Source: a virus. Taken from it: a stretch of DNA of 36,675 nt. Positions 1-36,675 of the stretch are shown here, one piece after another. The DNA lies in the IMG/VR virus record IMGVR_UViG_3300035042_000056, positions 1 to 36,675 of that record; one strand, 5' to 3'. Under the pieces are notes generated by a model. It searched no databases and had not been told where the DNA came from. It saw only the letters and a list, made by a program, of their open reading frames with translations. The position numbers were made by a program, and so were the translations under genes. Position 1 is the first letter of the stretch. Each line of letters begins with the position of its first letter.

Positions 1-127
1 CGCAAAAAAGTGGAGATGAAAGAGGATTATTTGCTGCTAAAAGATGATGAAATTAACTCAAATATAGTTAATGAGAACAATAACCCGATTAATGATAACA
101 AAAACCTAAAAAATGATGACAAAAGTA
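1..127. repeat. Terminal direct repeat, copy A; identical to 36549-36675 (circular-closure overlap)
   Basis: Both termini read base by base: cgcaaaaaagtggagatgaaag...aatgatgacaaaagta occurs at both ends. Identity starts exactly at 36549 and runs to the last base. Confidence 0.95.
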
Positions 128-477
128 CACAAAGTAAAGTAAAGGAAAGTAAAGTAAAGGAAAGTAAAGTAAAAGAAGAAGAGAAAGAGAAATCTGAATC
201 TGAAAAGTTATTCACAAAAAATGTGGATAAGTTCGAAAAATACCTGCAGCAAATGTCAGAGGCAGTAATTTTAAAAGCCTGCAAGATTTCAGCCGAAAAA
301 GATAAACCCCTGGCATATTGTAGAGCAGTATTAAACGACTGGACCCAGAAAGGAATTGAAGATATTGACGATCTTAAGACAGCTGCTAAAAATGCTAAAA
401 ATAAAGACAGTCCTGATAATTGCGACTACAAGTGGAAAGACCATTTTATAGAAGATTGGGATAGATTTAAGGAGTGA
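1..477 (+). CDS. Replisome organizer, C-terminal part with DnaD-like domain; the 5' end is at 36216 across the junction
   Basis: Frame 1 is open from base 1 to TGA at 475-477. The C-terminal ILKACKISAEKDKPLAYCRAVLNDWTQKGIEDIDDL resembles the DnaD / replisome-organizer C-terminal domain. Confidence 0.7.
   Translation, partial: RKKVEMKEDYLLLKDDEINSNIVNENNNPINDNKNLKNDDKSTQSKVKESKVKESKVKEEEKEKSESEKLFTKNVDKFEKYLQQMSEAVILKACKISAEKDKPLAYCRAVLNDWTQKGIEDIDDLKTAAKNAKNKDSPDNCDYKWKDHFIEDWDRFKE
133..177 (+). repeat. Three tandem 15-bp units AGTAAAGTAAAGGAA (third copy has one mismatch) inside the organizer gene; candidate origin iterons
   Basis: 133-147 and 148-162 are identical; 163-177 has one G>A change. 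The units encode SKVKE SKVKE SKVKE in the inter-domain linker. Confidence 0.9.
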
Positions 478-481
478 GAAA

Positions 482-703
482 ATGAAACCAGTGATAGTGA
501 ATGGGAATGTTGATCAGGTAACTAAAGATGATATGGCAGATTTGATTAAGAGCGTGAAGCGGGAAAATGAAGGTAAAAGAATTAAACTTGCTGGCCCGGT
601 CATTGAAACAGCGCTGGAAAGTGCTAATTATACAGACTTTGAGATAGACCTTAGCGAAAGCTTTAAAGAAATCAGGTTGGAAATTAAAGTGAGAGGTGCT
701 TAA
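482..703 (+). CDS. Hypothetical early protein (73 aa)
   Basis: ATG 7 nt after an AAGGAG at 469-474; tightly packed with its neighbours. Confidence 0.55.
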   Translation: MKPVIVNGNVDQVTKDDMADLIKSVKRENEGKRIKLAGPVIETALESANYTDFEIDLSESFKEIRLEIKVRGA

Positions 704-704
704 A

Positions 705-1028
705 ATGGCTTGGTCTATGAAGGACGCGATTGAAACTGCAAAGGCTGCAGTTGAATGGAGTGGAGAAAAAGATATATCTTACAGGACCTATAAGCGATAT
801 AAGAAAAAGTTTGGCGGTCCAAGTATAGGATTTATTATGAAAAGAATGAAATGGTCAGAATTCAAAAGCAAATATCTCGGAATTGAAATAATTAGTGCTC
901 AAGAAAGAATGTTAAAGAAACTTGAAGATAATTTTTGCGGTCATTGTAAAGAAAAAGACAGCTGCAAAATCAAACTGGAGAATTGTGATCACTGGGAATA
1001 TTGGAAAAATCAAAGGAATACTGGTTGA
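705..1028 (+). CDS. Hypothetical early protein, Cys/His-rich C-terminus (CGHCKEKDSCKIKLENCDH)
   Basis: The ATG at 705 is 6 nt after GAGAGGTG. The track's GTG at 696 lies inside that RBS. Confidence 0.5.
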   Translation: MAWSMKDAIETAKAAVEWSGEKDISYRTYKRYKKKFGGPSIGFIMKRMKWSEFKSKYLGIEIISAQERMLKKLEDNFCGHCKEKDSCKIKLENCDHWEYWKNQRNTG

Positions 1029-1043
1029 TGTTAGGAGGAACAG

Positions 1044-1253
1044 ATGAAAAAGAAAAAGCAAAACAGATATATTTACAGAGTTCATTTCCAGACAAACGAA
1101 ATGCTAGGCTGGCGGAGAGTGGTCACTAATAAGAAAATGACTCCGGCAAGGAGAGAAAGATTTGGGGGTATTCTGTTTGAAAAATTAAGGTTAGAGTTAG
1201 AGATAACAAAACTTGTAATCACTGATGTTGAATGGATTAACAAAATAGGCTAA
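1044..1253 (+). CDS. Hypothetical protein (69 aa)
   Basis: A TTAGGAGGAACAG RBS directly precedes the ATG. Confidence 0.55.
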   Translation: MKKKKQNRYIYRVHFQTNEMLGWRRVVTNKKMTPARRERFGGILFEKLRLELEITKLVITDVEWINKIG

Positions 1254-1263
1254 GGAGGGTAAC

Positions 1264-1386
1264 ATGAATCTTGAACATATCAAAGAAAAGCTTAGCAAAG
1301 AGAAACCAGGACTGCCAAAGTCAGTAATAGATGAAATTGTCGAGGAGAAGTACAGAAAACTGAAAGAGGAAGAAGATGGACAGTAA
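1264..1386 (+). CDS. Small hypothetical protein (40 aa); absent from the ORF track because it is under 60 aa
   Basis: TAAGGAGGGTAAC RBS, then ATG at 1264; 40 codons read by hand to TAA at 1384-1386. Confidence 0.45.
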   Translation: MNLEHIKEKLSKEKPGLPKSVIDEIVEEKYRKLKEEEDGQ

Positions 1387-1455
1387 AATCGTTTTTTGGA
1401 TATTTGTGATTTGGTTTATAGCGAGGTTTACAAAAATCAAAAGGAGATGAATAAA

Positions 1456-1626
1456 ATGGGTAAAGTATTAACTAGAAAAATTGCTAGAAATAAGTTGAGA
1501 AATAAATATGGGAATAAAGGATTAAATGCCGCTTTTAAAAGATACCAGGGCAGAAAGAAAAGCATGTCCGACGGGGAACAGCGAGGGAAGAACTATTGCG
1601 ATAGAGATTATAGGTTGGTGGAGTAA
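1456..1626 (+). CDS. Small highly basic protein (56 aa)
   Basis: AGGAG at 1442-1446 with 9-nt spacing to the ATG at 1456. The upstream part of the track ORF has no RBS. Confidence 0.5.
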   Translation: MGKVLTRKIARNKLRNKYGNKGLNAAFKRYQGRKKSMSDGEQRGKNYCDRDYRLVE

Positions 1627-1886
1627 TGATTAATTATGAGTGCAAAAGTTGTCGAAAAGAAACTGATCACCGAATTAAAGAAACTGAATTAACAAGTTAT
1701 TCTGATTACAAAATTCTAATTTGCCAGGAATGCGGCGAAAAAGAAATGGTACCAGAAAAAATATTAGAACGCCAAGAAAAGAAAAACGAAAAGCTTGAAA
1801 TGAAAGAAAATAAAGTTGGCCCTGATGGCGGCTTTGATAGAGAAGTAGATCCGGATTGCGAGTCGGGAATCTGCGGGGCGAGATAG
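1626..1886 (+). CDS. Zinc-ribbon protein (CKSC...CQEC)
   Basis: ATGA start/stop overlap with the upstream ORF; two CxxC pairs. Confidence 0.55.
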   Translation: MINYECKSCRKETDHRIKETELTSYSDYKILICQECGEKEMVPEKILERQEKKNEKLEMKENKVGPDGGFDREVDPDCESGICGAR

Positions 1887-1930
1887 GAGAGTAAATCATG
1901 AGGTGGAAACTAAGATAATTTGAACGCTCG

Positions 1931-2077
1931 ATGTTTAAAATCATAGAAGTTATTGACGAAAAGGAAGAAGTTATCAAATGTTTTGTTGCTGATGATATAA
2001 CTTACGGCGAAAAGAAAAAGAAAGCTCAACTGATGGCAGCTGCACCTGAGTTGTTGGAGGCACTCAAACAAAGCTAA
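1931..2077 (+). CDS. Small hypothetical protein (48 aa); not in the ORF track
   Basis: Hand translation gives MFKIIEVIDEKEEVIKCFVADDITYGEKKKKAQLMAAAPELLEALKQS. It fills an otherwise empty gap, but the RBS is weak. Confidence 0.35.
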   Translation: MFKIIEVIDEKEEVIKCFVADDITYGEKKKKAQLMAAAPELLEALKQS

Positions 2078-2092
2078 AGGAGCTGACGAACA

Positions 2093-2305
2093 ATGAAATC
2101 AAGCAGTGATTTAGCATTAGAGAAAATAGAAATTAAAAAACAGCGAGACGAATTGCTAGATGTTGCAAAATATAGTTTGAAAATAGTTAAAAATCTTGAG
2201 TGTGAGTGTGATCCTTACAATGGATTTACATGTAAGAAACATGAATGGGAAAGAAAATTGAGGTTAGCAATTAATAAAGCCGAAGGCAGCAATCAAGATG
2301 GGTAA
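2093..2305 (+). CDS. Hypothetical protein (70 aa)
   Basis: AAAGGAG RBS upstream; overlaps the next ORF in operon style. Confidence 0.55.
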   Translation: MKSSSDLALEKIEIKKQRDELLDVAKYSLKIVKNLECECDPYNGFTCKKHEWERKLRLAINKAEGSNQDG

Positions 2306-2642
2306 GTATATAGAAATGCTTTTGTATATGCAGGATGATACCCAGTGGTGCGAGCCGGAGTCTCAGGAAGAAATAGAAAAGAATATGGATATTTTCGAAA
2401 AATCTAAAATGGCTAGAAGAAAAAGGAGAGGGTTGATGATGGCAAATTATATGGAGAAAATTTTATTTGATGATGAAGAATATCAGCCAAAAGAATTTTC
2501 AAAAGATGATATAATCCACGATATTATGTTAGCTGGTTTAGAAAAAATAGCTCAATCAGATTCTCACGAAAAAGCAGTTAAAATAGCAGAAGAAAGATTG
2601 GAAAAGGTTAGAGCAATTAGAGAAAAAGGAGCTGATGAATGA
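2298..2642 (+). CDS. Hypothetical protein (114 aa)
   Basis: Overlapping start and stop with neighbours; coding-like composition. Confidence 0.55.
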   Translation: MGKYIEMLLYMQDDTQWCEPESQEEIEKNMDIFEKSKMARRKRRGLMMANYMEKILFDDEEYQPKEFSKDDIIHDIMLAGLEKIAQSDSHEKAVKIAEERLEKVRAIREKGADE

Positions 2643-3304
2643 TGGCTAGGGGAAGATTGTGGACTGATAAAGAAGAAAAACAATTAATCAGACTTTATCC
2701 CAATTATTCAAATAAAAGATTATCTAAAATATTTAATAGAACTGTAACTGCAATTCAGCATAAGGCTAATAGATTAAAAATAAATAAATCTAAAGAATAT
2801 CTAAAGGAAAGTAAGTCAGAAAGGTTTAGTGGTTCAGGTGGGGCTAATTGGAACGGTGGTGTTCACTATACTGGGAAAGGGTATAAAATGATTTATTCGC
2901 CTGATCATCCAAATTCGACAACAAGAGGTTATGTAATGGAACATAGATTAGTTATGGAAGAAAATTTAGGGAGATTATTAAAAGATGATGAAATCGTACA
3001 CCATAAAAACGAAATAAAAGATGATAATAGAATAGAAAATTTGCAGTTAATGAAATTTGGTGAACATACTGCCAAGCATAACAAACAAAGAGTTTTATCA
3101 GCATCAACCAAAAATAAAATGAGTAAAGCTGCTAAAAAAAGATTTTCTAACCCGATTAATCACCCAAGTTATAAAGATATCGACCCCGAAGAATTATTAA
3201 AAATGAGAGGAGAAGGAAAAACCGTTAAAGAAATCTGTGAGATTAAAGGTATTTGCAAAAGAACTTTTTATAACAAAATTAATGATTATGAGGAGAGTGC
3301 TTAA
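2639..3304 (+). CDS. Free-standing HNH homing endonuclease with an N-terminal Myb/SANT-like helix-turn-helix
   Basis: GYVMEHRLVMEENLGRLLKDDEIVHHKNEIKDDNRIENLQLMKFGEHTAKH is an HNH_3-type core. The N-terminal WTDKEEKQLIRLY...TAIQHKANRL is Myb-like. Confidence 0.75.
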   Translation: MMARGRLWTDKEEKQLIRLYPNYSNKRLSKIFNRTVTAIQHKANRLKINKSKEYLKESKSERFSGSGGANWNGGVHYTGKGYKMIYSPDHPNSTTRGYVMEHRLVMEENLGRLLKDDEIVHHKNEIKDDNRIENLQLMKFGEHTAKHNKQRVLSASTKNKMSKAAKKRFSNPINHPSYKDIDPEELLKMRGEGKTVKEICEIKGICKRTFYNKINDYEESA

Positions 3305-3816
3305 TGTTAAATCGTATTGTTTTAATTGGAAGACTTACTAAAGATCCTTCGCTCCGCTATACAGAAAATGGTACTCCAGTCTGTAATTTCACACTGGCAG
3401 TAGAAAGAAATTATAGCGGCAAAAAAGGGGATAAGCCAGTCGATTTCATTAACATAGTCACCTGGAGAGGCCTGGCTGAAAATTGTGCCAGGCATCTGGG
3501 TAAAGGAAGGCTTGTCGGAGTAGATGGCAGCCTGCAGATTAGAAAGAGTGAAAATAACAATAGAACTTATATTAATCCGGAAGTAAATGCAGATAATGTC
3601 CGATTCTTAGACTTTGCAAACAATAACAATCAGAGAAATAATTCACAAGCTAAAGGAAATAAGCAGCAAAGTAAAACCCAGGGACCGGGCCAGCATTCTA
3701 ACGGCCAGCACTCTAAGAATAATAGCCAGCAATCTAATAGCAAAAACAACGGCCGGCAAGTAAATGAACAGTATAACGATAACTTTGAGGGGGATGATTT
3801 CGATGTTCCGTTCTAA
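3304..3816 (+). CDS. ssb: Single-stranded DNA-binding protein
   Basis: MLNRIVLIGRLTKDPSLRYTENGTPVCNFTLAV OB-fold N-terminus, an N/Q-rich linker and an acidic C-terminal tip DDFDVPF. Confidence 0.9.
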   Translation: MLNRIVLIGRLTKDPSLRYTENGTPVCNFTLAVERNYSGKKGDKPVDFINIVTWRGLAENCARHLGKGRLVGVDGSLQIRKSENNNRTYINPEVNADNVRFLDFANNNNQRNNSQAKGNKQQSKTQGPGQHSNGQHSKNNSQQSNSKNNGRQVNEQYNDNFEGDDFDVPF

Positions 3817-4042
3817 GCAAAACCCAAAACCAATATATATAGTGCTAGATTATCAAAAAAGAGCCGGTGAAAAACCAGTAATATATTCTATGGGAATAGT
3901 AAAAGCTGGAAATTCCTATAAAGCAAAAATTAAGTATGCGAAAAGAATAGATAAAAAAGAATGTGAAGCTGCTAGATTTACAACTGTTAGGCCAGAAGAG
4001 GTAGGTTTTGTATCTCTTTGGGATTTAAAAAATCCGAATTAA
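3794..4042 (+). CDS. Hypothetical protein (start at 3794 or 3803)
   Basis: GAGGGGG at 3787-3793 precedes in-frame ATGs at 3794 and 3803. Overlaps the ssb 3' end. Confidence 0.5.
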   Translation: MISMFRSKQNPKPIYIVLDYQKRAGEKPVIYSMGIVKAGNSYKAKIKYAKRIDKKECEAARFTTVRPEEVGFVSLWDLKNPN

Positions 4043-4057
4043 ATAGAAGGTGTTGGA

Positions 4058-4189
4058 ATGAACTCAAAAGTAATCAGAAAAAAGTTTGGAATACTTATCA
4101 TAGACGGAATCAAAATGAGGTCACCGACAACAATAGAGCATGATCGACCGGGCCAGCTAAAAATAATCTATATACCAGAAAAAGTTTAA
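4058..4189 (+). CDS. Small hypothetical protein (43 aa); not in the ORF track
   Basis: AGAAGGTG RBS, ATG at 4058, 44 codons counted to TAA at 4187-4189. Contains one CCGGGCCA motif copy. Confidence 0.4.
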   Translation: MNSKVIRKKFGILIIDGIKMRSPTTIEHDRPGQLKIIYIPEKV

Positions 4190-4306
4190 GAATTTTTGTG
4201 CCCGGCATTGGAGGATTGGAGCAATAAAAAATGTTTACTTTCTCTAATTCTAACAGTTGAGTGGGCTCCAACTAGACATTGCTCCAATTTTCCAGAAAGG
4301 AGGCAG

Positions 4307-4567
4307 ATGAAAGATTATTATATTTGCGAGATAGATGGATGTGAGGAACAAATCAGAAAAGGAACGCTTTGCCACTATCACAGCTCAATAACTAACCGGC
4401 CATGTGCCTGGTATTATCATAAAGAACTAGGGACAGCTGCAGTTGAGTGGTGTGATAAGAAAGTAGAAAGGTTTGATGATGTTAACTGCGAAGGATGTAA
4501 AGACTATATAGATCCGAAAGATGGAATAAAAATAATTGAGAGACTAACTGGCCTTAATCAAGGGTGA
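4307..4567 (+). CDS. Cys/His-rich small protein (86 aa)
   Basis: AAAGGAGGCAG RBS, then ATG at 4307. The track's TTG at 4196 adds an RBS-less hydrophobic extension. Motifs: CEIDGCEE...CHYH...CEGC. Confidence 0.55.
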   Translation: MKDYYICEIDGCEEQIRKGTLCHYHSSITNRPCAWYYHKELGTAAVEWCDKKVERFDDVNCEGCKDYIDPKDGIKIIERLTGLNQG

Positions 4568-4597
4568 TGGCCCGGGCCAGCAGGAAGGAGCAGAGAA

Positions 4598-4753
4598 ATG
4601 AAGAAATGCCCTGAATGTGGAGTAATGTATGCAGAAGAAGATGGTAGAGGAGGTGTCTGCCGTAGATGTTATGAAAGACAGCAAACTGGAAGTATGGAAA
4701 AAGACATGAGTTGGTTTGCCCAACGAGCGGGCCAGCCTGAAAAGAAATTTTAA
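4598..4753 (+). CDS. Zinc-ribbon miniprotein (51 aa); not in the ORF track
   Basis: AGGAAGGAG RBS, then ATG at 4598; CPEC...CRRC; TAA at 4751-4753. Confidence 0.5.
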   Translation: MKKCPECGVMYAEEDGRGGVCRRCYERQQTGSMEKDMSWFAQRAGQPEKKF

Positions 4754-4857
4754 GCTAACTGGAAGCTAAGACCTTAAGAACTTAAGATCTTCCCCCGGCC
4801 GGTCTTGAACTGAGGTCTTATTAAACAGAGAGCGATATATTAGAGGGTGAAAATTAA

Positions 4858-5022
4858 ATGAGCAAAATCAAGAAAAGAATACCTTGCCCAAATCCATATT
4901 GTGATCCAGAAGAAGGTTGTTGTATTTGTGAATATACAAATCATATCTATGTATTTGTAGAAAATAAAGATGATGAAGTAAAATTTAATTTTGATGTTGA
5001 AGGAGGCAGAAATGATATTTAG
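4858..5022 (+). CDS. Cys-rich miniprotein (54 aa); not in the ORF track
   Basis: AGAGGGTGA RBS, ATG at 4858. CPNPYCDPEEGCCIC motif. TAG at 5020-5022 overlaps the next start. Confidence 0.45.
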   Translation: MSKIKKRIPCPNPYCDPEEGCCICEYTNHIYVFVENKDDEVKFNFDVEGGRNDI

Positions 5023-5845
5023 ATGCAGCTTAAAAAAATGGAAGACTAGAAAAAACTCAGGAGTAGTAAGCCTGATCATAAAAGATATACCAGATGGATT
5101 TGATAAATTTGAAGATAAACCATTAATTGTGAACTTCAATCAGATGGCCCTGGCCTCAGCTAAAATCAAAAATATAGAACAGTTGGCTAATGGAGATCAT
5201 GAAGTTATATTGATAACTGGGAAAGACAGTAAAAGGATTTTGATTAATGTTGGACCAAAATTCAAAGAGATGGAAGAAATCAGAGTAAAGTTTGAAATAA
5301 ATAAAAAAGAGCAGCAAAGGTTAATGAATATGATAACTAACAGTCAGAGAAATAAAGCATTTGCTGTCATTGAAGATATGGGTAACTCAATAGGGTATGA
5401 AAAGGAAGAAATGAAAGAGGCTCTGGTTATGAGGTTTGCTGAGGTCTCTGAGCATGGAAGAATAAGTTTATCCGATTGTTCTAAGAAAGCAGCAATTGAT
5501 TTTATAGATTTTGCGATAAGGCTAGGTTATGAGCTGGGAGTAGAGTGGAAAGAAAACCCCAGGAAGAGATTAGACAGTCTGGATAGATGGCTAAGAATGT
5601 GCCTGGATAAGAAAATATGTGCTGTCAGTACTAAGCCAGGCAAAAACTATTATATAGACAATTCAGGTGAAATAGTTCATGTTCACCATGCAGATGCAAT
5701 TGGCATGGGGCAAAATAGACAAAAGCTAGATGATAGTAATCTAAAGAAAATATGTTTATCAGCTGAATATCACAATATAGCTCATAAGATGGGCTGGAAA
5801 TCATTTAAGAAAAAATATCATGTCGAGGCTATTGTTTATCCGTGA
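5012..5845 (+). CDS. Putative nuclease with a C-terminal HNHc-like His/Cys motif
   Basis: GAAGGAGGCAGA RBS, then ATG at 5012. The C-terminal VHVHHADAIGMGQNRQKLDD...CLSAEYHNIAHKMGWKSF resembles the phage 'putative HNHc nuclease' family. Confidence 0.5.
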   Translation: MIFRCSLKKWKTRKNSGVVSLIIKDIPDGFDKFEDKPLIVNFNQMALASAKIKNIEQLANGDHEVILITGKDSKRILINVGPKFKEMEEIRVKFEINKKEQQRLMNMITNSQRNKAFAVIEDMGNSIGYEKEEMKEALVMRFAEVSEHGRISLSDCSKKAAIDFIDFAIRLGYELGVEWKENPRKRLDSLDRWLRMCLDKKICAVSTKPGKNYYIDNSGEIVHVHHADAIGMGQNRQKLDDSNLKKICLSAEYHNIAHKMGWKSFKKKYHVEAIVYP

Positions 5846-5872
5846 TGGCCCGGGCAATTGGAGGTGAAAATA

Positions 5873-6226
5873 ATGGAGAAGTTTGGATTTGTAGTCGCAG
5901 GCAGACCAGTACCAGCTCAGCGAATGACTCAAAAGTCTAAGTGGACTAAAAGAGCTAAAAAGAGTCTGGCATATCAAAGAGATATAGCATGGATGTGGAA
6001 AAGGGCATCTAATGGTGAAAAACTCAAAGGTGATTTAAAATTAAGTTGTGAATTCTATTTCAATGACAAAAGGCATGGAGACCTAAGTAATCTGGTTAAA
6101 GCAGTTGAAGATGGGCTGCAGTATGCAAATGCTTTTGACAATGATAAGCAGATTAAGAGATACGGCAAAACTGGAATATTTTTTGATGATGAACCGAGAG
6201 CTGTAATTAGAATAGAAGAAATTTAG
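5873..6226 (+). CDS. rusA: RusA-family Holliday junction resolvase
   Basis: GGAGGTG RBS, then ATG at 5873. AGRPVPAQRMTQKSKW...GDLSNLVKAVEDGLQYANAFDNDKQI matches the RusA signature. Confidence 0.8.
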   Translation: MEKFGFVVAGRPVPAQRMTQKSKWTKRAKKSLAYQRDIAWMWKRASNGEKLKGDLKLSCEFYFNDKRHGDLSNLVKAVEDGLQYANAFDNDKQIKRYGKTGIFFDDEPRAVIRIEEI

Positions 6227-6268
6227 GGTGCTGGCCCGGTAATTAGAAAAAGAAAGGGGTTAATTATA

Positions 6269-6583
6269 ATGAATAGAAGCGAAATGTTATGTTTTTTAGA
6301 GGAACTGCTGGAAGAATCGGCAAAAATGAGTCATAAAACTGGCAAATCATTTTTGGAGGAGGGAATTGATGAACTGCAGGACAGGTTGGTTGCGGAAGAC
6401 TATAATAGCAAGCCGATTAGTAATTTAGTTGTCAGAGTGAATGCTGATACTTCAGAAGCTATGACCGAACTGGTTCAAATTGAAAGCAAATTAGAGAAAA
6501 TTAATCAGCTTTTAGAAGAAATCAATGGTAAGTTTAAAAATGAAAATACTATAAAAATAGGAGTTGAAGTTAATGGGCGATAG
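6269..6583 (+). CDS. Hypothetical protein (104 aa)
   Basis: AAAGGGG RBS; acidic, helical composition. Confidence 0.55.
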   Translation: MNRSEMLCFLEELLEESAKMSHKTGKSFLEEGIDELQDRLVAEDYNSKPISNLVVRVNADTSEAMTELVQIESKLEKINQLLEEINGKFKNENTIKIGVEVNGR

Positions 6584-7031
6584 AAATAAAGGTGCTGGCC
6601 CGGGGACCGGGAAAGAATTTCAAGAAAATATGATTGATAAGCTTTTAGATGAAACTAAGGAAATGAAAATATCTAAAGAAACTAAAATGGTTTTAAAAGA
6701 AATAATGACTAAAAAAACTTGCTTAAAGCAATTAGATAGAATTATTAACGAAATTGAAACAATCCATAGAGGCAGACCATCTGAAAAGTTTTACTTTTTG
6801 CAGGCTTCTTTATTGTTTGCTAAAAAAAATCTTGAAGAAAATACATTTCAATATAGCTTAGAAGATAAAGTGAAAATAATAAAAGATGGTCACTTTAAAG
6901 GGAAAACAGGGAAAATAATAAAAAGGCGCTTATCAAACTCTGCTACCAACAATTACATCCATTATAAATTAGATAGCATGGAACATTATTGGATATTAGA
7001 AGATAATTTAGAGGTGGTTGAGTATGCTTGA
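6573..7031 (+). CDS. Hypothetical protein (start uncertain: 6573 or 6630)
   Basis: AGGAG at 6559-6563 sits 9 nt before the ATG at 6573. An alternative ATG at 6630 would leave the GC motif at 6591-6603 intergenic. Confidence 0.5.
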   Translation: MGDRNKGAGPGTGKEFQENMIDKLLDETKEMKISKETKMVLKEIMTKKTCLKQLDRIINEIETIHRGRPSEKFYFLQASLLFAKKNLEENTFQYSLEDKVKIIKDGHFKGKTGKIIKRRLSNSATNNYIHYKLDSMEHYWILEDNLEVVEYA

Positions 7032-7272
7032 CGAAGCCAGAAAAATATGCAAATATCAAGGAATTAAAACCCATATTCAAGTGCCGGTTATTTGCCCTCA
7101 CTGTAGCCGGAGAACAATGATATTAGACAGTGTTAAGAATAAAGGCACTTGCATTAGGTGTGGAAGAGAAAAGCCTATCAATGAGCTTTTGAGGGAAGAG
7201 GAAGCAGACTGGCTGGAAAGGCATAAAGGAACAGATATAAAAATGAGGACTAACAGGGGTGATTGCGGTTGA
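7024..7272 (+). CDS. Zinc-ribbon protein (CPHC...CIRC)
   Basis: GAGGTGG RBS 6 nt before the ATG at 7024. Confidence 0.55.
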   Translation: MLDEARKICKYQGIKTHIQVPVICPHCSRRTMILDSVKNKGTCIRCGREKPINELLREEEADWLERHKGTDIKMRTNRGDCG

Positions 7273-7559
7273 AAGTTGAAGATTTGTGGTATAGCAAAAT
7301 AGGAAAGTTAGAAATAGATGTCGATTCTCTTAGAGATTTAGATTTAAAAGCTGCCAAAAAATTAAATAAAAAAATTATAGTTTTAAATGCAGAACATAAT
7401 TTTATAAGCAATAAAATAATTTATACTGCAATATCTAATGAATTTGACAAAATAGAAAAAGGAGAAATTCACCCGATTTATCATGTTGAAGTAACCAAAT
7501 TTGAAATTGAAAAAGATAATTTTGATTATGAAATAAAATTTGTTAGAGAAAGCGAGTGA
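7263..7559 (+). CDS. Hypothetical protein (TTG start at 7263 or 7269)
   Basis: No ATG start; AGGGGTGA RBS adjacent; long open frame. Confidence 0.45.
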   Translation: MRLKVEDLWYSKIGKLEIDVDSLRDLDLKAAKKLNKKIIVLNAEHNFISNKIIYTAISNEFDKIEKGEIHPIYHVEVTKFEIEKDNFDYEIKFVRESE

Positions 7560-7563
7560 TTAG

Positions 7564-8001
7564 ATGCAAGACTACTATTCGAGAGTGGTCAAAGAGTTAC
7601 TTAACTACAAAGAATATAAACAGAGATGCGCTGTAATCAGAATAGAATTAGATGAATTAATCGAGTCAAATCGAGGGGTAAGTTATGAAGGAGTGAACGT
7701 TAAAGGCAGCAATGATTTTAGATCAGCTACAGAAAATGCAGTTATTAATCGGGATGAAAGCGAGCTCAAAGAAGAATTAAAAAGTAAAGAATGTATGATA
7801 GCCAAAATTGAAGAAGCTCTTGAAGGTTTATATACAATGGAAAGATTTGTAGTGGAAAAAAAATATATGAATGGGACTATTGAGAAAGATGTGAACATAT
7901 ATACTCACCCAAAATTTGAGTGGGGAAGAAACAAATATTATGATTTTAAAGACCAGGCAATAGAAAAAATAGCAAGAATTCTCGGATATGCAAAAAAATA
8001 A
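7564..8001 (+). CDS. ArpU/RinA-like late-gene transcriptional activator (sigma-region-4-like)
   Basis: About 145 aa and the last early gene before the packaging module. The pattern MQDYYSRVVKELLNYKEYK...VVEKKYMNG...AIEKIARILG resembles the ArpU family. The call rests on position and pattern only. Confidence 0.5.
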   Translation: MQDYYSRVVKELLNYKEYKQRCAVIRIELDELIESNRGVSYEGVNVKGSNDFRSATENAVINRDESELKEELKSKECMIAKIEEALEGLYTMERFVVEKKYMNGTIEKDVNIYTHPKFEWGRNKYYDFKDQAIEKIARILGYAKK

Positions 8002-8005
8002 ACAG

Positions 8006-8025
8006 TTAGTAAACGATTAGTAAAC
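8006..8025 (+). repeat. Two direct TTAGTAAAC repeats, 11 bp apart centre to centre
   Basis: 8006-8014 and 8017-8025 are identical. They lie just after the stop of the ArpU-like gene and just before the perfect 14-bp palindrome TTTAAAGCTTTAAA (8027-8040). Confidence 0.85.
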
Positions 8026-8259
8026 ATTTAAAGCTTTAAAAGATGATATATTAATATCATGGAAAGTATAAGATTTTTTCAATAACTTTCCTCCTTTATT
8101 GTTTTACCCGGCTTGCCACCAGACGAGCTGGGTTTTTCTATGCCACAAACTAATAATTACAGAAATCGTTGTGGGCGTCTGTTGTTACCTCCATATTATA
8201 ATATACTGCTGCCGGCCAGCCCAGCCGGTTTATATTACATATTTGCCAGAGGTGATTTG

Positions 8260-8454
8260 ATGCCGGCTATTATTAGAGGCGATAAAACATGCAGCAAGTG
8301 CGAAAGTAAATATTTCTCTAAGAACGCTACTAAAGATATGAATAAGCATAATCTTTGCTTTGATTGCATACTTGCCTATCATAGATATATTTTTGCTGAT
8401 GATAATGACATAATTAGCCTGGAGGAATGGAAAGATGGCAAAGGAATGGGCTAA
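8260..8454 (+). CDS. Zinc-ribbon miniprotein (64 aa)
   Basis: AGAGGTGA RBS, then ATG at 8260; CSKC...CFDC. The track's upstream 49 codons cover a structured non-coding leader. Confidence 0.5.
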   Translation: MPAIIRGDKTCSKCESKYFSKNATKDMNKHNLCFDCILAYHRYIFADDNDIISLEEWKDGKGMG

Positions 8455-8749
8455 AAGTTTTTATAAGAGTAAAGAATGGCAGGAGTGTAGAGAGGCTTAT
8501 ATCGCAGAAGTGAATGGACTGTGCGAGAGATGCCTGGAGAATGACAAGGTTAATCCTGGGAAGATAGTTCATCACATTGAATACTTAACTCCTGACAACA
8601 TTAATGATCCAGAGATTACTCTTAACTTTGATAACTTAGAATACCTGTGCTTAGACTGCCATAACGAGGAACATGGAGTAGGAGCGAGTGCAGAGGTAGT
8701 TAGACAAGGGTTGAAGTTTAATGAGCATGGAGAGCTGGTTGAAAGGTAG
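8435..8749 (+). CDS. HNH endonuclease (terminase-associated type)
   Basis: IVHHIEYLTPDNINDPEITLNFDNLEYLCLDCHNEEH. Located immediately upstream of terS/terL, as in HK97-like cos phages. Confidence 0.8.
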   Translation: MAKEWAKSFYKSKEWQECREAYIAEVNGLCERCLENDKVNPGKIVHHIEYLTPDNINDPEITLNFDNLEYLCLDCHNEEHGVGASAEVVRQGLKFNEHGELVER

Positions 8750-8844
8750 CCCCCCCTGTTTTTATCGGGGTGGTGGCTGCCAGGGGACCGAGAGGGGATA
8801 CACAATTAATACATATCAAGCTCACGAGGGGGGTGTGGTATAAA
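8750..8844. other. Candidate cos / packaging-recognition region
   Basis: A 95-bp non-coding GC-rich island in an AT-rich genome between the HNH gene and terS. It has a C7 run (8750-8756), GGGG runs, and a G6 run (8828-8833). Confidence 0.4.
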
Positions 8845-9234
8845 ATGTCAAATACAGCAGCTAAAAATAACGAGTTTTTAGAAAAAGATAGGCGAGTTAA
8901 AGAAGAAAAAGAAAGATTAAGAGCAATTTTAGAAGATTTAGATATAGATAGCCAGAGAATGGATATAGCAAAGTCATTAATTGCAAATGCAGCATTTATG
9001 GCCATAACTCTCCAGGACTTGCAGGATGAAATCAATGCTAATGGAGTTGTATCAAAGTATCAGAATGGAGAAAACCAATGGGGTACTAAACAATCTCCAG
9101 AAGCAAGCACCTATATTTCATTAGTTAATAGACATAATGCTGTTATGAAGCAATTGCTTGACTTGTTGCCAAAAGAAGAAGTTACTAATCCCGAAAATAT
9201 TATAGAAAAGTTTGAAGCATCGAGGCCTGATTAA
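8845..9234 (+). CDS. terS: Terminase small subunit (P27-family-like)
   Basis: The ATG at 8845 follows GAGGGGGG. NGVVSKYQNGENQWGTKQSPEASTYISLVNRHNAVMKQL is P27-like. Directly precedes terL. Confidence 0.7.
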   Translation: MSNTAAKNNEFLEKDRRVKEEKERLRAILEDLDIDSQRMDIAKSLIANAAFMAITLQDLQDEINANGVVSKYQNGENQWGTKQSPEASTYISLVNRHNAVMKQLLDLLPKEEVTNPENIIEKFEASRPD

Positions 9235-9236
9235 AG

Positions 9237-11066
9237 ATGATAGTTAGATGCTCAGGAACTAAAAACGATGGCAGCAGATGCAGCAGAGAAAAAGAATTTA
9301 ATGATAATCCACCAAATGAGTGGAGATGTTGGCAGCACCCTAAAAAAACAAAAGAAAAAACTAAGAAAAACAACAGTAATTATATAAGATATCCTTTGAG
9401 TTATAATCCAATCATTGAATATAATAATAAAATTCAATCTGGCGAAATAATAGCCTGCAAAAAAGTTAAAAAAGTTTATAAAAAACTTGTAGCTGATGTT
9501 CATGACGATCAAAGCCAGTGGGAGTATAGTGCCGGCCACGCTAATCATGCAATTGAGTTTATAGAAAATTTTTGCAAACAATCAAAAGGTAAATGGGGAG
9601 GCCAGGCGCTTAAATTAGAACTCTGGCAGAAGGCTTTTATAGCAGCTATTTTTGGGTTTATTCATAAAACTAACAGAACAAGAAAATATAGAGAAGTATT
9701 ATTAGTCGTTGCCAGAAAGAATGGAAAATCAACTCTTTCATCGGCGATTTCTTTATATCTTCAAGTTGCCGATAATGAACCAGGGGCCGAAATATATGCG
9801 GTTGCTACAAAAGAAAAACAGGCCAAAATAGTATGGTCAGAAGCTAAGAAAATGGTTAAAAAATCACCATTCTTACTGAAAAGCATTAAACCTTTGGTTA
9901 AAGAATTAAAGGGCCGACATAATGATTCAACTTTTGTGCCTCTCGGGTCTGACAGCGATAGATTAGACGGGCTCAATGTGCATGGAGCCTCTCTTGATGA
10001 GATACACGCATGGAAAGACAAGAACCTTTACGATGTTATCAAAGACGGTACATCAGCAAGAGAACAACCTTTAATATTTATGATCACAACTGCTGGGACT
10101 GTTAGAGAGCAAGTTTACGACCTAAAGTATGATGAAGCAGAAATGATTATTAATGGATTTGATGATCCAGAAGGTTATAAAGACGAAAGATTTTTACCAA
10201 TTATTTATGAGTTAGACAAAAGGTCCGAATGGACTGACAGAAAAAACTGGAGAAAAGCTAATCCAGGGCTTGGTACTATTAAGAAAAGAGATAATTTAGA
10301 AACCAAAGTTCATAAAGCGCAAAATAATCCATTGCTGGTTAAGAATCTATTGACTAAAGACTTTAATATCAGAGAAACATCATCTGAAGCATGGTTGAAC
10401 TTTGAAGAATTAAATAATACAGCCACTTTTGATGTTGAGGAGTTAAAGCCGCGTTATGGGATAGGCGGAACTGATCTTTCTGAAACGACTGATTTAACTG
10501 CAGCGAGCGTTCTTTTCATGCTCCCTGGCGACAGCCAAATATATGCTTTGTCAATGTATTGGCTACCTGAAGACTTGTTAGAACAAAGATCGCGCGAAGA
10601 TAAAATTCCATATAACGCTTGGTACAAACAAGGCTTATTAAGAACAACACCAGGTAATAAAATACATCCTAAATTTGTCACACAATGGTTTTTAGAAGTT
10701 CAAAATAAATTAGATATATATATACCTTGGGTTGGTTATGATGCATGGTCAGCTCGGTACTGGGTTGAAGAAATGGAGGGATATTTCGGGAAAGAAGCCA
10801 TGATTAAAGTTCATCAAGGCAAAAAAACTTTGTCAGGACCAATGAAGCAATTAGGAGCCGACCTAAAAGCTAACAAAATAAATTATAACAATCATCCAAC
10901 AACTAAATGGTGCTTAAGTAATACTTCAGTAGATATTGATAAAAATCTTAATATTCAGCCGGCTAAACAGCGAAATCAAAGAAAAAGAATAGATGGTACA
11001 GCTGCTATGCTTGACGCTTATGTAATTTTACAAGAAAAAATGCAAGATTATAAGAATATGATTTAG
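9237..11066 (+). CDS. terL: Terminase large subunit (Terminase_1 type) with an N-terminal extension of about 55 aa
   Basis: Walker A-like VVARKNGKST, a DEIH box and a C-terminal nuclease region; 609 aa. Confidence 0.9.
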   Translation: MIVRCSGTKNDGSRCSREKEFNDNPPNEWRCWQHPKKTKEKTKKNNSNYIRYPLSYNPIIEYNNKIQSGEIIACKKVKKVYKKLVADVHDDQSQWEYSAGHANHAIEFIENFCKQSKGKWGGQALKLELWQKAFIAAIFGFIHKTNRTRKYREVLLVVARKNGKSTLSSAISLYLQVADNEPGAEIYAVATKEKQAKIVWSEAKKMVKKSPFLLKSIKPLVKELKGRHNDSTFVPLGSDSDRLDGLNVHGASLDEIHAWKDKNLYDVIKDGTSAREQPLIFMITTAGTVREQVYDLKYDEAEMIINGFDDPEGYKDERFLPIIYELDKRSEWTDRKNWRKANPGLGTIKKRDNLETKVHKAQNNPLLVKNLLTKDFNIRETSSEAWLNFEELNNTATFDVEELKPRYGIGGTDLSETTDLTAASVLFMLPGDSQIYALSMYWLPEDLLEQRSREDKIPYNAWYKQGLLRTTPGNKIHPKFVTQWFLEVQNKLDIYIPWVGYDAWSARYWVEEMEGYFGKEAMIKVHQGKKTLSGPMKQLGADLKANKINYNNHPTTKWCLSNTSVDIDKNLNIQPAKQRNQRKRIDGTAAMLDAYVILQEKMQDYKNMI

Positions 11067-11077
11067 GAGGTGATTAT

Positions 11078-12265
11078 TTGGGATTATTCAGCAAAATATT
11101 TGGAAACGGGAATGCAAACAAAGCTACGCAAACTTTTAAACTAATAAGTTCATCAAACAATTATTTTTCTCCATGGTCTGGAGATGTTTGGCAAAACGAT
11201 ATTGTTAGAGCTTGCATAAGGCCTAAATCTGATGCGATAGGGAAACTCAACCCTAAACATATTGAAGGCTCAGAGGAAAACATCAAAGTAAATGATAGGC
11301 CACAAATTAGAGAAGTTTTAGAAAATCCAAATCCGTATATGAGCATGCAAGATTTTCTTTCTAAAATGGTCATCCAAAGAGAGCTTAACCACAATGCTTT
11401 TGCTTATATTGATAGAAATGAAACTAAAATTAATGCAATTTACCCTATTCCAGTAAGCAGATCAGAATTAGTAGAAAGCAAATCTAATGAATTGTATATG
11501 AAACTTTGGTTTAGAACCGGCAAATATGTAGTGGTTCCTTATGAAGATGTTATTCATCTTAGAAAAGATTTCAATGAGCATGATATTTTTGGAGACGGCC
11601 ATTATCAAGCTCTTCAAAATTTAATGGAAGTAATAACAAATACAGATAATTCAGTAATAAACGCAATTAAAAATGGAGCAATTATTAGGTGGCTACTTAA
11701 ATTTAAAAGCGCCATCAGGCCAGAAGATAAGCAAGTTGAATTAGAAAAATTTGTCGATAATTATTTATCTATTGAAAACGAAATAGGGGCTGCCGCGACA
11801 GATCCAAAATTTGATGCTGAACAAGTTGAGCCAAATGATTATGTTCCTAATGCAGCGCAAATGGATCGCTCAATCAAAAGGCTCTATGCTTATTTTGGGG
11901 TAAATGAAAGCATTGTAATGAATAATTATGATGAAGACGAATGGAATTCTTTTTATGAGTCAGAAATTGAGCCAATTGCAATTCAGCTCTCAAATGCTTT
12001 TACAAATGTTTTTTTCACCAAAAGAGAGCGAGGTTATGGAAATAGAATAATTTTTGAAGCTTCTAATTTGCAATATGCTTCAATGAAAACAAAACTCAAC
12101 CTGCTAAATATGGTTGATAGAGGAGCGCTAACTCCAAATGAATGGCGCAAAGTAATGAACTTAGGACCAATTAAAGGCGGGGATGAGCCAGTTAGAAGAT
12201 TAGATACAGCACCAGTAGAAGGGGGTGAATTTGTAGATGACGACACCGAAGAAGATGAAGAATGA
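11078..12265 (+). CDS. Portal protein (HK97 family)
   Basis: TTG start after AGGAGGTG. Size and position fit; the acidic C-terminus DDDTEEDEE is typical. Confidence 0.85.
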   Translation: MGLFSKIFGNGNANKATQTFKLISSSNNYFSPWSGDVWQNDIVRACIRPKSDAIGKLNPKHIEGSEENIKVNDRPQIREVLENPNPYMSMQDFLSKMVIQRELNHNAFAYIDRNETKINAIYPIPVSRSELVESKSNELYMKLWFRTGKYVVVPYEDVIHLRKDFNEHDIFGDGHYQALQNLMEVITNTDNSVINAIKNGAIIRWLLKFKSAIRPEDKQVELEKFVDNYLSIENEIGAAATDPKFDAEQVEPNDYVPNAAQMDRSIKRLYAYFGVNESIVMNNYDEDEWNSFYESEIEPIAIQLSNAFTNVFFTKRERGYGNRIIFEASNLQYASMKTKLNLLNMVDRGALTPNEWRKVMNLGPIKGGDEPVRRLDTAPVEGGEFVDDDTEEDEE

Positions 12266-12839
12266 AAAAGAAACTAGAAACCGTTCTACTGATATCGAAC
12301 TTAGAGAAATAAATGAAGAAAACAACCGAACTATTGGTGGTTACGCCCTTAAATATAATCAGCGTTCAGAAATATTAACTGATTATTGGGGTGATGAATT
12401 TGTAGAAGAGTTTGCTCAAGGGGCTTTTGATAAAAGTTTACAGGACAGAAGCCAAAAAGCTTTATGGAATCATAAATCCGAGTTTCCTTTAGGAAGTGTC
12501 AAAAGCGGGACTTTAAGATTTAACTCTGACTCTACTGGTTTAAATTATGACATTGATTTACCTAATAACTCCTGGGGCGATGACGCTTTAGAAAGTATTA
12601 AAAGGGGTGATGTTGACGGCAGCTCATTCGCATTTACAGTCATTGATGATAAATGGTCAGAAATAGAGATTGAAGGCAGAACTATTCTTAAAAGAACTGT
12701 TTTAGAAGCTGAAATACATGAAGTTAGTCCATGCACTTTCCCCGCTTATTCAAGTAGTGAAATCAAAATGAGAAGTCTTAAAGGTTATAAAAATGAAAAA
12801 GAAAAGCGAAAAAGATTAATTCTTTTAACAAAAATTTAA
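12237..12839 (+). CDS. Prohead maturation protease (HK97 family)
   Basis: IGGYALKYNQRSEIL...FVEEFAQGAFDKSL...LWNHKSEFPLGS pattern; lies between portal and capsid. Confidence 0.8.
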   Translation: MTTPKKMKNEKETRNRSTDIELREINEENNRTIGGYALKYNQRSEILTDYWGDEFVEEFAQGAFDKSLQDRSQKALWNHKSEFPLGSVKSGTLRFNSDSTGLNYDIDLPNNSWGDDALESIKRGDVDGSSFAFTVIDDKWSEIEIEGRTILKRTVLEAEIHEVSPCTFPAYSSSEIKMRSLKGYKNEKEKRKRLILLTKI

Positions 12840-12854
12840 GGAGATGATTAAATA

Positions 12855-13997
12855 ATGAATAGATTAAAAGAAATTGAAAAAAGACTGAAAGAGATTAGAA
12901 GCAAGCTAAATGATAAAGAAGCGGACATTGATATTGAAGCTTTAGAAAATGAAATCAGGGAACTTCAAGATGAAAAAGCAGAATTAAGAGAAATGGAAAA
13001 GCGTCAAAAAATTGCTGAAAGTATTAAGGCTGGAGAAACAGAAGTAAGAAGCGTTGAATCAGCTCAGGAAGAAAAACCAAAAGTTGATGAAGCAGAAAAA
13101 AGAGGTAAAGACTTAAAAGAGAAAAGATCTGTTACAATAGGATCTTCTAATGTCTTACTAGAAAAACACCAATCAGACGCCATTAATCCAACCTTTAACG
13201 AAGTATCTAGCTTAATTGACAGAGTTGCAGTTAAAAATTTACCTGGTGGAGAAAGCTACTCAGAATCATATGTCAAAAATTATGGCGAAGGTGGATATAC
13301 TGACGAAAGTGGAGCTCCTACCACAGCTGAAACTGAGTTTGGCTATGCTGATATAAATAAGACAAAAATTACAGCTTATGCTGAAGATACAGAAGAAATA
13401 CTTAAACTTCCTGCTGCCGATTATGACGAAGAAGTAATGAAAGGTATAACAAAAGCTATCAGAAAGAAAATCACTAAAGAAATTCTTATTGGCGATGGAA
13501 CAACAGGTCACTTTGTCGGGATTTTTGATGATGGAGCAACTGCTATTGATGCAACTACTGACAAGTCAATTGCCTCTATTGATGAAAATACTCTTGATGA
13601 AATCATTTATAGCTATGGTGGGGATGAAGATGTTGAAGATGCCGCTGTATTAATACTTAACAAAAAAGACTTAAAAGAATTTGCTACATTAAGACATACC
13701 GATGGAACAAAAGTGTATGATGTAAAAAATAACGGCAACACAGGGACTATTGACAGCGTTCCTTATATCATTAACTCTGCTTGTAATGCTATCTCCGATG
13801 ATGCAGTAACAGCAGGCGAATATTCCATGGCTTATGGAGTCTTGTCTCATTATAAAATGACAGTATTCTCTGACGTTGATGTTAAAAGATCTAGCGATTA
13901 TAAATTTAAGGAAGGTATGTTAGCTCATAGAGGAGTTGTATTCTCTGGAGGTAATGTCGTTTCTAAAAATGGATTCTTAAGAGTCAAAAAAGGATAA
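12855..13997 (+). CDS. Major capsid protein (HK97 fold) with an N-terminal coiled-coil delta domain
   Basis: 380 aa. The charged helical N-terminal ~100 aa is followed by a capsid-like body. Synteny is protease then capsid. Confidence 0.85.
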   Translation: MNRLKEIEKRLKEIRSKLNDKEADIDIEALENEIRELQDEKAELREMEKRQKIAESIKAGETEVRSVESAQEEKPKVDEAEKRGKDLKEKRSVTIGSSNVLLEKHQSDAINPTFNEVSSLIDRVAVKNLPGGESYSESYVKNYGEGGYTDESGAPTTAETEFGYADINKTKITAYAEDTEEILKLPAADYDEEVMKGITKAIRKKITKEILIGDGTTGHFVGIFDDGATAIDATTDKSIASIDENTLDEIIYSYGGDEDVEDAAVLILNKKDLKEFATLRHTDGTKVYDVKNNGNTGTIDSVPYIINSACNAISDDAVTAGEYSMAYGVLSHYKMTVFSDVDVKRSSDYKFKEGMLAHRGVVFSGGNVVSKNGFLRVKKG

Positions 13998-14006
13998 ATA
14001 ATTATT

Positions 14007-14033
14007 AGGGCTGGCTTATGCTAGCCCTTTTCT
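14007..14033 (+). terminator. Rho-independent terminator/attenuator after the capsid gene
   Basis: AGGGCTGGC / GCTAGCCCT form a 9-bp stem (one G-U pair) with loop TTAT, followed by TTTCT. Confidence 0.6.
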
Positions 14034-14051
14034 ATAAGGAGGTATAAATAA

Positions 14052-14639
14052 ATGAGTTATGTAGCATTGAATCATAAACTTGACAGAAAAGTAAAAAATG
14101 ATGCTGGCACAAGTGAAAAACTAAGAGCTATTGCAGAATTAGATATTGGCGCAGTTGAAGCTCAAGATATTGCTGGAGTTTTAGGCTCTACATCCTTAAC
14201 TTCTCAAACTCAGACTATTACATCTGGGATTACTGATCCTAATGTTCCTAGAAACTTAAAAATTAAAGCTAATGCAGCAAGTGTGGCTGGGGATATTGTA
14301 ATTAACGGAACTGACATTGATGATAATGCAATCAGCGAAACAATTGCTCTTAATGGCGATACAGAAGTGCAAGGCAATAAAGCTTTCAAAACTGTCATAA
14401 GTATTGAGTTGCCGGTTGAAACAAATGCTGGAACTGATGAGGTCCAGGTGGGAGTAGCCAACAAATTAGGATTACCTTATAAGCTTGAAAGAAACACCGT
14501 ATTAAAAGCTTATAGAGATAATGTTTTAGAAGCTACCGCTCCAACTGTTGCTGTCGATTCTGCCAACATTGAAAACAATACAGTGCTATTAGATAGCGCA
14601 ATGAACGGCACTGATGTAAATGTGTATCTAATAGTATAG
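14052..14639 (+). CDS. Hypothetical structural protein (195 aa), possibly head decoration
   Basis: AAGGAGG RBS; lies between the capsid and connector genes. No recognised motif. Confidence 0.45.
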   Translation: MSYVALNHKLDRKVKNDAGTSEKLRAIAELDIGAVEAQDIAGVLGSTSLTSQTQTITSGITDPNVPRNLKIKANAASVAGDIVINGTDIDDNAISETIALNGDTEVQGNKAFKTVISIELPVETNAGTDEVQVGVANKLGLPYKLERNTVLKAYRDNVLEATAPTVAVDSANIENNTVLLDSAMNGTDVNVYLIV

Positions 14640-14650
14640 GGGGCGATTAA

Positions 14651-15100
14651 ATGGCTCTCTTGGATGATGTAAAGACTTCATTAAGAATTACAGCCAATGA
14701 TTATGATGCAGAAATAACCGGAGTAATCGAAGCAGCCAAAAGCGATTTAGACACTAAAGGTTTATTAAAAATAGAAGAGACAGATGATTTAACTGTTTAT
14801 GCAATTACTTTATACTGCAAAGGAAACTTTGGCTATGACAACCCAGAAGCTGAAAGATTTTTAGAAGTTTATGAGTCAATTGCAAATAAATTATCTCAAC
14901 TCAGAGAATATAACAGTTACAAAATTACTATCAATGCTTCTGAACAATGTACTGTTGTTTTTGATGGAGAAGAAAAAGAAACTGCCAGCTCTGGGACAGT
15001 TATTTTTTATAGCAGGCCAAAAAATCAAGTAGAATATAAAATTGCTGATGGCGAAGCTCAATATATTGATATCACTGGCGACATAACGATAAGTGGGTGA
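14651..15100 (+). CDS. Head-tail connector (gp6-like) protein
   Basis: The N-terminal LDDVKTSLRITANDYDAEITGVIEAAKSDL is typical of gp6-like connectors. Confidence 0.6.
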   Translation: MALLDDVKTSLRITANDYDAEITGVIEAAKSDLDTKGLLKIEETDDLTVYAITLYCKGNFGYDNPEAERFLEVYESIANKLSQLREYNSYKITINASEQCTVVFDGEEKETASSGTVIFYSRPKNQVEYKIADGEAQYIDITGDITISG

Positions 15101-15104
15101 TTGA

Positions 15105-15407
15105 ATGAGATATAACAAAATTATTCATCTTATTTCAACTACAATTACTCAAGACGAGTGGGGAAATGAGATTGAAACTCGAACCGAAAGAAAAGTCTTT
15201 GCAAATGAAAATTCTATTGGATCATCTGAATATTATAATGCAGCTAGCCAGGGATTAAGACCAGAAGTTAAATTTGAAATTCGCTCAGTTGAATATGATG
15301 GCGAGAAAGAAATTAAATTTGATGGAACAATTTATAATATTATCCGCAGCCAAAAGATGGGCGCAAGAACTATTCTCACTTGCGAGAGGGTGAATGGCGA
15401 TGTCTAA
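15105..15407 (+). CDS. Head closure / head-tail adaptor protein
   Basis: About 100 aa. The pattern ITQDEWGNEIETRTERKVFANENSIGSSEYYNAASQG...YNI fits head-closure proteins. Confidence 0.65.
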   Translation: MRYNKIIHLISTTITQDEWGNEIETRTERKVFANENSIGSSEYYNAASQGLRPEVKFEIRSVEYDGEKEIKFDGTIYNIIRSQKMGARTILTCERVNGDV

Positions 15408-15786
15408 AACAGTTAGCATTGACCAGCTCGCAGATGAAATAGTTAACTCAGTCCAGGATTATACTGAACCTGTTAAAGATGCAATTGAAAAAGAAACTCG
15501 TTCAACTGCTCGTAAAATGAAAAGAGAAATTAAAAGTAATTCTCCTAAAGAAACGGGTGAATATGCTAACGGCTGGAGCTATTCTACAAGCAAAAAGTAC
15601 GGGAAAATTGTTATTACAGTATATAACAAAGATAAACCGCAGCTAACTCATTTACTTGAGAATGGACATGCAATTGATGGTGGAACTGGTAGAGTCGAAG
15701 GAATACCGCATATCGGACCGGCTGAGAAGAAATATATTGCTGAGTACCAAAGAAATATTAACAAAATACTAGAGAATGGAGGTTGA
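15394..15786 (+). CDS. HK97 gp10-family tail-component protein
   Basis: KREIKSNSPKETGEYANGW...HLLENGH pattern and gene order. Confidence 0.6.
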   Translation: MAMSKTVSIDQLADEIVNSVQDYTEPVKDAIEKETRSTARKMKREIKSNSPKETGEYANGWSYSTSKKYGKIVITVYNKDKPQLTHLLENGHAIDGGTGRVEGIPHIGPAEKKYIAEYQRNINKILENGG

Positions 15787-15790
15787 TTGA

Positions 15791-16102
15791 ATGATTTATC
15801 AAGAATTACTGGCTGAACTCAAAACTTTATACCCAACAGCTTATCGAAAGTTTAAAGAACCTCAATCTCCTCCATTTATTCTAATTGTTTATCGGTATAA
15901 CAATGATTTTATGGCGGATAATATTAATTATGTTGGAGTTGAATATTTTAATGTTGAACTATATACAAAAAAGTGGAATCCGCCAGTTGAAAAAGAAATC
16001 GAAAATTTATTTAAAAGTTTAGGGATTGCTTATCAGAAATCACAAGAATTTTTAGACGATGAAGATTTGTATCAGACAGTTTATGAAATATCAATAATAT
16101 AA
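15791..16102 (+). CDS. Tail completion / tail terminator protein (by position)
   Basis: 103 aa, immediately upstream of the major tail protein. Confidence 0.4.
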   Translation: MIYQELLAELKTLYPTAYRKFKEPQSPPFILIVYRYNNDFMADNINYVGVEYFNVELYTKKWNPPVEKEIENLFKSLGIAYQKSQEFLDDEDLYQTVYEISII

Positions 16103-16115
16103 AGGAGTGAAATTT

Positions 16116-17006
16116 ATGTCAAATAAAGGTACATGGGGATTAAGAAATCTCCACATAGCTTTTAAAGGAGAAGCGCAGGCTGAAAAAATTGAAGTTACTG
16201 CAGCACCTTCGACAGACGGAGAAATAGAAATTCAAGTTACAGCAGGAACTTTGCTTGGAGCAGATTCTCCTCATTCTGTAGTAGTTCCGTTAGCAAGCGA
16301 AACTCATACTACAGTGAGCAAAGTTGCATCTGCAATTGTCAATGTTTTAAACAATGATGATATCATTAGTCCAGTTTTTGATGCTAGAAACGATAAAGGT
16401 GTTATATACCTTAAAACTAAAGTAGTGCAAGAAAATGATTCTACTTTAGAAATTGCATTCACTGACACTGGAACAACTGGAGCTACAATGGGTAGTTCTG
16501 CAGCTGTCACTGCTGGAACAACTGGATACGGTGAAGTAAAACAAATTCCAGGAGTTATTAACTTTGCTGCAGATCCAGAAGGTGACACAGCTGAATTGTT
16601 CGGAGATGATACTAAGCAACTTGAAGAAGAAACTAATAACGGATATACAGGCTCTATTGAAGCTGGCTTTATCCCTAGAGAGATTCAAGCTGAAATGCTC
16701 GGGAAAACAGTCTTTTCAAATGGAATGATTGTCGAGTCTGCAGATGATGAGCCAAAAGAATTTGCTTTAATGGCTCAAATAAATGGAAATGAAGAAGACA
16801 TGAGATTTGTTTTTTGGAGAACTAAAGCTTCTAGACCTTCAAAAGATAACAACACTAAGGAGGACTCAGTTACATTTGATACAGAAACCCTTAACTTAAC
16901 AATGTTTGTAGAAGAAACAGCGCGTAGAGTTATGGGAGAAATATTCGAAAATGATTCTGGGTATGTTAACTTCTTTGATTCCGTTCCTTCAACTACTGAT
17001 GTGTAG
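16116..17006 (+). CDS. Major tail (tube) protein, phi13-like, with a large internal insertion
   Basis: AAGGAG at 16102-16107 sits 8 nt before the ATG at 16116. The N-terminal GLRNLHIAF and the later NNGYTGSIEAGFIPREIQAEMLG resemble phi13-family tube proteins. Confidence 0.65.
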   Translation: MSNKGTWGLRNLHIAFKGEAQAEKIEVTAAPSTDGEIEIQVTAGTLLGADSPHSVVVPLASETHTTVSKVASAIVNVLNNDDIISPVFDARNDKGVIYLKTKVVQENDSTLEIAFTDTGTTGATMGSSAAVTAGTTGYGEVKQIPGVINFAADPEGDTAELFGDDTKQLEEETNNGYTGSIEAGFIPREIQAEMLGKTVFSNGMIVESADDEPKEFALMAQINGNEEDMRFVFWRTKASRPSKDNNTKEDSVTFDTETLNLTMFVEETARRVMGEIFENDSGYVNFFDSVPSTTDV

Positions 17007-17016
17007 GTGATAATTA

Positions 17017-17457
17017 ATGCTGCAAGAAAAGATTAATATATGGGATCACACTTTGGGACTGAGGTTTTCCGCCTTAGTCCCAAAACTTTACAGAGATAAT
17101 TTTGATAAAAACTTTTTAGAAGAAGTAGGGAAAGCGGTCGCCAAAGTTGGCGGCATTCAAGAAAAATATAAAAATTATGAAACTGGAGATTTTAGAGAAA
17201 TTAAAAAAGAGCAGGATGAAATCAAAAAAATATCTGATGAGCTGCTAGAATTTGTTTATTGTCTCAACAAAGCAGATAATGACATTTTTAAATTTCCTAC
17301 TTATGATGAGTGGCTTAATCAATTTGATAAACCGAACTTACTTAATCTCAACTGGCTTGTGGATCTAGTTATAAGATTAGAAGAAAATTTCAGTGGTAAA
17401 GAATTTGAAGATAATAAAAACGAAAAAAAGAGTAAAAAAAAACTGAAAGAAACATAG
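17017..17457 (+). CDS. Tail assembly chaperone (G-like, frame 0 product)
   Basis: Lies between the tube protein and the tape measure. Lys-rich C-terminus ending in an A9 run. Confidence 0.65.
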   Translation: MLQEKINIWDHTLGLRFSALVPKLYRDNFDKNFLEEVGKAVAKVGGIQEKYKNYETGDFREIKKEQDEIKKISDELLEFVYCLNKADNDIFKFPTYDEWLNQFDKPNLLNLNWLVDLVIRLEENFSGKEFEDNKNEKKSKKKLKET

Positions 17458-17648
17458 ATAGATTAGATTTATATATATTATCTATTGCTAAAAGATTGAA
17501 TTATTCTATCGATGAATTAAATTATATACATTTATTAGATTTTTTAAGATTACAAAGAATTTATTTTGGCGAAGATATTGAAGAAGAAAAGAAAATATCT
17601 GAACCCCAAGGAACTCCGCAAAGTTTTCAAAATCATTTCGGGAGGTGA
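17442..17648 (+). CDS. T-like extension of the tail assembly chaperone, reached by a -1 frameshift on the A-run at 17434-17442
   Basis: 69 codons (68 sense plus stop) are open in the -1 frame from 17442 to TGA at 17646-17648, with no start codon of their own. A TAA at 17433-17435 closes that frame just upstream. Confidence 0.6.
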   Translation, partial: TERNIDRLDLYILSIAKRLNYSIDELNYIHLLDFLRLQRIYFGEDIEEEKKISEPQGTPQSFQNHFGR

Positions 17649-17652
17649 TTAA

Positions 17653-20583
17653 GTGGCTCAGAAAAAAGGTATAACTGTAGAAATTGGAGCATCGACAAAA
17701 GGCCTTGACAAGGCTCTTAAAGATATTCGTTCTCAATCAAGAAAAATAGGAAGAGAATTATACCAGGTTAATCGAGCATTAAAATTCAATCCAGACTCAG
17801 TTGAACTCTGGGCTCAAAAACAGGATATTCTTACAGAAAGAGTTGAGCAAACTAAAGAAAAACTTGATGTATTAAAACAAGCTGAAAAAGACATGCAGAA
17901 ACAATATAAGTCTGGAGATGTTGGAGAAAAGGAATACCGGGAATATCGCAGAGAGCTGATTAAAACTGAAGATCAGCTTGAAAGTTTTACAGATGAACTC
18001 GAGAAAACCCAAAGAAAAGCGAATGAATTTAGCAGAAAGATGCAAAAAGCTGCGGACGGCATGGAAAAGTTCGGGAATAGAATGAAAGGAATCGGTGATA
18101 ACCTTAATACTCATGTCACTTTACCTATTACAGCTGCCTTTTTTGCGCTTACAGAAGGAACAAGAGATTTTAGAAAAGAAGTTTCGACTCTTGAAAATAA
18201 CGCTCGAACTGCAAATGTAAGTATTGATGAAATGCACGGATATATGTCAGATCTTAACGCCGTTACTGGCGAATTAGATTCTAACGTTGAGGGATTATCC
18301 AGTTTGTTAGCTGCAGGTTTCAGAGATGAACAATTATCAAGTGTTATTGATGATATAGCTGGTGCTGTTATACAGTTCCCAGACACATTGAAGTTTGAAA
18401 ATTTATCTGAATCAATCCAGGAAACTATTGGATCGGGACAGTCAGTTGGTCAATTTGATGAAATGCTGTCAAGATTAGGTATTAATTTAGATGATTTTAA
18501 TGAAGGGCTGCAGACTGCAAAAGAAAACGGCAAAGCAACTGATTATGTAATGCAGACTCTTGCCAATACCGGACTATCAGATGTATATGAGCAGTATAAA
18601 GATAATAATGAAGCACTTGTAGAAAGTGCAGAAGCTAATTATGATTTAGAGCAATCTTTAGCTGAATTAGGTGCAGAACTAGAACCAATAATGACTCAAA
18701 TAAAGGAAAATGTCATAGATGTAGTAGATGCTTTCAATGACTTATCAGAAGAAGAGCAAGACATGGTTATTTTTGGTGCAGGAGTGGCGGCTGCTTTAGG
18801 ACCAGTATTAAGCATTACCGGAAACTTATCTCTTACATTGAGCTCTTTAACAAATGTAATTAACGGAGCCGGCGGATTAACTGCAGCTTTAAATCCTTAT
18901 ATGATCGGCGGAGCTGTTATAGTAGGCTTTGGCCTTCTTGCAAAAAGAATTTACGAGGGAAACAAGCAGCTTAAATTTATGGAGCGAAATGTTAAATCGC
19001 TAAACGAAGCCGAACTTAAAAGAAGAAAAGACCTACTTGAATCTGACATCCAAAAAGAAGAACGGAGATTAGAGGCTCGCAGAAATGGGGCAAGCGAAGA
19101 TTCCATAATAGGTGAAAAATATTCTATAAGCGAATCACAAAACAGATTGAATAATCTAAAAAAAGATTTAGATGAGACTGAAAAGGCTTTGCAAGAAATT
19201 GAAGAAACTAACAATGAATTAGAAGAAGTAGATTTATCTGGTGGCGGTGGCGGAGGTTCAACATCTGATCAAAGCGATTACAAAAATTACATTGATGAAT
19301 TAAGAGCTGAAATAGAATCATATAATTTTGAGCAAGAAGTAGAAAATATGTCTAATGACTCAGAAAAAGCCTGGGCTAAATTAGAAAATAAAATGTATGG
19401 TGAATTTGAAAGAATTGATAATCTCAAAGATGCAACAGCTGAACAAAAAGAAAAATTAAAAGAAATGGTTGAGCAATTCTACAATAACCAGTATAAAGAT
19501 TATCTTGAAGAAGTTAACGAACAGGAAGAAGAGGAAGCAGAGCGCCGCAAAGAGGCTGCTATTGAAAGGGAAGAACAATTGCAAAATGAGCTTGAGCTTC
19601 TCAAAAAAGATGGTAAAGAAAGAGAACTTGCTCAATTAGAGCAGCAGTATGAAGCTGAAAAAGAATTGATGCAGGAAAAAGGCCAGGATACAGCCACTCT
19701 CACAAAAATTTATCGAGAAAAAAGATTAGATATTATTGAAAAATATAATAAAAAAGAACTTCAACTTGAAAGAGAGAAAATGGAAAACCGCTTTGAAATG
19801 GGTAAAATATCTGAAACTCAATATCGAAAATATTTAAGAGAGCGTCTAAAACAATATGAAAAAGACACTGATGAATGGCGGCGAATTAGAGAAAAAATAA
19901 ATGAAACATTAAAAGCAGAAAGCGATCCTAATGACTTTTCAACTAATCTTGCCAATCTCGGAAGAATGGGAAGAAATGCAGCTACTGGCTATACTGGAGA
20001 AAGCGATTCAAAAGAAGGAGCCAAATCTATCAACTGGATGACTGATGCTTTTGTTGATTTAGGACTAGAAATCGAAGAAGCTAACCAGAAATTTGTTGAT
20101 TGGAAAGATGATTTAATAACTGGCTTATCAGATGCAATAGCTAGAGGCGAAGACTTAGGAGATGTATTCGACAATATAGCTGATCAAATTGCTTCAATGG
20201 TATTACAAAAAGCTGTTGTTGGCCCTATAGTTAATTATGCTTTAGGCGGTTTAAATCTTCCAACCTTCCATGAAGGAGGTTTTGTTAGCCCAGCTAATGC
20301 TATTGCAAAAATGCAGAGGTATCACGAAGGTGGAGGAATCGGCCTTAAAAGTAATGAAGTGCCTGCAATTTTAGAAAATGGCGAATATGTGCTAAATAAA
20401 GACCAGGTAAAAGGATTACAAAATGGTGGTGGTTCAGCGCCAATAAATATATTCGACATTACTGCCATTGATACTCAATCATTTGCTGAATATGTTAGTA
20501 GAAATCCGGATGCAATTATCAATGTTGTAGGCCGAGATATTATGAGAAATGGAACTCTTAGACAAGCTATTAAAAAATCTTAA
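17653..20583 (+). CDS. Tape measure protein
   Basis: 976 aa. GTG start after GGGAGGTGA. Long coiled-coil regions, a central hydrophobic segment, and the expected position. Confidence 0.9.
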   Translation: MAQKKGITVEIGASTKGLDKALKDIRSQSRKIGRELYQVNRALKFNPDSVELWAQKQDILTERVEQTKEKLDVLKQAEKDMQKQYKSGDVGEKEYREYRRELIKTEDQLESFTDELEKTQRKANEFSRKMQKAADGMEKFGNRMKGIGDNLNTHVTLPITAAFFALTEGTRDFRKEVSTLENNARTANVSIDEMHGYMSDLNAVTGELDSNVEGLSSLLAAGFRDEQLSSVIDDIAGAVIQFPDTLKFENLSESIQETIGSGQSVGQFDEMLSRLGINLDDFNEGLQTAKENGKATDYVMQTLANTGLSDVYEQYKDNNEALVESAEANYDLEQSLAELGAELEPIMTQIKENVIDVVDAFNDLSEEEQDMVIFGAGVAAALGPVLSITGNLSLTLSSLTNVINGAGGLTAALNPYMIGGAVIVGFGLLAKRIYEGNKQLKFMERNVKSLNEAELKRRKDLLESDIQKEERRLEARRNGASEDSIIGEKYSISESQNRLNNLKKDLDETEKALQEIEETNNELEEVDLSGGGGGGSTSDQSDYKNYIDELRAEIESYNFEQEVENMSNDSEKAWAKLENKMYGEFERIDNLKDATAEQKEKLKEMVEQFYNNQYKDYLEEVNEQEEEEAERRKEAAIEREEQLQNELELLKKDGKERELAQLEQQYEAEKELMQEKGQDTATLTKIYREKRLDIIEKYNKKELQLEREKMENRFEMGKISETQYRKYLRERLKQYEKDTDEWRRIREKINETLKAESDPNDFSTNLANLGRMGRNAATGYTGESDSKEGAKSINWMTDAFVDLGLEIEEANQKFVDWKDDLITGLSDAIARGEDLGDVFDNIADQIASMVLQKAVVGPIVNYALGGLNLPTFHEGGFVSPANAIAKMQRYHEGGGIGLKSNEVPAILENGEYVLNKDQVKGLQNGGGSAPINIFDITAIDTQSFAEYVSRNPDAIINVVGRDIMRNGTLRQAIKKS

Positions 20584-20595
20584 GGAGGTGAGCTT

Positions 20596-20952
20596 TTGGA
20601 AAAATTTGATTACAAGTACAAAAAAGCATGGGTTGTTGATATTAACACCAATACTCTTATCACCAAAATGGAAGGCGGTAGAGAACAGAGGCGCCCCAAA
20701 GGTTTGCCTTTCAGAGTGTTCAAACTAGAATTTGACAAAACAAGCAATTATAACAATGATGCAGAAGAAATAGCAAACTTTTTCTATGCCAGAAAGGGCG
20801 AATATGAACCTTTTCTCTGGGATTATAAAGACTCAGAAGGAAACATAATTGAGTCTGACATAAAAGTTAGATTCAACCAGTCTAAATTAAGCGATGAAGT
20901 ATATGACAATAAAGCTCACTCATTTTCAATTGAATTAAAGGAGCTGGTTTAA
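20596..20952 (+). CDS. Minor tail protein (lambda gpM-position analogue)
   Basis: TTG start after AAGGAGGTG; 118 aa; first gene after the tape measure. Confidence 0.45.
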   Translation: MEKFDYKYKKAWVVDINTNTLITKMEGGREQRRPKGLPFRVFKLEFDKTSNYNNDAEEIANFFYARKGEYEPFLWDYKDSEGNIIESDIKVRFNQSKLSDEVYDNKAHSFSIELKELV

Positions 20953-21792
20953 ATGCCCCGAACTCTCAGCCCTGATGTAATTGCAGAAAAAGATAAAGAT
21001 TATAACTGGCCGATAGAACTATATCAAATAAAATTAGATGAAGAAACTTTGTACTACGCTATGTTCCCTGAGAATATAGCGTTTTTTGATGAGCAGGGGA
21101 ATGAACAAACCTATTATGCAGCAAGTATCAGTAGAAGCAAAATCAAAAAGAATAACAAGACAGCTCCAGATAGTGTGACAGTCACCTTTGATAATGTCAA
21201 TAAAAACTTTTCGGCCTATATTGCTAATACTCAATTCGAGGGTAGAAAAGTAACGATCTGGAAAGTATTTCGAAATCACTTAGACAAATTTGAAAACAAA
21301 ATAGAAATGTTCACTGACTCAGTTATCGATTCAATTTCAACTGATGAATATAATTTAACTGCTGAGCTTGTGTCTAATCTTGATGCTTTAGAAGTCGAAT
21401 TACCTCGCAGAAGTTACGGGGTTAATTGCAGATGGCCTGGTGGATTTGGTGGAGAAGGTTGCGGTTACAATATCCCAACTTTAAATGGGACCATTGACAG
21501 CATATCTAATAACAGAATATATGATAGTGCAATGAATCAGCCGGCTGATCGCTGGAAACATGGAATTATAAAGGTTGGAAATGAAAGCAGAAAAATAATT
21601 TATTCTGCAAGTGGTTTTGTAGATGTTGAATATCCTTTTCAAAATGCTCAGGCGGGCGACAGTTATCATTTAGAAGCCGGCTGTGATTTAACCTATAACG
21701 GTGGTCATGGGTGTAAATACTGGAATAACACTCAGTTTTATGGCGGTTTCTTAGACATTCCGAAAATTAGAAATGTGAGGCGTGTTGACTGA
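20953..21792 (+). CDS. Minor tail protein, gpL-like (DUF2163 / BR0599-type Cys-rich C-terminus)
   Basis: C-terminal GVNCRWPGGFGGEGCGYN ... GCDLTYNGGHGCKYWNNTQFYGGF resembles the BR0599 motif. Confidence 0.6.
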   Translation: MPRTLSPDVIAEKDKDYNWPIELYQIKLDEETLYYAMFPENIAFFDEQGNEQTYYAASISRSKIKKNNKTAPDSVTVTFDNVNKNFSAYIANTQFEGRKVTIWKVFRNHLDKFENKIEMFTDSVIDSISTDEYNLTAELVSNLDALEVELPRRSYGVNCRWPGGFGGEGCGYNIPTLNGTIDSISNNRIYDSAMNQPADRWKHGIIKVGNESRKIIYSASGFVDVEYPFQNAQAGDSYHLEAGCDLTYNGGHGCKYWNNTQFYGGFLDIPKIRNVRRVD

Positions 21793-22178
21793 TGGATTTA
21801 GAAAAGTATTTAGGTAAAGAATATAAGTTTAACGGCCGAGGGGAAGAAGGTTATGACTGTTTAGGACTGGTTGTCGATGTTTTAGCAGATAATAATATTA
21901 ATCTCCCAGATAACGATGGAGAAATTTTGCCACCTGACTGGATGAAAGAAAATCCAAATAGACTGCCCGAAGGATTAAGTTTATATTGTGATCAGATAAA
22001 TAAAAAAAATAAGCAGCCCTTAGATGTTGTTGTTTTTGAAGTCGGAGGAATGCCAAGACATGCAGGTATTTTGATTGACAATTATAGATTTATACACATA
22101 TTTGATAATTCGAAAGCAAGAATAAGTAAATTTTCAAAGTGGAGAAAAAAATTGCATAGTATATGGAGAGTGAGGTGA
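21792..22178 (+). CDS. NlpC/P60-family tail-tip protein (gpK-like)
   Basis: GYDCLGLV (catalytic Cys) and PRHAGILIDNYRFIHI (His) motifs. Confidence 0.7.
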   Translation: MDLEKYLGKEYKFNGRGEEGYDCLGLVVDVLADNNINLPDNDGEILPPDWMKENPNRLPEGLSLYCDQINKKNKQPLDVVVFEVGGMPRHAGILIDNYRFIHIFDNSKARISKFSKWRKKLHSIWRVR

Positions 22179-22182
22179 GGAA

Positions 22183-24921
22183 ATGGGAGTAGGAGCATTA
22201 GTTGGATTAGCAGCAGGAGCTGCAGCAGCTAGTACAGCGGCAAGTGTTACAGTAGCAGCCGGAGCAATGATTGGATTTAGTGTAGGTAATTCTTATGACA
22301 ACTATAAAGAAGCCAAAGAATTTCAAGAAAGCATGAATCAATCAAAAAATTCTCCAACATATTCATTTGGCCCGATTAGTAATACTAAGTCTCATCAGAT
22401 ACCAGTCCCGGTAGTTTATGGCCGGAATCTTGTAGCAGGAAACATAATTAACCAAAAGATTCGCGGCGAAAATGATAATTTAATGGATCTGCAAGTTGGA
22501 ATTTCGGAAGGCCCGATTGAATCAATTTCAGAAATCAAAGCCGATGATAAATCTATTAGTGCAGAAACTAGATTAGGATATAGAAACCAATCTTCATGGT
22601 CGAAAAACGAGCATTCTCAAACATTTCCTTATCTTGCCCATTACTCAACAACTTTAGATGCTGAAAAACTAGAGACATCAGGCACTCCAACTATGACCGC
22701 GATTGTAAAAGGGCGGCATGTAAGAGTTTGGACCGGCAGCCGATGGATAACAAAATACAGTAATAACCCTGCCTGGTGTGTTTTAGATTTTATAAGTAAC
22801 AAAAGATTTGGTTTTGGTGTCGCTGATGCTTTTATAGATTTAGAAACTTTCAAAGAGGCTGCAGAATATGCTGATCAATATGTGGACGGGGAAAAGCGCT
22901 TTGAGTTAGATTTTGTTATTGATGCTAAAAGTTCAGCATTGGATATTCTTAATGAGATGCTTTCTACTTTTAGAGCATTTCTTATCTGGTCCGATGGAAA
23001 ATTAAAATTAAAGATTGATAAACCAGATGTAGCAACTCAAAGTTTTATATTTTCTGATGATGAAGAAACAGATAATATTATCGAAGGAAGCTTTGGAAGG
23101 CGAGGTTCTTCCAGGAAAGAAAGATTAAGAGAAGTTGTAGTTGAATATACGGACCCAGCTGAAAACTTTGAAACTATTGGAGCTAGATTCATAGATAACA
23201 GCGTGTCTGGTGAAGCTATGAAAACTATAACCCTGAATGGTGTTAATAGATTTTCTCAAGCGGGTAGAGAAGCAAGATATTATCAGAAAAAATCAAAGTT
23301 ATGCACTCAAATAATTAGCTTTGGTGCTGGTATAAACTCAATTGAAGCAGAAGTAGGAGATAAAATATTAGTTACTCATGAAAGGCCTGGGTGGGTAGAC
23401 AAACCTTTTCGTATAACAGAAATATCAGAAGACAATGAAGAAAATATGTCTATTACTGCTATTGAATATAATGAAGCAATATATACTGACGATGGTTTAG
23501 TCCAGCAGGAAAATTATGCATCTACATTTAAAAATCCTTTTGAAGCGCCAAAAGAAGTTAACAATTTATCTGTTACTGAATATGGATATACAACTATAGA
23601 TGGAAATCTTAATTCTAATCTAGTTGTTGAATTTGATATTCCTGACGATGAAAGATTTGACCATGCAGTTGTTGATTATTCAGAAGATGGAGGAAATTAT
23701 CAAATAGCTGGAACAACCGAAACTGATGATTATGAAATTAAGAATCTTAAAGTTAATTCCAATTATAAAATTAGAGTTAGATCAGTGTCAAAATATAGAG
23801 GGATAACAAGTGCGGGAGTGGTTTCAAACTCAATAGTTATTTCTGGGAAAGATAATAAACCTGCAGCGCCCAATACTCTGCAAGTAGCTCAAAAAGGAGC
23901 AAAAGTTATTTTTAAATGGTCTGAAGTTGATGAACCAGACATATTAGGTTATGAAATTAGAAAAGGAACCGACTGGGAAAACGGAGATATTCTCGGGACC
24001 AAACTAACTGGGGATAGATGGACATCAGAAAATGAACTAGATGGCACTCACAGATACATGATCAAGTCTATTGATAGAGTTAAGCAAAAATCAGTAAATT
24101 ATACTTCTACTATTTTTGAGGTTTCAGATACAGGCCTCGAACTCAATATAATACAGGAAAGAAATGAACTTAATTATATAGACAATGCTACACTTGAAAA
24201 TTTAAGCAAAATAAATAATAAAATTATGTTTAATCATATGTTTACTCTTAATGATTTGCAAAATTATACTCTTAACGATTGGCCTGATTTGGAAGCTTAT
24301 TCAAACGGAATTCCAGATTTTGAGAAACAGGCAAATTACATTACAGAAGCTATAGACACAGGTCATGTAGGCAGAACTGATATAAGGATTAAAAAAGATT
24401 GGTTTTTTCAAGATTTAGATTTAAGTTTACTTAGTTTCAATGATAGAAATCTAAATGATTTCCCAAATAACAGTATGAATAATCCACCTGCAATATATGA
24501 TACTCAAATTTATGTAAAATTTTCTGATGATAACATAGACTGGTCTGACTGGCAGCAGTATATGACAGGCGAATATAAGTTCAGATACGCGCAATTTAAG
24601 GCTGAAATTAATATAGAAACTGAAAGCACAGAATTTGAAATTGAGCAACTTGAAATGATATTTGATGTTCCTGATTTAGAACTTGTAGAAAGATATATTT
24701 CAGTTGATACAGGTGGGAAAACAATAAATTATTCTGATTATGGGATAGAATTTTATAAAGTTCCGGTTAGATATTCCGCTGATATTGTTCAGAATGGGTC
24801 AACAATGAAATATGCTAACTTTACAAATAAAAGTAAAACAAGTGTAGATGTAAAAATATTAGATATTAACAACAATGATGTCGGAGGGACAATAGAAGAA
24901 TTAATAATAGAAGGATATTAA
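22183..24921 (+). CDS. Host-specificity / central tail-tip protein (gpJ-like) with a fibronectin-III-like region
   Basis: 912 aa. NPAWCVLDFISNKRFGFG is a gpJ-like motif; PAAPNTLQVAQKGAKVIFKWSEVDEPDILGYEIR is FN3-like. Confidence 0.75.
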   Translation: MGVGALVGLAAGAAAASTAASVTVAAGAMIGFSVGNSYDNYKEAKEFQESMNQSKNSPTYSFGPISNTKSHQIPVPVVYGRNLVAGNIINQKIRGENDNLMDLQVGISEGPIESISEIKADDKSISAETRLGYRNQSSWSKNEHSQTFPYLAHYSTTLDAEKLETSGTPTMTAIVKGRHVRVWTGSRWITKYSNNPAWCVLDFISNKRFGFGVADAFIDLETFKEAAEYADQYVDGEKRFELDFVIDAKSSALDILNEMLSTFRAFLIWSDGKLKLKIDKPDVATQSFIFSDDEETDNIIEGSFGRRGSSRKERLREVVVEYTDPAENFETIGARFIDNSVSGEAMKTITLNGVNRFSQAGREARYYQKKSKLCTQIISFGAGINSIEAEVGDKILVTHERPGWVDKPFRITEISEDNEENMSITAIEYNEAIYTDDGLVQQENYASTFKNPFEAPKEVNNLSVTEYGYTTIDGNLNSNLVVEFDIPDDERFDHAVVDYSEDGGNYQIAGTTETDDYEIKNLKVNSNYKIRVRSVSKYRGITSAGVVSNSIVISGKDNKPAAPNTLQVAQKGAKVIFKWSEVDEPDILGYEIRKGTDWENGDILGTKLTGDRWTSENELDGTHRYMIKSIDRVKQKSVNYTSTIFEVSDTGLELNIIQERNELNYIDNATLENLSKINNKIMFNHMFTLNDLQNYTLNDWPDLEAYSNGIPDFEKQANYITEAIDTGHVGRTDIRIKKDWFFQDLDLSLLSFNDRNLNDFPNNSMNNPPAIYDTQIYVKFSDDNIDWSDWQQYMTGEYKFRYAQFKAEINIETESTEFEIEQLEMIFDVPDLELVERYISVDTGGKTINYSDYGIEFYKVPVRYSADIVQNGSTMKYANFTNKSKTSVDVKILDINNNDVGGTIEELIIEGY

Positions 24922-24933
24922 AGGAGTGATCAG

Positions 24934-25629
24934 ATGACTCAAGAATATCATAAATCGTTAGCAGATATGGGAGACTCTAACGGCCCCAAACTGGCCGAAT
25001 ATCTCCATGAAAACTTTGAAACAATAATAAGCCAATGGGCAGGAGCAAGTTCTCCTGGGTCTCCTACTCAAGGCCAACCATGGTTAGATATTTCATCGGG
25101 CTGGACTGACGCTAAATTAAAATTTTGGAACGGCTCAAGCTGGATATTAGCAAATGAGTATAATCCGTATATAAAAGACTTAAGAGTTGCCAGGGGTTCA
25201 AAAGAAACCCTCTGGGAGCGGTTGGAAGTAGCTATGAATGAGGACGGAACTATCAAGTCTGACCTTGCTGAAAATATGACCGAATGGATTGACAGCGCGT
25301 TAACTGTAACATATGTAAGCGCTGAAACTTTTACAGTGCCCGGAGATTACACGGATGTATTTGTCACCAATAGAAAAATAAAAGCGACATTAGATTCTAG
25401 TTCAGTATATTCTGCTGTAGAATCAGCTAATTACAGCTCAACTAATGATGAGACAACTATAGTTCTATTTGATGCAGTAATAGATGGAACAATTCAAAAA
25501 GTAGAGTACGGGCTTGTAAAAGCTGGCCCTGAGGGCTCAAACCCAGAAAACAACTTAATAGACGAAACAACAGGGGATATTTACGAATTTAAAATGATTG
25601 ACGGCTCATTAGCAATGGAGGTTAGATAA
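24934..25629 (+). CDS. Putative tail fibre / fibre-adaptor protein
   Basis: Lies between the gpJ-like protein and the DGR target. The N-terminal GQPWLDISSGWTDAKLKFWNGSSW pattern occurs in fibre N-termini. Confidence 0.4.
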   Translation: MTQEYHKSLADMGDSNGPKLAEYLHENFETIISQWAGASSPGSPTQGQPWLDISSGWTDAKLKFWNGSSWILANEYNPYIKDLRVARGSKETLWERLEVAMNEDGTIKSDLAENMTEWIDSALTVTYVSAETFTVPGDYTDVFVTNRKIKATLDSSSVYSAVESANYSSTNDETTIVLFDAVIDGTIQKVEYGLVKAGPEGSNPENNLIDETTGDIYEFKMIDGSLAMEVR

Positions 25630-25630
25630 C

Positions 25631-25942
25631 ATGAGAGGTTTTCCAAAAGTGCTTAATTCAAGACAGGATTATGAAAATGTGATTAATGACTTTGGCTACA
25701 CACCAAAAGTAAAAAGAGCATACCAGGGGCTGCTAAATACAGCCAAAAAGTATGAGTTTGACAAAGAACTTGCAGCAGAATCTGATAGAACTGGCCCGGA
25801 GCCTGAGTACAAAGTTATGACTCAGGAAGAAGATGGAACAGAAAAGATAGTGCAGTTCAAACTTGTTGATAACCCAAACGGGAAAATATTTAGGTTAGGG
25901 TTCACTATTGATGAAGTCCAGGAGGTGATTGATCAATGTTAA
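25631..25942 (+). CDS. Hypothetical protein (103 aa), fibre-associated by position
   Basis: Translationally coupled on both sides; contains one TGGCCCGG copy. Confidence 0.4.
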   Translation: MRGFPKVLNSRQDYENVINDFGYTPKVKRAYQGLLNTAKKYEFDKELAAESDRTGPEPEYKVMTQEEDGTEKIVQFKLVDNPNGKIFRLGFTIDEVQEVIDQC

Positions 25943-26973
25943 CTTTTGTTGGAGCTGATTCACCTTCATTTTTCAACTTCAAAGGACATATTGAAAAGAG
26001 TGCAGCTGATGAAATTGCAGTGCCGCCTTTGGCATTAAGAATTGACAGGCAGAATCTCAAAAAAGAAACTGATACTATTTTGACTGCAGCAGATAATGAC
26101 GGAAGTTTTGCGAGCTTCACTCTTGGTGAAAACTATTATGTGTATGCACTGCAGTCAGCTGATGGTGCTGAGCCAGAATTTGCAGTTTCAATCAATTCTA
26201 CTTATCCAGACGGTTACACAGAAAATAATTCGAGAAAGATAGGCGGCTTTCATTATGGACGTATCAGAACAAATGCTCAAAGATATGATGATGCAGCCTC
26301 AATTGCAGTCAATATAATTCCTAATTCAGTCTGGTCATTGAACTACAGACCTGCCTGTGACCCGACCGGAATGGTCAAAGTTTCAAACTTCTGGGCTGAT
26401 ATTTATCTTGCCAGTGAAGGCAGCGGCACCTGGCCGGAGACTGAACTTGTGAGTGAATATAACGCAACACCAGTCTCGGGAACTGAAGGTTATAATGATT
26501 ATGATTTCATTAGAGGGCTTGCAAATGTCAACAAAAGAAAATTAACTGGCCAAGAATGGGATATGGCTGCTTACGGAAGTCCCGAAGGCCATGATGGTGA
26601 TAACAATGCCGCCTGGTCTGCAACAAGCAACTCAGGCAGAACAGCAACTGGAACTGTAGAACAAGCGGTTTCCTGCTATAATCTTGTTGATTGTGCAGGT
26701 AACCTTTGGGAAAGAATAGATGAATATATGTATAGATATGCAGGCACTTCTTCATTTGACTGGCATGATGTTCTTAACATGGGAAAAGACAGCAGTTATC
26801 AGCATGGAGAAGCATATATGCAGGGAAATCCTTCTATTGTGGTCCTCCTCGCTGGTGGCAACTTCGGCAATGGCGGTAGTTGTGGTTCTCGGGCGGTCTA
26901 CTCGTACGGTTACCCGTGGTACGTGAACACTACCTTTGGCGTGCGTGGCGCCTGTGATCATCAGTCAGCCTGA
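25936..26973 (+). CDS. DGR target: receptor-binding tail-fibre protein with a C-type-lectin / FGE-like fold and a C-terminal variable region
   Basis: CAGNLWERIDEY (GNxWEW-like) plus the C-terminal GGNFGNGGSCGSRAVYSYGYPWYVNTTFGVRGAC scaffold. The last ~41 codons form the VR that pairs with the TR at 27393-27515. Confidence 0.85.
   Translation: MLTFVGADSPSFFNFKGHIEKSAADEIAVPPLALRIDRQNLKKETDTILTAADNDGSFASFTLGENYYVYALQSADGAEPEFAVSINSTYPDGYTENNSRKIGGFHYGRIRTNAQRYDDAASIAVNIIPNSVWSLNYRPACDPTGMVKVSNFWADIYLASEGSGTWPETELVSEYNATPVSGTEGYNDYDFIRGLANVNKRKLTGQEWDMAAYGSPEGHDGDNNAAWSATSNSGRTATGTVEQAVSCYNLVDCAGNLWERIDEYMYRYAGTSSFDWHDVLNMGKDSSYQHGEAYMQGNPSIVVLLAGGNFGNGGSCGSRAVYSYGYPWYVNTTFGVRGACDHQSA
26840..26962 (+). 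repeat. DGR variable repeat (VR)
   Basis: Aligns without gaps to 27393-27515 at an offset of 553. There are 15 mismatches, 14 of them at TR adenines. Confidence 0.9.
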
Positions 26974-27023
26974 TAATCTGAAAACGGTTTTTGGTTAGGT
27001 TTCGAACTTGAAGGAGTGATGAT

Positions 27024-27371
27024 TTGGCGGATCCGGAAGACTTAGATATATATCAAAAACATTATGATTTTATGTGTTATTTTTTCCCGGTGGTTGATAA
27101 CTTTCCAAAGTACGAAAAATTTGTTCTTTGCACCAGCATAAAAAATATAACACTTAAAATATTTGACTTAATAATAGAAGCTAATGAAACTTATGGTAGT
27201 AAATTGAGGTTTCTTAATAGAATAGATTTGCAGCTTAAAAAATTAAAATTGCAGGTTAGATTTGCAAGAGATATGACTCATTTATCACCGAGAAAACATG
27301 AAATTGTAGTCAAAAAAATAGACGAAATTGGGCGGCTTTTAGGCGGCTGGATTAAGTCTTGTAAAAAATAA
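27024..27371 (+). CDS. avd: Accessory variability determinant (Avd; four-helix-bundle protein)
   Basis: 115 aa between VR and TR. TTG start 7 nt after GAAGGAG. YQKHYDFMCYFFPVVDNFPKYEKFVLCTSIKNITLKIFDLIIEAN matches the four-helix-bundle/Avd pattern. Confidence 0.75.
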   Translation: MADPEDLDIYQKHYDFMCYFFPVVDNFPKYEKFVLCTSIKNITLKIFDLIIEANETYGSKLRFLNRIDLQLKKLKLQVRFARDMTHLSPRKHEIVVKKIDEIGRLLGGWIKSCKK

Positions 27372-27392
27372 ATTTTACAGGGCTAAGGGCGT

Positions 27393-27515
27393 TGGTCCTC
27401 ATCGCTGGTGGCAACTTCAACAATGGCAGTAATTGTGGTTCTCGGACGGTCAACTCGAACAATAACCCGTGGAACGTGAACACTAACATTGGCGTGCGTG
27501 GCGCCTGTGCTCATC
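27393..27515 (+). repeat. DGR template repeat (TR)
   Basis: Non-coding copy of the VR, rich in AAC/AAT codons in the VR frame (VLIAGGNFNNGSNCGSRTVNSNNNPWNVNTNIGVRGAC). I counted 28 adenines. Confidence 0.9.
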
Positions 27516-27766
27516 TAAAAATTTATCAGACAGTATGGGGTCAAGGCCTCTGCTGCAGTGTTCAAAAAGATGAACAGGCCTTTAGTCCTTCCTGAGATAC
27601 ATTTTGTCCCTCCAGGAAAACATATAAATTACTAATTAGATAGCAAGTAGCGAAATATCGAAAGCTGTCACGATTAGTTATGAGCTCGCTCTCATTTGAG
27701 CGGGCTTTAATATTTCACCTAATATATAGAGAGTGGTGATTATTTATCCCGAAAACAGTCAAAAAT
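27516..27766 (+). ncRNA. TR-RT spacer; likely the structured 3' part of the DGR RNA
   Basis: 250 nt, non-coding. Nested inverted repeats: 27543-27549/27576-27582, 27559-27564/27571-27576, 27589-27594/27613-27618, 27683-27691/27698-27706. Confidence 0.5.
27683..27714 (+). terminator. Terminator-like hairpin upstream of the RT start
   Basis: AGCTCGCTC / GAGCGGGCT form a 9-bp stem (one G-U pair) with loop TCATTT, followed by TTAATATT. Confidence 0.45.
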
Positions 27767-28858
27767 TTGTTTGAAAAAATAACTGACTATCATAAATTAG
27801 AGGAAGCAACAAAAAATGCTCAGAAAAGAAAACGATATAAACCGGAAGTATTAAAATTTAATTATAATTTAGAAAGAAATCTTATAGAAATACAAAATGA
27901 GTTAATCTGGAAAACATATAAACAGGGAGAATACAGGCAGTTTTATGTTTATGAGCCAAAGAAAAGATTGATCATGGCGCTCCCTTTCAGAGACAGAGTA
28001 GTTCAATGGAGCATCTATCAGACTCTTTATCCAATATTCGATAGAACATTCTACAGATACAGCTGTGCCTGCAGAAGGAAGAAGGGAACTCACTTTGCTG
28101 CATATCAGCTGCAGGATAAGATAAAGATAATGGATCGAAAGCCTGGCAAAACATATTTTCTCAAAGCTGACGTGTCAAAATATTTTTATCGCATAGTTCA
28201 TAAAAGATTATTTCAGTTAATCAAAAGGAAAATCAGCTGCAGAAATACATTAGAATTAATCTGGCAGATTATTAAAAGTGAAGATGGTGAATTTGGTATT
28301 CAGCTGGGTGATCACTTCTTTGAAAATAAGAAAGTCAAAGGAATTGGCACACCGATCGGTAATTTAATGAGCCAACTTTTTGCTAATATTTATCTTGACT
28401 TTCTCGATAAATTTGTAAAGCATACTCTGGGAGTCAAATATTATATTCGTTATATGGATGACTTCGTGCTTTTGGGCAAAGACAAAAAGAACCTTCACAC
28501 TATCAGGCAAGAAATAGAAATTTTTCTTGACGATTATCTCCAACTGCAGCTTAATAATAAAACTACTGTTGGTCATGTAAGTGAGGGAATTGATTTTTGC
28601 GGATATGTTTTATATCCGAGTTATAGTAATTTAAGAAAATCTACTAAAAAGAAAATGAAAAAGAGGTTCAAATATCTCAACAAAAAGTATTTTGAAGGGA
28701 AGGTGGATATTGAAGATATTAATGCAAGTGTTAATTCCTATTTAGGAATAATTAAGCACTGCGATAGTTATAATTTAAAAATGTCAGTAATAAGCAAGTT
28801 AGATGATCATATACTTGAACAGTTGGATTTAGGAGACCGGTTTAGATTAAAAAGTTGA
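27767..28858 (+). CDS. DGR reverse transcriptase
   Basis: PKKRLIMALPFRDRVVQ (motifs 1-2), GTPIGNLMSQLFANIYL (DGR-diagnostic IGNxxSQ) and YIRYMDDFVLLG (YMDD). There is no maturase or endonuclease domain. TTG is the first canonical start. Confidence 0.9.
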   Translation: MFEKITDYHKLEEATKNAQKRKRYKPEVLKFNYNLERNLIEIQNELIWKTYKQGEYRQFYVYEPKKRLIMALPFRDRVVQWSIYQTLYPIFDRTFYRYSCACRRKKGTHFAAYQLQDKIKIMDRKPGKTYFLKADVSKYFYRIVHKRLFQLIKRKISCRNTLELIWQIIKSEDGEFGIQLGDHFFENKKVKGIGTPIGNLMSQLFANIYLDFLDKFVKHTLGVKYYIRYMDDFVLLGKDKKNLHTIRQEIEIFLDDYLQLQLNNKTTVGHVSEGIDFCGYVLYPSYSNLRKSTKKKMKKRFKYLNKKYFEGKVDIEDINASVNSYLGIIKHCDSYNLKMSVISKLDDHILEQLDLGDRFRLKS

Positions 28859-28921
28859 TGCAATATACAGATAAACAAAAACTTTTGCCTTGTAGCGGGG
28901 GCTGTTTTGAGGTGAAAAGGC

Positions 28922-29380
28922 GTGAATGCAAAGTGGAGACCATTTATTGATGAAGTAATCTATTACTGGAATAAATTTTTTGAACATACCGTAATCAAAG
29001 GTTTTCTTGCGGCAGGGGGCACTATACTGACTATGCTATTTGGGGATATTAATGCAGCAATGCAGGGGTTTCTTATTCTTTTAGCTGCAGACTATATAAC
29101 AGGTTTAACAAAAGCTGGGAAAAGAGGGCAGTTATCAAGCTGGATGTCAAGAAAGGGTTGGGGAAAACTAGCAACCTATTCGATTGTGATTTCTTTAGGG
29201 CATTTGATAACTCAAATAGGCATGGATGGAATGAGAGATTTTGTATTATTGTGGGCTGGAGCAACTGAAGCAATATCAATATTAGAAAATTGTGATGAAT
29301 TAGGTGTAATAATTCCTGATTTTATGCGAGAAAAATTATTGAATACTAAAGAAAATAAATTTGGAGAGGAGCCAGATTAA
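28922..29380 (+). CDS. Holin (Phage_holin_4_1-like)
   Basis: LLAADYITGLTKAGKRGQLSSWMSRKGWGKLATYSIVISLGHL...EAISILENCDELGV. Multiple TM segments; precedes the endolysin. Confidence 0.7.
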   Translation: MNAKWRPFIDEVIYYWNKFFEHTVIKGFLAAGGTILTMLFGDINAAMQGFLILLAADYITGLTKAGKRGQLSSWMSRKGWGKLATYSIVISLGHLITQIGMDGMRDFVLLWAGATEAISILENCDELGVIIPDFMREKLLNTKENKFGEEPD

Positions 29381-29910
29381 TGGATAATATATTTAAAGAA
29401 GCTTTTGAGGAAGTAATGGAAATTGAGGGCGGCTATGTTAACCATAAAGATGATCCCGGGGGAGCGACTAACTTTGGCATTACAGAAGCTGTTGCCAGAA
29501 GAAATGGTTATGAAGGGAACATGAGAGATTTAAAGTTGCATCAGGCCAGAGATATTTATTACAAAGAATTTTGGTTAGATCATAAGTACAACAAAATTCA
29601 AAACCGAGATATTGCAAAAGAAATGTTTGATCAGGCAGTTAACATGGGACAAACTACTGCTAATAGAAATTTACAGAAATCTAACAATTTGTTAACAGCT
29701 GATGATGATATTTATCCTATCAGTGTTGATGGGGTAATGGGGCCGCAAACTCTGAAAGCCATCAATCATTGCAGCAAACCCATTGCTCTTTTTAATATTC
29801 TTAATGGCTATCAGATTAAGCATTATATTAATCTTGCTGAAAATAGCAAAAAATATAAATCATTTATAGCCGGTTGGGCTAATAATCGAATCGAGATTAT
29901 CAGAAAATGA
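29380..29910 (+). CDS. Endolysin: GH108 muramidase with a PG_binding_3 domain
   Basis: EIEGGYVNHKDDPGGATNFGIT (GH108 signature) and VDGVMGPQTLKAIN (peptidoglycan-binding). Confidence 0.8.
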   Translation: MDNIFKEAFEEVMEIEGGYVNHKDDPGGATNFGITEAVARRNGYEGNMRDLKLHQARDIYYKEFWLDHKYNKIQNRDIAKEMFDQAVNMGQTTANRNLQKSNNLLTADDDIYPISVDGVMGPQTLKAINHCSKPIALFNILNGYQIKHYINLAENSKKYKSFIAGWANNRIEIIRK

Positions 29911-30089
29911 ATTTATTCAAAGACTGGGATAAGTTATTAAAAGATGATGATTTTCAGCAAGACTTGATTTTTCTAATATATATAACTATTTTACTTATGT
30001 TCAATGTTATACCGAACGAAACTTTCAGTATGTTGGCAGCGGTTATAATAGGTGGTGATGCAGTAAAAAAGTTGGGAAGGGGAAAATGA
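29907..30089 (+). CDS. Small membrane protein (60 aa), lysis-associated by position
   Basis: ATGA overlap with the endolysin; hydrophobic core LIFLIYITILLMFNVI...MLAAVIIGG. Confidence 0.45.
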   Translation: MNLFKDWDKLLKDDDFQQDLIFLIYITILLMFNVIPNETFSMLAAVIIGGDAVKKLGRGK

Positions 30090-30538
30090 TGGGGCTATCA
30101 ATTAGTAGAGGTGGTGATTTAACACCGAAGCAACCAACTGTAGAAGAAAATATTGCGGCAGCAAATAAAATGCTAGATGAATATGGTAAAAAATTGGACG
30201 GCCAATATATTTATGACAATGGAATGTGGGATTTTTTGCTTTGGAAATATAAAGAATTAGGTAAGCCTGAAAGCGTGAAAGAGAAATTAATTAACCTTGC
30301 TGCTGGTCAAATGATTAATATTATTTTTGGAGGGGGTGATCTTGTGGATAAAGATGCTATTTTAGAACTTGTTGCTAATGCAATGTCTGATATTATGGAC
30401 CAAACAGAACTTGATGACATAGCTTTTGACAAAGCTGCTGATTTTGTAAAAGAACAAATCCCTGGCGATTATATAGAACCTGTAGTTGGCCGAGTTATGG
30501 TTGGAATAGGCGAAGAGTTAATGAAACAAAAAAAATAA
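30086..30538 (+). CDS. Hypothetical soluble acidic protein (150 aa); last gene before attP
   Basis: ATGA overlap with the upstream ORF; followed by a strong terminator. No recognised motif. Confidence 0.5.
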   Translation: MMGLSISRGGDLTPKQPTVEENIAAANKMLDEYGKKLDGQYIYDNGMWDFLLWKYKELGKPESVKEKLINLAAGQMINIIFGGGDLVDKDAILELVANAMSDIMDQTELDDIAFDKAADFVKEQIPGDYIEPVVGRVMVGIGEELMKQKK

Positions 30539-30557
30539 AATAATTATTTAGCATTTA

Positions 30558-30591
30558 ACCTCCAGACAAAATGCCTGGAGGTCTTTTTTTA
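30558..30591 (+). terminator. Rho-independent terminator of the late/lysis operon
   Basis: ACCTCCAG / CTGGAGGT form a perfect 8-bp stem with a 9-nt loop, followed by CTTTTTTTATTT. Confidence 0.75.
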
Positions 30592-30833
30592 TTTATAGAG
30601 AACTATATAAAGAGAGAATCCTGCACAAATCCTGCACCCAATCAGTTAACATATGTTAATATAATGAATTTGGAAAGAAAATAAAAACCCTATAATCTCC
30701 GTTATATCGTAGATTGGTTAATATTTGTTAATAATAGTAATTTGTACTCGCATAACATGTGATTGTGCGCATAAAATAACTAAAGTATTAATATAACAGG
30801 GATTATAGGGAATGGTCAGTGCAAAATCCTGCA
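30592..30833. other. Candidate attP region
   Basis: A non-coding ~240 bp adjacent to int, dense in direct and inverted repeats (see the repeat features and the attP finding). Confidence 0.45.
30617..30637 (+). repeat. Tandem pair AATCCTGCAC-N-AATCCTGCAC (distal)
   Basis: Exact copies at 30617-30626 and 30628-30637. Confidence 0.9.
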
Positions 30834-30845
30834 CTAATCCTGCAC
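30825..30845 (+). repeat. Tandem pair AATCCTGCAC-N-AATCCTGCAC (int-proximal; overlaps the int stop codon)
   Basis: Exact copies at 30825-30834 and 30836-30845, in the same orientation as the distal pair 208 bp away. Confidence 0.9.
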
Positions 30846-32006
30846 TGAGAAAACGGACCCTACAGCTTTTGAAATATCATTTCTCGCTCTTTCAAAATCT
30901 TTCTTTAGAAAATGGCTGTAAGTATCAGCAGTAATCACGTAAGAAGAGTGGCCGAGTAACTTTTGAAGTTCTTTAATATTTTTGTTTTCAGCTAAAAATA
31001 GAGATGCAAAAGTGTGTCGAAATATATGGGATGTGATCCAGTCAGGGAAGCCGCCAGCTTCTCTGGCTTTTCTTATTTTATTCTGTACAGTTCTGGGAGC
31101 ATAATGTTCTCCATCATCTTTGCAAAGAATTAAATTATGGTCCTTATATTCATCGCCTAAGTGCATTTTCATTTCCTGCTGCCTTTTCCAGATACCGCGA
31201 TAAAAGTTTGCTAGGCTATCTGATATAGGTATCTTTCTAAACCTATCAGCCGCTTTCGGAGTCTCTTTAAATACAGTTCCTCTGCCGATAACATAGACAG
31301 CAACCTGCTCAACAGTAATAATCCCCTTGCTAAAGTTTAAATCCTTCCACCTGGAGCCTATCATCTCCTCAAGACACATTCCGGTATTAATTGCAATGTA
31401 ACAATAATCAAATAGATACTGATCATAATCCTGAACAAATTCTAGCCATTTTTTAAGCATATCTCTATTGATTGCTTTTACTTTTTTCTTTTTCTTTGTG
31501 ACTTTTCGCTGAGTTTTGCCACCAGGCTTCCTGACATTCTGTATTGGATTTTGATAAATATAATTCATTTCATCGGCATAAGTGAGAGCAGAAGAGATAA
31601 TCGCATAATGATATTGTTGAGTTTTTGTACTTCCGCCGCGCTTTCGAATAGAAGTGAGGTAAGACTGAATGTGAGCCGGCTGAATCTCTTTAAGTTTTAA
31701 TTTACCCAGCATTTTTAGAACTTGATGATAGAGTACATTATAGTACCTATCATGAGTAACAGGAGACAGCTGCTCATCTACATACTCATCAAACCACCTG
31801 TCAATATACTGCTTGAAAGTCATGTTGGCAAATTCCATCAAGATGCCCGTTTCTTTTTCTAGCTCTTTATCTCTGGCCCACCTTTGAGCTTCTTTTTTTG
31901 TATCGAAAGTGCTGCTTTCTCTAATTTGTTTACCTTCAGAATCCCGGCCCATATAGACAAATACTTCCCAGTTGCCTGCTTTAGTCTTTCTGGGTTCACT
32001 TGCCAT
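30834..32006 (-). CDS. int: Tyrosine integrase with an N-terminal arm-type DNA-binding domain
   Basis: C-terminal HIFRHTFASLFL...LLGHSSYVITADTYSH (R..H-x-x-R..Y catalytic pattern). The N-terminal KAGNWEVFVYMGRDSEGKQIRESSTFDTKKEAQRW is arm-binding-like. Confidence 0.9.
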   Translation of the reverse strand: MASEPRKTKAGNWEVFVYMGRDSEGKQIRESSTFDTKKEAQRWARDKELEKETGILMEFANMTFKQYIDRWFDEYVDEQLSPVTHDRYYNVLYHQVLKMLGKLKLKEIQPAHIQSYLTSIRKRGGSTKTQQYHYAIISSALTYADEMNYIYQNPIQNVRKPGGKTQRKVTKKKKKVKAINRDMLKKWLEFVQDYDQYLFDYCYIAINTGMCLEEMIGSRWKDLNFSKGIITVEQVAVYVIGRGTVFKETPKAADRFRKIPISDSLANFYRGIWKRQQEMKMHLGDEYKDHNLILCKDDGEHYAPRTVQNKIRKAREAGGFPDWITSHIFRHTFASLFLAENKNIKELQKLLGHSSYVITADTYSHFLKKDFERARNDISKAVGSVFSVQD

Positions 32007-32009
32007 TGA

Positions 32010-32240
32010 TTAATCACCTTCTTTTTTGAGTTTTTCATTAATTTTTTTGAGATTATCAATTATAGCAGCTAAGGCCCAAAAAAGTCCGAAACCTACAAGG
32101 CCACTTGCGATATAAACGCCAATTAAATATGGATTAGCTTCCATTATACCTGATCCGTAATCAATATATCCAAATTCAAAAACACCTAACATCCCGCCTA
32201 AAGCTGACAATATACCGAGAAACTGCAAGAAACCTACCAT
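32010..32240 (-). CDS. Small two-TM membrane protein (76 aa) in the lysogeny operon
   Basis: Gly-rich hydrophobic segments and a charged C-terminal tail NLKKINEKLKKEGD. Lies between the repressor and int. Confidence 0.55.
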   Translation of the reverse strand: MVGFLQFLGILSALGGMLGVFEFGYIDYGSGIMEANPYLIGVYIASGLVGFGLFWALAAIIDNLKKINEKLKKEGD

Positions 32241-32243
32241 GAT

Positions 32244-32498
32244 TTATTCCTCCTTTTGCAAAACTTGCCTAGTGTTTCTAACTTCTGAAATTAAAGCTGC
32301 TAAACCTCCAAAAATAGTACCGACCGCAATAAGCATAATCCCGAAAGCTATACCTTGAAAAGCTCCAAATAAACCATAATTTGAACCCATCAAAACCATT
32401 GAACGCATTCCGCTGAAAGAAAAATAGAAAACTATTGCTGACAATAACCAACTTCCTGCTGTAAAAAACCAAAGTATTCCTAAAATTACATCTGTCAT
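32244..32498 (-). CDS. Small multi-TM membrane protein (84 aa) in the lysogeny operon
   Basis: Hydrophobic segments plus a charged tail SEVRNTRQVLQKEE; same architecture as the 32010-32240 product. Confidence 0.55.
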   Translation of the reverse strand: MTDVILGILWFFTAGSWLLSAIVFYFSFSGMRSMVLMGSNYGLFGAFQGIAFGIMLIAVGTIFGGLAALISEVRNTRQVLQKEE

Positions 32499-32513
32499 AA
32501 TTTGCCCCCTTTT

Positions 32514-33125
32514 TTAAAATGATCTTGTGAGACCAACAACTTTGCCAATAATTCTTGCGTCTTTACTTTTAATAAAAATTGGATCATACTTTTTGTTCTC
32601 TGGCTGTAAAATTACATTGCCGTTTTGCTTGAAGACTCTCTTTAAAGTGGCATCATGAGCATTAACCATAACAACCGCTATTTCTTTATGTGCTACATCG
32701 TTTTGTTTTCTAACCAAAACTAAATCGCCTTCATGAATCCCAGCTCCGATCATACTGTCGCCGCTAACTTCTAAATAAAAATATTGACCGTTTTGAACTT
32801 TCTCAGTAGGAACTTTTGCATATTCTTTAATGTTTTCCTCAGCAAATACAGGTTGGCCTGCTGCTATTGAACCTAACACTGGTATAATTTCAAATTCTTT
32901 ATATCCTTCTATTTTATTTTCGTGGTTTTCAAATTCGCTTAAAAGGTAAGAGGAGGATATACCTAAAGCTTTAGCTATTCTTCTAAGTACTTTTAAAGAA
33001 GGTTCTTGCTTATCATTCTCTATTTCAGATAAATAACCTTTAGATATATTAGCTTTTTCTCTTAAATCTGATTGAGTATAACCAGCTTCTTTTCTAATCT
33101 TTTTAATTTTTTCGCCCAAACTCAT
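32514..33125 (-). CDS. CI-like repressor: XRE helix-turn-helix plus S24 (LexA-like) autopeptidase
   Basis: The ATG at 33125 follows an AAAGGAGCA RBS. EKIKKIRKEAGYTQSDLREKANISKGYLSEIENDK is the HTH; GDSM...ATLKRV is the Ser/Lys dyad. Confidence 0.85.
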   Translation of the reverse strand: MSLGEKIKKIRKEAGYTQSDLREKANISKGYLSEIENDKQEPSLKVLRRIAKALGISSSYLLSEFENHENKIEGYKEFEIIPVLGSIAAGQPVFAEENIKEYAKVPTEKVQNGQYFYLEVSGDSMIGAGIHEGDLVLVRKQNDVAHKEIAVVMVNAHDATLKRVFKQNGNVILQPENKKYDPIFIKSKDARIIGKVVGLTRSF

Positions 33126-33362
33126 AATTTTGCTCCTTTCTGTATGTTCACTATGATTGTACAATTACATTATAATACATTATTATGTTCGTGTAAAGAG
33201 AAAATTTGTTAACTTTCTACGAACATCAAAGAATTAAAGAGTTAATATTACCTAACCGCTTTTAAGAGTCCATAATTATATTTTATGGGTTTTGCTATAA
33301 TGAACTTTAGTTTATATAATAATTTTAGAATTCAATATTTACGAAAAAAGGAGGTGGTTTAA
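33126..33362. promoter_or_regulatory. Divergent genetic-switch region with predicted leftward and rightward promoters and an operator-like inverted repeat
   Basis: Minus strand: TTTACA (33197-33192), 17 nt, TATAAT (33174-33169). Plus strand: extended -10 TGCTATAAT (33293-33301). Inverted repeat ATGTTCGTGTAAAG (33185-33198) / CTTTCTACGAACAT (33213-33226), 12 of 14 complementary. Confidence 0.55.
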
Positions 33363-33599
33363 GTGAGTAAGTCAATAGGGCAATTAATTAAAGAATTGAG
33401 AGTAGAAAAAAGGATGAGGCAAAATGAGTTAGCAAAAAAAGCTGATCTTTCAAGAAATTATCTTTCTGAAATTGAAAATGAGAATGCTGACCCGAGTCTC
33501 AGGGCTTTAAGAAAAATAACATTAGCTTTGGATGTCAGCATGACTCAAATTTTTGAAGAATCGAACTATGAAGAAGTAGGAGAGAACAAAAGCAAATAA
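33363..33599 (+). CDS. Cro-like XRE-family HTH regulator
   Basis: GTG start after AGGAGGTGG. IGQLIKELRVEKRMRQNELAKKADLSRNYLSEIENE is HTH_3-like. Divergent from the repressor. Confidence 0.7.
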   Translation: MSKSIGQLIKELRVEKRMRQNELAKKADLSRNYLSEIENENADPSLRALRKITLALDVSMTQIFEESNYEEVGENKSK

Positions 33600-33644
33600 T
33601 TTTTTGCGCAAAGGTTCGTAAATAGTGAATATAGGAGGTAAAAA

Positions 33645-34370
33645 ATGAGCAATATTAAAATATTTGAAAATAAAAATTTTGGAGAAGTAAGAACTTTAAA
33701 AAGAAATGATCAGGTTTTATTTGTTGCAAAAGATGTTTGTGATTCTTTAGATATAAAAAATACTACTGATGCTGTTAAAAGATTAGATGCTGACGAAGTG
33801 ACTAGATTGAATCTAGGGGGTAGAGTTGGAGAAACAAACTTAGTTAATGAATTTGGCCTTTATAATTTAGTATTAGGTAGCAGAAAGCCAGAAGCTAAGA
33901 AATTTAAGAGATGGATAACTCATGAAGTGATACCTGAAATCAGAAAAACCGGCCAGTATATTTCAAAACCAAATTCAGTAGAAGACTTAATAATTATGCA
34001 AGCTGAATCAGTAAAAGAATTAAAACAGAAAGTTGATCATCAAGAAAAACAAATCGAAACAATTAAAGGTGCAATAATCCATACTGACGAGGATTGGAGA
34101 AACTGGGTTAATCAGCAAATTAACAGTATAGCTTTTAGAAACAAAAATTACAGGGAAATTAGAAAACAGAGTTATGACATTTTGGAAAATAGAGCAAGAT
34201 GCAGACTCGATGTCAGGCTAAATAATTTAAAAGACAGGTTAGAGCAGGCTGGAGCTAAAAAATCAAAGATTAGGCAAGTAAATAAACTTGATGTAATTGA
34301 AGAGGAACCAAGACTGAAAGAAATTTATACAATGGTAGTTGAGAAATTAGTTATTAAGTATTCAGCTTAA
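33645..34370 (+). CDS. Antirepressor (Bro-N domain with a C-terminal KilA-C/ANT-like region)
   Basis: FENKNFGEVRTLKRNDQVLFVAKDVCDSLDIKNTTDAVKRLDADE...FGLYNLVLGSRKPEAKKFKRWITHEVIP is a Bro-N pattern. Confidence 0.75.
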   Translation: MSNIKIFENKNFGEVRTLKRNDQVLFVAKDVCDSLDIKNTTDAVKRLDADEVTRLNLGGRVGETNLVNEFGLYNLVLGSRKPEAKKFKRWITHEVIPEIRKTGQYISKPNSVEDLIIMQAESVKELKQKVDHQEKQIETIKGAIIHTDEDWRNWVNQQINSIAFRNKNYREIRKQSYDILENRARCRLDVRLNNLKDRLEQAGAKKSKIRQVNKLDVIEEEPRLKEIYTMVVEKLVIKYSA

Positions 34371-34374
34371 GTGG

Positions 34375-34656
34375 GTGAGAAAATTGGATATAACTATTCA
34401 GGCAAGAGAAATACTTGAAGAAAAAATAGAAGAAGAGAGAATGAAACTACCTTTTGCCTTAACTGCTAATCATTTATCTGAACTTTTAGGAATCAGCAAA
34501 AGAAAAGTTTATGATGCTATAGCAGCTGGAGACATACCAGGAGCAAAAAAAATCAATCAGTCCTGGCGGATCCCGAGAGATACATTTTTAAGTTGGTTTT
34601 ATGGAGAAGAAGTTATAGATAAAAAACCTTTTAAAGAAATAAGGGTAGTTAAATAG
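34375..34656 (+). CDS. Excisionase-family (MerR-like) helix-turn-helix DNA-binding protein
   Basis: LTANHLSELLGISKRKVYDAIAAGDIPGAKKINQSWRIPRDTFLSWF. Confidence 0.6.
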   Translation: MRKLDITIQAREILEEKIEEERMKLPFALTANHLSELLGISKRKVYDAIAAGDIPGAKKINQSWRIPRDTFLSWFYGEEVIDKKPFKEIRVVK

Positions 34657-34672
34657 AGGGGGGTCAATAATA

Positions 34673-34957
34673 ATGATTGAATTCAAAAAAATCAAAAAAA
34701 TAGAACTTGATGTTTATGATCTTATCAAAAGATATGAAAGAACAGGCACTAAAAAAGAACTACTGAAAGAATTACGAGAAATAAATAAAGATATGCTAAA
34801 AGCGCAGCAGGGTAAGCCAGCTGCAGTTAAAGAAATAGAAAAAGCTTTAGAAATTTCAAAGCAGGCAAGAAGAAATGACAACACATCCTGGAGAGCCGGA
34901 AATATTGCAGGTTTAGAAAAAGCATTAAGAATTATAAAGGAGGAAGATTATGTTTAG
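34673..34957 (+). CDS. Hypothetical protein (94 aa)
   Basis: GAGGGGGG RBS; charged, helical composition. Confidence 0.5.
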   Translation: MIEFKKIKKIELDVYDLIKRYERTGTKKELLKELREINKDMLKAQQGKPAAVKEIEKALEISKQARRNDNTSWRAGNIAGLEKALRIIKEEDYV

Positions 34958-35057
34958 AGAGCTGAATTTTAAAATTATGATAATGGCTGCAGGTGTAGCA
35001 GTTGGAGGATGGGGTTTATTGGTATTGGTATTTATAGCTTTTGGTGGTAGAGGATGA
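34950..35057 (+). CDS. Single-TM miniprotein (35 aa); not in the ORF track
   Basis: AAAGGAGGAAG RBS, then ATG at 34950. MFRELNFKIMIMAAGVAVGGWGLLVLVFIAFGGRG. The TGA overlaps the next ATG. Confidence 0.45.
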   Translation: MFRELNFKIMIMAAGVAVGGWGLLVLVFIAFGGRG

Positions 35058-35299
35058 ATATATTAATTTTAATTGGGAAAAATATAATGTGGATTTGCGC
35101 TTTTATACTGATATTTGTTTTTGCGCCGAGTTTTTTTAGGGATATCAGAAAAATGTGGATAAAAGACAGCAAAAGCTCAGCTGAGGGCAATTCAGCCGAG
35201 CGAGTCAAGAAAAACTATCATAAGCATAGTATATCAGAAACACCTATAAATTTACAGGAAAAAAGCTTTATTTTTGGTTTTGAGGATGATTCAAAATGA
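35054..35299 (+). CDS. Small membrane-anchored protein (81 aa)
   Basis: N-terminal TM segment ILILIGKNIMWICAFILIFVFAP. Confidence 0.5.
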   Translation: MNILILIGKNIMWICAFILIFVFAPSFFRDIRKMWIKDSKSSAEGNSAERVKKNYHKHSISETPINLQEKSFIFGFEDDSK

Positions 35300-35664
35300 T
35301 GACAATTAACAAGAAAATAGCATTCAGTTTTTTCATCATGGTCTTTTCTATTGGAATCGCGGCCGGAACTGTTTTAACAGCCGACGAATATTTAGATAAT
35401 CTCATATCAAATGAGCAGATGATTGAGATTAAGATACAAAAGGCTATTGAAAAGAAGATTGACGAGAAAGAGGCAAATATGGAGCTTTATGAGGCTATTT
35501 ATTTTGATAAGGAATTAGGCCAGACAATGTATTTCTTTTTCAGGTCTGATGATAATCCATTCTGGCGGGCAAATGAAATACTGGAGAAAGAAAAGATTAA
35601 GTTTAGCAATCTGAGGTTGAGAAAATCAAAACTATTAGAGGAGGAAAGACCTAATGAAAATTAA
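35296..35664 (+). CDS. Membrane-anchored hypothetical protein (122 aa)
   Basis: ATGA overlap with the upstream ORF; N-terminal TM segment FSFFIMVFSIGIAAGTVL. Confidence 0.5.
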   Translation: MMTINKKIAFSFFIMVFSIGIAAGTVLTADEYLDNLISNEQMIEIKIQKAIEKKIDEKEANMELYEAIYFDKELGQTMYFFFRSDDNPFWRANEILEKEKIKFSNLRLRKSKLLEEERPNEN

Positions 35665-36208
35665 AAAAGCAATTAAGGAATTAAAGAAAGGCGATCTACA
35701 CTGCTGGAGGGAAGATAAAAAAACTTACTGGGTAACAGACTCTTTTTTGTTAGTCAAAATGAACCAGAAACAGTTTAATTTTTTCAAGAGTAAATATTCA
35801 TCTCTTAAGAGAAATGCTTATATTCCTGATTTAGAAGTTGGAGAAAAATGTTCGACTTTTGGAACGATGTTAAATGATGGTGGCCCGGATTTTGAAAAAT
35901 TATTTGCAACTCTAGATAAATATAGGCCAGCTGAAGTATCGGACTTTATATTTGACAATGACAAAAGAATTTATCATTCAGGCGTTTTTGTGAGTGTGAT
36001 TTCAGAAAAATATTATCAAATATTTGAAGAACATGAGTGCGAAATCAATAGTGAAAACAAAAGATTTACACCTGTTGCATTTTATAAAAATAATGGTGAA
36101 TTAGTCGGGATGGTTGGCCCAATAGAATTAAAGTTAGACGAAAAAGAAAGACTACATTCCGGGTTAGATGCTCTTTTAAAATCATTTGAAGGTGACACAA
36201 GGGGTTGA
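35654..36208 (+). CDS. Hypothetical protein (184 aa) immediately upstream of the replisome organizer
   Basis: Long ORF with GAGGAGG upstream. No recognised motif; contains one TGGCCCGG copy. Confidence 0.5.
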   Translation: MKIKKAIKELKKGDLHCWREDKKTYWVTDSFLLVKMNQKQFNFFKSKYSSLKRNAYIPDLEVGEKCSTFGTMLNDGGPDFEKLFATLDKYRPAEVSDFIFDNDKRIYHSGVFVSVISEKYYQIFEEHECEINSENKRFTPVAFYKNNGELVGMVGPIELKLDEKERLHSGLDALLKSFEGDTRG

Positions 36209-36215
36209 TGACTAG

Positions 36216-36675
36216 ATGGCTAGGCCACAAAAATCAGGGATAGATTACTTCACTATAGACACCAACATGGAAGACAAAATTAAACTTGTAGAGGCTAAAT
36301 ATGGCTTAGAAGGATTCGGGTTTTTGATTAAACTCTGGCAGAAAATTTACAGCCAGAAGTATTACATCGACTGGACAGAGGAAATCCAATTACTATTCAG
36401 TAGCGAGGTTAATGTCAACATTAACAAGATTAATGACATCATTAACGATTGTGTCAAATGGGGCGTTTTTAACCAGGAACTTTTTGAAAAACACAATATA
36501 TTAACCAGTCACGGAATCCAGTTAAGATATAAGGAAGCCACCTATAGACGCAAAAAAGTGGAGATGAAAGAGGATTATTTGCTGCTAAAAGATGATGAAA
36601 TTAACTCAAATATAGTTAATGAGAACAATAACCCGATTAATGATAACAAAAACCTAAAAAATGATGACAAAAGTA
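36216..36675 (+). CDS. Replisome organizer / replication initiator, N-terminal part. It continues in frame into 1-477 across the circular junction; the full protein is about 269 aa.
   Basis: ATG at 36216 and open to the window end. 36549 minus 36216 is a multiple of 3, so the frame joins frame 1 of bases 1-477. The N-terminus MARPQKSGIDYFTIDTNMEDKIKLVEAKYGLEGFGFLIKLW looks like the DUF4373-type N-domain of phage replisome organizers. Confidence 0.7.
   Translation, partial: MARPQKSGIDYFTIDTNMEDKIKLVEAKYGLEGFGFLIKLWQKIYSQKYYIDWTEEIQLLFSSEVNVNINKINDIINDCVKWGVFNQELFEKHNILTSHGIQLRYKEATYRRKKVEMKEDYLLLKDDEINSNIVNENNNPINDNKNLKNDDKS
36549..36675. repeat. Terminal direct repeat, copy B; identical to 1-127
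   Basis: Same 127-nt string as the window start. Confidence 0.95.

Follow-up and report, generated by a model that had tools for sequence, protein, structure and literature searches.

The early genes of an AT-rich, temperate siphophage contain the 8-letter, GC-rich word TGGCCCGG about 100 times more often than expected by chance, and from the sequence we predict that this word is very probably the recognition site of a DNA-binding protein. In our best explanation, to which we assign a probability of roughly 0.35, it would be a dsDNA site for an early protein encoded by the phage and tied to recombination or replication. The main rivals to this reading are a stoperator-like site of a regulator and a Chi-like site of the host.

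Excess and placement of the word in the phage genome

The window, i.e., the whole analysed stretch of 36,675 nt, is a circular assembly of the 36.5-kb genome with a terminal duplication of 127 bp, so that the sites at 35881 and 592 are neighbours. Its G+C content is 34.9%, matching the one-third that the first-pass annotation had estimated by eye. All ten exact copies that this annotation reported were found at their positions, starting at 592, 4568, 5846, 6232, 6596, 25792 and 35881 on the plus strand and at 3685, 4148 and 4572 on the minus strand. Dinucleotide-preserving shuffles yielded 0.09 copies on average and never more than one, which bears out the claimed over-representation; TGGCCCGG is the most enriched 8-mer of the entire window, and the form GCTGGCCCGG occurs six times versus 0.007 expected. 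The claimed concentration at gene boundaries of the early region was upheld as well: the early transcription unit, which runs from ~33.3 kb across the circle junction to ~8.1 kb (11.4 kb, 31% of the genome), contains nine of the ten (binomial probability ~2e-4 by our own arithmetic). Motif density peaks around the genes for SSB, HNHc_6 and RusA/VRR-NUC. The individual sites are:

35881–35888, plus strand: exact copy inside the early gene 35654–36208, read GGT GGC CCG GAT (G-G-P-D)
592–599, plus strand: exact copy, central within gene 482–703 (73 aa), read GCT GGC CCG GTC (A-G-P-V)
3685–3692, minus strand: exact copy in the C-terminal tail of SSB, read CCG GGC CAG (P-G-Q)
4148–4155, minus strand: exact copy near the end of the 43-aa ORF 4058–4189, 34 nt short of its stop
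4568–4579, both strands: perfect 12-bp palindrome TGGCCCGGGCCA, i.e., two overlapping copies, between the TGA of the Cys-rich gene 4307–4567 and the next RBS and ATG (4598)
4727–4734, minus strand: one-mismatch copy TGGCCCGC in ORF 4598–4753, whose stop follows 17 nt later
5145–5152, plus strand: one-mismatch form TGGCCCTG inside the HNHc_6 gene, with similar forms at 1817 and 25524
5846–5853, plus strand: exact copy immediately next to the HNHc_6 TGA (gene 5012–5845), 19 nt before the RusA ATG (5873)
6232–6239, plus strand: exact copy that follows the RusA stop by 5 nt and precedes the ATG at 6269 by 29 nt
6596–6603, plus strand: exact copy in codons 8–11 of gene 6573–7031 (G-A-G-P-G), with the stop of gene 6269–6583 lying 12 nt upstream
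25792–25799, plus strand: exact copy, the only one in the late region; it lies in gene 25631–25942, which precedes the DGR target gene, and is read in the GGC CCG frame

The 12-bp palindrome and the near-copy at 4727 had both been noted before and were found as described, while the sequence CCCGGGCAATTGGAGG, placed earlier at 5850–5865, actually lies at 5849–5864. Four genes do stop at or just before a motif (stops at 4565–4567, 5843–5845, 6224–6226 and 6581–6583), but they are not strictly consecutive as had been stated, with ORFs 4598–4753 and 4858–5022 lying between the first and the second; and the motif at 6596 follows the fourth stop but also lies within the next gene.

Strict recognition and partial palindromy

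Allowing up to one mismatch yields 19 sites versus 4.8 expected. The exact word is enriched ~100-fold and its variants ~2-fold, hence recognition is strict, as would be expected of an enzyme-like reader more than of the usual degenerate operator. In its fuller form the motif reads G-[C/A]-TGGCCCGG-N-C, a partial version of the palindrome TGGCCCGGGCCA. Among 42 independent positions, G occupies −2 in 76% and C occupies +9 in 60%, −1 is C or A, and +8 G and +10 C are also enriched; these preferences correspond to a relaxed second half of TGGCCC|GGGCCA. Perfect palindromes occur at three independent positions versus ~0.06 expected (our own arithmetic from base composition) and recur independently in group 2, the second phage group introduced below.

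The sites fall into two kinds of place: 20–40-nt gaps that separate a stop codon from the following RBS, where both orientations occur, and Gly-Pro or Pro-Gly-Gln codons. The 37 non-palindromic sites are biased 27:10 toward the direction of transcription (p = 0.008), compatible with a strand-specific action. About half of all sites lie 11–30 nt upstream of a start codon, which together with this bias could also point to a signal in the early polycistronic mRNA, acting in processing, translational coupling (both proposed earlier) or sRNA/rRNA pairing next to the RBS. We consider such roles very improbable, for ten of the 37 sites are antisense, reverse-complement copies take the same stop-to-RBS position (9180 and 9567 in L103, 8537 in L105), and mid-gene copies have no start codon nearby. 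Six local folds gave z-scores between −1.7 and +1.0 without a common structure, and there was no match in Rfam. The occurrence of both orientations directly before an RBS (reverse in L103, forward at 5846 and 6232 of the window) indicates a DNA rather than an RNA signal.

Gaps and stops are also where the stoperators of Cluster A mycobacteriophages are placed, with the same bias toward the direction of transcription (PMC9283540), and the motif sites resemble them in placement and orientation. A small early protein, e.g., the Cys-rich or the zinc-ribbon protein, might accordingly bind as a dimer or asymmetric monomer and damp or stop elongation through the early operon, for instance in early-gene shut-off. 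The partial palindromy with its recurring perfect palindromes, the confinement of the group-1 sites to the early operon, the availability of two co-occurring small proteins with predicted metal binding and the position of the strongest site, the palindrome, next to the stop of the Cys-rich gene all speak for such a roadblock. However, operators do not usually take the form of an invariant 8-mer in which hardly any variants are tolerated, the orientation is not exclusive and reverse copies directly precede an RBS. Moreover, the CI/Cro region has AT-rich repeats (type GTTCGTAAA) and no motif; hence, the immunity repressor is not the reader, and a promoter-operator copy is lacking. With group-2 copies inside terminase and portal genes and the cassette repeats described below left unexplained, we regard a stoperator-like function as possible but doubtful. 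Of the operator proposed in the first-pass annotation, a protein site thus remains plausible, although not as a CI/Cro operator. A CI/Cro operator, promoter, terminator, Rfam RNA and local RNA fold were all excluded as the identity of the motif, and the statement that it is not a described element was upheld.

Selection on the nucleotide sequence

In diverged homologous sequences, 27 of 34 motif copies are intact versus 14.7 expected, and two of the seven apparent losses are alignment artefacts. Site 35881 is unbroken in homologues whose flanks are only 74–80% identical, as is site 3685 where flank identity drops to 78–80%. Site 592 is unbroken in the group-1 relatives and reads TGGCCCGA in L103, while the distant group-2 homologues encode the same Gly-Pro as GGA-CCA instead of GGC-CCG. 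Overall, Gly-Pro is encoded by GGCCCG in six of 20 cases versus 1.0 expected (P = 3e-4). In the window, the four forward copies within coding sequence are all read xxT GGC CCG Gxx, and those in reverse orientation CCG GGC CAx. The earlier statement that the motif is always read as GP or PGQ therefore holds in the window but not in relatives, where a conserved copy in a DUF5651 gene uses a different frame (ATG GCC CGG); that atypical GC-rich codons are imposed on the coding sequence was confirmed. Comparison of these homologues shows that the motif is maintained by selection at the nucleotide level. The one-mismatch form of site 4727 is also found in L103 and L105. At four positions in group 2, L104 has TGGCCCTG or TGGTCCGG where L118–L123 carry the exact word, so point mutation both creates and destroys sites; likewise, position 25524, near 25792, is TGGCCCTG in the window but exact in L095, showing that late-region sites turn over.

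The word contains the sub-sites GGCC, CCGG and CCCGG, and a short exact word could be the target of a methyltransferase, phosphorothioation or another defence system. This we judge the least credible of the alternatives: phages are normally depleted in restriction targets rather than enriched 100-fold, and no methyltransferase was found among the early genes scanned. The restriction- or modification-related role proposed earlier finds no support because GGCC (76 copies) and CCGG (60 copies) are common genome-wide and not avoided elsewhere. A duplicated protein segment does not account for the copies either.

Distribution among related phages

Besides this phage, the motif is shared by two or more further lineages of the same gene pool, a recombining set of temperate phages. 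It is equally enriched in a Halanaerobium salsuginis prophage, which is a close relative and provides the only cultured host of this pool, in L103 and in group 2, which has a lambda-like terminase (7–15 copies per 7–21 kb versus 0.03–0.10 expected). Its presence and positioning in close relatives thus favour the motif. The word is missing from the relatives in Sporohalobacter and Orenia, as well as from TerL or protease relatives elsewhere. Within genomes the distribution is uneven: L089 packs 11 copies into 8.3 kb of early DNA, while the 9.2 kb before it have none, and group 1 and L103 carry almost no copies across 20–25 kb of late and lysogeny DNA. Group 2 has ~5 copies in ~14 kb of structural genes, including the terminase and portal genes, a finding not predicted by a function in the early operon. 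In the same metagenomes, group-3 phages, for which the host assignment is putative, are 67–85% identical to group 1 at the nucleotide level over several early genes but have one motif copy in ~14 kb. The early-operon bias, the split in L089 and the poor group 3 suggest that the motif is linked to the phages rather than host-wide.

This bears on a Chi-type site, read by a Halanaerobium nuclease of the AddAB/RecBCD type or another DNA-tracking host enzyme, which phages would accumulate in the active orientation near the cos-proximal right end to stop degradation and stimulate recombination. The order HNH-TerS-TerL at 8435–11066 suggests a cos phage, the strand bias favours the orientation facing the presumed right end, and the four nearest sites are all on the plus strand. 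The strict asymmetric GC-rich core, the occurrence in at least two lineages with unrelated structural modules as well as in the Halanaerobium prophage, the absence outside this pool, the turnover of sites at steady density, the recombination junctions adjoining sites and the lack of a Gam-like or SSAP gene among the early-gene products scanned (Pfam, PHROGs) agree with this as well. Known Chi densities, however, are far below the one copy per 0.4–1 kb seen here. The single copy in group 3, which recombines with group 1, and the nearly motif-free late and lysogeny DNA count against it too; group 1 has no reverse-facing copies guarding the left end, and flank preferences and excess palindromes suit a dimeric dsDNA binder better than a Chi sequence read on a single strand. 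We therefore consider a host Chi site unlikely.

Mosaic junctions and cassettes

At mosaic junctions, motif sites stand out as islands of identity, and they also border inserted cassettes. L099 departs into non-homologous sequence downstream of the motif matching site 4148, and both L095 and L099 diverge from the window immediately past GGGCCAG of the palindrome. The motif follows the HNHc_6 stop in every lineage examined (window, L103, L104, L105, L120, L341), with different flanking sequence in group 2. At this site, 5846, RusA, VRR-NUC or an extra cassette alternate, and the HNHc_6 3′ end with its motif precedes RusA, VRR-NUC or an ORFan, depending on the genome; group 3 retains just the last 19 codons of HNHc_6, followed by TGA, motif, RBS and VRR-NUC. 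Homology with L004/L089 restarts 27 nt upstream of site 6232, directly 3′ of which L003 has a deletion. Site 6596 is the centre of a 68-bp homology island in L105, and the gene upstream of it is replaced in L003 and L009. Two cassette insertions are bordered by motif-containing direct repeats: ATTGTTTATCCKTGATGGCCCGG in L004/L089, where L341 has the simple form, and [C/G]GGGCCAGCAG around a ~360-bp insert at the palindrome site 4568 in L105.

Such islands and repeats, and the one HNHc_6-motif segment in front of varying genes, would also arise if the word were GC-rich microhomology at cassette ends that spreads by easing recombination without a dedicated reader, similar to lambdoid boundary sequences or the PeSL-mediated shuffling of the T4 type (PMC2839356). 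Yet many junctions lie at motif-less gene boundaries (1000–3300 in the window), just as commonly as at motifs, so modules can be exchanged without the motif. Eight base pairs are short for homologous exchange, microhomology alone predicts neither flank preferences nor palindromes, and mid-gene copies (592, 35881, 3685, 784 in L005 and the DUF5651 site) are conserved or synonymously created away from junctions. A passive linker is accordingly quite unlikely, and of the boundary sequence suggested earlier, the junction islands and cassette flanks stand, but motif-less junctions and selected mid-gene copies do not fit.

Candidate readers and a proposed function

Five early genes are common to the motif-rich genomes, three of them coding for small proteins, of which two are rich in Cys:

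482–703, plus strand: 73-aa early protein without a family match
3304–3816, plus strand: SSB, part of the early recombination/replication module
4307–4567, plus strand: 86-aa Cys-rich protein (CxxxxC...CHxH), candidate binder, its stop abutting the palindrome; no match in Pfam, PHROG or PDB
5012–5845, plus strand: HNHc_6 (His-Me finger) nuclease (Pfam PF16784, 3e-17), candidate reader, its stop abutting the motif in all lineages examined
7018–7272, plus strand: 84-aa zinc-ribbon protein, candidate binder, with weak zinc-ribbon matches below threshold

All five are present in every motif-rich genome whose fetched locus spans them (that of L095 stops before HNHc_6 and the gene at 7018–7272) and absent from motif-poor relatives, including group 3, in a comparison of few lineages (groups 1, 2 and L103 versus group 3 and two other genera) whose motif-rich set was found partly with HNHc_6 as bait. 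HNHc_6 belongs to SSAP-SSB-HNHc_6-rep modules in staphylococcal phages (PMC8093625). Its structure model, with a pLDDT of 74, is of only moderate confidence and poor in the HNH part; it has no informative structural neighbour, and the sequence has no relative in the PDB.

Returning to the dsDNA site for an early phage protein, we infer that TGGCCCGG acts in cis within the early replication/recombination operon, with the palindrome as its perfect form, and that its reader would be encoded in the same operon, HNHc_6, the Cys-rich, the zinc-ribbon and the 73-aa protein and SSB being the candidates. A nuclease as the reader needs explanation, since a phage that keeps ten or more targets of its own nuclease calls for nicking, protection or timing. 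Binding or nicking at the sites may create entry points for recombination or replication in early-region DNA. The sites would occupy those spots where the AT-rich, tightly packed operon tolerates a GC-rich word and, as a by-product, may turn into places of gene-cassette exchange and duplication.

Organization of the phage genome

The first and last 127 bases of the window (1–127 and 36549–36675) are exactly identical and form a circular-assembly overlap, so that the genome is circular with a length of 36,548 bp. Its G+C content is 34.9%. The phage is a temperate siphophage, and the gene order HNH-TerS-TerL suggests packaging of the cos type.

Principal features of the genome

Across the circle junction: early operon with Bro-N protein, HTH_17 protein and DnaD-like initiator (ends at 477)
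482–703: early gene for a 73-aa protein
2639–3304: free-standing HNH_3 gene, early operon
3304–3816: SSB, early operon
4307–4567: early gene for a Cys-rich 86-aa protein
5012–5845: HNHc_6 nuclease, early operon
5873–6226: RusA, early operon
7018–7272: early gene for a Zn-ribbon 84-aa protein
7564–8001: late activator (phrog_36/248)
8106–8133: terminator-like hairpin
8435–11066: HNH-TerS-TerL
25936–28858: diversity-generating retroelement (Mtd-like target, bAvd, reverse transcriptase)
25936–26973: Mtd-like target gene (PF21916 in identical relatives)
27024–27371: bAvd
27767–28858: reverse transcriptase
30834–32006, minus strand: integrase, lysogeny module
32514–33164, minus strand: CI-like S24 repressor, lysogeny module
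33185–33226 and 33330–33345: AT-rich inverted repeats, CI/cro intergenic region
33363–33599: cro-like gene
33614–33630: AT-rich inverted repeat after cro

The HNH_3 gene sits between gene 2298–2642 and the SSB gene and shows 70–74% nucleotide identity to HNH genes of Staphylococcus and Rhodococcus phages. It is cleanly missing from the related loci L004 and L089, where homology covers 2157–2639 and resumes at 3303, as expected for a mobile homing-endonuclease gene. Within the DnaD-like initiator gene, a low-complexity AAAGTAAAGGAAAGT repeat (KVKESKVKE..., 120–200) matched the Enterococcus phages phiFL2B and phiFL3 at 75% nucleotide identity, in genes annotated “recombinase/replication initiation”. 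The retroelement region (~25–28 kb) has a G+C content of 40–42% compared with 35% genome-wide.

At 30620–30850, near attP and the 3′ end of the integrase gene, AATCCTGCAC occurs four times, probably representing putative arm-type integrase binding sites, and a terminator-like hairpin lies nearby at 30560–30590. Contigs with an identical integrase or attP-proximal gene were all in the free circular arrangement, and exact protein matches to the antirepressor homologue came from free circular phage contigs only. Some JGI contigs end ~194 bp past the integrase, which is probably the att core. A search of genome contigs with the integrase gave no match. We found no tRNA at attP, which therefore gives no clue to the host.

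A GC-rich word concentrated in the early operon

The first-pass annotation had singled out the GC-rich 8-mer TGGCCCGG as over-represented and concentrated at gene boundaries of the early region. Counting over both strands returned exactly the ten copies it had listed (plus strand: 592, 4568, 5846, 6232, 6596, 25792 and 35881; minus strand: 3685, 4148 and 4572), compared with a mean of 0.09 and a maximum of one in dinucleotide-preserving shuffles. It is the top-enriched 8-mer of the window, and GCTGGCCCGG was observed 6 times against 0.007 expected. Nine of the ten copies fall within the early operon, which makes up 31% of the genome. The 12-mer of the motif is GCTGGCCCGGGC; its perfect palindrome TGGCCCGGGCCA at 4568–4579, the near-copy at 4727 and the association with four stop codons all held up with minor corrections only.

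About half of the sites lie in the gaps between a stop codon and the next ribosome binding site, in either orientation and often with a TGA abutting the core, while the remainder are intragenic. The distance from the site to the start codon varies from 11 to 43 nt, again in both orientations, as exemplified by CCGGGCCAGCAGGAGG..ATG in L103, a relative with a different structural module, and the oppositely oriented TGGCCCGGGCAATTGGAGG..ATG in the window. Among the non-palindromic independent sites, 27 are forward and 10 reverse relative to transcription (p = 0.008), which is a bias rather than a rule.

A second over-represented GC-rich palindrome, AGCCGGCT, occurs at 10957, 21539, 21675 and 31674, in late and integrase genes. 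Allowing at most one mismatch, CAGCCGGCTG was observed 4 times against 0.14 expected. GCCGGC is present in nine copies, eight of them outside the early region.

The site is strict, partly symmetric and maintained at the nucleotide level

Clustering all copies by flank similarity yielded 42 independent positions. Among these, position −2 is G in 76%, position −1 is C or A, and position +9 is C in 60%, with G at +8 and C at +10 likewise enriched. Together, these preferences amount to a looser version of the second half of TGGCCC|GGGCCA. The palindrome is perfect at three of the independent positions, against ~0.06 expected by our own arithmetic from base composition. Allowing up to one mismatch gives 19 sites versus 4.8 expected, and the exact word is enriched ~100-fold, its variants only ~2-fold; the recognition is strict. 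Several variant sites are exact in sister genomes, and sites are therefore gained and lost by point mutation.

The early copies are all kept in relatives that are 90–100% identical over the shared parts (IMG/VR, JGI, ENA and Logan contigs), and copies stay exact where the flanks drop to 70–80% identity or turn non-homologous. Of 34 diverged homologous copies, which are not phylogenetically independent, 27 are intact versus 14.7 expected for a core evolving at the same pace as its flanks, and two of the seven scored as lost are alignment artefacts. At site 592, a Gly-Pro pair is encoded as GGC-CCG in the window phage and its close relatives (group 1) and by the usual AT-rich codons, GGA-CCA, in a second group of phages with lambda-like terminases (group 2; L104 and L118–L124). 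Across the window, 6 of 20 Gly-Pro pairs are encoded by GGCCCG, compared with 1.0 expected (P = 3e-4). The first-pass annotation had considered that a duplicated protein segment might explain all copies. This is excluded because the motif contexts are unrelated proteins; site 592 differs by synonymous codons alone.

The strict word, its partial dyad symmetry, the occurrence in both orientations, the selection on synonymous codons and the placement wherever a GC-rich word is tolerated point to a putative protein recognition site on double-stranded DNA. An RNA signal, which would act in the transcripts of the stop-to-RBS gaps, appears very unlikely next to the use of both orientations. The whole window gave no Rfam match at the gathering threshold, and folding of six local regions revealed no shared or unusually stable structure. 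A role as modification or restriction target, also proposed from the sequence alone, is the least probable of the readings considered: the word is enriched 100-fold and not depleted, and there is no pattern of restriction avoidance because GGCC (76 copies) and CCGG (60 copies) are common across the genome.

Further candidates were rejected. Promoter- and terminator-like matches occur at chance level and none coincide with motif sites; the −12 element of a sigma-54 promoter is absent; and replication iterons do not fit sites spread over 11 kb with none in the DnaD-like initiator gene. We also rejected complementarity to 16S rRNA, a 7-nt match in what we take to be a buried helix and presumably due to chance.

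In group 2, an imperfect hairpin, TGGCTCGGgctcaatgtCCGGGCCA, lies between a sigma-70_r4-like late activator and TerS, near the presumed cos site (L104, 13966–13990, and homologues in L118–L124). Its arms are one degenerate and one exact copy of the motif.

Distribution among phages and hosts

A search of related phages showed the motif to be present and positioned in relatives as well. All counts refer to phage and prophage DNA. A prophage of Halanaerobium salsuginis ATCC 51327 (L105) encodes a 97%-identical HNHc_6 and carries 10 exact copies in 7.5 kb, in a locus that ends within the prophage. In L103, with an 81%-identical HNHc_6 and a different structural module, we counted 9 copies versus 0.10 expected. 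The group 2 phages, with a lambda-type GpA terminase and 55–57% identical HNHc_6, have 7–15 copies per locus versus 0.06–0.09 expected, with ~5 of them within 14 kb of structural genes. In group 1 and L103, the late and lysogeny regions are nearly free of the motif.

Group 3 (L324, L284, L297 and L310) stems from the same metagenomes, and several of its early genes are 67–85% identical to those of group 1 at the nucleotide level. We counted 1 copy in ~14 kb of this group, whose host is assigned from co-occurrence and shared sequence. The relatives of TerL (72–78%) and of the prohead protease (46%) contain no motif; two prophages, in Sporohalobacter salinus and in Orenia, both other genera of the Halanaerobiales, are among the closest TerL relatives, and TerL is 75% identical to that of Bacillus cereus-group phages. 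The closest named relatives of the integrase are from Frackibacter and Halanaerobaculum.

Scanning IMG/VR with CTGGCCCGGGCCAG gave, among the matches listed, mostly GC-rich phages and found group 2 again, and a scan with GATGGCCCGGGCAAT brought out group 3. A blastn search for close cultured relatives of the early region in 50,697 phage records returned trivial SSB/HNH matches only. In the literature, the word appeared in primers only, the Halanaerobium prophage papers make no mention of such a motif, and we found no description of it or an equivalent element in Halanaerobium phages.

Motif copies at mosaic junctions

Several exchanges between relatives coincide with motif copies. The loci L095 and L099 part from the window right after the palindrome, L003 has a different gene between the equivalents of copies 6232 and 6596, and a VRR-NUC gene takes the place of RusA between the equivalents of copies 5846 and 6232. 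Two insertions are bounded by direct repeats that contain the motif. In L004 and L089, an extra 79-codon ORF after HNHc_6 is flanked on each side by ATTGTTTATCC[T/G]TGATGGCCCGG (also given as ATTGTTTATCCKTGATGGCCCGG), and a scar inside the insert corresponds to the first 15 nt of RusA; L341 shows the uninterrupted form HNHc_6-motif-VRR-NUC. In the H. salsuginis prophage, an insert of ~360 bp beside the palindrome is bounded by [C/G]GGGCCAGCAG.

Many other junctions lie at gene boundaries devoid of the motif, for example in window 1000–3300, at 7273 and at 7556, and the motif is therefore not required for mosaicism. This bears on the reading as a passive linker, in which the word would do no more than connect exchanged blocks. 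Short conserved boundary or linker sequences at lambdoid gene junctions where mosaic blocks meet have reportedly been proposed to serve module exchange (Susskind & Botstein; Clark et al. 2001). Like these, the motif is found at mosaic gene junctions; however, lambdoid boundary sequences vary from junction to junction, whereas here it is always one word, repeated at many junctions and also intragenic, and it is missing from most junctions of the window phage. We consider a passive linker quite unlikely.

In group 3 (L324, reverse strand 9850–10491; L284, L297 and L310), the last 19 HNHc_6 codons are fused behind an unrelated gene, in the order 19-codon relic, TGA, motif, ribosome binding site and VRR-NUC. 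As judged from this arrangement, the relic is a recombination scar showing that the VRR-NUC cassette moved together with its upstream junction. The locus L002, otherwise 98–100% identical to the window, lacks 141 bp within the Cys-rich gene (window 4402–4542), and the ~10 bp overlap of the blast segments suggests a deletion between short direct repeats.

Candidate proteins reading the motif

Five early genes (482–703, SSB, the Cys-rich gene 4307–4567, HNHc_6 and the Zn-ribbon gene 7018–7272) are present in every motif-rich genome whose locus reaches them, namely in the window phage, L089, L103, the H. salsuginis prophage and group 2, a co-occurrence that covers few independent lineages and a set for part of which HNHc_6 served as the bait. 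The L095 locus ends before HNHc_6 and 7018–7272. We searched for the five genes in group 3 and in the Sporohalobacter and Orenia prophages, where they are absent. The stop codon of the Cys-rich gene adjoins the palindrome, and the motif directly follows the HNHc_6 stop codon in every lineage.

To our knowledge, the HNHc_6 nuclease is widespread and unstudied. Its predicted structure was of moderate confidence, and neither Foldseek nor a PDB sequence search was informative; the Cys-rich protein had no relative in the PDB. In staphylococcal phages, HNHc_6 belongs to SSAP-SSB-HNHc_6-rep recombination modules (PMC8093625).

Three observations favour a reader that would be phage-encoded rather than host-wide: in group 1 and L103 the copies keep to the early operon, group 3 has almost none, and a set of genes co-occurs with the motif.

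Comparison with known repeated words and possible functions

The motif works most like stoperators, start-associated sequences (SAS), PeSLs and Chi, and differs in at least one defining feature from each of these that could be tested. Because it clusters at SSB-HNHc_6-RusA/VRR-NUC and bounds cassette repeats, our first choice is a role in recombination or replication, to which we assign a probability of about 0.35.

A regulatory site resembling the L5 gp71-type stoperators of cluster A mycobacteriophages comes a close second, possible but doubtful. Both are short, nearly exact words with more than 10–20 copies per genome, found chiefly in narrow intergenic gaps or overlapping stop codons, biased in orientation relative to transcription and conserved across a mosaic cluster (PMC9283540). 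Stoperators, however, have the same sequence as the early-promoter operator and are bound by the immunity repressor, whose binding halts transcription elongation; the shared operator is lacking here, as no copy with at most one mismatch lies between the CI-like gene (32514–33164) and the cro-like gene (33363–33599). Stoperators are also strictly oriented and genome-wide, whereas 27% of the non-palindromic motif sites are reversed and those of group 1 are confined to the early operon; group 2, unlike group 1, has late-gene sites as well. The motif further differs in its GC-rich, partly palindromic core and in having candidate binders only. The repeats of the CI/cro region itself are AT-rich, of the type GTTCGTAAA/TTTACGAAC, with inverted repeats ATGTTCGT..ACGAACAT / TTTACGAA. 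They are likely operators of the CI/Cro (or LexA-like) type, and the GC-rich motif has no relation to them.

SAS and ESAS of Cluster K phages (Pope et al. 2011) are reportedly conserved GC-rich words on the 13-bp scale that immediately precede the start codons in a subset of genes. The motif shares the conserved GC-rich word upstream of starts, but SAS include the ribosome binding site at fixed orientation and spacing, whereas the motif lies 11–43 nt away in both orientations and is intragenic in about half of the cases. The PeSL cassettes of T4-type phages are likewise repeats at gene boundaries in a plastic, early-expressed genome part, and recombination between their copies inserts, deletes and swaps ORFs (PMC2839356, PMC4122927). 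The corresponding feature is seen here in indels and replacements between close relatives bounded by motif copies, but many replacements are not so bounded. Moreover, a PeSL combines a sigma-70 early promoter with a terminator stem-loop in ~50 bp, whereas the motif is an 8–12-bp word with neither, and is also found within genes under nucleotide-level selection.

By definition, Chi sites are strongly over-represented in the host chromosome, show a leading-strand skew there and are recognised by RecBCD/AddAB, whose nuclease they attenuate. A host site of this type would explain why the word is strict and strand-biased, why it is confined to this gene pool and why it lies at junctions. Chi and the motif both have a strict asymmetric GC-rich core of 5–8 nt and a strand bias, are placed in coding regions via codon choice, lie near exchange points and belong to a narrow set of related genomes (the host genus for Chi, one known host for the motif). 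The extended form opens with the five letters GCTGG, in agreement with E. coli Chi GCTGGTGG, probably by coincidence. For Chi, however, a similar density would be expected in any region of all phages sharing the host, and group 3, by its assigned host, has 1 copy in ~14 kb. Evidence against Chi comes from this near absence, from the regional restriction and from the flank preferences and perfect palindromes of the sites, and we regard this reading as unlikely.

For the preferred role in recombination or replication, one specific form can be proposed, speculative and on its own improbable, in which these phages would run a “hotspot” system for themselves. Here HNHc_6, acting as the site-specific nuclease or nickase of the early recombination module and possibly with one of the small Zn-binding proteins as its guide, would cleave or nick TGGCCCGG. 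The cut or nick would start recombination-dependent replication, and the word would serve as a standard connector for gene exchange among all phages of the pool. If true, this would be a phage-encoded analogue of Chi or attC, and mosaicism would be site-directed.

Very few phage groups are known to maintain many copies of a single short word by selection at the DNA level, those with stoperators, SAS and PeSLs, and each of these brought to light regulation or genome shuffling at a level that had not been expected. The present word is strict, GC-rich in an AT-rich genome, common to lineages with unrelated structural modules and tied to a handful of uncharacterised early genes, among them HNHc_6, and together with the five proteins constitutes a directly testable cis/trans pair. 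Halanaerobium is the dominant bacterium in hydraulically fractured shales. The pair may yield a function for the proteins of the HNHc_6 module or the Chi-type sequence of an unstudied order, and either outcome would bear on the old question of whether specific boundary sequences aid phage mosaicism.

Follow-up and report, generated by a model that had tools for sequence, protein, structure and literature searches.

The DNA analysed here (the window, 36,675 nucleotides, 35% GC) is a complete circular genome of about 36.5 kb from a temperate, siphovirus-type phage. Between its tail and lysis modules, it has a target gene, avd, a template repeat (TR), a spacer and a reverse transcriptase (RT) gene in that order, all on the + strand:

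22183-25942, + strand: upstream tail module, comprising the gpJ-like gene, a 231-aa ORF (24934-25629) and a 103-aa ORF (25631-25942)
22183-24921, + strand: gpJ-like central tail fibre/tip (PHROG 31 'central tail fiber J', E=7e-88; Pfam Phage-tail_3, fn3)
25936-26973, + strand: target (variable protein) gene, 345 aa, putative Mtd-like receptor-binding protein with a C-terminal CLec/FGE-type fold
26840-26962, + strand: variable repeat (VR), target codons 302-342, observed variable sites 26848-26935
26938-26962, + strand: IMH-like 3' end of the VR, GC-rich block GGCGTGCGTGGCGCC, then TGTG-A-TCATC; homologous to the BPP-1 IMH
27024-27371, + strand: avd, accessory variability determinant, 115-aa four-helix protein
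27393-27515, + strand: TR, 123-nt repeat with the VR, 28 adenines
27516-27745, + strand: spacer (Sp) RNA region between TR and RT
27746-28858, + strand: RT of a diversity-generating retroelement (DGR); canonical-start ORF 27767-28858, 363 aa; probable true start ATC 27746, 370 aa
28922-29910, + strand: downstream lysis module
28922-29380, + strand: holin
29380-29910, + strand: GH108 endolysin with a PG_binding_3 domain

A previous sequence-only reading had proposed that all four DGR parts lie on one strand in BPP-1-like order, directly after the gpJ-like tip and fibre genes. Its coordinates were borne out, and those of its proposed checks that were carried out all favoured a DGR, with the gpJ-like gene upstream of the element and the holin and endolysin genes downstream.

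The target is the final gene of the tail module, its start overlapped by 7 nt by the preceding 103-aa ORF, and its product matches Pfam mtd_2nd (E=1e-23) and PHROG 11262 'tail protein' (E=1e-51). The lectin/FGE-type end predicted for it is present as LLAGGNFGNGGSCGSR...PW...GVRGACDH. A phmmer search of the PDB gave BPP-1 Mtd as the best match (E=4e-15, residues 52-342 aligned). Foldseek with an AF2 model of the target (pLDDT 93.3) returned the Mtd variants 1yu0-1yu4 as its best five matches (TM 0.72-0.75, E about 5e-21), so that the predicted fold matches Mtd over its whole length. By sequence and predicted fold, then, the target is a full-length Mtd homologue, and its variable residues fall in the C-terminal CLec segment, as in Mtd. 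Mtd is the proven receptor-binding protein of BPP-1. The same search recovered the DGR variable proteins Treponema TvpA (2y3c) and Thermus TaqVP (5vf4) at E=1e-6 to 7e-4, in which a C-type-lectin/FGE-type fold likewise displays the variable residues. However, this likeness is confined to the CLec domain (TM about 0.3-0.36); neither protein has the second domain of Mtd, and both are cellular surface proteins rather than phage tail proteins.

VR and TR are 88% identical over 123 nt. Fourteen of their 15 mismatches replace a TR adenine with another base in the VR, every one at codon position 1 or 2 (hypergeometric P=5.5e-10 for at least 14 of 15 mismatches on the 28 TR adenines), which upholds the earlier assignment of this non-coding near-copy as the template repeat. 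The VR and TR were the only copies of the repeat found in the genome, also when TR adenines were treated as wildcards. The same bias is seen in the relatives L002 (12 of 13 mismatches at TR adenines) and L004 (14 of 14 within the repeat), and in ten pooled VR/TR pairs (113 of 128). The TR is nearly invariant, with 4 distinct TRs against 10 distinct VRs, and family-wide entropy is 2.9 bits at TR-adenine codons as against 1.1 bits at other VR codons. Seventeen TR codons can vary, 11 of them AAY, giving about 3.5e16 possible peptides, and no substitution of a TR adenine can create a stop codon. A 67-aa ORF (27392-27595) overlaps the TR but is no more than a reflection of the reading frame of the VR. 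L006, L009 and L011 each or together contribute a few unexplained VR/TR differences at sites other than adenines.

The sole non-adenine mismatch in the window is base 26957 (A), in the part of the repeat that forms the 3' tail of the TR; homology with BPP-1 predicts that this tail is never copied. In the relatives this base is C, A or T in the VRs and C in every TR. The first IMH/IMH* mismatch of BPP-1 stands at the matching position (VR CTGTGAC, TR CTGTGCC), although only one mismatch of this type lies within the repeat of the window. Unlike BPP-1, with its GC-rich hairpin/cruciform after the VR, and Bacillus phage BalMu-1, with a GC-rich hairpin there, the window showed no strong GC-rich hairpin downstream of the VR.

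Avd passes the curated NCBIfam equivalog model DivGenRetAVD (106.4 bits, cut-off 80) and Pfam bAvd (96 bits, cut-off 40), and its best PDB match is Bbp7 (4dwl). The four-helix bundle expected of this 115-aa ORF appeared in a single-sequence AF2 model, whose best Foldseek matches were 4dwl and the BPP-1 Avd chains of 8ub7, 8ubb and 8ube.

The RT carries the anticipated PIGNLMSQ and YMDD motifs, and residues R74, D138, I181-G-x-x-x-S186-Q187 and D215/D216 are all conserved. R74 and I181 of DGR RTs are known to promote adenine mutagenesis, and [I/V/L]GxxxSQ is the DGR signature (PMC7826257). BLASTP aligned the protein with Brt of BPP-1 at 34% identity over 340 aa (E=5e-62). The suggestion that it has neither maturase nor endonuclease domain stood in part: an endonuclease domain is absent, but the C-terminal thumb aligns, below cut-off, with the X/thumb region in the model for group II RT/maturase. 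Similarly, the 363 aa first assigned to it hold for the canonical-start ORF, but translation probably begins 7 codons earlier at ATC 27746, which stands 6 nt after the RBS-like GAGAGTGGTGA; the resulting N-terminal extension IPKTVKNLFEKIT aligns with Brt MGKRHRNLIDQIT.

The spacer folds more stably than any of 200 shuffled sequences (z=-3.05), and 11 of the 54 pairs of its consensus show compensatory changes. Its elements, with the partner strand upstream of the TR, are:

27379-27390, + strand: upstream strand AGGGCUAAGGGC of a cPRT-Stop-like duplex, 2 nt before the TR, 12 bp with 27578-27589
27531-27555, + strand: Avd-binding-like stem-loop (Sp16-40), 10 bp with a single-base bulge and a UCAA tetraloop
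27569-27577, + strand: primer strand GAUGAACA (Sp54-61), pairing with TR 27508-27515 in the pattern ||x|||||
27578-27589, + strand: spacer strand GCCUUUAGUCCU (Sp63-74) of the cPRT-Stop-like duplex
27590-27617, + strand: stem-loop that comes directly after the stop strand and leads into an A-run (27618-27621)
27631-27678, + strand: long helix with covariation, ACUAAUU...GAUUAGU, which contains an inner stem; candidate RT-binding element
27682-27707, + strand: terminator-like hairpin, 10 bp, 6 G-C pairs, T-rich tail, separating the DGR RNA core from the start of the RT

An Avd-binding stem-loop occurs just 3' of the TR in 207 DGRs (bioRxiv 10.1101/2023.10.23.563531); 27531-27555 matches it in position and shape and has three compensatory pairs in L004. 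The primer duplex corresponds to the experimentally defined TR118-125:Sp49-56 duplex of BPP-1 (||x|||:|), where A56 and G57 are followed by the stop duplex (PMC6182149). In both systems the mismatch is at bp3 and an A-G priming dinucleotide directly precedes the stop duplex; L004 keeps the primer duplex as ||x|||:|. The priming adenosine predicted by this homology is A27576 (Sp A61), followed by G27577. The TR 3' ends of the window and BPP-1 are nearly identical (GGCGCCTGUGCUCAUC vs GGCGUCUGUGCCCAUC). The stop-like duplex, preserved in L004 through two compensatory changes, resembles the pairing of BPP-1 avd369-379 (AGGGCAGGCUG) with Sp59-70, and its upstream strand begins AGGGC in both phages. 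The BPP-1 cPRT Stop has a stem-loop and then adenosines, paralleled by 27590-27621, where helix 4 has 98% of cells paired and one compensatory pair. The helix at 27631-27678, which may bind RT, shows compensatory changes in L004 (GCUGGCC/AGUCAGC) and BalMu-1 (GCUGGUA/GACCAGU), and one-sided changes in the terminator-like hairpin of L001 and L013 preserve pairing (U-G to C-G, U-A to U-G). The proposed architecture scored 99.2% pairing and 7 compensatory pairs, where slid controls gave 36-55% and 0-1, a comparison that favours it since the window sequence itself had supplied the structure. All compensatory changes counted in the TR-proximal architecture come from one diverged lineage, L004; BalMu-1, checked separately, adds covariation only in the distal helix 27631-27678.

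Four phage contigs from different metagenomes (L006, L007, L008, L016) give population evidence. They show no differences over 700 nt upstream of the VR and 0-1 over 400 nt downstream, but 12-18 over 94 nt inside it. This VR-only change, the strongest seen, points to ongoing DGR activity in the family, but in a sister lineage: at the nucleotide level the target body of these contigs has only about 80% identity to that of the window. Closer to the window, all six non-adenine TR differences from L002 are mirrored in the VRs, a pattern of concerted evolution. Nucleotide identity of the window to L006/L007 is 96% for the spacer, 85% for RT and 74% for avd; no segment of the cassette is better conserved in the family than the spacer.

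The phage itself is undescribed, with no nucleotide-level match among GenBank phages. A search for its lineage found the nearest genomic relatives in Halanaerobiales, including a metagenome-assembled genome with an RT 72% identical and a syntenic prophage of Halanaerobium salsuginis ATCC 51327 with a matching 233/103/345-aa gene order. These homologous prophages make Halanaerobium, a genus of salt-loving anaerobes, or a close Halanaerobiales relative the most likely host.

As a DGR the element is a textbook example of an already known class. It shares the gene order of the prototype BPP-1 (mtd-avd-TR-brt) and its place in the genome, with the tail fibre genes ahead of it and lysis, attP and integrase behind; the Avd and RT proteins of the two are homologous, both RTs keep R74 and I181-Q187, and Mtd is 28% identical to the target. 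It differs in its host (Bacillota, order Halanaerobiales, vs Betaproteobacteria), in a virion with, judging from the genes, a long tail, tape measure and gpJ-like tip rather than a short tail, and in a spacer of 230-251 nt (144 nt in BPP-1) that carries one more covarying helix as well as the terminator-like hairpin. The VR/TR repeat is 123 nt with 28 adenines, vs 134 nt; the RT start is probably non-AUG (AUC); and about 40 N-terminal residues of BPP-1 Mtd are missing from the target. The nearest deposited phage is BalMu-1 (NC_030945), whose RT (52.6% aa identity) is the closest among GenBank phages and whose Avd is 38% identical. Its order of target, Avd, TR, RT, holin and endolysin is that of the window; it has a VR/TR pair of 120 nt, an 11-bp stop-like duplex and the same spacer core helix. 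However, BalMu-1 is Mu-like with a PBSX-type baseplate and tail, its SUMF1/FGE-type target has no significant BLAST similarity to the Mtd-like target, its spacer is short and without the terminator-like hairpin, and there is no nucleotide-level similarity.

We considered whether the RT could belong to a group II intron, a retron or an Abi/DRT defence system and the 123-nt repeat be an unrelated duplication. The best-scoring NCBIfam model is indeed group_II_RT_mat, PADLOC yields generic RT and DRT/UG models, and GenBank annotators labelled the BalMu-1 homologue 'retron-type'. Yet the NCBIfam scores are far under their cut-offs (group II 127 vs 300, Drt3a 54 vs 200, retron St85 40 vs 235 bits), and in pairwise and profile scores, by which the class was placed, the best PDB match is the Bordetella DGR RT (8ub7_A, 172 bits, E=1e-49) as against at most 68 bits for group II RTs. 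The motif is IGxxxSQ, the DGR form, rather than QGxxxSP (PMC7826257); Rfam found no intron or retron RNA; and with an equivalog Avd next door and adenine-specific mismatches in the repeat, this identity was rejected as extremely improbable.

It is somewhat more conceivable, if still improbable, that the cassette looks intact but is currently silent, its VR/TR differences recording past activity only. The lineage of the window has one partial sibling with a VR (L002), whose flanks have also diverged (77-80%), so that change between the two is not confined to the VR, and DGRs do get lost in this family: from the prophage of H. salsuginis, avd and TR are gone, as is the RT from residue 1 to about 230. 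Against this, all ORFs are intact with every catalytic and signature residue and every RNA element in place, and, from the split between the window and L002 onwards, TR changes have been mirrored in the VR. Across three independent samples the RT gene shows 100% nucleotide identity and the spacer about 97%, consistent with purifying selection. These intact parts and the relatives suggest that the DGR of the window is itself active. We give slightly more weight, though still little, to a genuine DGR whose product is not a host-receptor adhesin but binds, for instance, a non-host ligand or serves the lysogen. Neither of the two ORFs that separate gpJ from the target matches a family in Pfam or PHROG, the mounting of Mtd on the short tail of BPP-1 is not simply transferable to a siphovirus-type phage, and the N-terminal attachment region differs, the first aligned residues being 52 in the target and 94 in Mtd. 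However, the full-length fold identity with Mtd, the place of the target as last gene of a tail module with a 'tail protein' family match, and variable residues in the CLec segment common to Mtd argue for an adhesin.

We are thus highly confident that this phage, of a probable Halanaerobium or closely related host, carries a functional BPP-1-type DGR, one that is genuine, complete and apparently active, and that apparently rewrites the tip of the receptor-binding protein. In the proposed mechanism, a transcript of the avd 3' end, TR and spacer would fold into a defined RNA with the Avd-binding stem-loop, the TR:spacer primer duplex and the duplex between the spacer and sequence just 5' of the TR, and an RT-Avd complex would bind it. 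Spacer A27576 would prime cDNA synthesis from TR G27507, 5'-ward through the TR, with random nucleotides inserted opposite the 28 TR adenines, and the 3' end of the Mtd-like gene would receive this cDNA in place of its homologous VR. The tip has a C-type-lectin fold, and on its ligand-binding face up to 17 codons would be re-randomised (about 3.5e16 variants) while the scaffold is retained. Homology with Mtd suggests that such diversification may serve tropism switching; if the mechanism is true, variation of the target tip would let the phage change or broaden its receptor use.

The sequence-only reading had proposed four co-directional features, and an ORF scan bore out their coordinates, returning ORFs of 345, 115 and 363 aa and a 123-nt direct repeat. 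The parts of the cassette are as follows.

25936-26973, + strand: target gene, 345-aa Mtd-like protein
26840-26962, + strand: variable repeat (VR), within the target gene
27024-27371, + strand: Avd, 115 aa
27393-27515, + strand: template repeat (TR), non-coding
27516-27745, + strand: spacer RNA (Sp), from TR to the RT
27767-28858, + strand: reverse transcriptase (RT), 363 aa, ORF from the first canonical start

The two copies of the direct repeat, 26840-26962 and 27393-27515, are 88% identical. Compared base by base they differ at 15 positions, and at 14 of these an A in the non-coding TR is replaced by G, T or C in the coding VR, always at codon position 1 or 2. As TR holds 28 adenines in 123 nt, the probability that at least 14 of 15 mismatches fall on adenines is 5.5e-10. 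Differences are thus restricted to TR adenines, with a sole exception that lies 3' of the predicted cDNA start. The concern that this might be a generic repeat found in many copies can be set aside: neither BLAST nor a scan with the TR adenines as wildcards revealed a third repeat copy or second VR in the genome, and the mismatches of the single VR/TR pair are adenine-specific. VR spans codons 302-342 of the 345-codon target, that is, the 3' end of the gene, and maps onto a predicted C-type lectin fold, which, like Ig-like folds, is a variation-tolerant scaffold of DGR targets. The coding potential of TR comprises 17 variable codons, 11 of them AAY, from which a stop codon is unreachable and about 3.5e16 peptides can be encoded. 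A 67-aa ORF (27392-27595) overlaps TR because TR mirrors the VR reading frame; its counterpart in Bacillus phage BalMu-1 (NC_030945), gp52 (4740-4871 of the locus compared), is a RefSeq 'hypothetical protein' and probably the same reading-frame artefact.

The RT carries the motifs PIGNLMSQ and YMDD, the latter being the catalytic YxDD box and the former conforming to the DGR RT signature, in which [I/V/L]GxxxSQ replaces QGxxxSP (PMC7826257). Residues R74, D138, I181, S186, Q187 and D215/216 of Brt, the RT of the prototype Bordetella phage BPP-1, are each conserved, including R74 and I181, which were experimentally shown to promote adenine mutagenesis (PMC7826257). BLASTP against Brt (NC_005357) gave 34% identity over 340 residues (E=5e-62), and the closest solved relative is chain A of 8ub7, the Bordetella DGR RNP (172 bits, E=1e-49), whereas group II RTs score at most 68 bits. 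The RT also falls far below the NCBIfam cut-offs for group II RT/maturase (TIGR04416, 127 bits versus 300), retron St85 (40 versus 235) and Drt3a (54 versus 200). Rfam at gathering thresholds found no match anywhere in the window, hence neither group II intron RNA nor retron RNA, and there is no endonuclease domain; PADLOC matched generic RT models only and left Avd unmatched. By motif and by these pairwise and profile scores, the RT is of DGR type, as had been read from the sequence, and does not belong with the retron, group II, Abi or DRT enzymes. Its conserved N-terminus, IPKTVKNLFEKIT (compare MGKRHRNLIDQIT in Brt), starts before TTG 27767, the earliest canonical start codon, and an in-frame TGA at 27737 sets the upstream limit. 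The sole plausible start in that interval, and probably the one used, is ATC at 27746, 6 nt after the RBS-like GAGAGTGGTGA; this codon is ATT in three related contigs (L007, L013, L014). With a start at 27746 the conserved Arg becomes residue 74, as in Brt.

The Avd product passes the NCBIfam equivalog DivGenRetAVD (106.4 bits, cut-off 80) and Pfam bAvd (96 bits, cut-off 40), as expected of a DGR of the Avd-type subclass, and its only sequence relative in the PDB is BPP-1 Bbp7. The four-helix bundle expected for it is supported by a single-sequence model with four long helices, closest to 4dwl; in structure it is matched best by Avd chains of BPP-1, among them those of the DGR RNP cryo-EM entries. 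The target matches the Pfam 'Mtd second domain' PF21916 (84 bits, cut-off 24.6) and aligns with Mtd over target residues 52-342, while no NCBIfam model is passed; close relatives of the target also match PF03781. A model built with 55 homologues (pLDDT 93.3, pTM 0.91) agrees with the lectin-type fold suggested earlier, the top five Foldseek matches being the Mtd variants 1yu0-1yu4 (TM 0.72-0.75), followed by other DGR variable proteins and FGE-fold enzymes. The model therefore points to an Mtd family protein, with the second domain, a C-terminal CLec domain and a full-length structural match, to which we would assign a receptor-binding role in the tail.

For the template RNA we used the experimentally defined BPP-1 DGR RNA as the reference (PMC6182149; bioRxiv 10.1101/2023.10.23.563531). 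The 3' end of TR, UGCUCAUC (27508-27515), pairs with GAUGAACA in the spacer (Sp54-61) in the pattern ||x|||||. The BPP-1 primer duplex, TR118-125:Sp49-56, reads ||x|||:|, with its mismatch at the same base pair 3. From this homology, the priming adenosine would be A27576, followed by G27577 (A56 and G57 in BPP-1), and the first templated base would be G27507 (G117 in BPP-1). Immediately 3' of the A-G dinucleotide, spacer positions 27578-27589 form 12 bp with 27379-27390, a strand that closely precedes TR; this duplex is the counterpart of the avd:Sp 'cPRT Stop' duplex of BPP-1. It is kept through two compensatory changes in a Halanaerobiales MAG (L004), and BalMu-1 has an 11-bp equivalent. In addition, Sp16-40 forms a 10-bp stem-loop capped by a tetraloop, at the position where Avd-binding stem-loops have been reported (bioRxiv 10.1101/2023.10.23.563531).

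The nested structure was derived from the window sequence. Scored as a whole on the alignment, it is 99.2% paired and includes seven compensatory pairs; in the counted TR-proximal part, covariation stems from one diverged lineage, that of the MAG. Slid controls were 36-55% paired with 0-1 compensatory pairs, and none of 500 shuffles reached the observed values. Covariation in BalMu-1 is located in the distal helix. The spacer folds better than its shuffles (z=-3.05) and is the most conserved part of the cassette in the related contigs L006 and L007 (96% identity, with the RT at 85% and avd at 74%). We thus assign to this cassette, with moderate confidence and on computational support, a structured DGR RNA comprising the Avd stem-loop, the primer duplex and the cPRT Stop.

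The 3' end of VR consists of the GC-rich GGCGTGCGTGGCGCC followed by TGTG[A/C]TCATC and is homologous to IMH/IMH*, the VR and TR 3' ends of BPP-1, where an A/C mismatch occupies the equivalent position. An IMH/IMH* pair is therefore present in the window; its GC-rich core is common to eleven IMG/VR contigs, and in most relatives VR matches TR throughout this stretch, with divergence only beyond it. The A/C mismatch, A at VR 26957 and C at TR 27510, is the lone one at a non-adenine. Its interpretation as a fixed IMH/IMH* discriminator was ruled out by the presence of C in both copies in most relatives; across the relatives the VR base is C, A or T, and every TR has C. By homology with BPP-1, VR 26957 is predicted to be a VR-private site matching the 8-nt TR tail that would never be reverse-transcribed. 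As TR 27510 lies in this predicted uncopied tail, VR 26957 would be free to drift, which would account for the mismatch.

A hairpin or cruciform after VR is a target-recognition element in BPP-1; it is not universal among DGRs and is accessory, not defining. We looked downstream of the window VR for a strong GC-rich hairpin like that of BPP-1 and found it to be absent, the DNA fold of the segment reaching -4.5 kcal/mol compared with -19.2 in BPP-1 (z=-2.1 for 26938-27023). The segment contains only an AT-rich stem and a weak 5-bp inverted repeat, ATCAG-N5-CTGAT (26959-26973, the last codons and stop of the target); the inverted repeat is too weak for a BPP-1-like cruciform. It occurs in the window, L002, L006, the H. 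salsuginis prophage (L010) and L014 with the stem kept and the loop variable, and is missing from the MAG.

Evidence of activity comes from the relatives. Of the 128 mismatches in ten independent VR/TR pairs, 113 fall on TR adenines. The count is 12/13 in L002, one of two ENA contigs that encode an RT identical to the window's, and 14/14 in the MAG. Among ten distinct VRs, 24 of 27 TR-adenine columns vary, and the TRs hardly vary at all. Each of the six non-adenine differences that separate the TR of the window from that of L002 recurs in the corresponding VRs, so that information must have passed from TR to VR since the two split. The most telling case is that four contigs from four metagenomes (L006, L007, L008, L016) are identical over the 700 nt upstream of VR and differ by at most 1 in 400 nt downstream, and within VR 12-18 of 94 positions differ. 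In the wider protein family, mean entropy is 2.9 bits at TR-adenine codons versus 1.1 bits at other VR codons.

Two further observations concern these contigs. L006, L009 and L011 share one VR allele with three non-adenine differences from their own TR (G to C, C to G and G to C at repeat positions 1, 21 and 32). Adenine mutagenesis does not explain these changes, which may have arisen by ordinary point mutation or by rare non-A misincorporation. Several contigs end in or near VR-avd-TR: the start of L015 falls within VR, L012 breaks off between the two repeats, and L001, the second contig with the window's RT, has its start within avd. Such breaks are to be expected if assemblies are interrupted by a heterogeneous VR and by the VR/TR repeat.

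The window is an entire JGI contig with an exact 127-nt direct terminal repeat (1-127 and 36549-36675), which indicates a complete circular assembly; it is most likely a complete circular phage genome of 36,548 bp or so (about 36.5 kb). Its genes include those for terminase, portal, the major head and tail proteins, a tape measure of 976 aa and a gpJ-like tip, after which come two unassigned ORFs, the DGR, holin, GH108 endolysin, integrase and an S24-type repressor. The phage is of temperate siphovirus type. The BPP-1 DGR occupies the same slot, in the order tail fibre, mtd, avd, TR, brt, lysis, attP and integrase. In the intergenic region beside the integrase (30539-30833) we noted a tandem AATCCTGCAC motif in two copies (30617-30637 and 30825-30845) and a 20-nt inverted repeat (30688-30707 and 30791-30810), which are candidate attP and integrase arm-binding sites. 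The window has no tRNA genes.

Lineage and host, which the sequence-only reading had left to databases, were searched for directly. Megablast with 24.7 kb of the window found no nucleotide-level match among GenBank phages. The closest RT among these phages is that of BalMu-1 (52.6% aa identity), with the same cassette order and a target without significant similarity to that of the window. A scan of one genome per prokaryotic species returned two relatives, both Halanaerobiales: the MAG, with a full cassette and an RT 72% identical, and Halanaerobium salsuginis ATCC 51327, with a syntenic prophage. Halanaerobiales are halophilic anaerobes, Firmicutes with an outer membrane. The GC content of the window, 35%, fits a Halanaerobiales/Halanaerobium host, and we infer such a host for the phage.

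In H. salsuginis ATCC 51327 (NZ_FOTI01000043) the equivalent of window 27031-28457 is deleted, a loss that takes in avd, TR and the RT from residue 1 to about residue 230. The prophage retains the syntenic 233-, 103- and 345-aa tail genes and VR, and 144 aa of the RT C-terminus are left. Compared with the related contig L013, which is identical over the upstream 700 nt, the prophage VR shows 17 differences in 94 positions. This cassette is a decayed DGR in a cultured strain, with the target frozen.

Within the TR-RT spacer, after the predicted RNA core, lies a terminator-like hairpin (27682-27707; 10 bp, 6 G-C pairs, T-rich tail). Its pairing is kept through one-sided changes in L001 and L013 (U-G to C-G, U-A to U-G), and it is absent in BalMu-1. 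The hairpin might fix where the template RNA ends, or it might dampen expression of the RT. A comparison of 26700-32006 with L001 and L002, made by alignment since indels rule out fixed offsets, exposes a sharp mosaic boundary inside the DGR. The RT, holin, endolysin and next ORF are 100% identical in nucleotide sequence between the window and both contigs, as is the integrase in L001 (about 95% in L002 over the part present). Identity is about 97% in the spacer and about 93-94% in TR, whereas it is 75-80% in avd (L001, L002) and in the 3' portion of the target (L002 only). With RT, lysis genes and integrase constant, the target-Avd-TR unit appears to have been exchanged, which suggests swapping of whole target/Avd/TR units onto a common RT and spacer.

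One could go further and suppose that this conserved hairpin would end the template RNA just past its functional core and that the RT would be translated only from read-through transcripts, via the non-AUG (AUC/AUU) start at 27746. Abundant template RNA would then be uncoupled from scarce RT. We consider it unlikely that this phage family combines such a built-in expression throttle, made of the hairpin and the non-AUG RT start, with a modular cassette; no throttle of this kind has been described for BPP-1.

Taken together, the cassette is a DGR and, within that class, of the BPP-1/Mtd type: all defining features tested are present, and only the accessory hairpin after VR is lacking. The best explanation is standard mutagenic retrohoming, which would re-diversify the C-terminal CLec segment of the Mtd-like tail protein and which is backed indirectly by the VR-restricted differences among relatives and by the mirroring of TR in VR. 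The window differs from BPP-1 in host phylum and tail type, in a spacer that is longer and carries an additional covarying helix and the terminator-like hairpin, in the probable non-AUG RT start and in the sharp mosaic boundary inside the cassette. The searchable literature holds no description of a DGR in Halanaerobium or its phages, though large DGR catalogues may already list relatives, and a literature search gave nothing relevant on a BalMu-1 DGR.

This case leaves the understanding of DGRs unchanged. It provides a well-documented and apparently active DGR of BPP-1 type from a phage lineage and a host group without one in the searchable literature. A Bordetella and a Halanaerobium phage agree nearly base for base in the predicted priming site, the stop duplex and the Avd-binding stem-loop, supporting the generality of the BPP-1 RNP mechanism. 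The natural siblings that differ only in VR offer ready material for relating VR sequences to host range in brines dominated by Halanaerobium.

Follow-up and report, generated by a model that had tools for sequence, protein, structure and literature searches.

The window, the 36,675-nt stretch of DNA analysed here (positions 1 to 36,675 of IMG/VR record IMGVR_UViG_3300035042_000056), is the complete genome of a temperate siphovirus-type phage. This low-GC genome (~35%) of about 36.5 kb is circularly closed by a 127-nt terminal overlap, and its assembly runs through the VR of the element described below. Halanaerobium salsuginis carries a related prophage, and the host of the window phage is probably a Halanaerobium-like member of the Bacillota. 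A comparison with GenBank phages returned no close relative, the sole match being the RT gene of Bacillus phage BalMu-1 (146 nt, 76% identity), and no Rfam family matched the window at gathering thresholds. The element comprises, in this order and all on the plus strand, a gene for an Mtd-like target, avd, TR, a structured spacer RNA and an RT gene. A 19-mer, GGCGTGCGTGGCGCCTGTG, occurs exactly twice in the window against an expectation of 0; there are just two repeat copies in the window, and a second target gene is absent. The features are the following.

22183-24921: J-like tail-tip gene, directly preceding the DGR target gene
25936..26973, plus strand: DGR target gene for an Mtd-like receptor-binding tail protein (345 aa), with VR at its 3' end
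26840..26962, plus strand: VR, 123 nt, the last ~41 residues before the C-terminal tail, aligned to TR without gaps
26938..26962, plus strand: IMH-like 3' end of VR, GC-rich GGCGTGCGTGGCGCC followed by TGTGATCATC
26960..26974, plus strand: candidate target-site hairpin (ATCAG-TCAGC-CTGAT) overlapping the stop codon, low confidence
27024..27371, plus strand: avd, accessory variability determinant (115 aa), with NCBIfam, Pfam and PHROG matches
27380..27390, plus strand: GGGCUAAGGGC, predicted upstream strand of a long-range duplex with spacer positions 27578-27588, ending 2 nt before TR
27393..27515, plus strand: TR, non-coding, between avd and the RT gene, with 28 adenines
27516..27766, plus strand: spacer (Sp) of the DGR RNA, with a structure predicted by RNAalifold
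27529-27556, plus strand: predicted Sp stem-loop with a CAAG tetraloop and two bulged bases
27568-27573, plus strand: candidate Sp primer strand AGAUGA, pairing with TR 27511-27516
27578-27588, plus strand: putative Sp stop-duplex strand, the partner of 27380-27390
27589-27618, plus strand: predicted Sp stem-loop, followed by adenosines
27631-27678, plus strand: predicted Sp helix
27682..27707, plus strand: terminator-like hairpin from a terminator scan, U-rich at its tail, located after the spacer and before the RT gene
27767..28858, plus strand: DGR reverse transcriptase gene (363 aa, TTG start)

The target protein matches Pfam mtd_2nd (PF21916, E 1.2e-23) and PHROG 11262, annotated as 'tail protein' (E 1e-51). 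A phmmer search aligned residues 52-342 with the BPP-1 Mtd structures 2iou/1yu0 (E 4e-15), including a common C-terminal G-x-R-G-x-C-D-H. All 10 positions that vary among three PDB Mtd variants align to adenine-bearing TR codons. Mtd was not significant when C-terminal fragments were used as queries: the last 158 aa alone retrieved only the C-terminal region of EgtB-IV (E 0.002), which we take to be an FGE/CLec-like domain, and the last 85 aa gave Mtd at E 0.11. VR lies within the last 45 codons of the 345-aa ORF, so that a VR at the 3' end of a coding target is paired with a non-coding TR, as in other DGRs. As in BPP-1-type elements, the target is an Mtd homologue, and VR probably falls on a C-terminal CLec-fold domain.

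Avd is identified by NCBIfam NF033474 DivGenRetAVD (E 8e-31, 106 bits against a cutoff of 80), Pfam bAvd (PF22296, E 2.3e-27) and PHROG 3206 'Avd protein of DGR' (E 1e-31), with a PDB match to 4dwl, deposited as 'Bbp7' (E 5.5e-3). DGRs have an accessory protein of the Avd or HRDC type, and here it is Avd. The RT matches Pfam RVT_1 (E 4e-22) and PHROG 1423 (E 9e-131), and no NCBIfam model scored above its cutoff. Its best PDB match is 8ub7, an entry named 'Reverse transcriptase' (E 1.4e-49); the best group II intron RT in the PDB is about 30 orders of magnitude weaker (E 6e-18). The signature [I/V/L]GxxxSQ, as defined in PMC7826257, is present as IGNLMSQ together with the catalytic YMDD, placing an RT of the DGR clade with a YxDD motif in the same cassette. 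The bRT residues R74, D138 and I181 correspond to R67, D135 and I197 of the window RT. Two bRT residues promote adenine mutagenesis (PMC7826257), and the counterparts of R74 and I181 are conserved.

Based on a direct comparison of the two repeats, VR and TR align without gaps at an offset of 553, as originally predicted, and homology collapses on both sides of the span. There are 15 mismatches over 123 nt. Fourteen of these fall on TR adenines, where the VR base is C, G or T, rather than being spread over the four TR bases (28 A, 33 G, 32 C, 30 T; hypergeometric P = 5.5e-10 for at least 14 of 15 mismatches on A). The 14 sites are those listed in the original prediction (26848, 26866, 26867, 26875, 26879, 26893, 26899, 26905, 26908, 26909, 26911, 26920, 26933 and 26935), and its counts of 28 TR adenines with 14 substituted are correct. 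So are the 12 recoded codons (I>L, N>G, S>G, N>S, T>A, N>Y, N>Y, N>G, N>Y, N>Y, N>T and I>F), and the scaffold codons that it named (GG, CGSR, PW and GVRGAC) are free of adenine. The further statement that no C, G or T of TR is changed in the repeat body stands when the 3' IMH-like end is excluded, but fails within 26840-26962 as a whole, where A26957 of VR faces C27510 of TR (Asp versus Ala) in that end. In the VR frame, 16 of the TR adenines are at codon position 1, 12 at position 2 and none at position 3, mostly within AAC/AAT codons. Of the two copies, the one rich in adenine is non-coding and adjoins the RT, and the sole ORF across it is a 67-aa mechanical echo of the VR frame. One of the 14 sites deserves caution. 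The window TR has one extra codon (ATC) relative to the TRs of sister phages, and the window VR has at the 26848 codon the same state as the sister VRs (CTC). Given these two observations, 26848 may never have been converted, and the mismatch there may be ancestral instead of an A>C product of mutagenesis.

Public contigs of related phages allowed the same comparison across genomes, with the relatives standing in for read mapping of the window's own sample. Sister IMG/VR contigs (for example IMGVR_UViG_3300026744_000001, 3300013018_000012 and 3300026737_000004) have the same cassette and an RT with 92% amino acid identity to that of the window. Four of the sisters (L001, L002, L003 and L015), from different samples, are nearly identical outside VR: pairwise there are no differences in the 904 nt of the target gene before VR, in 114 aligned TR bases, in the spacer (252 nt) or in the RT gene (1092 nt), and 0-1 in 354 nt of avd. 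Their VRs differ at 12-17 positions per 117 nt. By this proxy TR is far from being as polymorphic as VR, and an invariant TR with a variable VR is thus seen in the sister lineage. No other stretch of the cassette is as conserved among relatives as TR, which is identical in seven sister contigs and has one polymorphic column among the eight compared. Of the 23 polymorphic VR columns in the relatives, 21 are TR-adenine columns. Over all relatives, a diversity profile did not single out VR, because the whole target gene is 10-19% divergent between sub-lineages; the profile is informative just among near-identical contigs.

Pooling 14 VR/TR pairs gives 356 TR adenines, of which 149 are replaced in VR (70 by G, 41 by C and 38 by T), and 8 mismatches at other TR bases, so that differences almost exclusively at TR adenines characterize both the window and 13 further related pairs. 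Six non-A sites, one A/T site and the extra codon distinguish the window TR from the sister TRs, and all 6 non-A differences are mirrored in each lineage's own VR. At the column of 27432, VR is substituted just where TR has A (in the window and in L039), and is an invariant T where TR has T.

Two ENA contigs, ERZ27247961/2, have the same cassette and an RT gene with 100% nucleotide identity to that of the window. They were considered as VR alleles of the same lineage and rejected, as the two contigs with the exact RT carry TR and avd of the sister type. The sister contigs and the window share the final ~75 nt of TR and most of the spacer without a difference (0-4% difference between the window spacer and those of relatives, against ~27% in avd); avd is 20-27% and the target gene 16-19% different. 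With these differences in TR, avd and the target gene, the window's cassette is therefore a recombinant mosaic. Patterns with N at every TR adenine, one long and one short, found neither the window's TR type nor other VR alleles of it in the IMG/VR or JGI metagenome contigs, collections that lack the window itself. Exact-protein look-ups of Avd and of a small ORF upstream of the target returned no other contig; the one with the RT gave two, those with the sister-type TR and avd.

At the 3' end of VR we used the definition of IMH given by Wu et al. (PMC5758913). A 15-nt GC-rich element without adenines (26938-26952) opens the IMH-like end, and a single difference, at 26957/27510, separates it from the TR copy (IMH*). 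There is no adenine substitution 3' of 26935 in the window VR, homology stops at 26962, and all 13 VR/TR pairs with the adenine of TR 27513 (VR 26960) retain it without substitution. The window thus has an IMH that is distinct from IMH*, GC-rich at its start and located at the 3' limit of mutagenesis. Just downstream of VR, no GC-rich hairpin or cruciform of the BPP-1 type was found. The candidate hairpin at 26960-26974 has a 5-bp stem and is given low confidence because it is short and AT-rich. Its stem is retained with differing loops in the L001 family and L009, has a T.T mismatch in L007, L008 and L010, and is missing from L012 and L013; as a cruciform analogue it is therefore weak. A high-confidence GC-rich repeat is present in just 34% of DGRs (Wu et al., PMC5758913), so a cruciform is not defining for DGRs as a whole.

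The flank of TR and the spacer have a predicted RNA structure that recalls the architecture described for BPP-1 (Handa et al., bioRxiv 10.1101/2023.10.23.563531): all four elements occur in the same order and each helix is backed by covariation, in a small sample. The duplex between 27380-27390 and 27578-27588 is paired in the MFE fold, with 11 of 11 pairs 100% paired over 8 sequences and 3 pairs changed on both sides, and may be the counterpart of the avd:Sp 'cPRT Stop' duplex of BPP-1. When pairs were counted explicitly, 96.8% of cells proved paired, with changes on both sides in 20 pairs; the model comprises 8 sequences from about 4 lineages and derives partly from the window's own fold. 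Shuffles gave 3.9 such pairs (0 of 500 reached 20) and slid controls 2-8. After manual re-registration, L012 retains the short TR:Sp duplex through 3 both-side changes. The terminator-like hairpin is predicted to form 10 pairs, 6 of them GC, which are 100% paired and include 2 pairs changed on both sides. We matched the RNA elements to those of BPP-1 by order and shape, and the functions that the match suggests are putative.

The non-adenine mismatch at 26957/27510 can be placed on this model. It is not a point mutation specific to the window, as L007, L008, L010 and L012 share VR-A/TR-C. Of the 8 non-A mismatches in the 14 VR/TR pairs, 5 are at this site; C27510 of TR is invariant across lineages, and the matching VR site is tri-allelic (A, T, C) among related phages. 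C27510 is immediately 5' of the covarying 6-bp TR:spacer duplex 27511-27516/27568-27573. In BPP-1, TR G117 is next to the priming Sp A56, for which C27510 and Sp A27573 are the candidate counterparts here. That the recurrent non-A site marks the cDNA initiation nucleotide is an unlikely idea. If true, priming would occur at Sp A27573 and templating would begin with C27510, and priming or junction resolution would itself produce another hotspot, one not tied to adenine, at a position occupied by Asp in Mtd.

The original prediction read the adenine-specific mismatches as a signature of mutagenic retrohoming. The machinery in canonical order, the adenine specificity in 14 pairs and the VR-confined diversity in sister phages all agree with that reading. 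We consider it very probable that this temperate siphovirus-type phage has a functional DGR of the BPP-1 type. In the proposed mechanism, an RNA comprising the avd 3' flank, TR and spacer would be transcribed and fold around an RT-Avd complex, with the long-range and the short TR:spacer duplexes bracketing the template. The RT would prime on the spacer and copy TR toward its 5' end, faithfully at C, G and U and with random nucleotides inserted opposite adenines. The cDNA would then replace the homologous VR at the 3' end of the Mtd-like gene, the 3' boundary being set by the GC-rich IMH-like end and the 5' boundary by homology. The 6 of 6 concerted non-A changes of TR and VR lend indirect support to this sequence of cDNA synthesis with adenine misincorporation and retrohoming. 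Because the TR adenines are all at codon positions 1 or 2, about 17 ligand-face codons would be randomised with no stops possible and the scaffold fixed. The priming nucleotide, the initiation site and the role assigned to each RNA element are suggested by analogy with BPP-1, as is the presumed benefit, host-receptor switching.

Could a repeat of this kind arise without reverse transcription, if the 3' end of the gene was simply duplicated and the copies then diverged neutrally or underwent gene conversion? Nothing beyond a direct repeat speaks for such an origin. It is effectively refuted already by mismatches limited to one base of one copy, by the same bias in the 13 further VR/TR pairs, by the adjoining RT and Avd, and by a TR that is invariant while VR varies between otherwise identical genomes. 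A further concern is that assembly may have merged co-existing alleles into a consensus or chimeric VR haplotype; the DGR would then be real, and the 14 substitutions and 12 residues would occur together in no single phage. Assemblers typically break at hypervariable sites, and two independent ENA assemblies of relatives do break in or near VR-avd (L039 starts ~110 nt before VR, L040 inside avd). The window, however, assembles through VR into a circularly closed 36.5-kb genome with a 127-nt overlap, and the reading frame through its VR stays open and encodes plausible residues (Tyr, Gly, Ser). We regard a composite VR as unlikely.

Decay of the element after past retrohoming, with an inactive DGR and a frozen VR, would leave the same mismatches. 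Such decay does occur in this phage group, since in the H. salsuginis prophage VR is still present whereas avd, TR, the spacer and RT codons 1-230 are gone, and a single genome of the window's exact lineage was found. Against this, the window retains every part intact: the RT is full length and has its catalytic and fidelity residues, Avd and TR are present, and the RNA helices are paired. The RT gene shows 0 differences in 1092 nt to two other assemblies, VR follows the window-specific TR at all 6 non-A sites, and sister phages with near-identical machinery are diversifying. A fossil is thus very improbable, and the intact parts and the concerted evolution of TR and VR suggest that the functional DGR which we favor is currently active in the window phage.

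The window provides a well-resolved DGR in a group of phages linked to Halanaerobium, and possibly a handle on receptor switching in Halanaerobium phages. The public sister contigs amount to a natural experiment, with near-identical genomes that differ in VR and a VR that tracks TR at non-A sites, and a decayed copy of the DGR persists in a cultured host. The spacer RNA is conserved and covarying, in support of the proposed extension of the BPP-1 priming/stop architecture to Bacillota phages.

The order of target, avd, TR and RT is the same as in the prototype, the BPP-1 DGR (mtd-avd-TR-brt). Shared with BPP-1 are an Mtd-homologous target through GxRGxCDH with aligned variable positions, an Avd homologue, an RT that is closest to 8ub7 and has conserved fidelity residues, and a VR that lies 3'-terminally in its gene and has a GC-rich IMH-like element. 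The phages themselves are different, BPP-1 being a Bordetella podovirus and the window a low-GC temperate siphovirus-type phage with a probable Halanaerobium-like Bacillota host, and the target has low sequence identity to Mtd of BPP-1. TR has 28 adenines in the window versus 22-23 in BPP-1, and in contrast to BPP-1, IMH and IMH* differ here at one base only. BPP-1 needs a GC-rich cruciform for efficient homing, whereas the window VR is followed by just a weak AT-rich counterpart. Unlike BPP-1, the window has a terminator-like hairpin between the spacer and the RT gene. The string 'Halanaerob' has 0 occurrences in the main text of the survey by Wu et al. 2018 (PMC5758913). The DGRs of Bacillota phages and prophages in that survey are much like that of the window, with a single adjacent target and at most one non-A substitution. 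The variation described there also covers an IMH nearly identical to IMH* and the absence of a high-confidence GC-rich inverted repeat, and we see no qualitative difference between the window DGR and the DGRs of that study. Our understanding of DGRs is unchanged by this element; it is a textbook DGR, real and ordinary for its kind, and its value is that of a clean annotated example.

The variable region (VR, 26840-26962) and the template region (TR, 27393-27515) were compared base by base. They align without gaps at an offset of 553, identity collapses right outside these limits, and the window contains only these two copies of the repeat. There are 15 mismatches in total. Fourteen fall exactly where the original prediction had placed them; each has A in the TR, which is the downstream copy, and C, G or T in the VR, which lies upstream (A>G 7, A>T 5, A>C 2). 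For a TR composition of 28 A in 123 bases, P = 5.5e-10 for at least 14 of 15 mismatches falling on A. The observation of adenine-specific mismatches is confirmed, although the claim that no other TR base is changed within the repeat body holds only when the IMH-like 3' end is left out, as the fifteenth mismatch sets a VR A (26957; Asp) against a TR C (27510; Ala). In the frame of the target gene (ORF 25936-26973), TR adenines occupy codon position 1 sixteen times, position 2 twelve times and position 3 never. A codon-by-codon comparison returned precisely the 12 recoded codons predicted for the 14 substitutions. A 67-aa ORF with a TTG start (27392-27595) runs over the TR in the VR frame; most simply, it is no gene but a by-product of copying the gene's end.

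The VR forms the 3' end of a 345-aa ORF with a match to the Pfam 'Mtd second domain' (E 1e-23). The encoded protein is a direct sequence homologue of the BPP-1 major tropism determinant, Mtd (PDB 2iou/1yu0, E 4e-15). Target residues 52-342 align with Mtd residues 90-373, and both proteins end G-x-R-G-x-C-D-H. The Mtd variants P1, P3c and M1 from the PDB align to the window VR without gaps and differ at positions 344, 346, 347, 350, 357, 360, 364, 366, 368 and 369. All ten align with adenine-bearing TR codons (nine Asn, one Ile), seven of which are substituted in the window VR. Thus, judging from this alignment, the diversified face would be the same structural face as in Mtd.

Fifty nucleotides downstream of the target ORF lies avd (27024-27371). 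Its 115-aa product scores 106 bits against the NCBIfam DGR (diversity-generating retroelement) Avd equivalog (cutoff 80) and matches Pfam bAvd (E 2e-27). The TR, a 251-nt spacer (27516-27766) and the reverse transcriptase (RT) gene (27767-28858) follow, and the order target-avd-TR-RT is that of BPP-1. The best solved relative of the 363-aa RT is PDB 8ub7 (E 1.4e-49; best group II intron RT, 6e-18), an entry named only 'Reverse transcriptase' that we take to be the BPP-1 RT, bRT. The window RT carries the DGR signature IGNLMSQ and the catalytic YMDD, and its R67 and I197 are conserved counterparts of bRT R74 and I181, which were experimentally shown to promote adenine mutagenesis (PMC7826257). 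The earliest possible RT start is the TTG at 27767, because an in-frame stop lies at 27737-27739. The same start is kept in relatives, and no obvious Shine-Dalgarno sequence was found close upstream of it.

Relatives comprised approximately 16 IMG/VR contigs found with the RT protein and an invariant 19-mer, to which one genome-collection match and two ENA contigs encoding an identical RT were added. Four sister contigs, each from a different sample (L001, L002, L003 and L015) show 0 differences in the 904 nt of the target gene preceding the VR, 0-1 in avd, and 0 in the TR, in the spacer and in the 1092 nt of the RT gene; mutually, they differ at 12-17 of 117 VR positions. With sister contigs serving as a proxy for the window's own reads, the TR is constant and the VR varies, as originally predicted. 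Six distinct VR alleles from the relatives vary at 23 columns, 21 of them TR-adenine columns (of 26 such columns); their TRs vary at one. Adenine specificity is also seen in distant lineages with TRs of their own (L007-L010, L012 with 17/17 at A, and L013 with 10/10 at A). When 14 distinct VR/TR pairs are pooled, substitutions affect 149 of the 356 TR adenines (42%; G 70, C 41, T 38), and there are 8 non-A mismatches. In vitro, bRT misincorporates at ~52% of template adenines (PMC7826257). Contigs L001, L004 and L014 (samples 3300026744, 3300026775 and 3300026736) share one and the same VR allele, two of whose changes are at non-A sites (TR C>G and G>C); thus, one VR haplotype persisted across samples, with others carrying different alleles of the same phage.

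Six non-adenine sites (27406, 27427, 27430, 27433, 27436 and 27440) distinguish the window TR from the sister TR. At all six, the window VR has the window-type base and every sister VR the sister-type base. This argues for TR-to-VR homogenisation, because independently evolving copies would not match the TR of their own lineage at 6 of 6 sites. Site 27432 serves as an internal control: the VR is substituted (G) in the window and the ENA contig L039, whose TRs have A here, and is invariant T in the six sisters whose TR has T. Compared with window positions 26731-31858, L039 (ERZ27247962) and the second ENA contig, L040 (ERZ27247961), have a nucleotide-identical RT gene (0 differences in 1092 nt), but 69 aligned avd positions differ in each (of 348 and 258, respectively) and both TRs are of the sister type. 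The cassette is therefore mosaic, the product of recombination with a breakpoint close to the TR or spacer. The start of each contig falls within or close to the VR-avd region, which is what one would expect of assemblies that break where a sequence is hypervariable.

The fifteenth mismatch, 26957/27510, lies 3' of a GC-rich element (26938-26952) and 22 nt past the last substituted adenine. A private mutation of the window is ruled out, as VR-A/TR-C also occurs in L007, L008, L010 and L012. The TR has C at this site everywhere; the VR has T in L022 and L039, and C in the L001 family of sister contigs and in L009. Across the window and L001-L039 the VRs are thus tri-allelic (A/T/C, encoding Asp/Val/Ala), and the site contributes five of the eight pooled non-A mismatches. 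The Asp encoded in the window agrees with the 'CDH' of Mtd. Three bases further on, at TR adenine 27513, none of the 13 VR/TR pairs with this base shows a substitution. The likeliest reading of the mismatch is an IMH/IMH*-type difference (the 3' ends of VR and TR), located outside the portion of the repeat that normally transfers. The GC-rich element and the homology end at 26962 fit the published IMH description (PMC5758913). No counterpart of the GC-rich cruciform after the BPP-1 VR was found, since the sole inverted repeat after the window VR is an AT-rich stem of 5 bp (26960-26974) that is not conserved in all relatives; in a survey, only 34% of DGRs had a high-confidence repeat (PMC5758913). 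Of the substituted adenine sites, 26848 may hold an unconverted ancestral VR base, because the window TR contains a codon (ATC) that the sister TR lacks and the VR state, CTC, is also that of the sister VRs.

No other part of the cassette approaches the TR and spacer in conservation: between the window and its relatives the spacer differs by 0-4%, avd by ~27% and the RT gene by 15%. An RNA layout was suggested by RNAalifold and an MFE fold, then written out and counted on an 8-sequence alignment. In this model, which draws on few lineages and partly on the window itself, 96.8% of cells are paired and 20 pairs have changes on both sides, versus 3.9 when columns are shuffled (none of 500 shuffles reaches 20) and 2-8 in slid controls. 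The first four elements below match, in order, those described for the RT-Avd-RNA particle of BPP-1 (Handa et al., bioRxiv 10.1101/2023.10.23.563531), and from this likeness we infer their functions; the last two lie further 3':

27380-27390 with spacer 27578-27588: duplex whose first strand lies just upstream of the TR and ends 2 nt before it; putative counterpart of the BPP-1 avd:Sp 'cPRT Stop'
27529-27556: stem-loop 13 nt past the TR (11 bp, two bulged bases, CAAG tetraloop), resembling the predicted Avd-binding stem-loops of the BPP-1 particle
27529-27556: stem-loop 13 nt past the TR (11 bp, two bulged bases, CAAG tetraloop), resembling the predicted Avd-binding stem-loops of the BPP-1 particle
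27589-27618: stem-loop with adenosines directly after it
27631-27678: strongly covarying helix
27682-27707: terminator-like hairpin followed by a U-rich tail, located after the spacer RNA and before the RT start codon

After correction of a MAFFT gap, L012 keeps the short core as UCUUUA:UAGAGA, with three changes on both sides. Both-side stem changes are also found in relatives for the 27682-27707 hairpin, which is absent in L013 and might determine where the DGR RNA stops at its 3' side, or reduce RT expression by attenuation. The two long-range duplexes bracket 27393-27515 almost exactly, which would account for the limits of VR/TR homology. Site 27510 is directly 5' of the short TR:spacer duplex, and one idea is that it is where the BPP-1 analogy would put the first templated nucleotide.

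The window ends in an exact 127-nt direct repeat (1-127 and 36549-36675) and therefore is most likely a complete phage genome of ~36.5 kb, circularly assembled or terminally redundant. GC content is ~35%, rising to 44% over the target gene. PHROG and Pfam scans across the window identified the genes around the DGR:

9237-11066: large terminase
Portal, head protease and major head protein
Major tail protein and tape measure (17653-20583)
22183-24921: J-like tail-tip protein
DGR, between the J-like tail-tip gene and the holin and endolysin
28922-29910: holin and GH108 endolysin
30834-32006, minus strand: integrase
CI-type repressor and anti-repressor

Based on this list, the DGR closes the tail module of a temperate siphovirus-type phage, a position at which one would expect a receptor-binding protein. 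Two ORFs (231 and 103 aa; 24934-25942) that separate the J-like tail-tip gene from the Mtd-like gene have no Pfam or PHROG match and may encode tail-fibre adaptor or assembly proteins. No close relative was found among GenBank phages. In the cultured strain Halanaerobium salsuginis ATCC 51327, one contig (L029; NZ_FOTI01000043.1, 1824-7993), which is also L016/L020 in IMG/VR, shows synteny with the window at 75-83% identity, starting in the tail genes and reaching the holin. It has no equivalent of 27032-28456 (avd, TR, spacer and RT codons 1-230) and keeps the Mtd-like gene and VR. This prophage carries a DGR that has decayed and whose VR is frozen, and H. salsuginis is the best host lead for this phage group.

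The complete cassette, the VR diversity of the sister contigs and TR-VR homogenisation support the original reading of the mismatches as DGR mutagenic retrohoming. On this sequence evidence, the element is a complete and very probably active DGR of the BPP-1 type, diversifying an Mtd-like tail protein. DGRs of this kind are thoroughly known, and all that we found lies within the variation already catalogued for them. Useful additions are the contigs that amount to a natural experiment, the recurrent non-adenine site beside the predicted priming duplex, and covarying helices that support a BPP-1-like RNA scaffold for a DGR from a Bacillota phage.
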